NCBI GenBank assembly: GCA_016235895.1
Contig: JACRIB010000014.1
Coordinates: forward strand, 1 to 37,307
Direction of reading: 5' to 3'
Length of the DNA: 37,307 bases
Source of the DNA: Candidatus Peregrinibacteria bacterium
Lineage (GTDB): Bacteria; Patescibacteriota; Gracilibacteria; UBA1369; LOWO2-01-FULL-3
How positions within the stretch are numbered: position 1 is the stretch's first letter; each line of letters opens with the position of its first letter. Positions 1 to 37,307 of this stretch are shown piece by piece. Made by a program: the position numbers and the translations under genes. A model generated the notes under the pieces. The model was not told the origin of the DNA. It worked only from the letters and a program-made list of their open reading frames with translations, and ran no database searches.

Positions 1-32
1 AAACAGCCCATGGTGTAATTTACAGATTATAA

Positions 33-50
33 TTCCTCCCCGGGGAGGAA
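33..50. repeat. Perfect 18-bp palindrome flanked by 8-bp direct repeats
   Basis: TTCCTCCCC|GGGGAGGAA at 33-50; TACAGATT at 21-28 and 53-60. Confidence 0.8.
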
Positions 51-141
51 CCTACAGATTGAGATTTTCCAAAGATTTTTACGAAATATTTTGTCAACAG
101 CGTTTATTTTATAAAAACTGGGGTCTTTTTAGGGCAGCCTA

Positions 142-170
142 TTGACAGATTGAATGTTTTATGTTATCTT
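142..170 (+). promoter_or_regulatory. Sigma70-type promoter of the methyltransferase gene
   Basis: TTGACA (142-147), 17-nt spacer, TG-n-TATCTT (165-170). Confidence 0.6.
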
Positions 171-196
171 CAAAGGCTTAATTTTGTTTAAATATT

Positions 197-1429
197 GTGG
201 TTAAATTGAATAATAAAACTTGTGTAATAAGAGGCGAGGAGGTGCGCTATCTTGGTAGTTTTGATGATGTTGCAAGAGGTAGGTATGTTAATGGAGGATT
301 TGAAACTGTTGATGGTGTTAGATCGATGGTTGGTGTTGTCTGTAAAGATTGTTTGCCGGTTTTGAATTGTGCCGTGAATGCTCATTTTTTGGATGGTAGC
401 GAAAAAAAGAAAAGGGCAGGAATCTTACGTGATATTAGGGATCCTGCTTTTGTTACAGCGGCTGTGCAGAATCATGCCAGACGTAGAGTGGAGATGTTGC
501 TTGGTGATTTAGAAAATGATACTGATTGGGAGCAAGTGGTGCGGGAATTGAAGACCTTTTTAATGCATGGGTTGGATATAAATAATTTTGATGAAGGTCC
601 TGAGCATGGCTTGGATCCAAAGAGGGCTTTGGCTTGCATGCTTGAGGAACAGAGAACTATGAAATTTATCAAAGGTTTGTATGGTGCCTTGGAGGCTTTG
701 GATGAGGGACGTGAGGATATAGAGATGGTAGATGCTGGTTGTGGTCCCGTGCTGTTATTTGGTATTTTGGCTGCTTTAAGATCGGATAAAACTATGGTAA
801 CTTGTTTGGAAATCAATGAAGGTTCGGCAAGAATGGCGGTAAAGATTATTGAAAGATTAAGGCTTGAGAATAGGGTAAAAGTGGTGAATTGCGATGCCAC
901 TAAATATCAACATCCACGACCGATTGATCTTTTGGTTTCAGAAACAATGTATTCCGGTCTTACGGAAGAGCCGCAGGCTCAAATTTTTGGTAATTTGGCG
1001 CCGCAAGTTGTTGATGATGGAATTGTGATGCCGGAGAGCATAAGTGTGGAAGCCGGTTTGGTTTCTAAGGCTTTAGTAAGTTTGCATGGATCTAGATTTG
1101 CTATGCCGCAAATGGCTGAGGGATGTGTGTATTTTGCTCATGAGCCTGTGGAAGTTGCCAGACTGACGAGGAGTAATTTATTGAAAACCGTGGATGGAAG
1201 AATATCAACGCAGGGAGTAAGGCCCGGTGAATATTTGGTTGGGTTAAGATCGAAGATTCATGTACATGGTAATGTGACGGTGAGTGGTGGTGATTCTAGA
1301 ATTTCGGCACCGGTTTTACCCCCGACGTATCTAAGAATTGCTGATAGAATTGCTGATACTGAAAATAATGTAAGAGTTAGATATACTCCCGGAGTTGCGG
1401 TGGAAAGTATTGTGCCTACGATTGAGTGA
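197..1429 (+). CDS. Class I SAM-dependent methyltransferase (PRMT-like/COG4076-like) with N-terminal extension
   Basis: Motif I VDAGCGP, acidic motif CLEIN, VVNCDAT, DLLVSET...LTEEPQ; start codon (GTG) uncertain. Confidence 0.75.
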   Translation: MVKLNNKTCVIRGEEVRYLGSFDDVARGRYVNGGFETVDGVRSMVGVVCKDCLPVLNCAVNAHFLDGSEKKKRAGILRDIRDPAFVTAAVQNHARRRVEMLLGDLENDTDWEQVVRELKTFLMHGLDINNFDEGPEHGLDPKRALACMLEEQRTMKFIKGLYGALEALDEGREDIEMVDAGCGPVLLFGILAALRSDKTMVTCLEINEGSARMAVKIIERLRLENRVKVVNCDATKYQHPRPIDLLVSETMYSGLTEEPQAQIFGNLAPQVVDDGIVMPESISVEAGLVSKALVSLHGSRFAMPQMAEGCVYFAHEPVEVARLTRSNLLKTVDGRISTQGVRPGEYLVGLRSKIHVHGNVTVSGGDSRISAPVLPPTYLRIADRIADTENNVRVRYTPGVAVESIVPTIE

Positions 1430-1500
1430 TTTTGCCACATCTTCGGCGGGCAGCCTTTGGCTTTTGAGCGCACCGGGTAGGCGCTTGAGCGAGTGCTCTG

Positions 1501-1575
1501 TGGTAGCGCCACGGGGAATCGAACCCCGGTTTACGGGATGAAAACCCGCTGTCCTAACCATTAGACGATGGCGCC
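1501..1575 (-). tRNA. tRNA-Glu (TTC), CCA encoded
   Basis: Reverse complement GGCGCCATCGTCTAATGGTTAGGACAGCGGGTTTTCATCCCGTAAACCGGGGTTCGATTCCCCGTGGCGCTACCA folds as a cloverleaf with anticodon TTC and GTTCGA T-loop. Confidence 0.96.
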
Positions 1576-1585
1576 ATGCGGAGTT

Positions 1586-1613
1586 AGTATAAGGATTGCC
1601 AAGGCCTTGTCAA
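1586..1613 (-). promoter_or_regulatory. Promoter of tRNA-Glu
   Basis: TTGACA (1613-1608), 16 nt, TATACT (1591-1586), followed by a GC-rich discriminator-like sequence. Confidence 0.7.
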
Positions 1614-1620
1614 TCGGTGT

Positions 1621-1971
1621 CTATTTGCGAATTTTGTTGTCTTCCGGGGTGACGTAATTTTTTGTTTCGATTTTTTGCATTTCGAAAATTTGTTTGTTGT
1701 CCTGCAAATTCGTGAAAGAGTTGGAGTCGGTTACTTTGGTGGTGAGGTCGATGTTTTCATTTTTTAAATCTTTGTTTTCACTTTTTAGTTTTTGGAGAAT
1801 ATTGCCTTTTTGAGCCCCGCTATTGCTGATGAAAAGAAAGGCTATGGAAAGCACAAAAATCATTGTGCCAAGAGTGATGACCAGCATACGAATGGTTCTT
1901 TTGGTTTCGCTTTTGAGGGTTTCTTTGGTGTGAATTTTGCCGTGTTTTAGTTCGTAATCTATGAGGCTCAT
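1621..1971 (-). CDS. Single-pass membrane coiled-coil protein (FtsL/septum formation initiator-like)
   Basis: Basic N-terminus, one TM helix, then heptad coiled coil; ATGA overlap with the upstream gene. Confidence 0.55.
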   Translation of the reverse strand: MSLIDYELKHGKIHTKETLKSETKRTIRMLVITLGTMIFVLSIAFLFISNSGAQKGNILQKLKSENKDLKNENIDLTTKVTDSNSFTNLQDNKQIFEMQKIETKNYVTPEDNKIRK

Positions 1972-2978
1972 AGGTCTGGTGCGACTTGATGAAATTGAAT
2001 TGGTATGACTCCTTCACTTGGTGGGGCCAGTTTGGCGAAAGCGGTTTTTGAGAGGTCCAGAACGCGGCCCGGTCCGAAAGGTCCGCGGTCACTGACTTTG
2101 ACTTTTACCGATTTGCCGTTGGATAGATTGATCACTTCCACGATTGTGCCAAAAGGCAAAGTTTTGTGGGCGGTAAGCATTAAACTTTTGTCATAGCTGT
2201 CGTGATCTTTGGTTGGCAGGCCTTGATAATATGTGGCGTTGCCGAATTCGAAGCCTTCCTTGTTTTGCATTGTTCTGTAAATGATTTCGGCCAGATAGCC
2301 GCGGGTCATTTTTTGAGTTGGATTGATGGTGTTTTCGTCACTGATGTCGATGATTTCATGGACGCCGGCGTAGCTGGTGTATTTGCTGTACCAAGCGTCC
2401 GGCGCGGTGTCTTTGAAATTGACATCCAGGCCGTTGGCAAAATTTATTTGATCTTTGTTTATCGTATTTACCGATTCGAAGTACATTTTTAGAGCTTCCG
2501 CGAGATTGATGGTGACATCCGGTTTGAAGCTGCCATCTTTGTAACCGTCGATGATTTTTTGGTCTTTGGCGGCGACTAAATATGGCGTGTACCAGGCTTT
2601 TAAGGGAGTGTCGGTGAATGGAGCCTTAGCATCAGCCGCGCACCCCGCGCGGCATGGAGCCTTAGCATCAGCCGCGCACCCCGCGCGGCATGGAGCCTTG
2701 GCATCAGCCGTGCTTGGTTTTACTGGTGGATCTTTGAAAACTCCGCTGGCCAGAGTAAGCATTTTTAGGGCTTCGGCACGATTGATTTCTTTGTTTGGCT
2801 TGAAGCTGCCATCTTCGTAGCCCTCAATGATATTTTTTTCTTTTAAATGGGAAATGGCGACAAAGTAGGCGTTGCCTTCGCGTACATCGGTAAAGCTGTC
2901 CGCGGAAACAGTGGAGAGGTTTGTAGAGAGGAAGATAGGAATGAGTAACGTGGTGGCAAGTAGTTTGGTGTTACTCAT
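1968..2978 (-). CDS. rlpA: SLH-domain protein with C-terminal RlpA-like (DPBB) lytic transglycosylase domain
   Basis: Signal peptide; SLH motifs (FTDV...IIEGYEDGSFKPNKEINRAE); RlpA motifs ATYY, TAHKTLPFGT, DRGPF...LDLS. Confidence 0.85.
   Translation of the reverse strand: MSNTKLLATTLLIPIFLSTNLSTVSADSFTDVREGNAYFVAISHLKEKNIIEGYEDGSFKPNKEINRAEALKMLTLASGVFKDPPVKPSTADAKAPCRAGCAADAKAPCRAGCAADAKAPFTDTPLKAWYTPYLVAAKDQKIIDGYKDGSFKPDVTINLAEALKMYFESVNTINKDQINFANGLDVNFKDTAPDAWYSKYTSYAGVHEIIDISDENTINPTQKMTRGYLAEIIYRTMQNKEGFEFGNATYYQGLPTKDHDSYDKSLMLTAHKTLPFGTIVEVINLSNGKSVKVKVSDRGPFGPGRVLDLSKTAFAKLAPPSEGVIPIQFHQVAPDL
2618..2710. repeat. In-frame 36-nt tandem repeat (2 full copies + 21 nt) containing a hairpin
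   Basis: ATGGAGCCTTAGCATCAGCCGCGCACCCCGCGCGGC at 2618-2653 and 2654-2689, partial at 2690-2710; encodes ADAKAPCRAGCA repeats. Confidence 0.95.
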
Positions 2979-2984
2979 GAGAAT

Positions 2985-3449
2985 TTATGATTTAAGTTTA
3001 ATAATCACGTGACGGTGGTCGCCGTCGCCTTCGCTGGAAGTTTCGATGTCGTCGAAGCCGGCACCCATGCAATAAAGATGGATTTTGCGGCGGAAATATG
3101 GTGACATGGCCGGTAGAATTTGTTTGCGGCCGGTCTTGCGCACCATCTCAACTTTTCGCTGGGTTAAAGCAATGACATTGTCTTCTTGACGTTTACGATA
3201 GTCGTCGATATCCACCAGAATATTGAATTTTTCGTTTTCAAATTTTTTCCAGACAAGTACCTTAAGCAAATGTTGCAAAGCCTGGATGTTTTCGCCGTGA
3301 TAGCCGATTAAAAGGCTTGGTTCCACACTTTTTATATTCACCACGTAACTGTCTTTTTCGTCTTCATTGATCACGATTTTGGTATACTTGGTGCCTAATT
3401 TTTTGAGAATCTCTTCGAGAGTCTCATGTAATACGTCTTCAATATCCAT
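2985..3449 (-). CDS. jag: Jag/KhpB-like RNA-binding protein (KH + R3H)
   Basis: KH motif LLIGYHGENIQALQ, VDIDDYR, R3H motif PAMSPYFRRKIH, SEGDG..RHV; downstream of yidC. Confidence 0.88.
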   Translation of the reverse strand: MDIEDVLHETLEEILKKLGTKYTKIVINEDEKDSYVVNIKSVEPSLLIGYHGENIQALQHLLKVLVWKKFENEKFNILVDIDDYRKRQEDNVIALTQRKVEMVRKTGRKQILPAMSPYFRRKIHLYCMGAGFDDIETSSEGDGDHRHVIIKLKS

Positions 3450-3467
3450 ATATTTAAGTTAGGAATA

Positions 3468-4712
3468 TTACTTGGTTATCACTCTTACCGTCGGTTCATC
3501 GGGATCTTTTTTCTTGCCGCTCCTGTTCACAATAAGCTGCTGTATTATGCCATAAAAAGTTGTAGTTCCCCAGTAAATTCCTACACCGGCGGGCATGGAG
3601 ACGGTAAAGATGGCCATTATTACGGGCATGATGTAAGTCATCATGCTGTTAGCGACCGCCATTTCGTTCTTTGGCTTGCTGCCATCGTTTTGTTGTTTTT
3701 TGCCCGCTTTTATGGAGGCCAATTTCATTTGAATAAATTGTAGACCGCCGATTACCAATGCCAGAATATAATTGTTGGCCGCGGTGAGATCCAGCGAGCT
3801 AAAGAATTTTACATTGATGTCACTGAGCGAAAAATTGTCATATTGGTTGTAAAGCATGTAAGTATTGTCCGGATTCAGGCCATTTTTGATGACGTAAAAC
3901 AAGGCGATTATAAAGGGAAATTGCAGCAAAATTGGCAGACAGCTGCCGAGGGGACTGACCTTGGCTTCTTTCCATACGGCCATGGTTTCCATGGAGATTT
4001 TTTGCTGATCGCCTTTGTATTGTTCCTTGATTTTATTCAGGCGTGGTTGGAGTTCTTGCATGCGACGCTGAGATTTCATGGATTTTTGCGAAGGCACGAG
4101 CAGGATGGTGCGGATAATTATTGTTAGAAGGATGATGGCAATGCCGAGGTCGTGTCCGGGCGCTATGTAAGCCAGAAAAATGAGTCCGTTGTAAATAGGG
4201 CGATAGAAAAGTCCGGTAAATAATTGACGGAAAATACCTTCTTTTACCACCGTGAATTCGTTGGTGTTGAAAGTTTGTGGTTTGCCATCGACATTGGTGG
4301 TGAAGGAAATTTTGTAGCGACCCATTTCGCCGAATAGAGCGTTATTCCAATTGTCGTAAGCCACTTTTGTATCCTTGCCCGCTTCAATCTTTAGATCAGT
4401 GGTTTTGCCGCAATCCAATTTTGGTGCGGCGGTTTTTTGAACCAAGTTATTATTTTCAAAACGATAAACATCGAATGGTTCCTTTGGACATTCATTGGGA
4501 ATGGTGATGGCTGTTTTGCTGTCATTGAGAATATCTACGGTAATGGTTTCTCTTCTGCTAAATTCGTTGGAAGTCGTAAGAAAAGTGATACTGCCCGGAT
4601 TGGTGTTTAATTGTTCGGTTTTGCTTTGGAAGCTTTGAAAAATGTAATTTATGATCAAAAATATGATCAGAAAAGTAAGTATGTTTTTGAGAGTTTTGTT
4701 GAATTTATCCAT
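3468..4712 (-). CDS. yidC: Membrane protein insertase YidC/Oxa1 family
   Basis: GIAIILLTIIIR, LQPRLNKIKEQYKGD, GSCLPILLQFP, PAGVGIYW; rpmH-rnpA-yidC-jag synteny. Confidence 0.93.
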   Translation of the reverse strand: MDKFNKTLKNILTFLIIFLIINYIFQSFQSKTEQLNTNPGSITFLTTSNEFSRRETITVDILNDSKTAITIPNECPKEPFDVYRFENNNLVQKTAAPKLDCGKTTDLKIEAGKDTKVAYDNWNNALFGEMGRYKISFTTNVDGKPQTFNTNEFTVVKEGIFRQLFTGLFYRPIYNGLIFLAYIAPGHDLGIAIILLTIIIRTILLVPSQKSMKSQRRMQELQPRLNKIKEQYKGDQQKISMETMAVWKEAKVSPLGSCLPILLQFPFIIALFYVIKNGLNPDNTYMLYNQYDNFSLSDINVKFFSSLDLTAANNYILALVIGGLQFIQMKLASIKAGKKQQNDGSKPKNEMAVANSMMTYIMPVIMAIFTVSMPAGVGIYWGTTTFYGIIQQLIVNRSGKKKDPDEPTVRVITK

Positions 4713-5031
4713 GTATATTGTTTTTTATGTCCTCTTCCAGCGCTTTGTAAGAATTTTTGATAATGTTTTTTTTGGCGATAAGGATTGAATCCGTACCTGG
4801 GACATTCAGATTGAGCATGTTAAGTCGCAGAATTTCGTATATTTGTCGGCGCAGATGATTTCTTTTTACCGCTTTAGCATGCACTTTTTTGCTGATAATG
4901 GTGCGATAGCGACAGAAATCACTATTATTTTTTTTGTGCCTTATTATAAAGAACTTGGAGGTGTAAGAATCGCCCTTTTTCAGAATGTAATCAATAAATT
5001 GCCTGGGAATACGGTATTTTTGGGCCAGCAT
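4705..5031 (-). CDS. rnpA: Ribonuclease P protein component
   Basis: ISKKVHAKAVKRNHLRRQI (RNR-type motif) and synteny. Confidence 0.92.
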   Translation of the reverse strand: MLAQKYRIPRQFIDYILKKGDSYTSKFFIIRHKKNNSDFCRYRTIISKKVHAKAVKRNHLRRQIYEILRLNMLNLNVPGTDSILIAKKNIIKNSYKALEEDIKNNIHG

Positions 5032-5162
5032 TATTTCTTGGAATGAATTGAAACGGTCAATCTTTTGCGACCTTTGGCGCGACGTCTGGCTAGCACGGGA
5101 GCTTTTCTGCTGCGGAATCCATGAGTTTTAAGACGACCGCGTTTTTTCAGTTTTTCTAACAT
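5031..5162 (-). CDS. rpmH: 50S ribosomal protein L34 (43 aa, not in the ORF track)
   Basis: Translates MLEKLKKRGRLKTHGFRSRKAPVLARRRAKGRKRLTVSIHSKK; HGFR and VLARRRAKGRKRL motifs; TAATG overlap with rnpA. Confidence 0.92.
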   Translation of the reverse strand: MLEKLKKRGRLKTHGFRSRKAPVLARRRAKGRKRLTVSIHSKK

Positions 5163-5198
5163 ATTGTGAAAATGATTAAAATAGAATTTAGCTCGGCG

Positions 5199-5275
5199 AT
5201 TCTAGTCTAAAATATAAGCTAAAGTCAATTATAATTTAGCTTTCTATTGCCATTTTTGGCTTAGCCTAGTATATT
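5199..5275. promoter_or_regulatory. Divergent sigma70 promoters (rpmH operon and 5303 gene)
   Basis: Minus strand TTGACT (5228-5223), 18 nt, TAGAAT (5204-5199); plus strand TTGCCA (5247-5252), 17 nt, TATATT (5270-5275). Confidence 0.55.
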
Positions 5276-5302
5276 TGGCCCAGTTATTATTTAGTATAAA
5301 TT

Positions 5303-7300
5303 ATGGCAGCACTTAAAGCAGGTTATGAGTTTTTGTTTGTTGGACGCGATGATAACAGTTTTTTGGAGAATTATGCCTACGATCTTTTCCAGGATCATGG
5401 CGAGAAAAGTGGACAAGTTTTCATAAATTTAGAGATTCAGAATAATCCGGTGGACGCGGAAGAGATTGCGCAGGCAATTTTTGAGACCATGCAAAAAGTA
5501 TTTTTTGAGGATGTGGCCAGGGAGCCGTATGGCCGTTTTGAGGCTTCTTTAAAGGCTATTAATGGTGTACTGTCTCAATTTAAAGCGCAGAAAAGTTCCG
5601 GTTATATTGGAAATTTGAATATTATTGTGGCGGCGATCGTGGGTGACGAGTTGTTTTTGACTCAAACCGGTGACGCGGAGGCTTACCTCATTCGCAAGCG
5701 CTATGTGAGTATTGTGAGCGAAGGTTTGAATGAAGAAACCAGCGGTGAGGAGGTGTTTTCGACTATTGCCAATGGAAAAATCGAGCAAGGAGATATAGTT
5801 TTGTTTTCATCCACGAGACTCATTCGTTATATAGGAAGGAGTGATTTGGCTGAAGCGATTCATCGCAAAGATATCGCGCAGGCTTTGGCCAATGTTAGAG
5901 ACATTATTTCAACGGAAATTTTGGGCAGAGTGGGGCTTACCGGTATTGCTTTTGCTCATGCCGCCGTGGAGGATTTGAAAACGGTTGCGGAGGGAGAGGA
6001 TCATGTTTCACGAAGTATGTTGGAGGCGGATGAGGTCGGTGTGTCGGCTAAAGAGAACACTTTGACCGGTAAATTTTTGAGTATTTTCAAACGCGGTCCG
6101 GCCAGAAGAAGTTCCGGTTCGGGTATGGTGCGAGGAGTATTTTCAAATGTGGCTGATAGATTTGGTAATTTTAAAGAGAGTTTGATGGAAAAAGGAATGG
6201 GAAAGAACAAAATTTTGGCTTTGTTGGTGGGCGTGATTGTAGTTTTGGGAGTATTGGTTTTCTTTGCCAACAGTAATCGTGCGCAAAAGGAAGAATTACA
6301 AAAATTGGATCAAACTTTGACCGGCGTACAAGATAAATTGACTATGGCAGAGACTCAGAGCATAGCAAACAAACAAGCTGCCAAAGATACTTTGGACAAG
6401 GCTTATTTGGATGCGAAATCGGTGCTGGATTCCGGTTATTACAGAGATAAAGCGACGATTTACCTTTTGCAGATTGAAGAAACTCGTGACAAATTGGATA
6501 ACGTGAATCGTATTAACAATCCTAAGGTTATCGCTGATTTGGCGACGAAGAGATCGGACGTTAATGCTTTGGGTTTTGTGAATTTGAGTGATAGAGTTTT
6601 CGTTTACGAATACAATGCTTTGTATGAATTGGTTTTGGACCAAATTCAACAGCCGATCACTGTCGATAAAGATGAATCGATAATTGCGGCGGCCGGTTTT
6701 GATGATCAGAAATCCATTGTTTTCCTGACAAAAGCGGGCAAATTGATTCAATATAAGGATGGTAATATGAGTTTTATGGATACCGATGACGGCTCTTTTC
6801 ACAAGGGTTCGGCGCTTACGACTTGGAGTAATAAAGTTTATCTTTTGGACGTGGCGGCTAATCAAATTTGGAAATATGCTTACAAGGGCAGTAATGGTAA
6901 ATTTGGTAAGGCTGAGGGTTATGTGACGGATAAGACCGATGTTGCCAAGACCCAGGATTTCGCCATTGATTCCAATGTTTATTTGTTACAGGCCAATGGA
7001 GATATTTTGAAATTGTATGGTGGTACCAAGGTGCAATTTTATGTCAATAATGCGCCATTTAATAATCTGGTTGATCCACGAGTGATTTACACAAATGAGA
7101 AACTGGCGCAGGTTTATGTGTTGGATGGAAAAGCGGCCAGAGTTTTGGTTTATGACAAAGATAACAAGACCGGAAATATCAATTACAAATCGCAGTATTT
7201 ATTCTCCGGTGTGGGTGATTTGCGTGATTTGTATGTAAATCCGGACAGCAAAAAATTGTATGTGCTGACCAAGACGAAGGTGTTGGAGCAGGATTTATAA
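5303..7300 (+). CDS. Membrane protein: PP2C-like N-terminal domain, TM helix, coiled coil, extracellular beta-propeller
   Basis: LFLTQTGDAEAYLIR and GDIVLFSS resemble the PP2C fold; TM ILALLVGVIVVLGVLVFFA; NHL-like blades (VYLLD...QIWKY, FAIDSNVYLL, VYVLD..RVLVYD). Confidence 0.65.
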   Translation: MAALKAGYEFLFVGRDDNSFLENYAYDLFQDHGEKSGQVFINLEIQNNPVDAEEIAQAIFETMQKVFFEDVAREPYGRFEASLKAINGVLSQFKAQKSSGYIGNLNIIVAAIVGDELFLTQTGDAEAYLIRKRYVSIVSEGLNEETSGEEVFSTIANGKIEQGDIVLFSSTRLIRYIGRSDLAEAIHRKDIAQALANVRDIISTEILGRVGLTGIAFAHAAVEDLKTVAEGEDHVSRSMLEADEVGVSAKENTLTGKFLSIFKRGPARRSSGSGMVRGVFSNVADRFGNFKESLMEKGMGKNKILALLVGVIVVLGVLVFFANSNRAQKEELQKLDQTLTGVQDKLTMAETQSIANKQAAKDTLDKAYLDAKSVLDSGYYRDKATIYLLQIEETRDKLDNVNRINNPKVIADLATKRSDVNALGFVNLSDRVFVYEYNALYELVLDQIQQPITVDKDESIIAAAGFDDQKSIVFLTKAGKLIQYKDGNMSFMDTDDGSFHKGSALTTWSNKVYLLDVAANQIWKYAYKGSNGKFGKAEGYVTDKTDVAKTQDFAIDSNVYLLQANGDILKLYGGTKVQFYVNNAPFNNLVDPRVIYTNEKLAQVYVLDGKAARVLVYDKDNKTGNINYKSQYLFSGVGDLRDLYVNPDSKKLYVLTKTKVLEQDL

Positions 7301-8401
7301 GAATTCCATTGTTTCCATAGCGATCTGTTTTTCTTCGTTCGTTGGTATGACAAAGACGTTTTTGAGGTGGAGGAATTTGAGGTAGGCGAGGACTTTGTCG
7401 CGCACATAGAAGGCATGTTCGCCGATGCCGCCGGTAAAAACGAGGGCGTCGATGCCTTGTAATGCTGCGGCGAAGGCTCCGCAGGTTTTGGCGATTTGGT
7501 AGGCCAGGATTTCGATTGCGACAAGCGCTTTTTTGTTGTTTTTTTGACAGGCTTGGTGGATGTCGCGCATGTCCGAGCTTACTTGAGAAAGTGCGAGGAG
7601 GCCGGATTTATGGTTGAGAATTTCGTCGATTTTTTGTGGTGTAATTTTTAGTTTATTGGCGAGATGGAGAATGATTCCAGGATCGATTGAACCGCTGCGC
7701 GTGCCCATCGGTAGTCCTTCCATGGGAGTGAAACCCATGCTGGTATCGATGCATTTTCCGCTTATGCTGGCGGTGATGGAGGAACCATTGCCGAGGTGGC
7801 AGGAAATAATTTTTGGCGATTTAAGTGATGGTGAAGATTTTTTTAAAATTTTCAGGGCTTCGTTAGTGACGTATTTGTGGCTGGTTCCGTGGAAGCCGTA
7901 GCGGCGGATTTGGTATTTTTTGTAGAATATTTCTGGAATGGCATAGAGATAGGCTTTTTCCGGCATAGTTTGATGGAAGGCGGTGTCGAAAACGGCAATT
8001 TGTTTGGTTTTTGGCAAGAGTTTTTGGCAAGCGTGGATAGAGGCGAGGTTTGCCGGATTGTGAAGTGGGGCGAGGGAGGATAGTTTGGTGATTTCTTGGA
8101 GAATTTTGTTGTTGATGATGGTGGATTTTGTATACTTTTCTGCGCCATGAACGACGCGGTGACCGACAGCTGCAATTTCATTAAAGCTAGCGATTTTTTT
8201 TGTTTTTAATAAATTTTCCAAAATTAATTTTACCCCTTGTTCGTGATGTTTGATGTGGCACGTCTTGGAATTAAATTTGCAGCTTTTTAAACCGATACCG
8301 TCGATTAAGCCTTTAGCTAGGGGAATCGGTGATTTACCAGTTATGCTGAATAATGTTGATTTGATTGATGATGAGCCGGAATTTATGACTAGGATTTTCA
8401 T
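7295..8401 (-). CDS. ackA: Acetate kinase
   Basis: ILVINSGSSSIK, GHRVVHG, APLHNP, RRYGFHGTSH, HLGNGSS, FTGGIGE, TNEE. Confidence 0.97.
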   Translation of the reverse strand: MKILVINSGSSSIKSTLFSITGKSPIPLAKGLIDGIGLKSCKFNSKTCHIKHHEQGVKLILENLLKTKKIASFNEIAAVGHRVVHGAEKYTKSTIINNKILQEITKLSSLAPLHNPANLASIHACQKLLPKTKQIAVFDTAFHQTMPEKAYLYAIPEIFYKKYQIRRYGFHGTSHKYVTNEALKILKKSSPSLKSPKIISCHLGNGSSITASISGKCIDTSMGFTPMEGLPMGTRSGSIDPGIILHLANKLKITPQKIDEILNHKSGLLALSQVSSDMRDIHQACQKNNKKALVAIEILAYQIAKTCGAFAAALQGIDALVFTGGIGEHAFYVRDKVLAYLKFLHLKNVFVIPTNEEKQIAMETMEFL

Positions 8402-8934
8402 TCAATTACTTTATAAACCGGTGCGCCGACGGTTGGTTTTTGGTAAACCTTTAAGCCGATTTCGCTGCCGGTCGTGGCTAAATTGATATCTTTGCGATCA
8501 ATTTGCATGGATTTTACTTCCTGTTCAAAAAGGCCGTCCTGTTTTTCAAAAATAATATTGTTACCGGTGCGAATCGGGCTGGTGACGCGAATGATTGCTA
8601 CTTCAATTTTGTCGAAATAGCCCTCGCAGATGCCACAAGTTTTCATTTCACGAAATTCGGATTTTTTGGGGGCGGGGGCATCGTTGAAAGGATTTGGGAA
8701 AAGTTCTTGGGAGGGAAGGACGTTGGTTTGGATAGGAATTTCATCGAAAGTTGGGGAGGAGCTGTAAGTTCGCGGTACTCTTTTTTTTGCTTGGCGTTTT
8801 TTGTGAGATTTTTTTTGAGCATTTTGAGCTCGATCCAGGGCTGTTTCGAGATATGCAGGTTTTTTGCGTGCTTTAGCATTGATACTGCGTTTTCTTTGAT
8901 AGGCCGGAATGTTGATTGGATCTGGTTCTTCCAT
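8398..8934 (-). CDS. Hypothetical protein with C-terminal translation-factor-like/U32 C-terminal beta-barrel
   Basis: YFDKIEVAII...FEQEVKSMQID...GSEIGLKV...VYKV; disordered basic N-terminus; in the pta-ackA operon. Confidence 0.6.
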   Translation of the reverse strand: MEEPDPINIPAYQRKRSINAKARKKPAYLETALDRAQNAQKKSHKKRQAKKRVPRTYSSSPTFDEIPIQTNVLPSQELFPNPFNDAPAPKKSEFREMKTCGICEGYFDKIEVAIIRVTSPIRTGNNIIFEKQDGLFEQEVKSMQIDRKDINLATTGSEIGLKVYQKPTVGAPVYKVIE

Positions 8935-8941
8935 ATATTAA

Positions 8942-9934
8942 TTATTTTAGGGAGTGTTGACATTCGCAAACTGTAAATGCGGCTACACTGACAATGTCTT
9001 GCCAGCTGCAACCGCGAGATAATTTGTTTACAGGTTTTTTTAATCCTTGCAAAAGTGGTCCGATGGCTTTTGCTTTTGCCAATCTTTCCACTAATTTATA
9101 GGCGATGTTTGCGGCTTGCAGATCAGGAAAAATCAACACATTGGCCTCGCCTTTTAGTGGTGAATTGGGACATTTTCGCTTGGCAACTTGTGGTACCAAG
9201 GCCGCGTCTACTTGCAATTCACCATCTGCCAGCAAGTCCGGTCGGCGATCTTTCAGCATTGCTACTGCTTCGGTCACTTTGTCGACCAAAGGATGTTTGG
9301 CAGAGCCTTTGGTGGAGAATGAAAGCAATGCTATTTTTGGCTTCAATCCAAACATTTTTGCGGTTTCAGCCGTGTCGATGGCGATGTCTACAAGATCATG
9401 GGCGTCTGGTTCTATAGTTATAGCAGCGTCGGCGAAAAGCAGTGGTTTTTTGTGTAAAACCATGAAAAATATGCCGGAAACTTTGTGGAATTTTTCGCGT
9501 GTTTTGATAATTTGCAACACGGGACGAATGGAATCTCCAGTGGGATGTGTGGCTCCGGTGATCATGCCGTCGGCGTCGCCAAGCTGGATCATAATGGTGC
9601 CAAAATAGTTTGGGTCTTTGATTAGATTATGTGCTTCTTTTGGCTTGAGGCCTTTGTCTTTGCGTAGTGCGTATAGGGCTTCGCTATATTTTTTTACCAG
9701 CGATTTCTTTGATGGATCGACGATTTTTACTTTGCTCCAATCCATTTTTATTTTTAATTTTTTACAAAGTTTTTTTATCGTTTCGCTGTGACCGATTAGA
9801 ATCGGGTAGGCGAATTTTTCGCTCACTATTTTTGCAACTGCCACTAAAATTCTTGCGTCGTTCGTTTCAGGAAAAACGATATTTTTTGGGTCTTTGAGAG
9901 CCAGGGATTTCACTTTGCGCAAAAAATTTTGCAT
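8942..9934 (-). CDS. pta: Phosphate acetyltransferase
   Basis: IVFPE, ADGMITGA, ALLSFSTKGS, DGELQVDAA, ANVLIFPDL, GPLLQGL.KPVN.LSRG. Confidence 0.96.
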   Translation of the reverse strand: MQNFLRKVKSLALKDPKNIVFPETNDARILVAVAKIVSEKFAYPILIGHSETIKKLCKKLKIKMDWSKVKIVDPSKKSLVKKYSEALYALRKDKGLKPKEAHNLIKDPNYFGTIMIQLGDADGMITGATHPTGDSIRPVLQIIKTREKFHKVSGIFFMVLHKKPLLFADAAITIEPDAHDLVDIAIDTAETAKMFGLKPKIALLSFSTKGSAKHPLVDKVTEAVAMLKDRRPDLLADGELQVDAALVPQVAKRKCPNSPLKGEANVLIFPDLQAANIAYKLVERLAKAKAIGPLLQGLKKPVNKLSRGCSWQDIVSVAAFTVCECQHSLK

Positions 9935-9964
9935 GGATTGGAGGGACGAGGAAAATTAAGTCTA

Positions 9965-10660
9965 TTATATCTTATTTTTGGATTTTTTCAATTTTCTATA
10001 AAAATTTTGCCAAAAAAGTTGTCCAAAAAATCGAATAATGCTCAAATAACTGGTTGGTTTGCTGGAAATTTTCATTTTATTTTTACGCACTGCTTCGATA
10101 AATGATCGTGGGTCTTTTTTGGCTTCTACAAATGTAAAACCATTGTCGAGGTGAGAAAGAATATGGCAGTCAGAAGTGGCGATCAAGGGTTTATTGAATT
10201 TTTTGGCCAACTCGATAGCTTTTTTATTATAGTTTTTTGTTTTTGTGTAGGCCCAGGAAATTTCGATGGCGTCGAAAAGCGCAATATTATCAGTTAAATC
10301 CTTTTTTAAACATTCATTTGTAGGGAAAAAAGGATGAGGAGCGATGATTAGGGTGTCACAATGATTTTGTCGATAGTTTGAGAGTTTTTTGAAATTATTC
10401 ACATTCAAAATATCAGCATGAGCGTTGATAGCGAGAATATGTTTACCATTAATTTCAAATTCGATACCCGGCAATAATAAAATTCTTTTTTTTGCCGCGT
10501 ATTTTTGCAATTTTTTGTTAAACAAAAGTCTGCGATGCAGAGTGATGCAAAGTACATCGTAATCCAGTCTTTTGGCCTCATCTATAAGCTTTTTCGGGCT
10601 ATAATTAATATGATCAACAGGATCGCCGTAACAGTGGCAGTGGAGTTGTATTTTTAACAT
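9965..10660 (-). CDS. PHP-domain metal-dependent phosphoesterase
   Basis: LHCH, ITLH, PGIE, APHPF, TSDCH motifs. Confidence 0.85.
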   Translation of the reverse strand: MLKIQLHCHCYGDPVDHINYSPKKLIDEAKRLDYDVLCITLHRRLLFNKKLQKYAAKKRILLLPGIEFEINGKHILAINAHADILNVNNFKKLSNYRQNHCDTLIIAPHPFFPTNECLKKDLTDNIALFDAIEISWAYTKTKNYNKKAIELAKKFNKPLIATSDCHILSHLDNGFTFVEAKKDPRSFIEAVRKNKMKISSKPTSYLSIIRFFGQLFWQNFYRKLKKSKNKI

Positions 10661-10666
10661 TGGAAT

Positions 10667-10912
10667 TTATTTTTTTGTGTCAGCGTCGGTAGACGTTACT
10701 TTTTGAATGGCATCGCCGGCTTCTTGAATTTTTTTGGCGGCGTTTTGGATATCGTTTACTTTTTGCATTGTTGTGTCGCCGACTTTTTTTGCTTCGGCCG
10801 CGGCATTATCATAAGATTTTTTGGTATCGTCAATGACCTGATTGCAGCCGGAGAGTAGTATCAAAAAAATGCTAAACAAAACTAGCAGTACTGGTTGACT
10901 TTTTTTGTTCAT
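10667..10912 (-). CDS. Small lipoprotein
   Basis: Lipobox LSGC after hydrophobic stretch; helical Ala/Lys-rich body. Confidence 0.7.
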   Translation of the reverse strand: MNKKSQPVLLVLFSIFLILLSGCNQVIDDTKKSYDNAAAEAKKVGDTTMQKVNDIQNAAKKIQEAGDAIQKVTSTDADTKK

Positions 10913-11205
10913 TTTTCGTTTGGAAATAGTTTTTCAAAGTCACCATCAAAGCGATTCAAAAAATTTTTTAAATCGAGGATATCATTTGAGGAAATTTTGT
11001 TGGGACGGAATTCCGTTTCGGCCGTAAGTACTACGGTCATGATGCTGGAAACATGGCATTTTTCACAATGTAATTCAAAAAGCCCTTCAGTTTTTGTGGT
11101 GGCGATTATATTGATATTATCTATTTTGTATGGTCCGCGGCAATGCAGACAAGTGGTGGTTTTTGTCAGATGATTGAGTGTATTTTTGATTTCCGAGAAT
11201 CTCAT
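10909..11205 (-). CDS. Zn-ribbon hypothetical protein
   Basis: CLHC...CEKC pairs; translationally coupled within the gltX operon. Confidence 0.7.
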   Translation of the reverse strand: MRFSEIKNTLNHLTKTTTCLHCRGPYKIDNINIIATTKTEGLFELHCEKCHVSSIMTVVLTAETEFRPNKISSNDILDLKNFLNRFDGDFEKLFPNEK

Positions 11206-11206
11206 T

Positions 11207-12751
11207 TCAGATTTTGTTAGCTGCTAATTCAATTCTTTTTAGGGTTTCTTCTTTGCCCAGTACCCAGGCGAGTTCGAAGACTCCGGGTGAGAATTCCAGG
11301 CCGCTTAATGCGGCACGAAGAGGCCAAAAAATCTGGCCATTTTTCACTCCAAGACGTGAAACCGTTTTCATCAGTGTTTCCCGGAGAGTTTGCAGATTCC
11401 AATTTTCAAGTTTTTCAAGGTCCTCTTTGCCGGCTTTCAATGAAGCCGCTGCCCGATTCAAGTCTACTCCCATTTTAACATGAGTCAATAATTCTTGCGG
11501 GTAGTCGGAAAGTCTGAAATAGAAGTTGAGATGGGCGAGAGTTTCCTTCGGATCCTTGAGAATTTTTTCTTCTATCGTGACCAATGCTTTTAAGAGTTTG
11601 CTCTCATCACTGGAATACTCTTTTGGTAATAAATTGTTACACATTGCGAGCAGTTTTTTGCCGCGAGTTGTGATAAATTCTTTTTCATTTTCCGGCTTGC
11701 TGAAGACAAAATTTAATTGATCTTTGCGTCCGGAAGTGATGTTGACTTGCGGGTCGATTTCTTTGGCAATTTTTTCAAGTTCGAGATTGAACAGGCGTTT
11801 TTTCCAGCGCCAGTTGAACCAGTCCAGTTTTTCAAGATTGAAAATTGCCCCGGCTTTGTGCACTTTTTCGATGGAAAAAGCTTCTTCCAGTTCTTCTAAG
11901 CTAAAAATTTCGGCTTCTTCGCCGCCACCAGGATTCCAGCCGAGGAAAGCCACGAAATTGATGATGGCCTCTTTCAAATAACCTTTTTTGATGTAATCTT
12001 CCACGGAAACGTCGCCTTGTCGCTTGCTCAATTTACTGCGATCAGCATTTAAAAGTAGTGGCAGATGGGCAAATTCCGGCGGTTGCCAGCCAAAAGCCTT
12101 ATAAAGTGCGATGTGTTTTGGTGTCGAAGGAAGCCATTCTTCACCGCGAATGACGTGGGTGATTTCCATCAAATGATCGTCCACCACATTGGCGAGATGA
12201 TAAGTAGGAAAGCCATCGGATTTCATCAAAACCTGGTCGTCGATGGTCTTGCCGTCAAATTGTACATTGCCACGGATCAAATCTTTAAATTTAATCAATT
12301 CGTAGGGCATTTTTTGGCGGACGACAAATTTTTCACCGGCTTTGGTTTTTTCCTGAATTTCCGACTCCGGCAGATCAAGGCACTTGCGATCGTACATTGG
12401 TGCCATCTTCATTTTTGTCTGATTTTCGCGCATTTCATCGAGGCGTTCTTTGGTGCAGAAACAACGATAGGCCTGGCCGGAATCGATTAGTTTTTGCACA
12501 TGTTCGCGATAAATTTCGGTACGTTGAGACTGAATATATGGCCCTTCATCGTAGGAGATGCCTACCCAAGCCAGAGTGTCTATTAGATTTTCCAGCGCGC
12601 CTTCTACGAATCTTTCGCGATCGGTGTCCTCGATGCGCAGCAAAAATCGTCCTTTATTTTTTTTGGCAAAAAGATAGCAATATAGCGCTGTGCGCAGCCC
12701 TCCTACATGGAGGTAACCGGTCGGTGACGGGGCGAAACGAGTTCTAATCAT
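11207..12751 (-). CDS. gltX: Glutamate--tRNA ligase
   Basis: RTRFAPSPTGYLHVGG, RIEDTD, YHLANVVDDH, HVIRGEEW, KLSKR. Confidence 0.97.
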   Translation of the reverse strand: MIRTRFAPSPTGYLHVGGLRTALYCYLFAKKNKGRFLLRIEDTDRERFVEGALENLIDTLAWVGISYDEGPYIQSQRTEIYREHVQKLIDSGQAYRCFCTKERLDEMRENQTKMKMAPMYDRKCLDLPESEIQEKTKAGEKFVVRQKMPYELIKFKDLIRGNVQFDGKTIDDQVLMKSDGFPTYHLANVVDDHLMEITHVIRGEEWLPSTPKHIALYKAFGWQPPEFAHLPLLLNADRSKLSKRQGDVSVEDYIKKGYLKEAIINFVAFLGWNPGGGEEAEIFSLEELEEAFSIEKVHKAGAIFNLEKLDWFNWRWKKRLFNLELEKIAKEIDPQVNITSGRKDQLNFVFSKPENEKEFITTRGKKLLAMCNNLLPKEYSSDESKLLKALVTIEEKILKDPKETLAHLNFYFRLSDYPQELLTHVKMGVDLNRAAASLKAGKEDLEKLENWNLQTLRETLMKTVSRLGVKNGQIFWPLRAALSGLEFSPGVFELAWVLGKEETLKRIELAANKI

Positions 12752-12809
12752 GGGCAGAGTATACAGAAATATTTTTCGCTAATAAATAGCCAAGTAAAAA
12801 GTAGAGTAG

Positions 12810-13484
12810 AATGTTGCTGGAGGTGATGGAGAAATTTACAGCATGGAAAATTGTGATGCCGGTTTGGTTGTCGAGAGTGTAAAAGTTTTGCCTTTCAATG
12901 GTGATCTCACAAAGCAAAAATTCCTTTATGAATACAAATCCAAGCCTTTAAAAGATATTGTTTTTCAGATGCTGAAATTCAGTAAAAATAATTATGCCGA
13001 GACGTTGGTGAGGACTTTGGGGCATGAAGTTGGAACTGGTGGAAGTCAGGCTGATGGAGTGAGTGTTTTGAATGATTTTTTTGCGGAAATCGGCTTGGAT
13101 GAGGGTGAAGTCAGTGCTTTTGATGGTTCGGGTTTGTCGCCGTCTACGCGGGTGACGGGAGAGGCTATTTTGAAATTGTTTGATTTTGTCGATCAGCAAA
13201 GTTGGAAAGATATTTTCTGGAATTCTTTGCCGGAATCGCAAAAAGATGGAACGTTGAAATACCGTTTTGACACTGCCGGATTGAAACATCAGGTTCTTGG
13301 TAAAACCGGAACTCATGAATTTTCCTCCAGTCTTTCCGGAAAAATTTTGAAGGATGTAGATGGTGGCAAAAATATTCTTTTCAGTATTCATGTTTACAAT
13401 CATCCGTTTACGACGGAGGAGAGTGTGGTCAGGGTGCGCCCGATCATTGATAAGATCGTTGCTTTGCTGGATCAGCAGTTTTAA
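12810..13484 (+). pseudogene. dacB: N-terminally truncated D-Ala-D-Ala carboxypeptidase/endopeptidase (PBP4, peptidase S13)
   Basis: SKN (SxN), DGSGLS, GTL..RF and GKTGT present; no SxxK nucleophile motif or signal peptide; frame open only from 12810, first ATG 12843. Confidence 0.65.
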
Positions 13485-13566
13485 ATTCGGGATTGTCCCC
13501 AGCCCTAGTCAAAAAAAGCTTTTTTCGGTATATTCTTGTAGTCTAATAATTCTCTAAGTTCCACAA

Positions 13567-15825
13567 ATGGGCAGGAGACACAGAAGAAGGCGCGCGTCCA
13601 TGACTATTAAGGTCAAGCCGTCGGTGGCCAAAGAAATTTGGGCAATTATATATTTGGTTCTTGGCATTATTTCCGCCATGAGTCTCAAAAGTGATTTTGC
13701 GTTGCCCGGTACCGGATTAATTTTTGATTTATTGGCTCCGGTTTTTGGGTGGGGCGTGTTTTTGGTACCGGTGGTGTTTTTTATGATCTCGGGAATTTTG
13801 TTTTTTTCTAAAAAAGTTAATTTTGGAACGGCGCGACTTGTGGGTTTGGTGATCATGCTTATTTCGGCTTTGAGTGTCATTCATTTATCAGTTCCGGCGG
13901 ATAGGATTCATAATTACGCGGCGCTGGGAAAGTATGGTGGTTACGTTGGTTTTGTGACAAATTTTTTAGTTTTGGAAGTTTTAGGCGTGGGTAGAATGAC
14001 GGCGACGATTATTTTCGTGGCCACTTTTTTGATTTCTTTAATGTTGGTTTTCGAGCTTTCTTTGCGGGAAATTTTGAGTTTGATCATCCCGCAAATTAAA
14101 ATTGAAATGGTCAAAGAGTCGAAACGAAAATTGGATCCGCCGACCAGAGGACTTTTTGGTTTTGGCTTTGGGGGGAGGAAGGATGATGTGAAAGTTGGTG
14201 AGGAGGAAATGCCGGAAATCATGATTCGTAAATCGCATATTTCCGGCGGGCAAAAACTGAAAAATGGTGGAGTCATTTTTGGCGAAGAGAGCGATATGAA
14301 AGAAGAAGAAAATGATGAAGACAAGCCGAAAATTGTTATTAATGAGGATAGAGCCAAGGAGGTGGAGGCCGAGCTTTCGGAAAGTGAAAAAGAGACGGAA
14401 GAGGAAGATTATGAGTGGGAATTCCCTTCGCTGGATTTATTGAAAAGCGGGGATAGCAATGTGACCGTGGATGATAGTATGCTGATGGCTGATGCCGATA
14501 AAATCAAGAAAAAATTATCGCAATTTGGGATTGAGGTGACGATGCACGAGGTGAATGTGGGGCCGACGGTTATTCAGTATACTTTGAAGCCGCATGAAGG
14601 CGTGAAATTGTCGAAAATTACCGCGTTGAAAAATGATCTTGCTTTGGCTTTGGCGGCGGAAAGAATCCGTATTGAGGCGCCGATTCCGGGCAAATCTTTG
14701 GTAGGAATTGAGGTGCCGAGTGAGAAGCGGGCGACTGTTTATTTGCGGGAGATTTTGGAGTCGGCTGAATTTGCCGAGGCTAAGTCTAAATTGAGTTTGC
14801 CATTGGGTAGAGATGTTGCCGGTAAGCCGATTATTGGCAATTTGGAACTCATGCCGCATCTCTTGATTGCTGGCGCGACCGGTAGTGGAAAATCAGTGGC
14901 GATGAATGTATTTTTGACTTCTTTGTTGTATCAAAATTCGCCGCGAGATTTGAAATTGATCATGATTGATCCAAAACGCGTGGAGCTGAATTCTTACAAT
15001 AGTATTCCGCATTTGCTTACACCGGTGATACAGGATCCGGAAAAGGCGGCGATTTCTTTGCGTTGGCTGGTAGCGGAAATGGTGCGTAGATATAGCGAAT
15101 TGTCGCATCATCGTGTGCGAAATATTGGTGAATTTAATGACATGAGTGGCGTTAATAAATTGCCGCGGATCATAGTGGTGATTGATGAGTTGGCGGATTT
15201 GATGATGGCGGCGGGCAAGGAAGTGGAGGCATCGATTTGTCGTATCGCGCAGATGGCGCGCGCGGTTGGCATACATCTTATTATCGCTACACAGAGGCCT
15301 TCCGTTGATGTCATCACAGGGTTGATTAAGGCCAATATTCCTTCCAGAATTTCTTTTGCGGTGAGCAGTTCGATTGATTCCAGAACTATTTTGGATGGCA
15401 TTGGTGCGGAAGATTTGCTTGGTCGCGGCGACATGCTTTATTTGCCGCCTGGCATGAACAAGCCCGTGCGTATTCAGGGAATTTATGTTTCCACGGAAGA
15501 AATTGAGCGCGTGACAAATCGTGTGAAGCTTACGATTGAGCCAAAATATGACGAGGCGATTACTTCATTCGAAACTGCAAAACAGAATCTTGTGGGTGTG
15601 CCGAATTCGAAGATTAGTCCAGGGGATGCGGATGGAGAGGGAGATGATATGTATGAAGAGGCTTTTCAGCTGGTAGTTCAAACGCGCAAAGCTTCAGCGT
15701 CGTTATTACAAAGACATTTGAAATTGGGCTACGCGCGTGCAGCCCGTTTAATAGATCTGCTTGAGAAAAATGGCGTAGTAGGTCCGGCCAATGGAGCCAA
15801 GCCGAGAAGGATTTTGGTGGAATAG
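13567..15825 (+). CDS. ftsK: DNA translocase FtsK/SpoIIIE
   Basis: N-terminal TMs, PHLLIAGATGSGKS, IDELADLMM, ATQRPSVDV, GAEDLLGRGDML, gamma domain SASLLQR.LKLGYARAAR. Confidence 0.97.
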   Translation: MGRRHRRRRASMTIKVKPSVAKEIWAIIYLVLGIISAMSLKSDFALPGTGLIFDLLAPVFGWGVFLVPVVFFMISGILFFSKKVNFGTARLVGLVIMLISALSVIHLSVPADRIHNYAALGKYGGYVGFVTNFLVLEVLGVGRMTATIIFVATFLISLMLVFELSLREILSLIIPQIKIEMVKESKRKLDPPTRGLFGFGFGGRKDDVKVGEEEMPEIMIRKSHISGGQKLKNGGVIFGEESDMKEEENDEDKPKIVINEDRAKEVEAELSESEKETEEEDYEWEFPSLDLLKSGDSNVTVDDSMLMADADKIKKKLSQFGIEVTMHEVNVGPTVIQYTLKPHEGVKLSKITALKNDLALALAAERIRIEAPIPGKSLVGIEVPSEKRATVYLREILESAEFAEAKSKLSLPLGRDVAGKPIIGNLELMPHLLIAGATGSGKSVAMNVFLTSLLYQNSPRDLKLIMIDPKRVELNSYNSIPHLLTPVIQDPEKAAISLRWLVAEMVRRYSELSHHRVRNIGEFNDMSGVNKLPRIIVVIDELADLMMAAGKEVEASICRIAQMARAVGIHLIIATQRPSVDVITGLIKANIPSRISFAVSSSIDSRTILDGIGAEDLLGRGDMLYLPPGMNKPVRIQGIYVSTEEIERVTNRVKLTIEPKYDEAITSFETAKQNLVGVPNSKISPGDADGEGDDMYEEAFQLVVQTRKASASLLQRHLKLGYARAARLIDLLEKNGVVGPANGAKPRRILVE

Positions 15826-15840
15826 AGGTAAAATTTTTTT

Positions 15841-16587
15841 ATGCAAGAAAAAGGTGGTGAACATTTAGATGCACAGAAAAAGCCTTTGCCGAGGTTCGAA
15901 GATTTATCTGATTGGCTTTTAATGCTTTCTTTGAAGGAGTTTAAGTCTTCGACTTTTCGTCGCGAAGTTAAGGCTGCGGAGAAAGCTTTGGAAAAAGTTA
16001 GGATGTTAAGAAAGAAAGGCAGGCCGAAAAGGATCAGAAAAAATGCAGAAAAACTTATCACAAAACTGCTTTTTGAGACGGAAAAACATCTAGTTAAAGC
16101 GGAAGCACTGGGGCAGCGGCAAAAGGTGGAATTTGCTCGAGAAATAGAGAGTTTTAAAACTGGCAAATATAAAAATCCTAAAAAAACTGCTGAAAAAGAC
16201 TCGCACCCCGAAAGTGTAGATTGGGCTGAGGTGGATATAATCTGGCATACCAAAGATAAGCAGCTAAAGTCATGGTATGTAGACAAAAAAGATGGAGCTG
16301 GGACGTTTCTTCGAAAGCGGGATGATATTAAATTATTTGGTTTTGATTCCTTGAAGGATTCTTTACGATTTGAAAAAGTTGTTCAGATTATTTCTCAAAT
16401 TGCCAATATGTCCAACCCCTCTTACGAATCTTTTAAAGTGATTGCCGATAAATATTCTGACGATTTCGTGTATGGACATGAAGGTGCGTTGAACCTTATT
16501 TTGGCGATGCAAAGGCATTTTCCAAAAAAAGAAAAGAGTGATTCGTTTGGAAGAATTGATATTTTTTTGGTAAAAGATCAAAGGTGA
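15841..16587 (+). CDS. Hypothetical Lys/Glu-rich protein
   Basis: 248-aa ORF directly after ftsK; no recognised motif. Confidence 0.6.
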   Translation: MQEKGGEHLDAQKKPLPRFEDLSDWLLMLSLKEFKSSTFRREVKAAEKALEKVRMLRKKGRPKRIRKNAEKLITKLLFETEKHLVKAEALGQRQKVEFAREIESFKTGKYKNPKKTAEKDSHPESVDWAEVDIIWHTKDKQLKSWYVDKKDGAGTFLRKRDDIKLFGFDSLKDSLRFEKVVQIISQIANMSNPSYESFKVIADKYSDDFVYGHEGALNLILAMQRHFPKKEKSDSFGRIDIFLVKDQR

Positions 16588-16593
16588 TTTTTG

Positions 16594-16908
16594 CTACTTC
16601 GTCTGAAATCCTTCCAGCGAGTTTTTGAGGTAGCTCAGGCCGGCGAAGTAGATGACTGTGCCGAGGATGAGGGCGATGAGCATGCTCCAGGCGATTATGC
16701 GAAGTTTGGTGCCTGGGACTTTGTAGTAAAAAATGGCTGTAATTAAGGCGGCGCAGATGATGAGTCCGATCCAGATGCCGGGGATTTCAAAAACCTTTAC
16801 GGTGATGGCAAAAATCAGGCTGGTGGCAAAAACGCCGAAAAGTATTAGGGTCAGGCGGGTGAGAAAATTGGGAGGGCGGATTTCGTGGGTGGTGAGGATA
16901 GGGTCCAT
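16594..16908 (-). CDS. Small 3-TM membrane protein
   Basis: Three hydrophobic segments. Confidence 0.7.
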   Translation of the reverse strand: MDPILTTHEIRPPNFLTRLTLILFGVFATSLIFAITVKVFEIPGIWIGLIICAALITAIFYYKVPGTKLRIIAWSMLIALILGTVIYFAGLSYLKNSLEGFQTK

Positions 16909-16917
16909 GGGGATTAT

Positions 16918-17259
16918 TTAATTTAGGCTTTCTAGTAAGTTGAAAATTTTTATTTTTAATTCTGGTAGTTCTTTTTTGATAATGTTCCAGATCATTATAA
17001 AGTCTATACCAAAATATTCGTGGCTCATTACATCTCTTGTGCCAGCCATTAATTTCCAGGGGATTTCGGGATATTTTTTTCTAAATTCTTCTGGTAAGTT
17101 TTTCGTCGCCTCTCCAATTATTTCTAATCTTCTTACAACTGCGTCTTGAAGTTGGCTATTTTTTGAAAATTGTTCGTATGAAAAAGAAGCAATATATTTT
17201 TCTATATGATTTATACTATTGTTGATGTGTTCTAAAAAGACCTTAGGTTCTTTTTTCAT
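16918..17259 (-). CDS. HEPN (DUF86/HepT-like) RNase toxin
   Basis: DAVVRRLEIIGEA, PEIPW, RDVMSHEY (Rx4HxY). Confidence 0.9.
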   Translation of the reverse strand: MKKEPKVFLEHINNSINHIEKYIASFSYEQFSKNSQLQDAVVRRLEIIGEATKNLPEEFRKKYPEIPWKLMAGTRDVMSHEYFGIDFIMIWNIIKKELPELKIKIFNLLESLN

Positions 17260-17536
17260 AAATTATTTTTTGCTCTTCGAGTATTTTGGCTTTAAGGAAA
17301 GGATGAATTCCGTTATAGCTCACAAGATCGATTCTTTTGTTTAATTTTTCTTCCAGTGCAAATTTAAGTTCTAGAAAGTCGAATAGGCTTTTATTTTTCT
17401 TTAGCTTTACCAAGAAATCCACATCGCTGTTTTTTTTATTATCACCGCGAGCAAACGAACCAAAAACGGCGGCTTTTAATACTCCTTGGCTTTTAAAAAT
17501 CGGGAGAGCTTGTTTTTTTATTGCTGCTATTGTCAT
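17243..17536 (-). CDS. Minimal nucleotidyltransferase (MNT) antitoxin
   Basis: FGSFARGDNKKNSDVD (GSx10DxD); overlaps the HEPN gene. Confidence 0.9.
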   Translation of the reverse strand: MTIAAIKKQALPIFKSQGVLKAAVFGSFARGDNKKNSDVDFLVKLKKNKSLFDFLELKFALEEKLNKRIDLVSYNGIHPFLKAKILEEQKIIYEKRT

Positions 17537-17680
17537 GGTTCAAGTATAGCAAATGCAGAAGCTGAAATCAAAATGCCTCACACTACCTGTTTGTTGCTCG
17601 TTCAGGCCGCTCCGAGGCGGGGAGTTCTATGAGTTTTGCCTTGAGCAAGCCGTTTTGATTTTCGCCTTATACATTAGTGA

Positions 17681-18529
17681 TTATTTAAAATAATTTATGC
17701 CATTGCGGAAAATTTGCAGGCCGGCGCCTTCGGTGGGGAAGCGTAAGTTGGCGAAAATATCTTTCGAGTCTGTCTTCGCATTTTTTGCTAAATATTCTCT
17801 CAGAATTTTTTCTTTTTTCAGTTCCCAGCCGTCTTCATTGGTCCAGGAATTGAAGCGTTCGGGGTGGGGCATCATGGCGAAAACTTTGCCGGTTTCGTCG
17901 CAGATACCCGTGATATCTTCCATCGCGCCGTTTGGATTGGCGGGAAATTTATTGTTTGCCGGCGTGCCGTCTTCGTTTACAAATTTGAAAACAATTTGAT
18001 CGTTTTTTTTCATTTTTTCCAGCGTTGACGGTTCCACATAAAAATTTCCTTCGCCGTGGGAAACCGGTAGATGTATTATGTCGATATTGCGTGTCCAGAT
18101 GCACTTTTTTGAGATATTTTTAATGTAAATCCAGTGGCATTCGAGTGACACGTGTACGTTGCGCATGAGCGCGGCCTGGCGCTCCCCATATTTCATGTCT
18201 GTCGCGGGAATAAGACCGAGGTTGGCCATAATTTGCATACCGTTGCAGATGCCGATGACGAGTTTGTCTTGTTTTAGGAAGGTCAGGAAGTCGTCTTTTA
18301 AATTGTTGCGAATTTTGTTGGCGAGAGCATTGCCGGAACCGGTGTCGTCGCCGTAGGAAAAACCGCCGGGGAAAGCGATGATTTGGTAGTTGGAAAGTTT
18401 TTTGGCGGAGGAGATCAGATCATTGATGTGCACAATTTCCGCCTCGCCGCCTGCCCAATTAAAACACTTCGCGGTTTCTTCTTCGCAGTTGATGCCGTAG
18501 CCGGTGATGACGAGAATTTTTGGTTTCAT
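17681..18529 (-). CDS. purQ: Phosphoribosylformylglycinamidine synthase glutaminase subunit
   Basis: GINCE.ET, PGGFSYGD, GICNG, SHGEG, NPNG, MMPHPER. Confidence 0.96.
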   Translation of the reverse strand: MKPKILVITGYGINCEEETAKCFNWAGGEAEIVHINDLISSAKKLSNYQIIAFPGGFSYGDDTGSGNALANKIRNNLKDDFLTFLKQDKLVIGICNGMQIMANLGLIPATDMKYGERQAALMRNVHVSLECHWIYIKNISKKCIWTRNIDIIHLPVSHGEGNFYVEPSTLEKMKKNDQIVFKFVNEDGTPANNKFPANPNGAMEDITGICDETGKVFAMMPHPERFNSWTNEDGWELKKEKILREYLAKNAKTDSKDIFANLRFPTEGAGLQIFRNGINYFK

Positions 18530-18647
18530 GATTTCTATTTAATGTTCTTTGGATGAGAGAGTACTTGACGTGAATGGTCTTTGTTTTGTGATTCTCCGCC
18601 GTCGGGACTTTTTAATCTGTTAATTCTGACAAGTCGGGAGAGTCAAT

Positions 18648-21600
18648 TTATTCAGAAAATCTGTTAAAAGTTTTGCGGTAATATTGATCGAGTGTGGCGA
18701 TATTGGTTTTTAAAATAATTTTTGAGGGGTTGTCGCCGTTGTTGGTTTTTATTACAAAATTTTGATTGTTGGTTGTTTTTCCGAGTAAGGCAAAGGGTAC
18801 ATTTGCAAAATGTTTTTCGAATTCGGCTTGGCGTTTGGGGTCGATGGTAACGACGAAGCGGGATTGGGATTCGGAGAAGAGTAGATGGTCGAGGCGTGTC
18901 GGCGGAAATTTGTTTTTTGTCGAAAAATTGGAGTTTAATAGGTTTGGGGCGTCCCGAGAATTCGAGTTAAAACCTGGAACTTTAGAGATGTCAATTTCCA
19001 TGCCCATCCGTCCTGCGATGGCTTTTTTGGCCAAAGTTATTCCTAGGCCACCAAATTGTGGGCTTAGTGCTGAGGAAATTAGGCGCTTCTCGACGGCGCT
19101 GCGGAAGGTGCGATAAAGTTTGATGGCGGATTTGGCGTCGACTTTTGGAACGGAGTTGCCGATGAAAGTCTCACCGGGGATAACTTTTGTGATAACTTTT
19201 GGCGCGTTCTCGGGAACGGATTTTGCCAAATCTTTTTGGTATTGAAAATATTCGCTCCCGCCCAGTTCGTCTTTAGTTTCTCCCAAAATATAAATTAAAT
19301 CGCCGGGAAATTTTGGATCGAGAGAAACGGCTAGGGTAAGGTCATCCAGCACGCCAAGTGAGGAAATTAAAAGTGTGGGGGAAACGGAAATTTTTACGGC
19401 TTTGCCTTGCGCGTCAAATCCTTTGAAGTCATTAAACATTGAATCTTTGCCGGAAATATATGGCGTGCCATAAGCAACTGCGTAGTCATAAACGGCTTCG
19501 CAAGCGGCTTTTAGCTGGCCTAATCTTTCCGGTTCATTCGAGCTGCACCAGCAGAAATTGTCCATCAAGGCCAGGTGATCAAGCGTGCCGCCGATGGCGA
19601 TCACATTGCGCACTGCCGTGTCGATGGCGCAAGCGGCCATGTGATAAGTGTCGATTTCGGAATAAATTGGATTCAAGCCCTGCGAACAAATTACACCGCG
19701 GGTGCTTTCCGGAAATGGCTTGGTGACTGAGGCAACGCCGTTTACGCGGCCGCGACCTTGCAGCGGTTTTATGATCGTGCCACCTTGTACGTTGTGGTCG
19801 TATTGAGTGCTGATGAATTCGTAGCTGCAGATGTTTGGGCGGGCGAGCACGTTGAGCAGAGTTTGAGTGAGGTCTGCGGGCTCTGGAAAATCCGGTTCCG
19901 GATTGCGTTTGTGATTTGGTAAATCTTCAATTCTTGTGTAAGTAGTTTTTAAAGATTTTCTTGGCAGACCTTCATGCAGAAAATCCATCGCCAGGTCCAT
20001 GATTTTTTCGTCATTAAATTTTACGACACATCTACCATCATCGGTAAATTCACCGATAACCGTCGATTCTACGTCGCGCTTGGCCATTAATTCTTCAAAT
20101 TCTGTCAGTTTTTCCGATGGAACGGCGAGGGTCATTCTTTCCTGTGATTCGCTGATCCAGATTTGCCAGGGCGAAAGGTTGGGATATTTCGTGGGAACTT
20201 TTTCGAGATTTACGAGGCATCCGCCGCATTCCTTAGCCATTTCTGGTACGGAACAGGAGATGCCGCCGGCGCCGTTATCGGTGATGCTATGGTAAAGTTC
20301 GCGATCACGAGCTTCTTTTACGATTGCGTCGGAGAATTTTTTCTGGGTAATCGGGTCGCCGATTTGTACGGCTGTTGCGGGACTTCCTGAGCTCAAAGCT
20401 TCCGAGGAAAATGTCGCGCCGTGAATTCCGTCCATGCCCACGCGTCCGCCGATTACTACGATTTTATCACCTTTTTCGGCTTTCTTTTCCCAACTGTTTT
20501 TGCCGTTAATTTTTCGCGGAATGAGTCCTATTGTTCCCACAAAAATCAGTGGTTTGCCCTTGTATCCATCATGAAAATAAACAAAACCTTGCGGGGTCGG
20601 GATGCCGCTGCAATTGCCGCCGGCGTTGACTCCTTCGATCACGCCTTCGAGAATTCTGTGAGGGGGGAGAGCGGCATTGGTGAGCTTGGCGTCGCGATAA
20701 ATAGGTTCCTTGTCAAAAGGGTTGCCAACACAAAAACCATATTTATTGATGATCGGTTTGGCACCTTTGCCAAAGCCGAGGCAGTCGCGATTTACGCCGA
20801 TGATTCCGGTGATCGCGCCGCCGAATGGATCGAGGGCGGAAGGGCTGTTGTGGGTTTCGGCTTTGTCGGTAATTATCCAGTTTTCATCGAAAATAATTCC
20901 GCCGGCATTGTCGGAGAAAACTGACATACAAAAGTCTCCTTTTGTAGGTTCAGGCTTAGCTCGGCCTGGCAGAGCCAGATCCTCGCTTTCGCCTTCGCGC
21001 TCGGACCGTGTCCTCGCTTTTGCTTTTCTAATATCGTTAGTCGCTTTCTTGATATAGCCTTTATATAACCCTTGCTCGTTTTGTAAAGCTCGCTCCTGCT
21101 CACGACCGGCTAAACCAGATCGTTCGCCGTCGCTGCGCACTCGCGCTGTGCGCTCGTTATCATCAATTTTTGCGGCGAAGATGGTATGCTTGCAATGTTC
21201 GGACCAGGTTTGAGCGAGAGATTCCAGTTCGATGTCGGTGGGTGGGCGATCTTCTTTTGCAAAATATTTTTTTATGACTTCAAGCGAATCTTTTTCCAGC
21301 GCTAGCGGTCCGCGACGTGTACCGTCTTTGTTTGGAATACCTTCTTTACCTAATTTTAATAATTCTTCTTCGGAAATACTTAAATCCACTTTGTCGACTT
21401 CCGGCTTGCTGCTGAGGTGAACGAGAGGGACGGTGGTGTCCATGCCGTTATCAGCGGCGAATTTCTCGTGACTCTTTATCGTAATGCGTTGGATTAAACT
21501 GTTGGCTAAATTGTCACCGATTTTTTCGACATCTTTTTCAGAGAGCTCGCCTTTAATAAAAATCAGCATCGAGCTATGCACGCTTTCTTCTGCGCTAAAT

Positions 21601-21920
21601 TTTAGTTTGAAAAAGTCTTCAATCGTTTCACGAGCTGTGGTGGCGATATTATCGGTCACGCCGGGCAGAAAGCCGATTTCCAGGGCGAAATTAAAGGAAA
21701 TTTCCTTTTGCGCTTCGTCAATTCCGTATTTTTGACTCACCGGATTTGAGAGCATTTCGGCGATTTCTTTGAGTTCTGATTTTTTGAAATCTTTGTTAAT
21801 GACGTAAACTTCGACAACAGTAGCGGAAGATATATTAAATCCACAAGACTGCAGCTTTTTGGCCATTACTTGAGATTTGCTGTCGTTAACCTTGGTGAAA
21901 ATTTCGATGCGATGCGCCAT
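18648..21920 (-). CDS. purL: Phosphoribosylformylglycinamidine synthase PurL with N-terminal PurS-like region; carries in-frame inserts
   Basis: LPGVTDN, QTWSEHCKH, KAETHNSPS, DGIHGATFSS, DNGAGG, SESQERM, QYDH, ISGKDS. Confidence 0.95.
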   Translation of the reverse strand: MAHRIEIFTKVNDSKSQVMAKKLQSCGFNISSATVVEVYVINKDFKKSELKEIAEMLSNPVSQKYGIDEAQKEISFNFALEIGFLPGVTDNIATTARETIEDFFKLKFSAEESVHSSMLIFIKGELSEKDVEKIGDNLANSLIQRITIKSHEKFAADNGMDTTVPLVHLSSKPEVDKVDLSISEEELLKLGKEGIPNKDGTRRGPLALEKDSLEVIKKYFAKEDRPPTDIELESLAQTWSEHCKHTIFAAKIDDNERTARVRSDGERSGLAGREQERALQNEQGLYKGYIKKATNDIRKAKARTRSEREGESEDLALPGRAKPEPTKGDFCMSVFSDNAGGIIFDENWIITDKAETHNSPSALDPFGGAITGIIGVNRDCLGFGKGAKPIINKYGFCVGNPFDKEPIYRDAKLTNAALPPHRILEGVIEGVNAGGNCSGIPTPQGFVYFHDGYKGKPLIFVGTIGLIPRKINGKNSWEKKAEKGDKIVVIGGRVGMDGIHGATFSSEALSSGSPATAVQIGDPITQKKFSDAIVKEARDRELYHSITDNGAGGISCSVPEMAKECGGCLVNLEKVPTKYPNLSPWQIWISESQERMTLAVPSEKLTEFEELMAKRDVESTVIGEFTDDGRCVVKFNDEKIMDLAMDFLHEGLPRKSLKTTYTRIEDLPNHKRNPEPDFPEPADLTQTLLNVLARPNICSYEFISTQYDHNVQGGTIIKPLQGRGRVNGVASVTKPFPESTRGVICSQGLNPIYSEIDTYHMAACAIDTAVRNVIAIGGTLDHLALMDNFCWCSSNEPERLGQLKAACEAVYDYAVAYGTPYISGKDSMFNDFKGFDAQGKAVKISVSPTLLISSLGVLDDLTLAVSLDPKFPGDLIYILGETKDELGGSEYFQYQKDLAKSVPENAPKVITKVIPGETFIGNSVPKVDAKSAIKLYRTFRSAVEKRLISSALSPQFGGLGITLAKKAIAGRMGMEIDISKVPGFNSNSRDAPNLLNSNFSTKNKFPPTRLDHLLFSESQSRFVVTIDPKRQAEFEKHFANVPFALLGKTTNNQNFVIKTNNGDNPSKIILKTNIATLDQYYRKTFNRFSE
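20939..21022 (-). mobile_element. In-frame structured mini-element copy A (78 nt) in purL
   Basis: Direct repeats CTTTTG at 20939-20944 and 21017-21022 (78 nt apart); shares CTGGCAGAGCCAGATCCTC with the galU copy; encodes ARTRSEREGESEDLALPGRAKPEPT. Confidence 0.85.
21074..21158 (-). mobile_element. In-frame structured mini-element copy B (78 nt) in purL
   Basis: Direct repeats GCTCGTT at 21074-21080 and 21152-21158; same hairpin layout and TACAAAA end as copies A and C; encodes RTARVRSDGERSGLAGREQERALQNE. Confidence 0.82.
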
Positions 21921-21926
21921 GTTTGA

Positions 21927-21955
21927 AAGATAACATTTTTAAAAAATGCTGGCAA
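21927..21955 (-). promoter_or_regulatory. Probable leaderless promoter of purL
   Basis: TTGCCA, 17 nt, TATCTT (TGn extended), 6 nt, ATG. Confidence 0.6.
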
Positions 21956-22011
21956 TAAAAACAAAAATATTCTAAAATGCGCTTCGCAATACTTTTTAAT
22001 CTAATAAATAT

Positions 22012-22566
22012 ATGAAAAAAGCTCTTCCCATCCTTTTAACGGCAATGATTTTGGTTGGTTGTTCCTCTCCTACAGTCATGAATGGTGACAAAAAAGTTCC
22101 TCTGGAATCTTATAATGGCGCGAATTTCAGTTTTAAATATCCGGGGGATTTAACTTTGACCAGCAATACCAATATGGTGGCCGGTTTTGGCGCCAGTCTT
22201 AGTGGGGTTGAGGGTTATCAGCCCGCGACAAACTTGAGCTCGGCCAGTATTCAAATAGCCAGTGATGATAGCGCGGCGATGTGTGAAGATGTCAATATTC
22301 AGGCTTTTGGTGGAAAACAGGGTAATCCGAGCACTGTCAGTATTGCCGGTACGGATTTCAAAAAACAGTTTTATCAGGATGCCGGTGCAGGGCAACGTGA
22401 GGATTCGATTGTTTATACTGCCGTGAATAACAAAAAATGCTACAAAATGGCTTTGGTAATGCAATATTCCGTTGTTGAAAATAGCGATGGTAAATTAAAG
22501 AAATTTGATCAACTAAAGCTGGAAAAAGTTTTTCAGGTTGTGGCCGATAGTTTTATATTTAACTAG
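22012..22566 (+). CDS. Lipoprotein (possibly PsbP-like fold)
   Basis: Lipobox LVGC; FSFKYP motif; C-terminal VADSFIF. Confidence 0.7.
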   Translation: MKKALPILLTAMILVGCSSPTVMNGDKKVPLESYNGANFSFKYPGDLTLTSNTNMVAGFGASLSGVEGYQPATNLSSASIQIASDDSAAMCEDVNIQAFGGKQGNPSTVSIAGTDFKKQFYQDAGAGQREDSIVYTAVNNKKCYKMALVMQYSVVENSDGKLKKFDQLKLEKVFQVVADSFIFN

Positions 22567-22575
22567 GATTGTCGC

Positions 22576-24204
22576 CTATTTCTTGAAATCTTTCATGTCA
22601 CTGTTTGAGATGGAAGTTTTCGCTCCATCCTCATTTTTGCCTGTGGAACTGGCGATGATGGTATAGGACATGTCTGATTCGAAGGAAATTAGCGCGTCGG
22701 ATTTTAGTGTTATTTGGCCGTCTTTGACTTCTACCGTGGCATTATTGGATGGAGTTTCACCACCGGCGTTTTTAATGGTGAAAGTATTGCCGCTGCGATT
22801 CAATTTATAATTTATTTCGTCCAAACAAGGATTTATGCTATTATTGCCGTAATTTTTGCACATGGTAGCGGAAACTTCGTAGCTGTCGGCGCCAACATCT
22901 TTAAAGGTGACATTAAATTTGCTGCCCTGCGTGGTCGCGTCTTTGGCCGGAGCGGTGATTTCCGGCTGATTTAACGGCTTTGGAATTGGTACGGTGATTT
23001 TTTTGGCTATGTAGCTGTCGTCTTCGAAAGTGATTTTTAAAAGATAGTCTTTGGATGGAAGTTTGAGTTCGTCATTGGTAAGGGTGTCGCTGCAGCGATG
23101 AGGAAAACGCGGGCGGTCACACATTGAACCGGTTTGGCTTTTGGGGTCGGTGTCCTTGAGATCTGTAAGGTACATTAATCTTGGTTGTAGAGCTGGCGGA
23201 AGGTCTACGGTAAGCGGCATTTCGATGGCGTATTTTTTGTTTTCTTTCAACTTCAGATCCGGCCTTTCCAAGTAAACGTCAAATTCAAAAGTATTGCCTT
23301 CCGGGTAACTGGTGTTGGTGCCGTTGGCGCTGGTCAATAAAATTTGATCGAGTTGAAAATTTGCTTTGGCGTCTTTTAGCACTAATGCATCAGGTTTGTA
23401 GAAAGTGTAAGATTGCTGTTCTTGTTCGTAAAAAGCTTTTTTATCCGATGAGTAATAGTAGTCTTCGCCATTATCTTTTATCGCTTTCATTCGATAGAGC
23501 ATTTCTGCTACTTCTTTGCGGGACATGGAGTCGTTTGGCAGAAATTCGTAGTAGTAAGGGCCTTTTTCTTCCGCTTTGGAAATATCAATGTGTTTTGTGC
23601 CAACGGTGTTGGTTTTCAGCGCATATTCCAGATATTTGTAGAACCAAAGTTTCGAATCTTGAGTATCTGCAGGCATGCCTTCTATGCCTTGAAATTTCCA
23701 TTTTTTTTCGGGAATGTCATTATTTGTAAACTCTATTGAGGCCATTTTTATGGCTTCGGCACGTTTGACACAAACGTCGGGGCGGAATTTTCCGTCTTTG
23801 TAACCTTCGATGGTTTTGTGCTCGCGGGCGGTGCGGATGTAGGGCGCATACCACTCGGAATCGGGTGTGTCCGGAAATAATTCAGCGGTGGATTTGCCGG
23901 AGTCTACTGAAAGAGTTTTAAAAAGCATTTTCAGAAACTCGGCACGATTTACGCATTTGTCAGGTTTAAACGTGCCATCTTCGTAGCCGTTGATGACCTG
24001 ATTTTGTTGCATCCAGAGGATGGAATTTTGGTAGTTGGTTTGATCGTTGACATCTGAAAAATCGGCAAAAGCCGGGAAAATTTGCGAGAAAATTAGAACA
24101 ACTGCAACTGCGAGTGGAGCAAGAAATTTTGAGGAAAATTTCATAGAACTGTCAAAATATTTACCCTCGTTGGCTTTATGAATTAATCTGTTTTCTGTAA
24201 ACAT
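22576..24204 (-). CDS. SLH-domain surface protein
   Basis: Signal peptide from alternative start 24144 (MKFSS...AFA), SLH repeats (INGYEDGTFKPDKCVNRAE; IEGYKDGKFRP), beta-rich C-terminus. Confidence 0.85.
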   Translation of the reverse strand: MFTENRLIHKANEGKYFDSSMKFSSKFLAPLAVAVVLIFSQIFPAFADFSDVNDQTNYQNSILWMQQNQVINGYEDGTFKPDKCVNRAEFLKMLFKTLSVDSGKSTAELFPDTPDSEWYAPYIRTAREHKTIEGYKDGKFRPDVCVKRAEAIKMASIEFTNNDIPEKKWKFQGIEGMPADTQDSKLWFYKYLEYALKTNTVGTKHIDISKAEEKGPYYYEFLPNDSMSRKEVAEMLYRMKAIKDNGEDYYYSSDKKAFYEQEQQSYTFYKPDALVLKDAKANFQLDQILLTSANGTNTSYPEGNTFEFDVYLERPDLKLKENKKYAIEMPLTVDLPPALQPRLMYLTDLKDTDPKSQTGSMCDRPRFPHRCSDTLTNDELKLPSKDYLLKITFEDDSYIAKKITVPIPKPLNQPEITAPAKDATTQGSKFNVTFKDVGADSYEVSATMCKNYGNNSINPCLDEINYKLNRSGNTFTIKNAGGETPSNNATVEVKDGQITLKSDALISFESDMSYTIIASSTGKNEDGAKTSISNSDMKDFKK

Positions 24205-24285
24205 GGTGGCATAATTAAATTATGGGGCTTAGGTTAGCATCAAGAAAAGATCTATGTCAAAGGTTTTCGCTTCGCTCAAGTGCTG

Positions 24286-27078
<2,793 letters not shown>

Positions 27079-27084
27079 GAGTCA

Positions 27085-27113
27085 ATTATCAATTTAAAAT
27101 GTATAATTTGCAA
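27085..27113 (-). promoter_or_regulatory. Probable leaderless promoter of secA
   Basis: TTGCAA, 17 nt, GATAAT, 6 nt, ATG. Confidence 0.55.
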
Positions 27114-27183
27114 TTTTCATAGCGAAAAATTTTCGCAGCGCGGTGATTTTAACATTTATTTGGCTCAAAGGTGATGTTTGTGG

Positions 27184-27211
27184 TTGACAATGTCTGGAAA
27201 GTTGTTAGAAT
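27184..27211 (+). promoter_or_regulatory. Promoter of the 27243 gene
   Basis: TTGACA, 16 nt, TG-n-TAGAAT. Confidence 0.6.
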
Positions 27212-27242
27212 CGCTGCCTGTAGTTTTTAAAACAATAAATTT

Positions 27243-27740
27243 ATGGCAGAATTCGAAGGTTTAGATGGCGAGGAATTTACTACCGATAGGGTATATGTAT
27301 GTCCCGATGATGGTCAGGATTTTGATCCGCAGCGTATTGGTTTTGGTAAGGCTCGGAGACCTTCTAAAGACAAACTTGTTAATGATGATTTACCGGGTGA
27401 TTATTTTGTAGATTTTCATTCTATCGATGACGGCACTGTAGCTGTTAGGGCTGATGTTTGTGACCTTTTCGATGGTCATTTTGCTCATGATCCCTCTGTT
27501 GTTATGCGTGAAAGTGAAGTTCGTGCCAGAGTTTCTGGAGTTTCTGATGATTTACTTGATGCCGATTCTTTTCATGTTGTGGGTGATGGTCATTTTAGGC
27601 AATCACGGCAGTCTACGCATATTCAGGGAACTGTAAAAACTTTTGATGAACTTCTTGAGCGCACTTTGGGTCAATCTATGCGTCGCAGACCGGCTTCTGT
27701 TACTTCTCGAGGGACGTTTGATACGCAGGTTCGCCGCTGA
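27243..27740 (+). CDS. Acidic hypothetical protein, possibly frameshifted and continuing to 27861
   Basis: 165-aa Asp-rich ORF with its own promoter; +1 frame ORF with the same codon style continues past the TGA. Confidence 0.6.
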   Translation: MAEFEGLDGEEFTTDRVYVCPDDGQDFDPQRIGFGKARRPSKDKLVNDDLPGDYFVDFHSIDDGTVAVRADVCDLFDGHFAHDPSVVMRESEVRARVSGVSDDLLDADSFHVVGDGHFRQSRQSTHIQGTVKTFDELLERTLGQSMRRRPASVTSRGTFDTQVRR

Positions 27741-27869
27741 GGCCGCAGGATTGGGTAAGCCGGATTATCAGAGTAGTCCTGTTGCCGATGAAAAGAAGGT
27801 AGAGGAACAGTCTGTTCTTGATAAGGCTTTTGACAGAAGTGCGTTTTGCACTAGTGATTAATTCTGTGC

Positions 27870-29306
27870 TTACTCCTTGTACCCTTTCGCGATCACGCCC
27901 AGCGTGCCGAGGATAATTTTGAGGTCGCCGAGGATGGACCAGTTTTCGATGTAGAAGCGGTCGAGTTTGGCTTCGGCGTCGAAGTTTAGGTCGGAGCGGC
28001 CGTTTACTTGGGCGAGGCCGGTTAAGCCGGGTTTGATGTTGAAAACGAAGTGGTGTTGTTTTTGATATTTGGCTACCTCTTCAGGTAAATGCGGTCTCGG
28101 GCCCACGAGACTCATGTTGCCTATGAGAACGTTCCAGAGTTGTGGCAATTCGTCGATGGAATAACGGCGGATGAATTTGCCGATGTGGGTGACGCGCGGG
28201 TCGTTAGCTATTTTCATTAGCGGGCCGTCTTTGCGGAGGTTTTTGTTTTCCAAATTTTTACGGAGGTGATGGGTATTATTAAACATCGAGCGGAATTTGT
28301 AACAGGTGAAAAGTTTTTCCTTTTGGCCCACGCGGCGCGCGGGGGAGCCATCTTCCAGTTTGCTGAAAAAAATTGGGCCTTTGGAATCGAGCTTGATGGC
28401 GATGGCGGTGAGCAAGAAAATTGGCGAAAGAATTATGAGGCCGAGGGTGGCACCGACGATGTCGAGAATTCTTTTACCTACTTTGCCCCAGCCGTCGAGT
28501 GGAGTGGGTTTGAGATTAATAATCGGGATGCTGCCGATGGTTTCTATTTCCACGTTGGTACGGCGCACGTCCAAAAGATCGGGGATAAAACGATAATTTA
28601 TTTGATTCAGTTCACAAAATTCCAGGATGTTTTGATCTTGAGCTTCGTTAGCATCGGACTTTGTTTGAATAATTTCATCGATTTTAATTTTTTTGAGAAT
28701 TGTTTCAAGGTCGGAGAGATTACCAAGATGTTTTATCGGGCCTTCCGGAGTTTTGTCGCCAATCAGTCCGAGAATTTTGTAACTGGCGTTTTTGTCTAAT
28801 TCCAGGCCAATTTCCTGGGTCACGGTGTTGTTGCCAATAAAGACTAAACGGCGCTGACCGATGCCGATGTGGAGGAATCCTTTTTGAATTAAGCGGATGA
28901 TGGCGCGGCCCAGAATTGTAAAAAGCAAGGCGAGAGCCCAGCTGTAAGCCATCGCCAAGCGGGAAAAGGGAAAAATCCTGGCAAAGAAAAAATAAGTGAT
29001 AATTGCCGTAGCCCAGATGATGCAGAGTAAAATGTTTTGTCGCACTTCTTTGGAAAATTTTGCTGTCGTTTTTAGCGAATACATCTCTCCGAAAGCAAAA
29101 ATTACGATGAGGGCAAGCGCCGCTTTTATGCTAAAAATTAAATATTGCGGGAGGGTCGGGAGCACGGAAAAATCGATGGCTTTGGAGATGCCATTGATGG
29201 GTTCGGTAATTAGGCGAAGCTTGTAAGCTACCACGAAAGCGAGGACGGTCATCAGAAAATCGGTGGGAATTTTCAGCAGACCGAAAAATATTTCAAAACG
29301 CTTCAT
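27870..29306 (-). CDS. Polyprenyl-phosphate hexose-1-phosphate transferase (WcaJ/CpsE-like)
   Basis: N-terminal TMs, [57 protein letters not shown]. Confidence 0.93.
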
Positions 29307-29331
29307 GGGGTGGATTTTTCAATTGGCTCCT

Positions 29332-29771
29332 AAATGAATCTTCATAAGCCGAGTTTTGTAGGTCTGATTGGTTTTTGATGCCAGCCAAATCTTGTGATCA
29401 TCTATCTTTTGGTTGTTTGGAGATCCTTTAGTTTTTTGGCTTTAGGATCACGTTTGCAACTCGTTGCAGTGAGAAAGTTTTATTCATTTGGGAGAACAAA
29501 AACTTTTCCATCTCACCTTGCACCTCGTAGGGTTTACCAACTTCCCGACGAAATGTCGGGGTTTCCCGCTGAACGGGACTTTTCACCTTTCACCCCACCT
29601 TGCGGCGGGACTAGTATTGTCTCTGTGGCACTTTCCCTCAAAGGTTTTTTTCTTGCGAATTATGGCCTTTGCGGCGCGCTGTTAGCGGCTACGATTTCCC
29701 GTGGTGTCCGGACTTTCCTCTCTGATAATGGCTTTTGCAAGCCTAATCAAAGCGATCACTCCAACTCATTT
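29332..29771 (-). ncRNA. rnpB: RNase P RNA
   Basis: GAGGAAAGTCC (29720-29710), AGTGCCACAGA (29632-29622), GGTAAACCC (29538-29530), ACAAAACTCGGCTTA (29359-29345), complementary P1 ends; boundaries approximate. Confidence 0.93.
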
Positions 29772-29783
29772 AAGAGCGGGGTT

Positions 29784-29811
29784 ATTATAATAGATATGCG
29801 GAAAAATGCAA
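29784..29811 (-). promoter_or_regulatory. Promoter of rnpB
   Basis: TTGCAT, 16 nt, TATAAT, then a C-rich discriminator-like sequence. Confidence 0.65.
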
Positions 29812-29821
29812 TCCGGCTTGT

Positions 29822-30730
29822 TTATTTCTTTAGCGCTACTTCCAGGATTTGTGCGTCTTTAAAACCTGCGCTCAATTTTAAATATTTTTTGTAATCTTTG
29901 CCACATTCATTGAGGGCTTTTTCGGGAACGAGGCCTATTACTTCGCTTTCCAGGATTTCGACCCCTTCTTTTTTGGCCTCTTTTTTGATCAAATCGTAGA
30001 CCTTTTTGATGCCGGTTTCTTTATAATTTATCAGATTCATGGAAACTTGGACGATGCCACGATTGGCCAGTTCCAATCCCAGAGCCTTGATGGAGGGTAG
30101 GCCACCATTACTGAAGCGGATTTTGCGGGCGATTTCACGGGCCAGAAAAATGTCATTGCTGGCGAGATTTACGTTGTAGGCAATGAGAATTTCGCGCACG
30201 CCGATGGCTATGGCGCCGGCGGACCCGAGTTTTTCAGGACCATAATCCGGCTTTCTTTCGGGGTTCGTGCCTATTTCATCTTTTAATTTTTCATAACCCA
30301 AATTGCGGACCTCGCTGAGGTTTTCGCGTTCCGGTTTGCTCGCGGCTTTTTCATACAGATAAACGGGAATTTTTAGATCTTTGGCGATTTTGGCGCTGAG
30401 TTTTTTGGCTAATTCCAGACAATCTTTGATGTTAGCATTTTTTAGAGGGACGAGAGGCAGAACATCGGTAGCGCCGATGCGTGGATGTACACCTGTGTGC
30501 TCATTGACATTTATCAATTTGGCTGCGGTTTTTACAGCTTCGAAGGCAGCCTTAAAGACAGCTTTTGGCTCACCGGCAAAGGTGATCACGGTGCGGTTGT
30601 GATTGTGATCGCTGGTGACATGGAGAATGTGGATTCCTTTGATTTTGCTGATTGCATCACGGATTTTTTGAATTTTCTTGGGGTCGCGTCCTTCGCTGAA
30701 ATTCGGAATACATTCTATTAACTTTGCCAT
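29822..30730 (-). CDS. Glutamate formiminotransferase
   Basis: IECIPNFSEGR, DHNHNRTV, HTGVHPRIGATDV, LIAYNVNL, VQVSMNL, SEVIGLVP. Confidence 0.93.
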   Translation of the reverse strand: MAKLIECIPNFSEGRDPKKIQKIRDAISKIKGIHILHVTSDHNHNRTVITFAGEPKAVFKAAFEAVKTAAKLINVNEHTGVHPRIGATDVLPLVPLKNANIKDCLELAKKLSAKIAKDLKIPVYLYEKAASKPERENLSEVRNLGYEKLKDEIGTNPERKPDYGPEKLGSAGAIAIGVREILIAYNVNLASNDIFLAREIARKIRFSNGGLPSIKALGLELANRGIVQVSMNLINYKETGIKKVYDLIKKEAKKEGVEILESEVIGLVPEKALNECGKDYKKYLKLSAGFKDAQILEVALKK

Positions 30731-30827
30731 AGGCCTACTTTATAGGCTAAATTTGAAAAGTTGCAAGGGAATGATGGAATGGGAGTTTTCGTTAATTTTG
30801 GTTGCGGATTTCGGAAATTGTTGTAGA

Positions 30828-30888
30828 AAAGTGTGCGCGCGCAGACTTTTTTGGTCATCTTGTGGCTCAAATAAGCCATTTTGTATTT
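30828..30888. repeat. 61-bp double-hairpin direct repeat, left copy
   Basis: AAAGTGTGCGCGCGCAGACTTT...TGGCTCAAATAAGCCATTTTGTATTT; 45/61 ungapped identity by hand count to 31349-31409. Confidence 0.75.
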
Positions 30889-30945
30889 CGCCTGTGGTTT
30901 GAGTTTTTGTTTGTAAGTTGGTGGTTATTATAATAGATTTGTATT

Positions 30946-31350
30946 ATGTCCGATAAGAATTCTACAATTCATTTCGTAATAACAGGAGGGACGATAGATT
31001 CTTTTTATGATGGCAGTAAAGATACCGCTGTAACTAACGAACATTCCATTGAGACCAGCAAACATAAAAAAATTCTCGTGACGCATGGGACGTATACGAT
31101 GTCTGATACCGCCAGATTTTTGAAAGCAAATTTGAAAAGAAAGGATCAGGTGATTATTTTGACCGGATCAATGATTCCGATTAACGGCTTTTCGCCTTCT
31201 GATGGACCTTTTAGTCTGGGCTATGCAATCGCTCAATTGGAACATTTGAAGCCGGGAATTTATGTCTGCGTGAATGGACGAGTTTTTTCGCCGGAAGAAG
31301 TGGTTAAAGTTATAGGTGAGGGCAGATTTTCTTCAATTTTTGAAAGATAA
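30946..31350 (+). CDS. Asparaginase N-terminal-domain-like protein, apparently internally deleted
   Basis: TGGTID, THGTYTM, ILTGSMIP, SDGPFSLG, GIYVCVNG; the segment between GGT and HGT motifs is unusually short. Confidence 0.75.
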   Translation: MSDKNSTIHFVITGGTIDSFYDGSKDTAVTNEHSIETSKHKKILVTHGTYTMSDTARFLKANLKRKDQVIILTGSMIPINGFSPSDGPFSLGYAIAQLEHLKPGIYVCVNGRVFSPEEVVKVIGEGRFSSIFER

Positions 31351-31409
31351 AGTCTGCCCGGGCAGACTTTTAGCGCCAATAAATGGTTCAAGTAAGCCAT
31401 CTTGTGTTT
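31349..31409. repeat. 61-bp double-hairpin direct repeat, right copy (may double as bidirectional terminator)
   Basis: Perfect 22-bp palindrome AAAGTCTGCCC|GGGCAGACTTT, then ATGGTTCAAGTAAGCCAT hairpin; fills the gap between convergent genes. Confidence 0.75.
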
Positions 31410-31784
31410 TTAGGCTGCCTGGTAAAAAATCGGGCTGCCTCCCTGGGCGCAGTTTGAAGTGTTTTGTTGGATGATGGTGGCGACTTCGGTGTTGTCGGCG
31501 TATTTTTTCAGAATAACCATCATCGCGTCGTTATTGTCAGCCGGCAGCTTGTATTTGGCATAAATATCATCGAGTTTTTTCTGATTGTCAGTGCTATTTT
31601 CAGCCAGTTTTGGGTCTTTGATCACCATGCAGGTGAATTCGATATTGGCATTGATAAAAGCCGAATATTCCTCCGCGTCGGAGGTGATCACTTTCGTGCG
31701 CGGACTGCAACTTTTGAGGCCAAAAATTATGAGAGCGATAATGACGACGGTGACTAAAATTCCAATGACGACTTTTTTATCCAT
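31410..31784 (-). CDS. Membrane-anchored hypothetical protein
   Basis: MDKK + hydrophobic helix; start moved to 31784 because TACACT lies 6 nt upstream. Confidence 0.7.
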   Translation of the reverse strand: MDKKVVIGILVTVVIIALIIFGLKSCSPRTKVITSDAEEYSAFINANIEFTCMVIKDPKLAENSTDNQKKLDDIYAKYKLPADNNDAMMVILKKYADNTEVATIIQQNTSNCAQGGSPIFYQAA

Positions 31785-31816
31785 GGCTCGAGTGTATCGC
31801 AAATAAAGAAAAAGTT

Positions 31817-32422
31817 TTAGTCTTTCTTCTTGTTCTTCAATTTTTCAAATTCTCGCTGGAAGAAGCGGACGGCGTTCAGACATTCTTTGGCTTTTTGATT
31901 GTCCGGCTCGATTTGGAGAGTTTTTTTGAACAATAGAGCGGCGCGATCGAAATCTTTGTCGTTCAAATGGCAAACGCCGAGGTCGTTCAAAATCAAAGGA
32001 TCGTTTGGGGCTAAATAAAGCGCTCTTTCAAGTAAAATGATACCGCGTTTTTGCTGACCGGAATGGTACATGCTCCAGCCAAGACAACGGAGAATTTCCG
32101 GATGATTTGGATAAGCTTTGTCGGCGTGTTCCAAAAGTGTGACGGATTCTTTCCAATTTCCGGTGCAGGAATACACGAAGCCGAGAAGGTAATTGGCATT
32201 GGCGCTGTTCTTGTTTAATTTTATTGCTTGTCGGAGAGCTTTTTCCGCTCTGTCGTATTTACGCAGACTCAAATAATTATCGCCGATTTCTTCGTAGGCC
32301 TCCACACAACCGAGGTCGCCGGAAAGGATTCTTTCACAAAGATGAATGGCTTCCAGGTGTTTGCCTTCATTTTTTTTCTTGTCCGCCTCCTCAATTAATG
32401 GATGTACTTTGTGTTCCGACAT
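31817..32422 (-). CDS. Tetratricopeptide repeat protein
   Basis: Repeated TPR patterns (AYEEIG..Y, ANYLLG.VY, LRCLG, LNDLG...ALLFKKTLQIEPDN). Confidence 0.88.
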   Translation of the reverse strand: MSEHKVHPLIEEADKKKNEGKHLEAIHLCERILSGDLGCVEAYEEIGDNYLSLRKYDRAEKALRQAIKLNKNSANANYLLGFVYSCTGNWKESVTLLEHADKAYPNHPEILRCLGWSMYHSGQQKRGIILLERALYLAPNDPLILNDLGVCHLNDKDFDRAALLFKKTLQIEPDNQKAKECLNAVRFFQREFEKLKNKKKD

Positions 32423-32559
32423 AAGATTTTTTTTATTTTTGTTTTGGCCCTAACTTTTCTTATCTGAGCATTATAGCAAAAAAAACCTTTCGAAACAAGT
32501 CAGCAAAAGTGGTTTTCTTTGCAAGTTTGTTGACAGAAATTGAATTCGTGAGAGGTTTC

Positions 32560-33513
32560 TTATTTTTTTATACTTTTCAAAAACCTCAAATATTCGCCGC
32601 TTAATTCTTTATGCTTTAGGGCGAAGTGCGTGACGGCTTTGAGGTAGCCGAGTTTGTCGCCGGTGTCGAAGCGGGCGCCGCTGATTTCGTAGCCGTAAAT
32701 GGGGGAGTGTTTGATGAATTTGCGCATGCCGTCGATGAGCCTAATTTCTTTATTTTGTAAGCTCGGCTGCGTTCGGACTGGCAGAGCCAGATCCTCACTT
32801 TGCCTGCGCCCTCGGCCTGTGGCCTCGGTTTGTAAGCTCACTGTTTTTTCCAGGTCTTTCAATAGCTCCGGCGTGACGATGTATTTGCCGATAATGGCGA
32901 GGTTGGAGGGGGCCTTTGAGGGCTTTGGTTTTTCAACCAGGCTTTTGATTTTGTGGAGTTGATGAATGTGGTTTTTGGCTTTTTCTTGTTCACATTCTAC
33001 AATGCCATATTTTTCCGAATCCTTTTTGCCGATTTTGTGGAGGCCGATGATGGGTGAGCCGAGTTTTTCATATTCTTTTATTAACTGGGCGATGGCGGGA
33101 GTTTTGCTGTCATAAATATCGTCACCGAAGAGGACGGCAAAGGGTTCGTTCTTCACAAATTCTTTGGCGCAGAGGATGGCGTGGCCGTCGCCAAGCGGTT
33201 TAGGCTGTCTGACGTAGCTGAATTTGGCCATCTTTTCAATTTTTTCTAGTTCGCGGATAGCTTTTTGTTTGCCGTTTTTTTCGAGGTGCGAAATTAATTT
33301 TGGCGAAATATCAAAATAATCTTCGATGGATTGTTTGCCTTCGGCGGTGATAATGATGATCTCTGTAATTCCGCTTGCTACAGCCTCTTCAACGAGGTAT
33401 TGAATGCAGGGTTTGTCAACGATCGGCAGCATTTCCTTGGGCTGGGATTTTGTGGCGGGAAGAAAACGAGTGCCGAGTCCGGCGGCGGGAATAATAGCTT
33501 TGCGGATTTTCAT
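32560..33513 (-). CDS. galU: UTP--glucose-1-phosphate uridylyltransferase with in-frame insert
   Basis: IPAAGLGTRFLPATK..PKEMLP, RQ..PLGDGHA, VEKP, RFDTG.KLGY. Confidence 0.95.
   Translation of the reverse strand: MKIRKAIIPAAGLGTRFLPATKSQPKEMLPIVDKPCIQYLVEEAVASGITEIIIITAEGKQSIEDYFDISPKLISHLEKNGKQKAIRELEKIEKMAKFSYVRQPKPLGDGHAILCAKEFVKNEPFAVLFGDDIYDSKTPAIAQLIKEYEKLGSPIIGLHKIGKKDSEKYGIVECEQEKAKNHIHQLHKIKSLVEKPKPSKAPSNLAIIGKYIVTPELLKDLEKTVSLQTEATGRGRRQSEDLALPVRTQPSLQNKEIRLIDGMRKFIKHSPIYGYEISGARFDTGDKLGYLKAVTHFALKHKELSGEYLRFLKSIKK
32754..32839 (-). mobile_element. In-frame structured mini-element copy C (75 nt) in galU
   Basis: 11-bp direct repeats TTTGTAAGCTC at 32754-32764 and 32829-32839; homologous to the purL copies; encodes SLQ-TEATGRGRRQSEDLALPVRTQP-SLQ. 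Confidence 0.88.
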
Positions 33514-34868
33514 GAAAATAGATTTAATTGTTTTAAATGTTGTTCTTTTAGGCTGTTCTTAAGGTCATTTTGAGCTTTAAGAAGCCATTTTAAAGGTATA
33601 TAGTCTTGGGTCAGACCAAAGTATGGTGTTTGTCCAATTTTTTCTTTTTCTTCGATTATATTATTTTCTTTTAACGGCTTAAAGTAATAACCGGAAACAT
33701 TGGTGCGCGCCAGATTGAATAATGCAGCTATTTCTTTTTGGCTGATGTATTTGTCTGCGGTTGCCAGATGTTTTAATATTTTTTTTTGTTCATCTGTTAA
33801 TTTCATTGCATTTTCTATTCTTTCCCAACGTTCTTTGCCAAGAAGCAGCATTGCTTCGTTTGCTGTTAGGGTTTTACTAAGTTTATCGGCATTTTGGCCC
33901 AGAATATCTCTTATGCTGGACATGATTGAGCGAATATCTCCATTGTACAGATCATATAGACGGAAAATCACATCATCTTCTATTGGTTTTATGTATTGTT
34001 GTATGTCCTCGGATTGCAATATTTCCATTCTTTCTTCAAGAGCCTTTGTTATTTCTGTTTTGCTAAGAGGATTTACTTTTAAAGGTGTTTGGTGGAAAAT
34101 TCCTCTAACTCTTTGCTGTGAAGCAATTACATCGCTGAATAAATTATTAGGTCCTAGAAAAATGTAATATACGTCTTTGATTTGCAAAATGTCTCTTATT
34201 TCGTTGAAAAAGCTTATTGCATTTTTTTTACCTTCTTTGCTTGTTAAAACGACATCAAAATTATTTACGTGGACAATTAGACCTGAATATGGTCTTCCTT
34301 TGATTTTATTTTTTTTGATGAACTCTATTAGTTCAATGAAATAACCTTCGAGAGTGGTTGTTGATAGTTGAATTGGCTGAATCATGTTTTTACTGCCTCC
34401 AAAATCTGCGCCGAAGCCAAAGGCTGAGGCGCCAATTGAAATGTCGATAGTTTGACTAATATCAACTAGTTGGTTGAGTTTACCAAGAAGATCATTTTTG
34501 AGTAATTCTGGTTGTAATAATTTTATTTCTCTTAATATTGATCCGATTATTTCAATAAGAAAACTTCTTTTATTAAGCAGTTCTCCCGAAGCTTCAATTT
34601 CTCTTCTAAAGGAAAATAACAGTTTTGTTTTTTCGTATTTCCAGATGAATTTATGAAAATTTATCAGGCTTGTTTTTCCAACTCCAACCGCCCCACATAT
34701 TGTTAAACAAAGTCCGTTGCTTGATTCAAAAAGGTTATTGAGGAAATTTTTTTCCTGATCCCTTCCTACAAAGGCTTTTTCTATTGGTAAGTCTCCGCCT
34801 TCTATGAGGGCCGAAGTGTCAAAAGGGTCTTTTTTTAATCCAAATTGTTGCCAATTGATTGGTTGCAT
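33510..34868 (-). CDS. P-loop (AAA+/KAP-like) ATPase with C-terminal winged HTH
   Basis: FGLKKDPF, FVGRDQE, Walker A GAVGVGKT, degenerate Walker B LIVHVNNFD, GDIR, HTH SQKEIAALFNLARTNVS; AT-rich; start 34868 preferred over 34934. Confidence 0.75.
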   Translation of the reverse strand: MQPINWQQFGLKKDPFDTSALIEGGDLPIEKAFVGRDQEKNFLNNLFESSNGLCLTICGAVGVGKTSLINFHKFIWKYEKTKLLFSFRREIEASGELLNKRSFLIEIIGSILREIKLLQPELLKNDLLGKLNQLVDISQTIDISIGASAFGFGADFGGSKNMIQPIQLSTTTLEGYFIELIEFIKKNKIKGRPYSGLIVHVNNFDVVLTSKEGKKNAISFFNEIRDILQIKDVYYIFLGPNNLFSDVIASQQRVRGIFHQTPLKVNPLSKTEITKALEERMEILQSEDIQQYIKPIEDDVIFRLYDLYNGDIRSIMSSIRDILGQNADKLSKTLTANEAMLLLGKERWERIENAMKLTDEQKKILKHLATADKYISQKEIAALFNLARTNVSGYYFKPLKENNIIEEKEKIGQTPYFGLTQDYIPLKWLLKAQNDLKNSLKEQHLKQLNLFS

Positions 34869-34990
34869 ATTTCTATACATATAGGGCTTTTGCAATTCTG
34901 CTATAAGTCTAATACTCCTTAATGGATAATGCAATTAAGACTTTTATTGTGTTGAATAATGGTGCTATTTTTTTCTATATATCAATTTGC

Positions 34991-35404
34991 CTAGGCTTCG
35001 ATCTTGATAATTTTGGTCTGCTCTATTTCGCCTTTTGGGATGCGGATTTCCAGCACGTTATTGTCGAAAGAGGCGGAGATATTTTTGGTGTCGGCTTCTT
35101 CGGGTAAAACAATGGCGCGGGAGAAATTGCCCCAAAAACATTCCTGGGTGTAATAATTTTCTTCGGGAACAGCTTCGCGAGATGGTCTTTCACCTTGAAT
35201 TACCAGCACATCGTCTGTGACGGAAAGTTTGATCGCGTCTTTGCTTACGCCGGCGATGGGCGCGAGGATCACGATTTCCTTGTCGGTGCGATAAATGTCG
35301 ACGGATAACTGGCCCACTTCTTTTTTTAGCGGTTCGGCGCTGTTGTTTGGCAGGGGATGAATTTTTATACTGGTTTGTTTCATGTGCATGCTACGTAGTC
35401 GCAT
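34991..35404 (-). CDS. Hsp20/alpha-crystallin small heat shock protein
   Basis: VDIY, LVIQGER, ECFWGNFSRAIVLP, ISASFDNNVLEIRIPK; true start may be 35383. Confidence 0.92.
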   Translation of the reverse strand: MRLRSMHMKQTSIKIHPLPNNSAEPLKKEVGQLSVDIYRTDKEIVILAPIAGVSKDAIKLSVTDDVLVIQGERPSREAVPEENYYTQECFWGNFSRAIVLPEEADTKNISASFDNNVLEIRIPKGEIEQTKIIKIEA

Positions 35405-35416
35405 TTGTTTAGTTAA

Positions 35417-37303
35417 TTAGGATTGGTTCGCATTAGTGTCAACTACATCAACCGAAACCGTAGAATCTTTTGGTGGAACTTTAATCCCTTCAAAATATTT
35501 TTTCAATTGGGTGCCGCCGATATTTTCTTCTTTGATCAAATCTTCGGAAATTGCGATCATGATTTTTTTGTGTTTGGTAATCAATTCTTTGGCTTTGTTG
35601 TAAGCTTTTAGAAGAATTTTATTGGTCAGTTCGTCGATTTTTGCGGCGCTTTCTTCGGAATAATTTTTGGTATGACCGAAATCGCGACCGAGAAAAATTT
35701 CATCATTGCTGTCCCCAAAAACTACCGGACCGAGAGTGCTCATACCGTATTTTGTAATCATCGAGCGGGCGATTTTTGTCGCTCGTTGCAGATCACTGGA
35801 AGGACCTGTGGAAGTTTCTCCAAAGAATGTTTCTTCCGCCACATAACCGCCGAGCATCATAGCTAGATCGTCTTCAAAATGGCTCTTGGAAACGTAACTT
35901 TTTTCTTCATCCGGGCGAGACCAGGTCACGCCGCCGGCCATGCCGCGCGAAATAATCGACACTTTGTGGATCGGGTCGCAGCCTGGCAAAAGATGGCCTA
36001 CCAAAGCGTGTCCCACTTCGTGATAAGCGGTTAATTTTTTCTCTTTGGCGCTCATGATGCGCGATTTTTTTTCCGGACCGAGCAGTACTTTTTCAATGGA
36101 TTGTTCGACTTCGTGAGAACCGATCGTTTTTTTGTTTTGTTTGGCCGCGAGAATGGCAGCTTCGTTCATCAAATTTTCCAAGTCAGCTCCGCTAAATCCA
36201 ATAGTGCCTTTGGCAATTTTTTTGAAATCGACATTTTTAGCAATCGGCTTGTTGCGGCTATGAACTTTTAGAATGGCTTCGCGGGCTTTGAGGTCCGGCG
36301 CATCGACCACAACCTTACGGTCGAAACGACCCGGCCTTAAAAGCGCGGGATCGAGAATGTCCGGCCTGTTAGTGGCGGCAATTACAATTACGTTTGTGCC
36401 TGTTTCAAAGCCATCCATTTCCGTGAGAATTTGATTTAAAGTCTGCTCGCGTTCGTCATGTCCACCGCCCATGCCGGCGCCGCGATGGCGTCCGACAGCG
36501 TCGATTTCATCAATAAAAACAATACAAGGAGCATTGCGCTTGGCTTTGGTAAAAAGGTCGCGCACGCGGGAGGCGCCCACGCCCACGAACATTTCCACGA
36601 ATTCGGAACCGGAAATATTGAAAAATGGCACGTCCGCTTCGCCGGCGACTGCGCGGGCAAGGAGCGTTTTACCTGTGCCCGGTGAGCCTACGAGCATGAC
36701 GCCCTTGGGAATTTTTGCTCCCATGACGCGGTATTTTTCCGGATTTTTCAGGAAATCCACCACTTCCACCAATTCTTCTTTGGCTTCATCGCAACCGGCG
36801 ACGTCTTCGAAAGTGGTTTTCTGTTTTCCTTTATCGTAAAGTTTGGCTTTGCTCTTGCCGAAAGAAAGGGCTTGGTTGTTGCTGGATTGGGCCGAACGCA
36901 TCATAAAAACGAAAAAACCTATAATAAGTAAGAATGGTATGATTCCGATGAGCAGGTCGGTCCAAAATTTCCCGCCCTCGGTGTTTTCCACGGTGATTGG
37001 CAATTTCGCGAGAGTGGCTTTGTCCACGCCGTTTTGTTCCAAAATTTGGTAGATGCTGGCGCCGGCCTCTTTGTAAGTATAGTATTTGCTGCCGTCCACC
37101 AATTCCAAATTCACTTTGTTATCGGAAATACTCAGATGTTTGACGTTTCCGGCCTGGACTCTTTCCACTAGCGTGTTGAGCGTGATTTCTTTGGTGTTGG
37201 AATCGCCGGCGTTACTGATCAATAAAAACGCCGATATTAGCAGCGCAATAATAATAAGGGTGACGAGTCCGCTTCTTCGTCGTGGAACATTGGGGATGGG
37301 CAT
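35417..37303 (-). CDS. ftsH: ATP-dependent zinc metalloprotease FtsH
   Basis: Two TMs, [39 protein letters not shown]; start lies at the window edge. Confidence 0.97.
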
Positions 37304-37307
37304 ATAT

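Follow-up and report, generated by a model that had tools for sequence, protein, structure and literature searches.

A probable mobile repeat of about 75 nucleotides, inserted in frame into housekeeping genes of Peribacteria and Peregrinibacteria

The purL and galU genes of a Candidatus Peregrinibacteria bacterium contain three copies of a structured segment, which we consider likely to be members of a lineage-specific, non-autonomous and mobile interspersed repeat. This repeat, about 75 nt long, occurs in Peribacteria/Peregrinibacteria, a group of uncultured groundwater bacteria with small genomes, and is probably translated where it lies in frame. The window, i.e., the whole stretch of DNA that was analysed, comprises 37,307 nt (contig JACRIB010000014.1, assembly GCA_016235895.1). 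The two host genes and their inserts are as follows:

18648..21920, minus strand: host gene 1, a PurL-like FGAM synthase of 1090 aa that carries two copies (Pfam AIRS, AIRS_C and FGAR-AT_linker; aligned with 13 orthologues)
20939..21016, minus strand: copy A in purL, a 78-nt insert with CAAAAG on either side (R1 match 20936-21022, 63.8 bits)
21079..21156, minus strand: copy B in purL, a 78-nt insert of 26 aa (ERTARVRS...ERALQN; R1 match 21076-21162, 74 bits)
32560..33513, minus strand: host gene 2, a GalU-like UTP-glucose-1-phosphate uridylyltransferase of 317 aa (Pfam NTP_transferase; PDB 7o2n, E=3e-80)
32754..32828, minus strand: copy C in galU, 75 nt (R1 match 32749-32833, 84.2 bits)
32829-32839, minus strand: an 11-nt stretch ahead of copy C that repeats the 3' end of the element (from the sequence)

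The three segments lie on the minus strand in gene sense, two in purL and one in galU, with core coordinates 20941-21017, 21081-21157 and 32754-32828. An earlier reading of the letters alone (the sequence-only reading) had taken them for a single repeat family, bounded by direct repeats 78, 78 and 75 nt apart, in frame and without a stop in the host frame; these distances and open frames were reproduced from the sequence. The family core measures 73-77 nt and is GC-rich and hairpin-forming. A profile of the three copies retrieved 15 additional copies from the genome (E<1e-3; the three seeds score 4e-19 to 9e-21), the iterated profile found 26 copies in the 1.14-Mb window genome (G000), and a covariance model gave 27 matches there and more in relatives, so that the family is confirmed and far exceeds three copies. 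Contig C78, on which two of the 27 are located, shares 99.9% identity with a contig from a second MAG and is possibly mis-binned. Self-BLAST of the window genome revealed no IS-sized repeat, the longest repeat being 677 nt at 89% identity. At the Rfam gathering score the window contains only RNase P and a tRNA, with the element unmatched, and at E<=1 the element matches no RNA family at three loci holding four copies. At these thresholds, the element is not recognised as a self-splicing intron or small ribozyme of any curated Rfam family.

Fifteen of the 40 relatives searched carry the element, with 1-34 matches each; together with the window genome, this amounts to 16 of 41 genomes. In a class-wide sample, 8 of 151 genomes are positive, and all seven of the strong ones belong to the window's own order. 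A pattern scan returned 69 stretches, almost all of them from MAGs that bear the label Peribacteria or Peregrinibacteria, and 0 matches in viral contigs. Closely related genomes differ greatly in how far the family has multiplied (2, 3, 4, 6, 34 and 27 copies within the genus). A literature search found no description of such repeats in CPR, Patescibacteria or Peregrinibacteria, and the available part of the Peribacteria genome paper (PMC4736985) does not mention them.

Alignment with orthologues, a check proposed together with the initial claim, reveals empty sites for all three inserts. The site of copy B is empty in all 13 purL orthologues, and the copy is found only in the window genome; its junction is ambiguous by 6 nt because AACGAG occurs on either side. 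The site of copy A is filled in one congener (G005) and empty in 12 of the 13 orthologues, and the net gain is 24 aa, since two codons beside the site in the orthologues are absent here. Between the window genome and G005, copy A is identical at 68 of 77 positions, and hairpin 1 includes two compensated pairs. For galU, 11 of 13 genomes have an empty site, and G001 and G005 contain shorter, different element-like remnants in the same loop. The 11-nt stretch ahead of copy C is probably also the remnant of an older copy. The galU insert replaces an 8-residue loop of PDB 7o2n, and in the AF2 model of GalU residues 229-253 have pLDDT values below 50, compared with 94-95 in the flanks, which supports the prediction of a disordered surface loop.

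The assembly of the locus was assessed in a Logan contig (4533 nt, depth 153), in which window positions 20300-21800 are reproduced with 0 differences. This is an independent assembly of a run that probably represents the source sample itself, and thus not independent data; since it spans the locus without a difference, the presence of both purL inserts is not explained by faulty MAG assembly. An insert-less joined form was not found in the contigs of the sequencing runs, among which those of X2 and X3 covered the stretch only partly. The runs listed as containing this DNA include no RNA run.

In-frame copies occur in unrelated housekeeping genes, as had been suggested from purL and galU, and the genome now provides nine Pfam-recognised hosts: ten of its 11 in-frame copies lie in these genes. 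The seven further hosts, all enzyme genes with in-frame, stop-free copies, are MurD-like, fumarase-like (Lyase_1/FumC), PGM/PMM, UvrA, G6PD, Pgl and GrpE; each is confirmed by Pfam matches that either flank the insert or run across it. All three sense frames of the element are used among the coding copies. The peptide SEDLALP is shared by copies A and C while copy B is read in another frame, which holds for the central hairpin. The proposal that conservation acts at the nucleic-acid level is borne out. One DNA sequence serves in three reading frames, and the majority of copies are intergenic. In some cases the copies inflate or fuse ORFs, e.g., in a stop-free purL-purQ frame of one relative.

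Among 10 full-length intergenic copies of the window genome, 11 of 30 sense frames are open, compared with 11 of 11 host frames in the coding copies; copies read in the two usually closed frames are variants that lack the stops, a pattern that suggests selection for open frames. The argument is partly circular, since a gene broken by a stop-bearing copy would score as two ORFs. A check for such broken genes, which covered the intergenic copies of the window genome, showed the flanking ORFs to be distinct genes in three cases, by Pfam or N-terminus (DedA-like/GT4, NrdR/YkuD and atpA-like/atpG-like). An intergenic copy on contig C11 is flanked by a pair of unknown proteins, which may represent one broken gene or two distinct ones. 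Coding and intergenic copies do not differ in core length modulo three; the reading frame is restored by the junctions.

The element consists of two hairpins. The 5' hairpin is short, and its covarying stem is flanked by CGAG/CGAG tandem G.A motifs; the 3' part is a long, irregular hairpin that ends in a conserved A-rich tail (TAYAAA). Terminal inverted repeats are absent: the ends of the consensus do not pair with each other, the 5' end forming its own hairpin and the 3' end pairing with the middle of the element. Compensatory changes are present in 12 of the 17 predicted pairs, and 96.9% of the pairing cells are paired, as opposed to 75.1% in shuffles (0 of 500 as high) and 23-40% with slid partners, and the claim of a structured element is thus upheld. 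Orthologous copies are 87-88% identical, compared with 47-82% in their flanks, and eight of the nine stem pairs that differ between them are compensated. Such compensated stems and flank-exceeding conservation would not be expected for pure junk, unless conversion or turnover is frequent.

The window had been described as containing no transposase, which was confirmed, and a search for transposase and reverse transcriptase genes across genomes found no enzyme that follows the distribution of the element. The Y1 transposase (PF01797) was not found in eight of ten element-bearing genomes searched (G000, G005, G010, G173, G107, G004, G003 and G001); the only matches are one in G008 that contains an internal TGA and a weak match in G036. 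The completeness of G000 is 88% and that of G010 83%; G173 and G107 are nearly complete. TnpB (PF07282) yielded nothing above the cut-off in any of five genomes, and neither PF01548 nor PF00665 is consistently present in element-bearing genomes. DDE_Tnp_1 occurs in G005, in G010 and, on the doubtful contig C78 alone, in G000, and not in G173 or G107. The search for PF04986 (Y2) gave no match anywhere, controls included, and is uninformative. Among the 41 genomes, reverse transcriptase and element occur together in eight, the element only in eight, the reverse transcriptase only in nine, and neither in 16; with eight of 16 element genomes versus nine of 25 others, there is no association. The G000 reverse transcriptase looks, by its sequence, like that of a diversity-generating retroelement. 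That of G005 adjoins a restriction subunit gene, according to the ORF reading.

The compensated stem changes and the strong sense-strand bias would also accommodate an RNA-level role or insertion linked to transcription, neither of which was considered in the sequence-only reading. The fold might be an RNA module (a protein-binding, processing or stabilising site), or insertion might be coupled to transcription, the element entering the exposed non-template strand or passing through an RNA stage, with translation of intragenic copies as a side effect; we regard these possibilities, taken jointly, as worth entertaining but on the unlikely side. Of 84 copies in three genomes, 28 are inside ORFs in the sense direction and one is inside an antisense ORF, and those directly upstream of gene starts number 23 sense versus three antisense. 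In the window genome, 15 of 26 copies are intergenic, in the approximately 9% of the genome that is non-ORF. Intergenic copies end 5-13 nt ahead of start codons (S13, atpG-like, ThyA-like, HrcA-like and others) or 4-54 nt ahead of tRNAs, always in sense. For the three window copies, the fold of the sense RNA is more favourable than that of the antisense by 6-8 kcal/mol, and the G.A-rich internal loops are present on the sense strand only. The compensated pairs and the excess identity of orthologous copies over their flanks point in the same direction.

Other observations argue against this interpretation. G-U accounts for only three of 389 paired cells, i.e., the covariation is almost purely Watson-Crick, which is unusual for a selected RNA, and the folding energies are near those of shuffled sequence (z -0.4 to -2.6). 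No Rfam family matches even at the permissive threshold, and the reverse transcriptase fails to track the element. Three copies in G107 point away from the nearest gene, and real enzyme genes (TsaD-like and alanine-racemase-like) contain antisense in-frame copies. The bias to the C-rich replication strand, described below, points to a DNA-level component. In scans of two intergenic copies for sigma-70 promoters and intrinsic terminators, nothing was found at the element. The idea that the TATAAA tail serves as a -10 box for leaderless genes was dropped when the sigma-70 scan proved empty, although the scan, which requires a T at the end of the hexamer, tests it only weakly.

An origin from a transposon that moves as single-stranded DNA (IS200/IS605 or REP/RAYT type), with the genic sense bias as a result of selection, appears to us rather unlikely. 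Elements of these types possess subterminal hairpins, lack inverted terminal repeats and insert 3' of a short target, and their orientation is set by the lagging-strand template. The present element likewise combines hairpins with an absence of terminal inverted repeats, and its Watson-Crick covariation would suit such an origin. Its insertion sites are A-rich, with 5' flanks that resemble its own TAYAAA tail, and new copies are found right behind old ones: there are 11 head-to-tail pairs among the 84 copies, and arrays of three and four in G173. In addition, the sense strand of the element is on the C-rich strand in 22 of 27 copies of the window genome, or at 20 of 24 loci when neighbouring copies are grouped (two-sided binomial p=0.0015); 318 of the 592 genes of this genome are on the G-rich strand. 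In G005, 24 copies are on the C-rich and nine on the G-rich strand (18 versus six at |skew| >=0.1).

The strand signal is, however, missing in G010, a genome of weak skew, and most of the second genome set is likewise weakly skewed. On contig C26 of G005, two nearby copies of opposite orientation each follow the neighbouring gene and not the replication strand. The enzymes expected of such transposons are a further difficulty, as Y1 was not found in eight of the ten element-bearing genomes searched, the high-copy G000, G005 and G010 included, and TnpB gave no match above the cut-off in the five genomes searched. Around many copies there are imperfect direct repeats of 5-11 nt; these overlap, however, with the conserved 3' tail, and no target-site duplication of fixed length was definable from a comparison of the junctions.

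A more specific proposal is that the module enters only the sense strand of transcribed DNA, by way of DNA left single-stranded in the transcription bubbles or R-loops of head-on genes or via an RNA intermediate, and that its fold is selected at each site as a working RNA structure in mRNAs, operon spacers and tRNA leaders. We consider this distinctly unlikely. If it were true, enzymes of minimal-genome bacteria would carry a functional RNA element in their coding sequence and tolerate its translation.

It is very improbable that the inserts are removed before or during translation, as mini-introns or by ribosomal bypass from one matching junction repeat to the other, to leave enzymes without the extra loop. 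Direct repeats of 6-11 nt bracket each window copy, the hairpin starts at the 5' junction, and the sense bias would also be compatible; removal would, however, make multiple-of-three length and open frames needless, yet every intragenic copy examined has both, and copies in usually closed frames are the stop-free variants. No stop codon follows the would-be take-off site, no intron or ribozyme family matches, and the antisense in-frame copies of the alanine-racemase-like and TsaD-like genes fit translation rather than orientation-dependent removal from RNA. Finally, the view of the segments as an assembly artefact or as ordinary protein loops of this lineage, instead of a repeat family, has nothing in its favour beyond the hydrophilic nature of the loops and their variable positions and is already refuted by the 27 genomic copies, mostly intergenic, the reading of one DNA sequence in three frames, the empty sites in close congeners and the independent assembly.

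For the mobile repeat that we favour, the following course may be envisaged. Copies land in A-rich sites, frequently just behind the 3' tail of an older copy, from which the head-to-tail arrays result. They are mostly in sense with respect to the local transcription unit; in the second genome set this bias is weak, which counts against the reading. The two-hairpin structure is probably the recognition feature for a putative mobilising machinery, which would come in trans and whose substrate could be single-stranded DNA or RNA. Both this mobilisation in trans and a purely selfish nature of the element are tentative parts of the sequence-only reading. Most insertions into genes would be lost, because about 91% of the genome is ORF, and those that persist in genes would be the ones that restore the frame and contain no stop codon. 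The persisting copies would be transcribed and translated together with the host gene, to form a hydrophilic, disordered loop of 24-26 residues, rich in Arg, Glu, Ala, Ser and Gly, at tolerant positions. At orthologous sites, too, the structure is kept, whether through selection or through replacement and conversion from other copies.

To our knowledge, the invasion of essential genes in frame by a selfish repeat has one textbook example, that of Rickettsia. The present family would represent an independent and cleaner case, with half the size of the Rickettsia palindromic elements (RPEs) and a well-defined, covarying fold. It also offers many empty and filled orthologous sites among close relatives, a wide range of copy numbers within one genus and measurable strand rules. 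These properties open three questions to testing: by which route such elements move, whether translation takes place and whether new protein loops arise from them. The 1-Mb genomes of CPR bacteria, in which the family resides, are usually regarded as streamlined. For genome annotation, the copies are relevant in that they inflate or fuse ORFs, and they probably break assemblies.

Several known systems share part of these features. Bypass elements (phage T4 gene 60 and the yeast mitochondrial 'byps') are short GC-rich inserts in AT-rich coding sequence, with matching junction codons and a hairpin. Our element resembles them in its GC-rich insert, its matching codons at both junctions and its hairpin; bypass is not needed, because the inserts are always stop-free multiples of three and no stop follows the 5' junction. 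The palindrome-associated IS200/IS605 elements and the REP/BIME-RAYT systems exhibit hairpins, replication-linked strand behaviour, insertion by short sequence and arrays. Like IS200/IS605-derived elements and REP/BIME, our element has hairpins in place of terminal inverted repeats, insertion beside a short sequence and arrays, and its strand preference in G000 and G005 may likewise be linked to replication; unlike for these systems, no Y1 transposase or RAYT was found in eight of ten element-bearing genomes. REPs possess a GTAG/CGTC head, as described in the available part of the source (PMC3733652). Compared with this description of REP/BIME-RAYT, our element is longer, lacks such a head and has many intragenic copies. 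Classical MITEs share with our element a short length, a non-autonomous nature, multiple copies and, according to a review (PMC10969869), occasional in-frame fusion to ORFs; unlike MITEs, our element lacks terminal inverted repeats, and no clean target-site duplication was definable. A true MITE is also present in these genomes; it measures about 190 nt, has a perfect inverted terminal repeat of 17 bp and contains the 3' hairpin module of the element.

The comparison with RPEs, already drawn in the sequence-only reading, is apt in the light of the accessible parts of the RPE papers. There, RPEs are described as small, hairpin-forming interspersed repeats, both intergenic and in frame in unrelated housekeeping genes, which add a conserved peptide, proliferate in a lineage-specific manner, leave remnants in orthologues and have no identified transposase (PMC10969869, PMC1779305, PMC1166351). 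As far as these descriptions go, our element is like RPEs in its small host genome, its hairpins, its intergenic and in-frame housekeeping copies and its conserved peptide, and equally in its lineage-specific proliferation, its orthologue remnants and its lack of an identified transposase. It is set apart from them, on the basis of the RPE descriptions only, by length (about 75 nt as opposed to 100-150 nt) and by host lineage (CPR/Patescibacteria as opposed to Rickettsiales). Listed beside RPEs, its own features are the translation of three sense frames, the common head-to-tail arrays and the strong bias to the sense and C-rich strands. The best reading is that the element is the closest analogue of RPEs so far, in a new phylum and with a new architecture.

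The window holds three copies of a GC-rich, two-hairpin mini-element of ~75 nt, all of them within protein-coding genes:

18648-21920, minus strand: PurL-like ORF, 1090 aa
20939-21016, minus strand: copy A, in purL
21079-21156, minus strand: copy B, in purL
32560-33513, minus strand: GalU-like ORF, 317 aa
32754-32828, minus strand: copy C, in galU

The sequence-only reading had described these segments as in-frame inserts. They lie where it placed them and are in frame and stop-free in the window sequence; the direct repeats that bracket them are indeed spaced 78, 78 and 75 nt apart, and the peptide SEDLALP is common to copies A and C, the central hairpin of copy B being read in another frame. 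The alignment of the three copies has a mean column identity of 71%, and the G+C content of mini-elements is ~58-60%, compared to 42% for the parent genome (G000). The junction repeats at the three sites are 6, 6 and 11 nt long. An 11-nt copy of the mini-element's own 3' end precedes the galU copy, and we read this stretch as what is left of an earlier copy, behind which a newer one then inserted directly.

Examination of orthologues upholds the prediction of empty sites. Copy B (26 aa) occurs in G000 only, and the other 13 of 14 PurL sequences run straight through the site. Copy A is present in G000 and its congener G005, at an identical site and with the same two neighbouring codons lost, while the 12 other PurL sequences, three congeners among them, are empty. 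The galU site is empty in 11 of 13 genomes. The same GalU loop also bears GC-rich inserts in two congeners, G001 and G005; these are shorter and different, with pieces of the mini-element still visible, and the locus directly displays copy turnover.

The mini-element belongs to a sizeable repeat family. G000 is a metagenome-assembled genome (MAG) of 1.14 Mb in 120 contigs, 88% complete; a profile built from copies A, B and C alone recovered 15 further copies from it (E<1e-3), an iterated profile raised the number to 26, and a scan with a covariance model (R1), the check proposed with the earlier reading, gave 27, with more in relatives. The core length of the G000 copies is 73-77 nt; variants include one with a 20-nt apical-loop insertion, one with ~40 nt inside the first hairpin and three with an internal deletion. 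Matches were found in 16 of 41 genomes (40 relatives and G000), which are related and not independent samples, with ORFs called mechanically. Other genomes of the same genus contain 2, 3, 4, 6 and 34 copies, compared to 27 in G000, and another genus of the same family contains 25. In an even class-wide sample, 8 of 151 genomes had matches: seven strong, all from the window's own order, and one marginal outside it (E=5e-4). One genome per species was scanned with an exact pattern, which gave 69 stretches, a lower bound since the pattern recovers 34 of 81 known copies. Nearly all were in MAGs labelled Candidatus Peribacteria or Peregrinibacteria; the rest comprised a few labelled Gracilibacteria and single matches on Burkholderiaceae- and Nitrospirota-labelled contigs, which we suspect to be mis-binned. 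The pattern had no match in viral contigs. Contig C78 carries two of the G000 copies and the sole G000 DDE_Tnp_1 gene. Its positions 8137-10638 (L013) are 99.9% identical over 2502 nt to contig C54 of G010 (L096), despite the two genomes representing different genera with PurL ~75% identical; one of these contigs is probably mis-binned, or else the DNA was recently exchanged.

The mini-element has a conserved fold. RNAalifold, applied to a MAFFT alignment of 23 copies, predicted 17 pairs, and 12 of these show compensatory changes. The 5' hairpin has a covarying stem of 3-4 bp between CGAG and CGAG, where tandem G.A pairs could form. The second hairpin is long and irregular; its apical stem is conserved, its internal loops are rich in purines, and a TAYAAA-type tail closes the 3' end. 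In this alignment, pairing was retained in 96.9% of the cells, compared to 75.1% in column shuffles (none of 500 as high) and 23-40% with slid partners; both-sided changes occupied 80 cells versus 24 expected, and G-U pairs only 3 of 389. Single-sequence folding of the sense strand gave the same structure for copies A and C and the 3' hairpin for copy B. Energies were modest (z -0.4 to -2.6), and all three window copies fold 6-8 kcal/mol less stably as antisense RNA. No Rfam family matched the mini-element, and its termini lack inverted repeats.

Four sites are common to G000 and G005: purL A, Pgl, GrpE and upstream of tRNA-Ser. Identity between the paired elements is 68/77, 68/77, 68/78 and 65/86, respectively, compared to 21-41/45 for their 45-nt flanks. 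Among nine stem pairs that differ between these orthologous copies, eight carry changes in both partners and remain paired, none has a change in only one partner, and one is broken in one copy. Such conservation could reflect either selection in place or overwriting, by conversion or by turnover through insertion plus deletion.

Orientation relative to genes was assessed for 84 copies in G000, G005 and G010, with each element flipped as the control. Within ORFs of at least 150 aa there were 28 sense versus 1 flipped; an ORF began within 80 nt past the 3' end in 23 versus 3, and ended just ahead of the 5' end in 21 versus 8. The 3' end of intergenic copies is often 5-13 nt ahead of a start codon or 4-54 nt ahead of a tRNA. 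In a second set of 27 copies in four other genomes the picture was much less clear, with four copies in each orientation inside ORFs by raw count. Read individually, the sense copies fall in an ArgRS-like gene and, at one and the same site, in three paralogous Cys-rich proteins; of the antisense copies, that in the alanine racemase is genuine, and the other three ORFs are spurious, running across tRNA arrays. In G107, three copies point away from the nearest gene. The Cys-rich paralogues (G173 L176, L177 and L178, ~590 aa each) carry the copy at an identical position, and hence the insertion is older than the gene duplications or was copied along. For many intergenic copies the distance from the 3' end to the next start codon is exactly 8 nt (atpG-like, ThyA-like, HrcA-like and other genes; 11 nt for S13), which leaves no space for a Shine-Dalgarno sequence; examples are G000 C91:5187-5259, C11:13349-13422 and C20:3931-3967, and G005 L077, L083 and L066.

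Copies also show a replication-strand preference. GC skew in G000 is of the replication type, its sign being independent of gene strand in 555 of 592 genes, and the G-rich strand holds 318 of the 592. The sense strand lies on the C-rich strand for 22 of 27 G000 copies, or 20 of 24 loci when we grouped neighbouring copies (two-sided binomial p=0.0015). In G005 the C-rich strand has 24 copies versus 9 (18 versus 6 at |skew| of 0.1 or more), whereas G010 has too weak a skew to show a preference either way. Where both are comparable, gene orientation predicts copy orientation better than replication strand, as exemplified by a pair of opposite copies 700 nt apart on G005 C26. The G000 skew is unusually strong, 0.1-0.24 per contig, the window (1-37307) included, with genes near-evenly split.

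Among 26 G000 copies, 11 lie within long sense ORFs and 15 are intergenic. Further hosts, in which Pfam domains flank or span the insert, are a MurD-like ligase, a fumarase-type lyase, phosphoglucomutase, UvrA, glucose-6-phosphate dehydrogenase, 6-phosphogluconolactonase and GrpE; the eleventh coding copy is in a C78 ORF without a Pfam match, the other C78 copy being scored upstream of a gene. In the readable cases, the C11 unknown-protein pair aside, the ORFs around intergenic copies are separate genes (DedA-like/GT4, NrdR/YkuD and atpA-like/atpG-like); single downstream genes include S13 and PrsW.

Removal of the inserts by splicing or bypass is argued against, since it would not require inserts to be multiples of 3 nt or to have open frames, and the coding copies show both features. 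The data fit translation of intragenic copies as tolerated loops, and four observations agree with this. First, the host frame is open in every coding G000 copy, although all three sense frames are used (3, 3 and 5 copies) and the 10 full-length intergenic copies have just 11 open sense frames out of 30; coding copies in the two usually closed frames have lost the stops, e.g., via an altered tail. Second, ORFs occupy ~91% of G000, yet 15 of 26 copies are intergenic, which points to strong purging of intragenic insertions. Third, the GalU sequence to either side of the insert aligns with the solved structure of YngB, in which an 8-residue loop stands at the insert's place; in an AlphaFold model (13 sequences; mean pLDDT 79.6) residues 229-253 have pLDDT <50 and no secondary structure, compared to 94-95 in the flanks. 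Fourth, antisense copies are in frame within real enzymes, a TsaD-like (G010) and an alanine-racemase-like gene (G004).

The 5' flanks are A-rich at -5 to -3 (A in 31, 31 and 38 of 65 copies) and frequently resemble the mini-element's own tail or the first bases past it. Head-to-tail pairs number 11 among the 84 copies, and arrays of three and of four copies occur in G173. The junction repeats may come from target duplication of variable length, or the mini-element may insert 3' of a target that resembles its tail. In G010, a stop-free frame of 1301 aa (C65, L035/L100, 2932-6837) links PurL and a PurQ-like glutamine amidotransferase via an element copy; towards its end the PurQ-like part has two copies in tandem, and the first 56 PurL residues are at the end of another contig. 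This frame could have arisen by fusion and rearrangement through the element, or the assembly may be broken at the repeat.

Mobilisation in trans had been proposed, and none of the candidate enzymes (Y1/HUH, TnpB, IS110, reverse transcriptase) tracks the mini-element in the genomes searched. Y1/HUH transposases were not found in 8 of 10 element-bearing genomes, nor TnpB or an IS110-type enzyme in those tried; DDE transposases are sporadic, IS-sized repeats are absent from G000, and 8 of 16 genomes with the mini-element encode a reverse transcriptase, as do 9 of 25 without it. On G000 C87 (L063), at 782-2118, a reverse transcriptase ORF apparently split between two frames (1107-1532 and 1570-2118) adjoins a small helical protein on the opposite strand, and the cassette, judged from its ORFs alone, looks like a diversity-generating retroelement. 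A second repeat of ~190 nt has a perfect 17-bp terminal inverted repeat (GGAACCTCTGAAAAACG), by which it is a classical MITE, and contains the mini-element's 3' hairpin module. One copy is antisense and in frame within the TsaD-like gene. The locations of this second repeat are:

G000 C78 (L013), ~10250-10470: ~190-nt MITE
G010 L089:13785, L091:4878, L100:5733, L102:1941 and L103:1: ~190-nt MITE

The RNase P RNA of the window (29327-29772, minus strand; class A, 126 bits) spans 446 nt versus a 367-position model, with expansions of 31 versus 8 nt and 55 versus 23 nt and a further 17 nt; these stretches do not match the mini-element.

In the available text of the literature on CPR bacteria, the Peribacteria genome paper included, we found no description of such repeats. 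The mini-element differs from MITEs in lacking the terminal inverted repeats that define them, and from REP/RAYT or IS200/IS605 derivatives in that their defining Y1 enzyme was not found in 8 of 10 element-bearing genomes, although its behaviour is partly like that of the latter. The closest functional analogue known to us is the Rickettsia palindromic element (RPE), the precedent named in the sequence-only reading. As described in the accessible parts of the reports (PMC10969869, PMC1779305, PMC1166351), RPEs are 100-150 bp long, form many families and often sit in frame within metabolic genes, and no transposase is known for them. Size and host set the mini-element outside the RPE families, and its strand biases would be a further difference from RPEs as described there.

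What the first reader, a model, noticed from the sequence alone, without database searches (positions are those of the whole stretch)
20945..21158. The element has a covarying secondary structure built on tandem G.A pairs
Hairpin 1 in sense orientation is C-GA-GCGC-aca-GCGC-GA-G (copy B), CC-GA-GGCC-aca-GGCC-GA-GG (copy C) and GC-GA-GGAC-acg-GTCC-GA-GC (copy A). The stem sequence differs but pairing is kept, and it is always closed by GA/GA tandem mismatches. Hairpin 2 does the same: GT-GA-GGATCTGGC-tct-GCCAGTCC-GA-AC (C), GC-GA-GGATCTGGC-tct-GCCAGGCC-GA-GC (A), GC-GA-ACGATCTGGT-tta-GCCGGTCGT-GA-GC (B). Sheared G.A tandems form on one strand only, and all three copies have them on the mRNA strand. 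Inference: the structure is selected in ssDNA or RNA as a protein-recognition signal (kink-turn-like or HUH-hairpin-like).
Basis: partly seen in the sequence, partly recalled or inferred. Interest (0 to 1): 0.8.

Follow-up and report, generated by a model that had tools for sequence, protein, structure and literature searches.

The report
Structured mobile repeat inserted inside genes
The flagged stretch is two copies of a 75-base folded repeat that has spread through the small genome of a groundwater bacterium and sits, readable in frame, inside essential enzyme genes, much as the palindromic elements of Rickettsia do.

Summary
Window 20941-21017 (copy A) and 21081-21156 (copy B), both on the minus strand, are two copies of a ~75-nt GC-rich repeat. 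Copy C lies at 32754-32828. The own genome holds 23 full and 3 partial copies by nhmmer (31 matches to the covariance model). The family occurs in 23 of 61 related genomes and in 0 of 150 other genomes sampled from the phylum.

The fold is a short hairpin plus a long irregular hairpin with GA/GA-type internal loops and a bulged T. On 89 distinct copies, 96% of cells pair and 19 of 21 pairs show double changes (0 of 500 shuffles reach this).

A and B are in-frame insertions in purL, and C is one in galU. Of 29 related purL genes, 28 lack both inserts. The element has no terminal inverted repeats and no target duplication, and head-to-tail tandems are common.

Inside genes copies are sense (22 to 1). 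Between genes both orientations occur. Orientation instead follows a strong G/C asymmetry between the two DNA strands (55 to 9), which runs chromosome-wide where it could be sampled.

Best reading: a non-autonomous mobile element recognised as a folded single strand. It behaves like IS200/IS605 or REP elements, but no Y1 transposase, TnpB or linked reverse transcriptase was found. A kink-turn and an mRNA signal are not supported. It is a new variant of a known kind.

The parts
20941..21017 (-). Copy A of the repeat (77 nt), an in-frame sense insertion in purL. Read on the minus strand, hairpin 1 is about 21017-20999, the long hairpin 2 about 20994-20952 and the A/T-rich tail 20951-20941.
   Evidence: nhmmer and covariance-model matches (64.6 bits). 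Fold -30.7 kcal/mol against -22.8 for the complement. The site is empty in same-genus relatives.
21081..21156 (-). Copy B of the repeat (76 nt), an in-frame sense insertion in purL. Hairpin 1 is about 21156-21140, hairpin 2 about 21133-21092 and the tail 21091-21081. The apical helix holds two G.T wobbles.
   Evidence: (72.5 bits). The site is empty in relatives, with a 78-nt net insert.
21018..21080 (-). Native purL sequence between the two inserts. It encodes the conserved stretch that begins GLYKGYIKK.
   Evidence: It aligns with all 29 related PurL sequences.
18648..21920 (-). purL-like gene (FGAM synthase, 1090 codons) that hosts copies A and B and stays open through both.
   Evidence: PDB matches to FGAM synthases lie on either side of the inserts.
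32754..32828 (-). Copy C of the repeat (75 nt), an in-frame sense insertion in a galU-like gene. It is preceded by a solitary 14-nt tail-like remnant.
   Evidence: (84.4 bits). The loop varies within the genus, and two relatives carry decayed remnants there.
32563..33513 (-). galU-like gene (317 codons) that hosts copy C.
   Evidence: The name galU rests on my reading of the translation; it was not run against a family library.

Best explanation
The stretch holds two copies of a ~75-nt non-autonomous mobile, or recently mobile, repeat. The family is confined, in the genomes sampled, to one order of Peregrinibacteria/Peribacteria (Candidate Phyla Radiation).

Anatomy: each copy starts with GCGAG. 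It folds on one strand into a short hairpin (2 bp, GA/GA, 4 bp, 3-nt loop) abutting a long hairpin of four short helices. Those helices are separated by GA-type purine loops and one bulged T. The copy ends in an unpaired tail, TTATAAA.

Proposed mechanism (inferred): the element spreads as a folded single DNA strand that an unidentified enzyme cuts out and pastes in seamlessly at the replication fork. This is the manner of IS200/IS605 and REP elements. The GA-closed hairpins would be the recognition signal.

Consequence for genes (shown for the pattern, inferred for the cause): the genome is about 90% coding, so many insertions land in genes. Those that survive are sense, in frame and free of stops. 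They are presumably translated into hydrophilic Ala/Arg/Ser/Glu-rich loops between conserved blocks of purL, galU and other housekeeping genes.

Shown: the family, the fold and its covariation, empty sites, lack of inverted repeats and target duplications, polarity, the in-frame sense rule.

Inferred: the single-strand, fork-coupled mechanism, the recognition role of the G.A loops, and translation of the inserts.
For: 1. Family and spread.
- 26 nhmmer and 31 model matches in the own genome.
- 23 of 61 related genomes carry it, from 1 to 35 matches each, in a patchy pattern.
- 0 of 150 other genomes sampled across the phylum carry it.
- True matches in a public pattern scan come only from records titled Peribacteria, Peregrinibacteria or Patescibacteria. 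None of 13 viral loci matched.

2. Fold. Covariation as. The GA positions are conserved.

3. Insertion.
- 28 of 29 related purL genes lack both inserts.
- Nucleotide junctions at purL A and B, G6PD and Pgl show net inserts of 72 or 78 nt running from GCGAG to the tail. None has a target duplication or inverted ends.
- Closest relatives differ in filled and empty sites without scars.

4. Head-to-tail tandems are frequent.

5. Polarity.
- The G.A strand lies on the C-rich strand in 26 of 29 informative own copies and 29 of 35 in relatives.
- This includes 9 of 10 copies antisense to both neighbours.
- Genes are split 451 kb to 435 kb between the two strands.

6. Genes.
- 22 sense to 1 doubtful antisense copies lie deep inside genes, against 25 to 13 between genes (Fisher p = 0.01).
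- All three sense frames are used, and the tail's TAA is changed where it would stop the frame.
- Sense peptides are hydrophilic (mean hydropathy -0.7 to -1.0). Antisense peptides are not (-0.2 to +0.25).

7. Literature. IS200/IS605 elements have subterminal hairpins, excise one strand precisely and are coupled to the fork (PMC5027513 passages, PMC6006769 abstract). Rickettsia palindromic elements insert in frame (PMC10969869 passages).
Against: - No Y1 transposase (PF01797) was found in G000 (88% complete), G005, G010, G036 or G054. It occurs in 5 of 23 element-bearing genomes against 9 of 38 without the element.
- TnpB-type domain PF07282 was found in 3 of 61 genomes, none of them high-copy.
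- Reverse transcriptase occurs in 9 of 23 against 15 of 38. No candidate enzyme was identified.
- No conserved base precedes the 5' end, unlike IS200/IS605 targets.
- If the usual rule holds (G-rich strand is the leading strand and so the lagging-strand template), the G.A strand lies on the other template than IS608's active strand would.
- Which strand leads is unsettled. rRNA (G004, G000) and dnaA (G004) lie on the G-rich strand. Ribosomal-protein and ATP-synthase operons in G000 lie on the C-rich strand, though those contigs carry genes on one strand only, so their skew may reflect codon usage. In G036 rpsM lies on the + strand of a contig whose + strand is C-rich 65 kb away; the skew at rpsM itself was not measured.
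- G.U versus A.C counts give no strand signal (24 to 14).
- Gene calls come from my own Markov model, trained on this genome.
- Tandem copies and related genomes are not independent counts.
- No excision product, transcript or peptide was seen.
Confidence: 0.55

Rival explanations
1. The fold acts in RNA. It would be a protein-binding or stability motif selected in the transcripts that carry it, which is the reader's 'mRNA strand' idea, including a kink-turn-like site.
For: - All copies deep inside genes are sense (22 to 1).
- The G.A strand folds more stably as RNA: -28.0 against -23.9 kcal/mol, in 73 of 78 copies.
- GA/GA loops are common protein-binding sites in RNA (recalled, not from a call).
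- Two compensatory changes were seen between orthologous copies.
Against: - 13 intergenic copies are antisense to both neighbours, and 9 of the 10 informative ones follow the strand asymmetry instead.
- No 3-nt bulge of a kink-turn is present.
- Rfam found nothing.
- Orthologous copies show 4 disruptive changes against 2 compensatory ones.
- Host genes are unrelated in function.
- Close relatives do without the inserts.
Confidence: 0.12
2. The polarity comes from survival, not from insertion. Copies land in either orientation by some unknown route. Those whose more stable G.A strand lies on the single-stranded lagging-strand template are then deleted by hairpin slippage.
For: - The G.A strand is the more stable one as DNA in 72 of 78 copies.
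- It lies mostly on the C-rich strand, which by the usual rule is the leading-strand template.
- Partial copies that lack exactly one hairpin exist: C20, C56, C1, C78.
- Empty sites are scar-free in close kin.
- Orientation-dependent deletion of asymmetric palindromes is known in E. coli (Trinh and Sinden 1991; recalled, not read here).
Against: - The predicted DNA stability difference is small (1.6 kcal/mol mean).
- It does not explain the asymmetric ends, the tandems or the conserved fold.
- The leading strand is not established in this lineage.
Confidence: 0.15
3. The element spreads through an RNA copy. A transcript of the G.A strand would be reverse-transcribed at the fork and joined in.
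For: - The ends are asymmetric, there is no target duplication and the tail is A-rich.
- The sense strand is the structured one.
- Short RT-like genes exist in this genus.
Against: - Reverse transcriptase is not linked to the element (9 of 23 against 15 of 38).
- None was found in the high-copy genomes G010 and G054.
- Rfam gave no match to group II intron models in the scanned stretch.
Confidence: 0.08
4. The copies are host-selected polar landmarks on a chromosome with one-way strand asymmetry, or a protein module selected for its peptide.
For: - Copies are co-oriented along long contigs, for example 8 of 8, 5 of 5 and 4 of 4.
- The strand disparity is chromosome-wide in a complete relative.
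Against: - There is only about one copy per 40 kb.
- Many relatives with the same asymmetry have none; G012 is one.
- Three reading frames are used, so no peptide is conserved.
Confidence: 0.05

Closest known systems
Rickettsia palindromic elements (RPE)
   Same: Both are short structured repeats in many copies in a small genome. About half the copies lie in frame inside unrelated housekeeping genes, between conserved blocks, and the mover is unknown (PMC10969869 passages).
   Different: This element is half the length (~75 against ~150 bp as that review gives). It occurs in another phylum. It is read in all three frames rather than giving one conserved peptide. It has GA-loop hairpins, an unpaired A/T tail and a marked strand polarity. 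No sequence comparison with RPEs was run.
IS200/IS605-derived elements and REP/RAYT repeats (HUH Y1, single-strand 'peel and paste')
   Same: Both have subterminal imperfect hairpins, one with an extrahelical base, no terminal inverted repeats and no target duplication. Filled and empty sites differ seamlessly, and orientation is tied to strand asymmetry (PMC5027513, PMC6006769).
   Different: No Y1 transposase or TnpB was found in the carrier genomes. There is no conserved target or GTAG-type tag at the 5' end. Many copies lie inside genes. The G.A strand is on the C-rich strand.
Mycobacterial interspersed repetitive units (MIRU); recalled, not read here
   Same: Intergenic copies fill the tiny spacers of operons. 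The upstream gene may end inside the element, and the next start codon lies 5-13 nt after it.
   Different: MIRUs are not known for a covarying GA-loop fold or for insertions deep inside genes.
Classical MITEs
   Same: Both are small, non-autonomous, multi-copy and sometimes intragenic.
   Different: Terminal inverted repeats and target-site duplications, which define MITEs, are both lacking.

Membership tests
Rickettsia palindromic elements (as a kind: in-frame palindromic repeats) | Multi-copy short structured repeat | tested here: met
   26 to 31 matches in 1.14 Mb. The fold is supported.
Rickettsia palindromic elements (as a kind: in-frame palindromic repeats) | In-frame insertion in unrelated protein genes, with orthologues lacking it | tested here: met
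   12 deep sense copies in the own genome. Sites are empty in relatives.
Rickettsia palindromic elements (as a kind: in-frame palindromic repeats) | One conserved encoded peptide per family | tested here: not met
   All three sense frames are used.
Rickettsia palindromic elements (as a kind: in-frame palindromic repeats) | Sequence relationship to RPE families | not tested
   No RPE sequence was at hand.
IS200/IS605-type or REP/RAYT single-strand elements | Subterminal hairpins, no terminal inverted repeats | tested here: met
   The 5' end is GCGAG at the hairpin foot and the 3' end is TTATAAA. The two ends are not inverse to each other.
IS200/IS605-type or REP/RAYT single-strand elements | No target-site duplication; seamless sites | tested here: met
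   Four clean junction pairs. Microhomology of 4-6 nt at the two purL sites leaves some ambiguity.
IS200/IS605-type or REP/RAYT single-strand elements | Cognate Y1 HUH transposase in the genome | tested here: not met
   PF01797 was not found in G000, G005, G010, G036 or G054, and shows no association. G000 is 88% complete and G010 is 83% complete.
IS200/IS605-type or REP/RAYT single-strand elements | Specific target tetra- or pentanucleotide next to the left end, or a GTAG/CGTC tag | tested here: not met
   The left flanks of 23 copies share no motif.
IS200/IS605-type or REP/RAYT single-strand elements | Active strand on the lagging-strand template | tested here: inconclusive
   Polarity is strong (55 to 9). 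The leading strand is not established, because the asymmetry is chromosome-wide and marker genes disagree.
Classical MITE | Terminal inverted repeats and target-site duplication | tested here: not met
Kink-turn RNA motif | 3-nt bulge followed by tandem G.A/A.G pairs between two helices | tested here: not met
   The GA/GA loops are symmetric 2x2, or 3x2 or 2x3, and lie inside one helix. The only bulge is a single T four pairs away. Rfam found nothing.
Intrinsic terminator | GC-rich hairpin followed by a run of T | tested here: not met
   The tail is TTATAAA followed by A-rich flanks.

The most novel reading that the evidence does not exclude
These bacteria may carry a new kind of strand-specific mobile element. 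Its purine-zippered hairpins would be read by an enzyme unrelated to known HUH, DDE or reverse-transcriptase mobilisers. It would act on a chromosome whose strand asymmetry runs one way all round. By landing in frame, it would keep adding loops to core enzymes of a minimal genome.
Probability: 0.25. Interest if true: 0.8.

Novelty: new variant of a known kind. Interest (0 to 1): 0.6.

Why it matters
- In-frame palindromic repeats have been treated as an oddity of Rickettsia. A second, unrelated case in free-ranging ultra-small bacteria suggests that this route of protein change recurs in reduced genomes.
- The family is a clean natural data set for how a folded single strand is recognised: 89 distinct copies, helices that swap sequence, and GA loops that stay fixed.
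- Its polarity gives a handle on replication in a lineage where one strand is C-rich along the whole chromosome.
- Three searches of the held library turned up no description of such repeats in Candidate Phyla Radiation genomes. The Peribacteria genome paper does not mention them in the passages I read (PMC4736985).
- Practically, the inserts inflate and may split gene calls in these genomes.

Tried and rejected
- Rfam scan of 20700-21400 at E up to 10 gave only two chance snoRNA rows.
- Public runs: no RNA holder is listed. The three runs are DNA contigs of one study, and laying them gave only fragments, with no joints.
Only 24 of the 119 loci (plus 0 of 13 viral loci) passed the model at high score.
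- Candidate movers Y1_Tnp, the TnpB domain and RVT_1 show no link to the element.
- Genes beside dense clusters are ordinary: ArgRS, HflX, SSB, guanylate kinase. The two polarity exceptions on one contig of G005 sit beside a serine recombinase, PIN and Fic island.
- Target duplication was looked for at six sites and none was found.
- The galU site was too variable to define junctions.
- Wobble test of strand: 24 G.U against 14 A.C, not decisive.
- In-situ maintenance: 2 compensatory against 4 disruptive changes in orthologous pairs, not decisive.
- Stop codons as the reason for sense-only copies in genes: rejected. Two antisense frames are open in 71 and 74 of 78 copies, whereas sense frames are open in only 30 to 43.
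- An origin at the orientation switch on a G005 contig: rejected, because the skew does not switch there.
- dnaA as a marker of the origin: no skew switch lies near it in G004.
- R-scape is not installed.
- No structure prediction was run.
Full report
**What is at the coordinates.**
Read on the minus strand, the finding's range lies inside one open 1090-codon gene for FGAM synthase, purL (18648-21920). PDB matches to FGAM synthases lie on both sides of the range. The range holds two copies of one repeat, B at 21081-21156 and A at 20941-21017, with 63 native bases between them. A third copy, C, lies at 32754-32828 in a galU-like gene.

**It is a family.**
- Iterative nhmmer from the three copies finds 26 matches in the 1.14-Mb, 120-contig genome, 23 of them near full length.
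- A covariance model (R1, from 20 copies) finds 31 matches there.
- The model matches in 23 of 61 related genomes, from 1 to 35 matches each. Distribution is patchy across genera and across several families of one order.
- It matches in 0 of 150 other genomes sampled across the phylum.
- In a public pattern scan, the high-scoring model matches came only from records titled Candidatus Peribacteria, Peregrinibacteria or Patescibacteria. None came from 13 viral loci.

**The fold.**
- A copy begins GCGAG.
- Hairpin 1 is 2 bp, a GA/GA loop, 4 bp and a 3-nt loop.
- It abuts a long hairpin 2 built of four short helices. These are separated by a GCA/GA loop, an AA/GAA-type loop, a GA/GA loop and one bulged T, and capped by a 3-nt loop.
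- An unpaired tail, TTATAAA, ends the copy.
- RNAalifold on 20 own copies predicts 18 pairs, 11 with compensatory changes.
- On 89 distinct copies, 96.1% of cells pair (shuffles 75.6%) and 19 of 21 pairs have double changes. The covariation score is 0.483, against 0.137 in shuffles (0 of 500 reach it) and at most 0.053 for slid partners. This alignment was fitted to the model.
- The GA positions hardly vary: 82-83 of 84-85 in hairpin 1, and 87 of 89, 89 of 89, 77 of 86 and 88 of 88 in the outer loop.
- One relative's copy at the grpE site has its apical helix replaced by an unrelated sequence that still pairs.
- The G.A strand is predicted to be more stable than its complement in 73 of 78 copies as RNA and 72 of 78 as DNA.
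- G.U against A.C counts (24 to 14) do not tell the strands apart.
- That 5'-CGAG-3' contexts favour sheared G.A pairs is my recollection of NMR work, not a result here.

**It was inserted.**
- Of 29 related purL genes, 28 lack both inserts. One has an 11-residue insert at site B.
- Against two same-genus genomes, site B is a 78-nt insert. Site A is a 78-nt insert beside a 6-nt loss.
- The G6PD and Pgl sites give 72 and 78 nt.
- In each case the insert runs from GCGAG to the tail. There is no target duplication and the ends are not inverted repeats.
- The two purL sites show 4-6 nt of likeness between the target and the element's ends.
- Some sites are filled in several species with different sub-family variants. 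Others are filled in one of two near-identical relatives and cleanly empty in the other.
- The galU loop holds decayed remnants in two relatives.
- Head-to-tail tandems are common.

**Context.**
I built a three-periodic Markov gene finder trained on this genome's long ORFs.
- With it, 15 of 31 own matches lie inside genes, all sense, and 12 of them lie deep.
- Reading the translations, I take the hosts to be purL (twice), galU, a fumarase/aspartase-type lyase, a phosphoglucomutase, grpE, a Mur ligase, Pgl, G6PD and uvrA. Those names are my reading; only grpE in a relative was checked with Pfam.
- Relatives add transketolase (twice), carA, grpE, argS and hflX.
- All three sense frames are used, and the tail's TAA is altered where it would stop the frame.
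- Intergenic copies fill tiny operon spacers, with the next start codon 5-13 nt after the tail.
- Deep in genes the count is 22 sense to 1 antisense. That one lies 28 codons into an ORF with an uncertain TTG start and no Pfam match.
- Between genes, 25 copies are sense to both neighbours and 13 antisense to both (Fisher p = 0.01).
- Stops do not explain this. Two antisense frames are open in 71 and 74 of 78 copies, and sense frames in only 30-43.
- Sense peptides are hydrophilic and 24-34% charged. Antisense ones are Leu/Phe/Cys/Val-richer.

**Polarity.**
- Third-codon-position GC skew is very strong here (median |0.29| per contig). It has the same sign in genes of both strands, so it is a property of the strand and not of codon use.
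- Genes are split evenly between the strands (451 kb to 435 kb).
- The G.A strand lies on the C-rich strand in 26 of 29 informative own copies (p = 1.5e-5) and 29 of 35 in relatives. That includes 9 of 10 copies antisense to both neighbours.
- Orientation therefore follows the strand asymmetry and not transcription.
- Two of the exceptions sit beside a recombinase, PIN and Fic island.
- The asymmetry is one-way. A 591-kb contig of a same-genus genome, and all 20 sampled windows of a complete 998-kb genome of the same family, are C-rich on one strand throughout. This matches the disparity reported for a Microgenomates genome (PMC7143001, section 3.4 passages).
- Which strand leads is open. 23S rRNA (two genomes) and dnaA (one) lie on the G-rich strand. 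Ribosomal-protein and ATP-synthase operons in this genome lie on the C-rich strand, on contigs whose genes are all on one strand. In G036 rpsM lies on the + strand of a contig that is C-rich on + 65 kb away, but the skew at rpsM was not measured.

**Mechanism.**
- The following point to movement as a folded single strand at the fork: asymmetric ends with subterminal hairpins, one extrahelical base, no duplication, seamless filled and empty sites, tandems and strand polarity. IS200/IS605 and REP elements move this way (PMC5027513 passages; PMC6006769 abstract).
- Membership of that family fails. No Y1 transposase was found in the five high-copy genomes, and there is no association (5 of 23 against 9 of 38). 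There is no TnpB and no conserved left-flank target.
- Reverse transcriptase is not associated either (9 of 23 against 15 of 38).
- By the usual skew rule the G.A strand is on the leading-strand template. That suits a survival model, in which the more stable hairpin is lost from the lagging-strand template, at least as well as an IS608-like model.
- Orthologous copies show 2 compensatory against 4 disruptive changes. The covariation therefore reflects constraints on the copies that spread, not upkeep after landing.

**Against the RNA reading.**
There is no kink-turn geometry and nothing in Rfam. Antisense intergenic copies exist. Host genes are unrelated in function. Close relatives lack the inserts.

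**Known or new.**
The nearest known thing is the Rickettsia palindromic element (PMC10969869 passages). The habit is the same, but the lineage, size, fold and frame use differ, and this element adds a strand polarity. Three library searches found no report of such repeats in Candidate Phyla Radiation genomes. Supplements were not consulted.

**Verdict.**
This is a new variant of a known kind, and its mover is unknown.

Noticed in passing
G012:C1 (complete, 998 kb) and G004:C6 (591 kb); own contigs: One DNA strand is C-rich and A-rich along the whole chromosome, with GC3 skew of -0.44 to -0.86 in all 20 sampled windows bar one value from 156 bases. No switch that would mark an origin or terminus was seen. 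Genes are split evenly between the strands in the own genome.
   Followed up: partly
window 2618-2725: Three tandem 36-nt units, two of them identical. Each holds a GC-rich inverted repeat and lies inside a predicted minus-strand gene (1971-2978). This may be another in-gene structured repeat.
   Followed up: no
window 30828-30888 and 31349-31409: A 61-nt repeat (74% alike) with a terminator-like hairpin followed by a T run and a second small palindrome, found in two intergenic spots.
   Followed up: no
L288 (G001 grpE site) and L291 (G001 intergenic site): A different small GC-rich hairpin repeat (arms CCTGCC / GGCAGG). It is nested inside one copy of the element and also stands alone at a site that other species fill with the element.
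   Followed up: no
G010:C65 (L060): The purL reading frame of this relative is 1301 codons long. Four copies of the element lie on the same strand of that contig, at sites other than those used in the window.
   Followed up: partly
L052 (G033 purL): An 11-residue insert lies exactly at site B of purL in a genome where the model finds no copy. It may be a worn-down remnant.
   Followed up: no
G000:C87:2443-2898 and counterparts in G001, G003, G004, G036, G013: Short open frames of about 200-260 codons match only the second half of the reverse-transcriptase domain RVT_1. They are conserved across the genus.
   Followed up: no
window 2481-2842 and 23740-24008: Four copies of an 86-nt stretch (63-72% alike) lie in two genes. 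This looks like a shared protein domain and not a mobile repeat.
   Followed up: no

Follow-up and report, generated by a model that had tools for sequence, protein, structure and literature searches.

Rickettsia palindromic elements (RPEs) are small non-autonomous repeats that reside in frame in unrelated housekeeping genes, where they are translated, that also occur between genes, and for which no transposase is known (PMC10969869). In its behaviour, the element family reported here from CPR bacteria comes closest to RPEs, since its members are likewise inserted in frame and translated in housekeeping genes and have intergenic copies too. RPEs, however, measure about 100-150 bp and are palindromic throughout, whereas the CPR element comprises 74-78 nt with two short hairpins. 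Moreover, RPE hosts are Alphaproteobacteria rather than CPR bacteria, and a junction-like target and recurrent hits at the same codons are documented here for the CPR element.

A second point of reference is the IS200/IS605 family, which is described as moving via a single-strand circle with joined ends, leaving a precise donor joint, carrying subterminal hairpins and placing its left end 3' of a defined tetra- or pentanucleotide (PMC5027513). The CPR element is similar in that it lacks inverted terminal repeats and has a hairpin near the 5' end, and its left end may likewise join 3' of a short target without a classical duplication. A circle with joined ends and a precise donor joint would also suit its anatomy. 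In contrast to the strict tetranucleotide target of IS200/IS605, the CPR element uses a degenerate A-run, and whereas IS200/IS605 hairpins are subterminal at both ends, only the 5' hairpin of the CPR element is subterminal, the second one being central. A gene for the IS200/IS605 transposase TnpA (Y1 HUH) was found neither among the 35 ORFs of the window, by which we mean the whole stretch of 37,307 nt that was analysed, nor among the 12 ORFs beside L005 and L015, two copies in other genomes. To our knowledge, no IS200/IS605 family member comes close to the small size of the CPR element.

Two further groups share individual traits. REPs are extragenic and usually arranged as inverted pairs. 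The CPR element resembles the REP/BIME type in its short G+C-rich hairpin module that recurs across MAGs, but three of its five DNA copies are intragenic, its tandems run head-to-tail, and no RAYT gene is present in the ORFs examined. IS91 elements (Y2 HUH, rolling-circle) make no duplication, have a target tetranucleotide identical to the terminus sequence and give rise to tandem or multimeric products. An apparent lack of duplication, a target equal to the terminus and tandem forms are also seen with the CPR element; IS91 elements, however, are kilobase-sized and encode their own Rep-like transposase, and no such gene was found in the ORFs examined here. The classical definition of a MITE fails because terminal inverted repeats are missing, and an autonomous IS with the same ends was detected neither in the window nor in the 34 loci of our contig scan. 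A full-text literature search, judged by titles and abstract openings, returned no description of the CPR element. The best reading is that of an RPE-like, non-autonomous and site-specific element. We favour, as the probable explanation of the data, a family of 74-78-nt non-autonomous mobile DNA elements in Peregrinibacteria/Gracilibacteria-type (CPR) bacteria that is mobilised in trans by an enzyme at junction-like targets.

The minus strand of the window contains three copies (A, B and C) of the element, 75-78 nt in length, which are located in two protein-coding genes:

20940-21016, minus strand: copy A, 77 nt plus one ambiguous G, i.e. a 78-nt insertion in PurSL; covariance model 79.0 bits
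21079-21156, minus strand: copy B, 78 nt, diverged subfamily, in PurSL; covariance model 84.5 bits
32753-32827, minus strand: copy C, 75 nt, in GalU, sense ends 5' CGAGG ... TTACAAAA 3'; covariance model 80.8 bits
18648..21920, minus strand: host of A and B, PurS-PurL fusion (FGAM synthase), 1090 aa; typical orthologues about 975-990 aa
32560..33513, minus strand: host of C, UTP-glucose-1-phosphate uridylyltransferase (GalU-like), 317 aa; typical orthologues 288 aa

A and B are separated by a gap of 60 nt inside ORF 18648-21920 (-), and C lies inside ORF 32560-33513 (-). The nearest relatives of both host proteins are labelled Peregrinibacteria, Gracilibacteria or Patescibacteria by their sources. 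According to nhmmer and to the covariance model run without filters, A, B and C are the only full copies in the window. A 19-nt core common to A and C occurs twice in the window versus zero times in each of 100 shuffles. Rfam searches placed no family at the element when the whole window was scanned at gathering thresholds, and in E-value mode, covering 12 loci and the A/B region, the element matched no family either. A blastn search with copy C yielded no match in phages and a single 26-nt match in plasmids, which we take as chance. The covariance model also gave a weak match of 19.2 bits at 34412-34460 (+), consisting of the 5' hairpin and the 3' end without the central hairpin. This stretch is antisense to ORF 33510-34934, which has no Pfam family, and could be a decayed copy or chance.

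Several other features of the window were recorded on the way. The RNase P RNA (bacterial type A) at 29327-29772 (-) has 446 nt compared with the 367 positions of the model, that is about 80 nt extra. A 36-nt unit is present three times in tandem at 2618-2725, the first two being identical, within the gene for an SLH/DPBB protein, and a family of 86-nt repeats with four copies (2481-2842; 23740-24008) represents SLH-domain coding repeats in two genes. Genes for a HepT-like RNase and an MNT-type nucleotidyltransferase, likely a toxin-antitoxin pair, adjoin purQ at 16918-17536 (-).

The five full DNA copies (A, B, C, L005 and L015) were aligned together with a truncated one over 78 columns, which revealed fixed ends. 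All five full copies start with (S)CGAG at the 5' side and terminate with TAYAAWW at the 3' side. RNAalifold predicts two short hairpins, which in copy C correspond to the following positions:

32814..32824, minus strand: hairpin 1 of copy C, 4-bp stem with 3-nt loop, separated by 4 nt from the 5' end; copies show covariation in the stem
32775..32794, minus strand: hairpin 2 of copy C, the central core of the element and its best-conserved part, paired over 3 + 5 bp with a single bulge

In our 12-pair structure, 96.9% of the cells are paired across the aligned copies, and at three pairs compensatory changes have occurred on both sides (GC/CG; CG/AU/GC; GC/CG). The structure score was reached by only one of 500 shuffles, and slid controls all dropped to 15-40% paired. 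In copy B the central stem is held by two G-U pairs, which are possible on the sense strand only, although this is a single observation. The folding energy of the whole element is no better than that of shuffles (z -0.7 to +0.6). Hairpin 2 is centrally located, with about 24-27 nt between it and the 3' end. The ends of A, B and C are not joined by any terminal inverted repeat of at least 7 nt. By eye, the two halves of the element resemble each other in the alignment. A perfect 8-nt inverted repeat with a 4-nt spacer at 20927-20946 spans the 3' junction of A and is composed of the element end and host codons; we take it as chance.

Each of the three copies is flanked by direct repeats:

32754-32764 and 32829-32839: copy C repeat, 11 nt, plus strand TTTGTAAGCTC, sense GAGCTTACAAA, period 75 nt
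32754..32764, minus strand: sense-downstream member of the copy C repeat, equal to the element's own conserved 3' end
32829..32839, minus strand: sense-upstream member of the copy C repeat, missing from empty GalU orthologues
20939-20944 and 21017-21022: copy A repeat, 6 nt, plus strand CTTTTG, sense CAAAAG, period 78 nt
21074-21080 and 21152-21158: copy B repeat, 7 nt, plus strand GCTCGTT, sense AACGAGC, period 78 nt

These data agree with an earlier sequence-only reading of the same DNA, which had placed the copy C repeat at 32754-32839, had listed the three sense repeats as CAAAAG, AACGAGC and GAGCTTACAAA and had pointed out their unequal lengths of 6, 7 and 11 nt; all of them are in register with the periods of 78, 78 and 75 nt. 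As a chance control we drew 200,000 random window positions at a period of 75 or 78 within +-12 nt, the real copies being counted in. In-register runs of at least 6, at least 7 and at least 11 nt were obtained in 1.4%, 0.31% and 0.04% of the draws, respectively, so that jointly the three repeats are far beyond chance.

It had also been proposed that every repeat is a piece of the sequence formed when the 3' end of the element is joined to its 5' start, and this is confirmed by the CGAG starts and TAYAAWW ends of all five full copies. At this junction the repeats cover the positions about -6..-1 (A), -2..+5 (B) and -12..-2 (C), and each of them overlaps termini that are conserved in all five full DNA copies. 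Read from these junction positions, the only crossover that the A, B and C repeats could have in common falls on the final A, or the final two A, of the A-run. Since the 3' 11-mer of C, the 5' CGAGC of B and the 3' CAAAA of A are conserved at unrelated loci, the repeats are not copies of an arbitrary target. Across the DNA copies, the flanking identity amounts to 4, 6, 7 or 11 nt. A possible AA aside, the flanking repeats are probably stretches of identity between the element termini and a junction-like target and not staggered-cut duplications. The earlier claim that there is no fixed target-site duplication is sustained by this overlap with conserved termini, but all five DNA copies can also be written as AA-element-AA, which is compatible with a constant duplication of 2 nt.

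On the target side, the 5' flank ends in an A-run in all five DNA copies (gcaaaag, gatgataa, gcttacaaac, acacaaaac and cttataaatg). The motif is degenerate (AAAAG, ATAA, CAAAC, AAAAC and AAATG) and is reduced to AA at site B; at the hottest site, the downstream flank mimics the 5' start of the element as well. Empty orthologous sites show what such targets look like before insertion. Site B is without insert in 24 of 28 PurSL orthologues, which read IDD|NEDGLYK, and at site A deletion of the 78 nt restores the conserved native KAKG. In empty PurSL orthologues, the sequences of the A and B repeats belong to the gene itself (KAKG and DD|NE), and therefore both targets looked like an ...AAAA|(C)GAG... 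junction before insertion. Empty GalU orthologues, by comparison, read LEKA-ESATKDS-EIRL and are devoid of SLQ. Since the upstream 11-mer of C is missing there, it is possibly not part of the native target and could have been left behind by an earlier copy or have arisen by conversion. In P0003, P0004, P0005, P0018 and P0022, the GalU loop harbours inserts that are related, decayed or rearranged. The notion that the element integrates at look-alike targets centred on an A-run is thus supported at A and B but not by the upstream 11-mer of C. The same picture emerges when copies and empty sites are held against the junction motif: the five DNA copies lie 3' of an A-run and sites A and B are junction-like, but C is less clean.

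The same positions have been entered repeatedly. Among 120 PurSL and 120 GalU homologues we counted 31 insert segments of at least 12 aa, nine of which match element translations at z >=5, all nine in sense-strand frames; the signals of orientation and frame are, however, confounded by selection. Four proteins, P0002, P0126, P0129 and P0207, carry an insert at site B of PurSL. On a tree of 42 PurSL proteins, calculated with the insert columns removed, this occupancy needs four changes. A single clade comprising all four proteins is rejected (p-AU 4e-85), and tests of the pairs P0002+P0126 and P0129+P0207 gave p values of 0.036 and 0.46, respectively; these site-B groups were chosen with the tree already known. 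P0129 (PurSL site B) and P0018 (GalU loop) have the subfamily ending ...ERREPI in common, the window copies at those two positions end in ...RALQ and ...PSLQ, and P0002 (PurSL site B) and P0001 (GalU loop) carry subfamilies other than ...ERREPI. Because different subfamilies are found at the same PurSL and GalU positions, independent entry has to be assumed, which implies a strong target specificity. As regards site A, two separate insertions are unnecessary, as a clade of P0002 and P0122 is not rejected (p-AU 0.245), and the DK that follows KG in empty orthologues is missing from both.

Outside the window, a scan of genome contigs with a degenerate 22-mer, which recovers close relatives only, returned 34 loci versus roughly nine chance matches expected by our own estimate. 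Two of these loci, L005 and L015, contain full copies, and the remaining ones are chance matches or share the core. L005 and L015 are intergenic and belong to two other CPR MAGs (Gracilibacteria; Peribacteria); the full copies of the window and of these two MAGs score 79-91 bits with the covariance model. At L005, the copy at 1975-2048 (-) is followed, after a gap of 2-3 nt, by the 5' end of a tRNA gene in the same orientation, 1886-1972 (-). At L015, a 5'-truncated copy is directly joined to the full copy, resulting in a 1.5-mer (33 nt, 97% identity, 76-nt spacing), and the PurSLQ protein P0156 harbours two identical 21-aa element-derived units in tandem. The near-identity of the units in L015 and P0156 points to tandem duplication on the spot or to the arrival of several units at once, and not to two separate insertions. 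Consequently, the minicircle or tandem junction invoked by the sequence-only reading has a counterpart in the genomic head-to-tail junctions of L015 and P0156, but those do not prove a free circle; a circular or tandem intermediate is plausible.

At the scale of protein databases, a profile of the element peptides run against a set of 5.8 billion proteins gave 5949 candidates, of which only the six profile-source proteins passed E<=10, and against 1.84 billion representatives it gave two matches, both to unrelated repeat proteins of eukaryotic appearance. Since the 26-aa signal is too short, such searches are uninformative on the breadth of host proteins.

One way to account for these observations dispenses with an enzyme. 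A minicircle or tandem copy could recombine with A-run look-alikes through the 4-11 nt of identity, by illegitimate recombination or template switching, and deletion between the repeats would bring about precise loss. Such a process would accommodate the variable repeat lengths (4, 6, 7 and 11 nt), the L015 1.5-mer and the identical units of P0156, which resemble products of local slippage or recombination, and the lack of a nearby transposase gene among the window ORFs and the L005/L015 neighbours. However, arbitrary circle breakpoints would yield permuted copies, and the termini are sharp and identical in 5/5; the two hairpins kept by compensatory changes suggest a recognition structure; and homology of 2-6 nt can hardly provide the specificity that led different subfamilies to the same positions in two genes. 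We thus regard an enzyme-free process as unlikely. Microhomology as the driving force, which the earlier reading had inferred, is accordingly doubtful in view of the sharp termini and the hairpins.

Less probable still would be a conventional MITE that depends on a DDE transposase and always duplicates 2 nt (AA) of its target. There is an analogue for such a short duplication in TA-duplicating elements, the AA-element-AA notation suits all five DNA copies, and any repeat beyond AA would have been lengthened by chance because the targets are A-rich. Yet runs of 7 nt or more arise by chance in at most 0.31% of cases, and identity reaches 11 nt at C and extends onto the 3' side at B (CGAGC). Terminal inverted repeats of at least 7 nt are missing, the orientation is biased (9/9), and no DDE gene is encoded by the 35 window ORFs or the 12 ORFs near L005 and L015.

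The manner in which the host genes read through the element bears on a third alternative, according to which the insert is removed or skipped at the RNA level, either as a small intron or by ribosomal bypassing with matching take-off and landing codons. Bypassing is exemplified by phage T4 gene 60 and the byp elements of yeast mitochondria. The insertion periods of 78, 78 and 75 nt are multiples of three in all three cases and stop-free in the host frame. One and the same element frame is used in A, B and C (...SEDLALP... in A and C, aligned with ...GERSGLAG... in B), and an antisense frame is open in the three window copies, too. Copy C encodes 25 additional GalU residues, TEATGRGRRQSEDLALPVRTQPSLQ, and the inserted residues are rich in charged and small residues. 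In an AlphaFold model of GalU, residues 232-254 form a coil with pLDDT <50 between the helices 215-233 and 259-267; the low pLDDT predicted there may partly be due to the thin alignment of this region. The intergenic copies L005 and L015, on the other hand, have 74 and 76 nt and are not multiples of three. Judging from the reading frames, the survivors within genes are those with a length divisible by three and an open sense frame, and they are predicted to be translated as 25-26-residue insertions in loops of housekeeping enzymes. Such an in-frame, stop-free pattern is to be expected from selection on a translated insertion and argues against RNA-level removal, since this constraint would be needless if the insert were skipped. 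Admittedly, the repeats give identical codons on both sides (e.g. TTA CAA at C), as required for bypassing, and the sense-strand hairpin of B is maintained through G-U pairs. But the inserts are in frame, with no stop or frame break in the gap, they decay in place like ordinary loop sequence in orthologues, Rfam matches are lacking, and copies are present between genes as well. An RNA-level feature is therefore highly improbable. Finally, an immobile origin, be it vertical inheritance of a variable loop or convergence of low-complexity sequence, although in keeping with the position of the inserts in variable surface loops, can virtually be dismissed because two unrelated genes and the intergenic DNA of two other MAGs have this 75-nt DNA in common (79-91 bits), most orthologues lack it and its distribution is polyphyletic.

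We thus return to enzyme-mediated mobilisation, bearing in mind that all considerations on the mechanism are based on five DNA copies. Sharp termini in 5/5 together with hairpins kept by compensatory changes indicate recognition by an enzyme with fixed cutting positions. An enzyme acting in trans and encoded elsewhere in the genome would recognise the hairpins and would cut after the A-run, both at the element ends and in the target. A single-strand process of the HUH/Y1 type, as in the IS200/IS605-like "peel and paste" mode, would fit best, although rolling-circle transposition or site-specific recombination would also fit. The excised strand would close as a circle carrying the ...TACAAAA-CGAG... 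junction, the donor site would be resealed precisely, and the variation in repeat length (4-11 nt) would be incidental, reflecting chance identity between target and junction. HUH-type single-strand transposition is the best match because it combines fixed termini, covarying hairpins, the absence of inverted repeats and of a real duplication, insertion 3' of a motif resembling the element's own 3' end, an orientation bias and occasional multimers. With the HUH reading, a circle and precise excision follow naturally, without microhomology as the cause. The data are in line with precise excision but can be explained without it. The mobilising enzyme itself is something that we infer entirely: genes for HUH, RAYT or tyrosine/serine recombinases are present neither among the 35 window ORFs nor among the 12 ORFs beside L005 and L015. 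An inspection by eye, and by eye only, gave no guide tetranucleotide complementary to the target in the style of IS608.

With respect to the replication strand, GC skew is positive on the plus strand in every 1-kb bin and the cumulative skew rises steadily through 1-37307. The sense strand of all three window copies is the C-rich strand, which opposes the orientation rule of IS200/IS605 if GC skew marks the leading strand. The direction of replication is uncertain, however, since 27 of the 35 long ORFs are encoded on the minus strand despite the steady plus-strand skew. Either the majority of genes run against the replication fork, or the skew is no guide to the leading strand here.

The central hairpin recurs beyond the element family in the following loci:

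L001 1999-2110; L007, L010, L014 and L028; L017/L033; L022: core-bearing loci

This core of about 27-35 nt opens a different repeat of ~115 nt with two further GC hairpins, which is known from one MAG each of Nitrospira (four loci), a deltaproteobacterium and the Bdellovibrionales; TAA or CAA invariably stands in front of it. In the core variants L010 901-963 and L007 2195-2264 the stem is kept via compensatory changes, and L022 contains the centre of the element with different termini. The central core may thus represent a widespread REP-like module. The Nitrospira-type repeat of L001 is flanked by direct repeats of 45 nt (1949-1993 and 2109-2153, 96% identity, 160-nt spacing), which far exceeds the usual length of a target duplication. 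A second type of in-frame insert, starting with EPLKNDG(L/M)QG, was noticed in two PurSL orthologues, where its positions differ: P0156 (linker after PurL) and P0240 (columns 621-663 of the PurSL alignment). This suggests another element family that would be translated within proteins.

Going one step further, one may tentatively envisage an undescribed class of ~75-nt site-specific CPR elements that use a circular or tandem-junction single-strand intermediate and an enzyme in trans, and that find targets by mimicry of their joined ends; we consider this possible rather than likely. If it is true, insertion into essential genes would be tolerable, because it occurs in frame and in loops, and reversible by precise excision, with the same codons being hit across lineages, and minimal-genome proteins would receive an ongoing supply of new loop sequence. 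CPR genomes are very small, and insertions into essential genes should be costly; yet the element resides in enzymes of purine synthesis and sugar activation and has entered the same positions several times. For annotation, the element accounts for unexplained 25-aa insertions in CPR proteins. It also offers a simple natural system for two questions, namely how a transposase acting in trans chooses its target and how new protein loops originate. If the mechanism operates as outlined above, no smaller self-defined mobile unit with sequence-specific targeting would be known to us, and the "selfish DNA inside proteins" of Rickettsia would extend to a second, very distant lineage.
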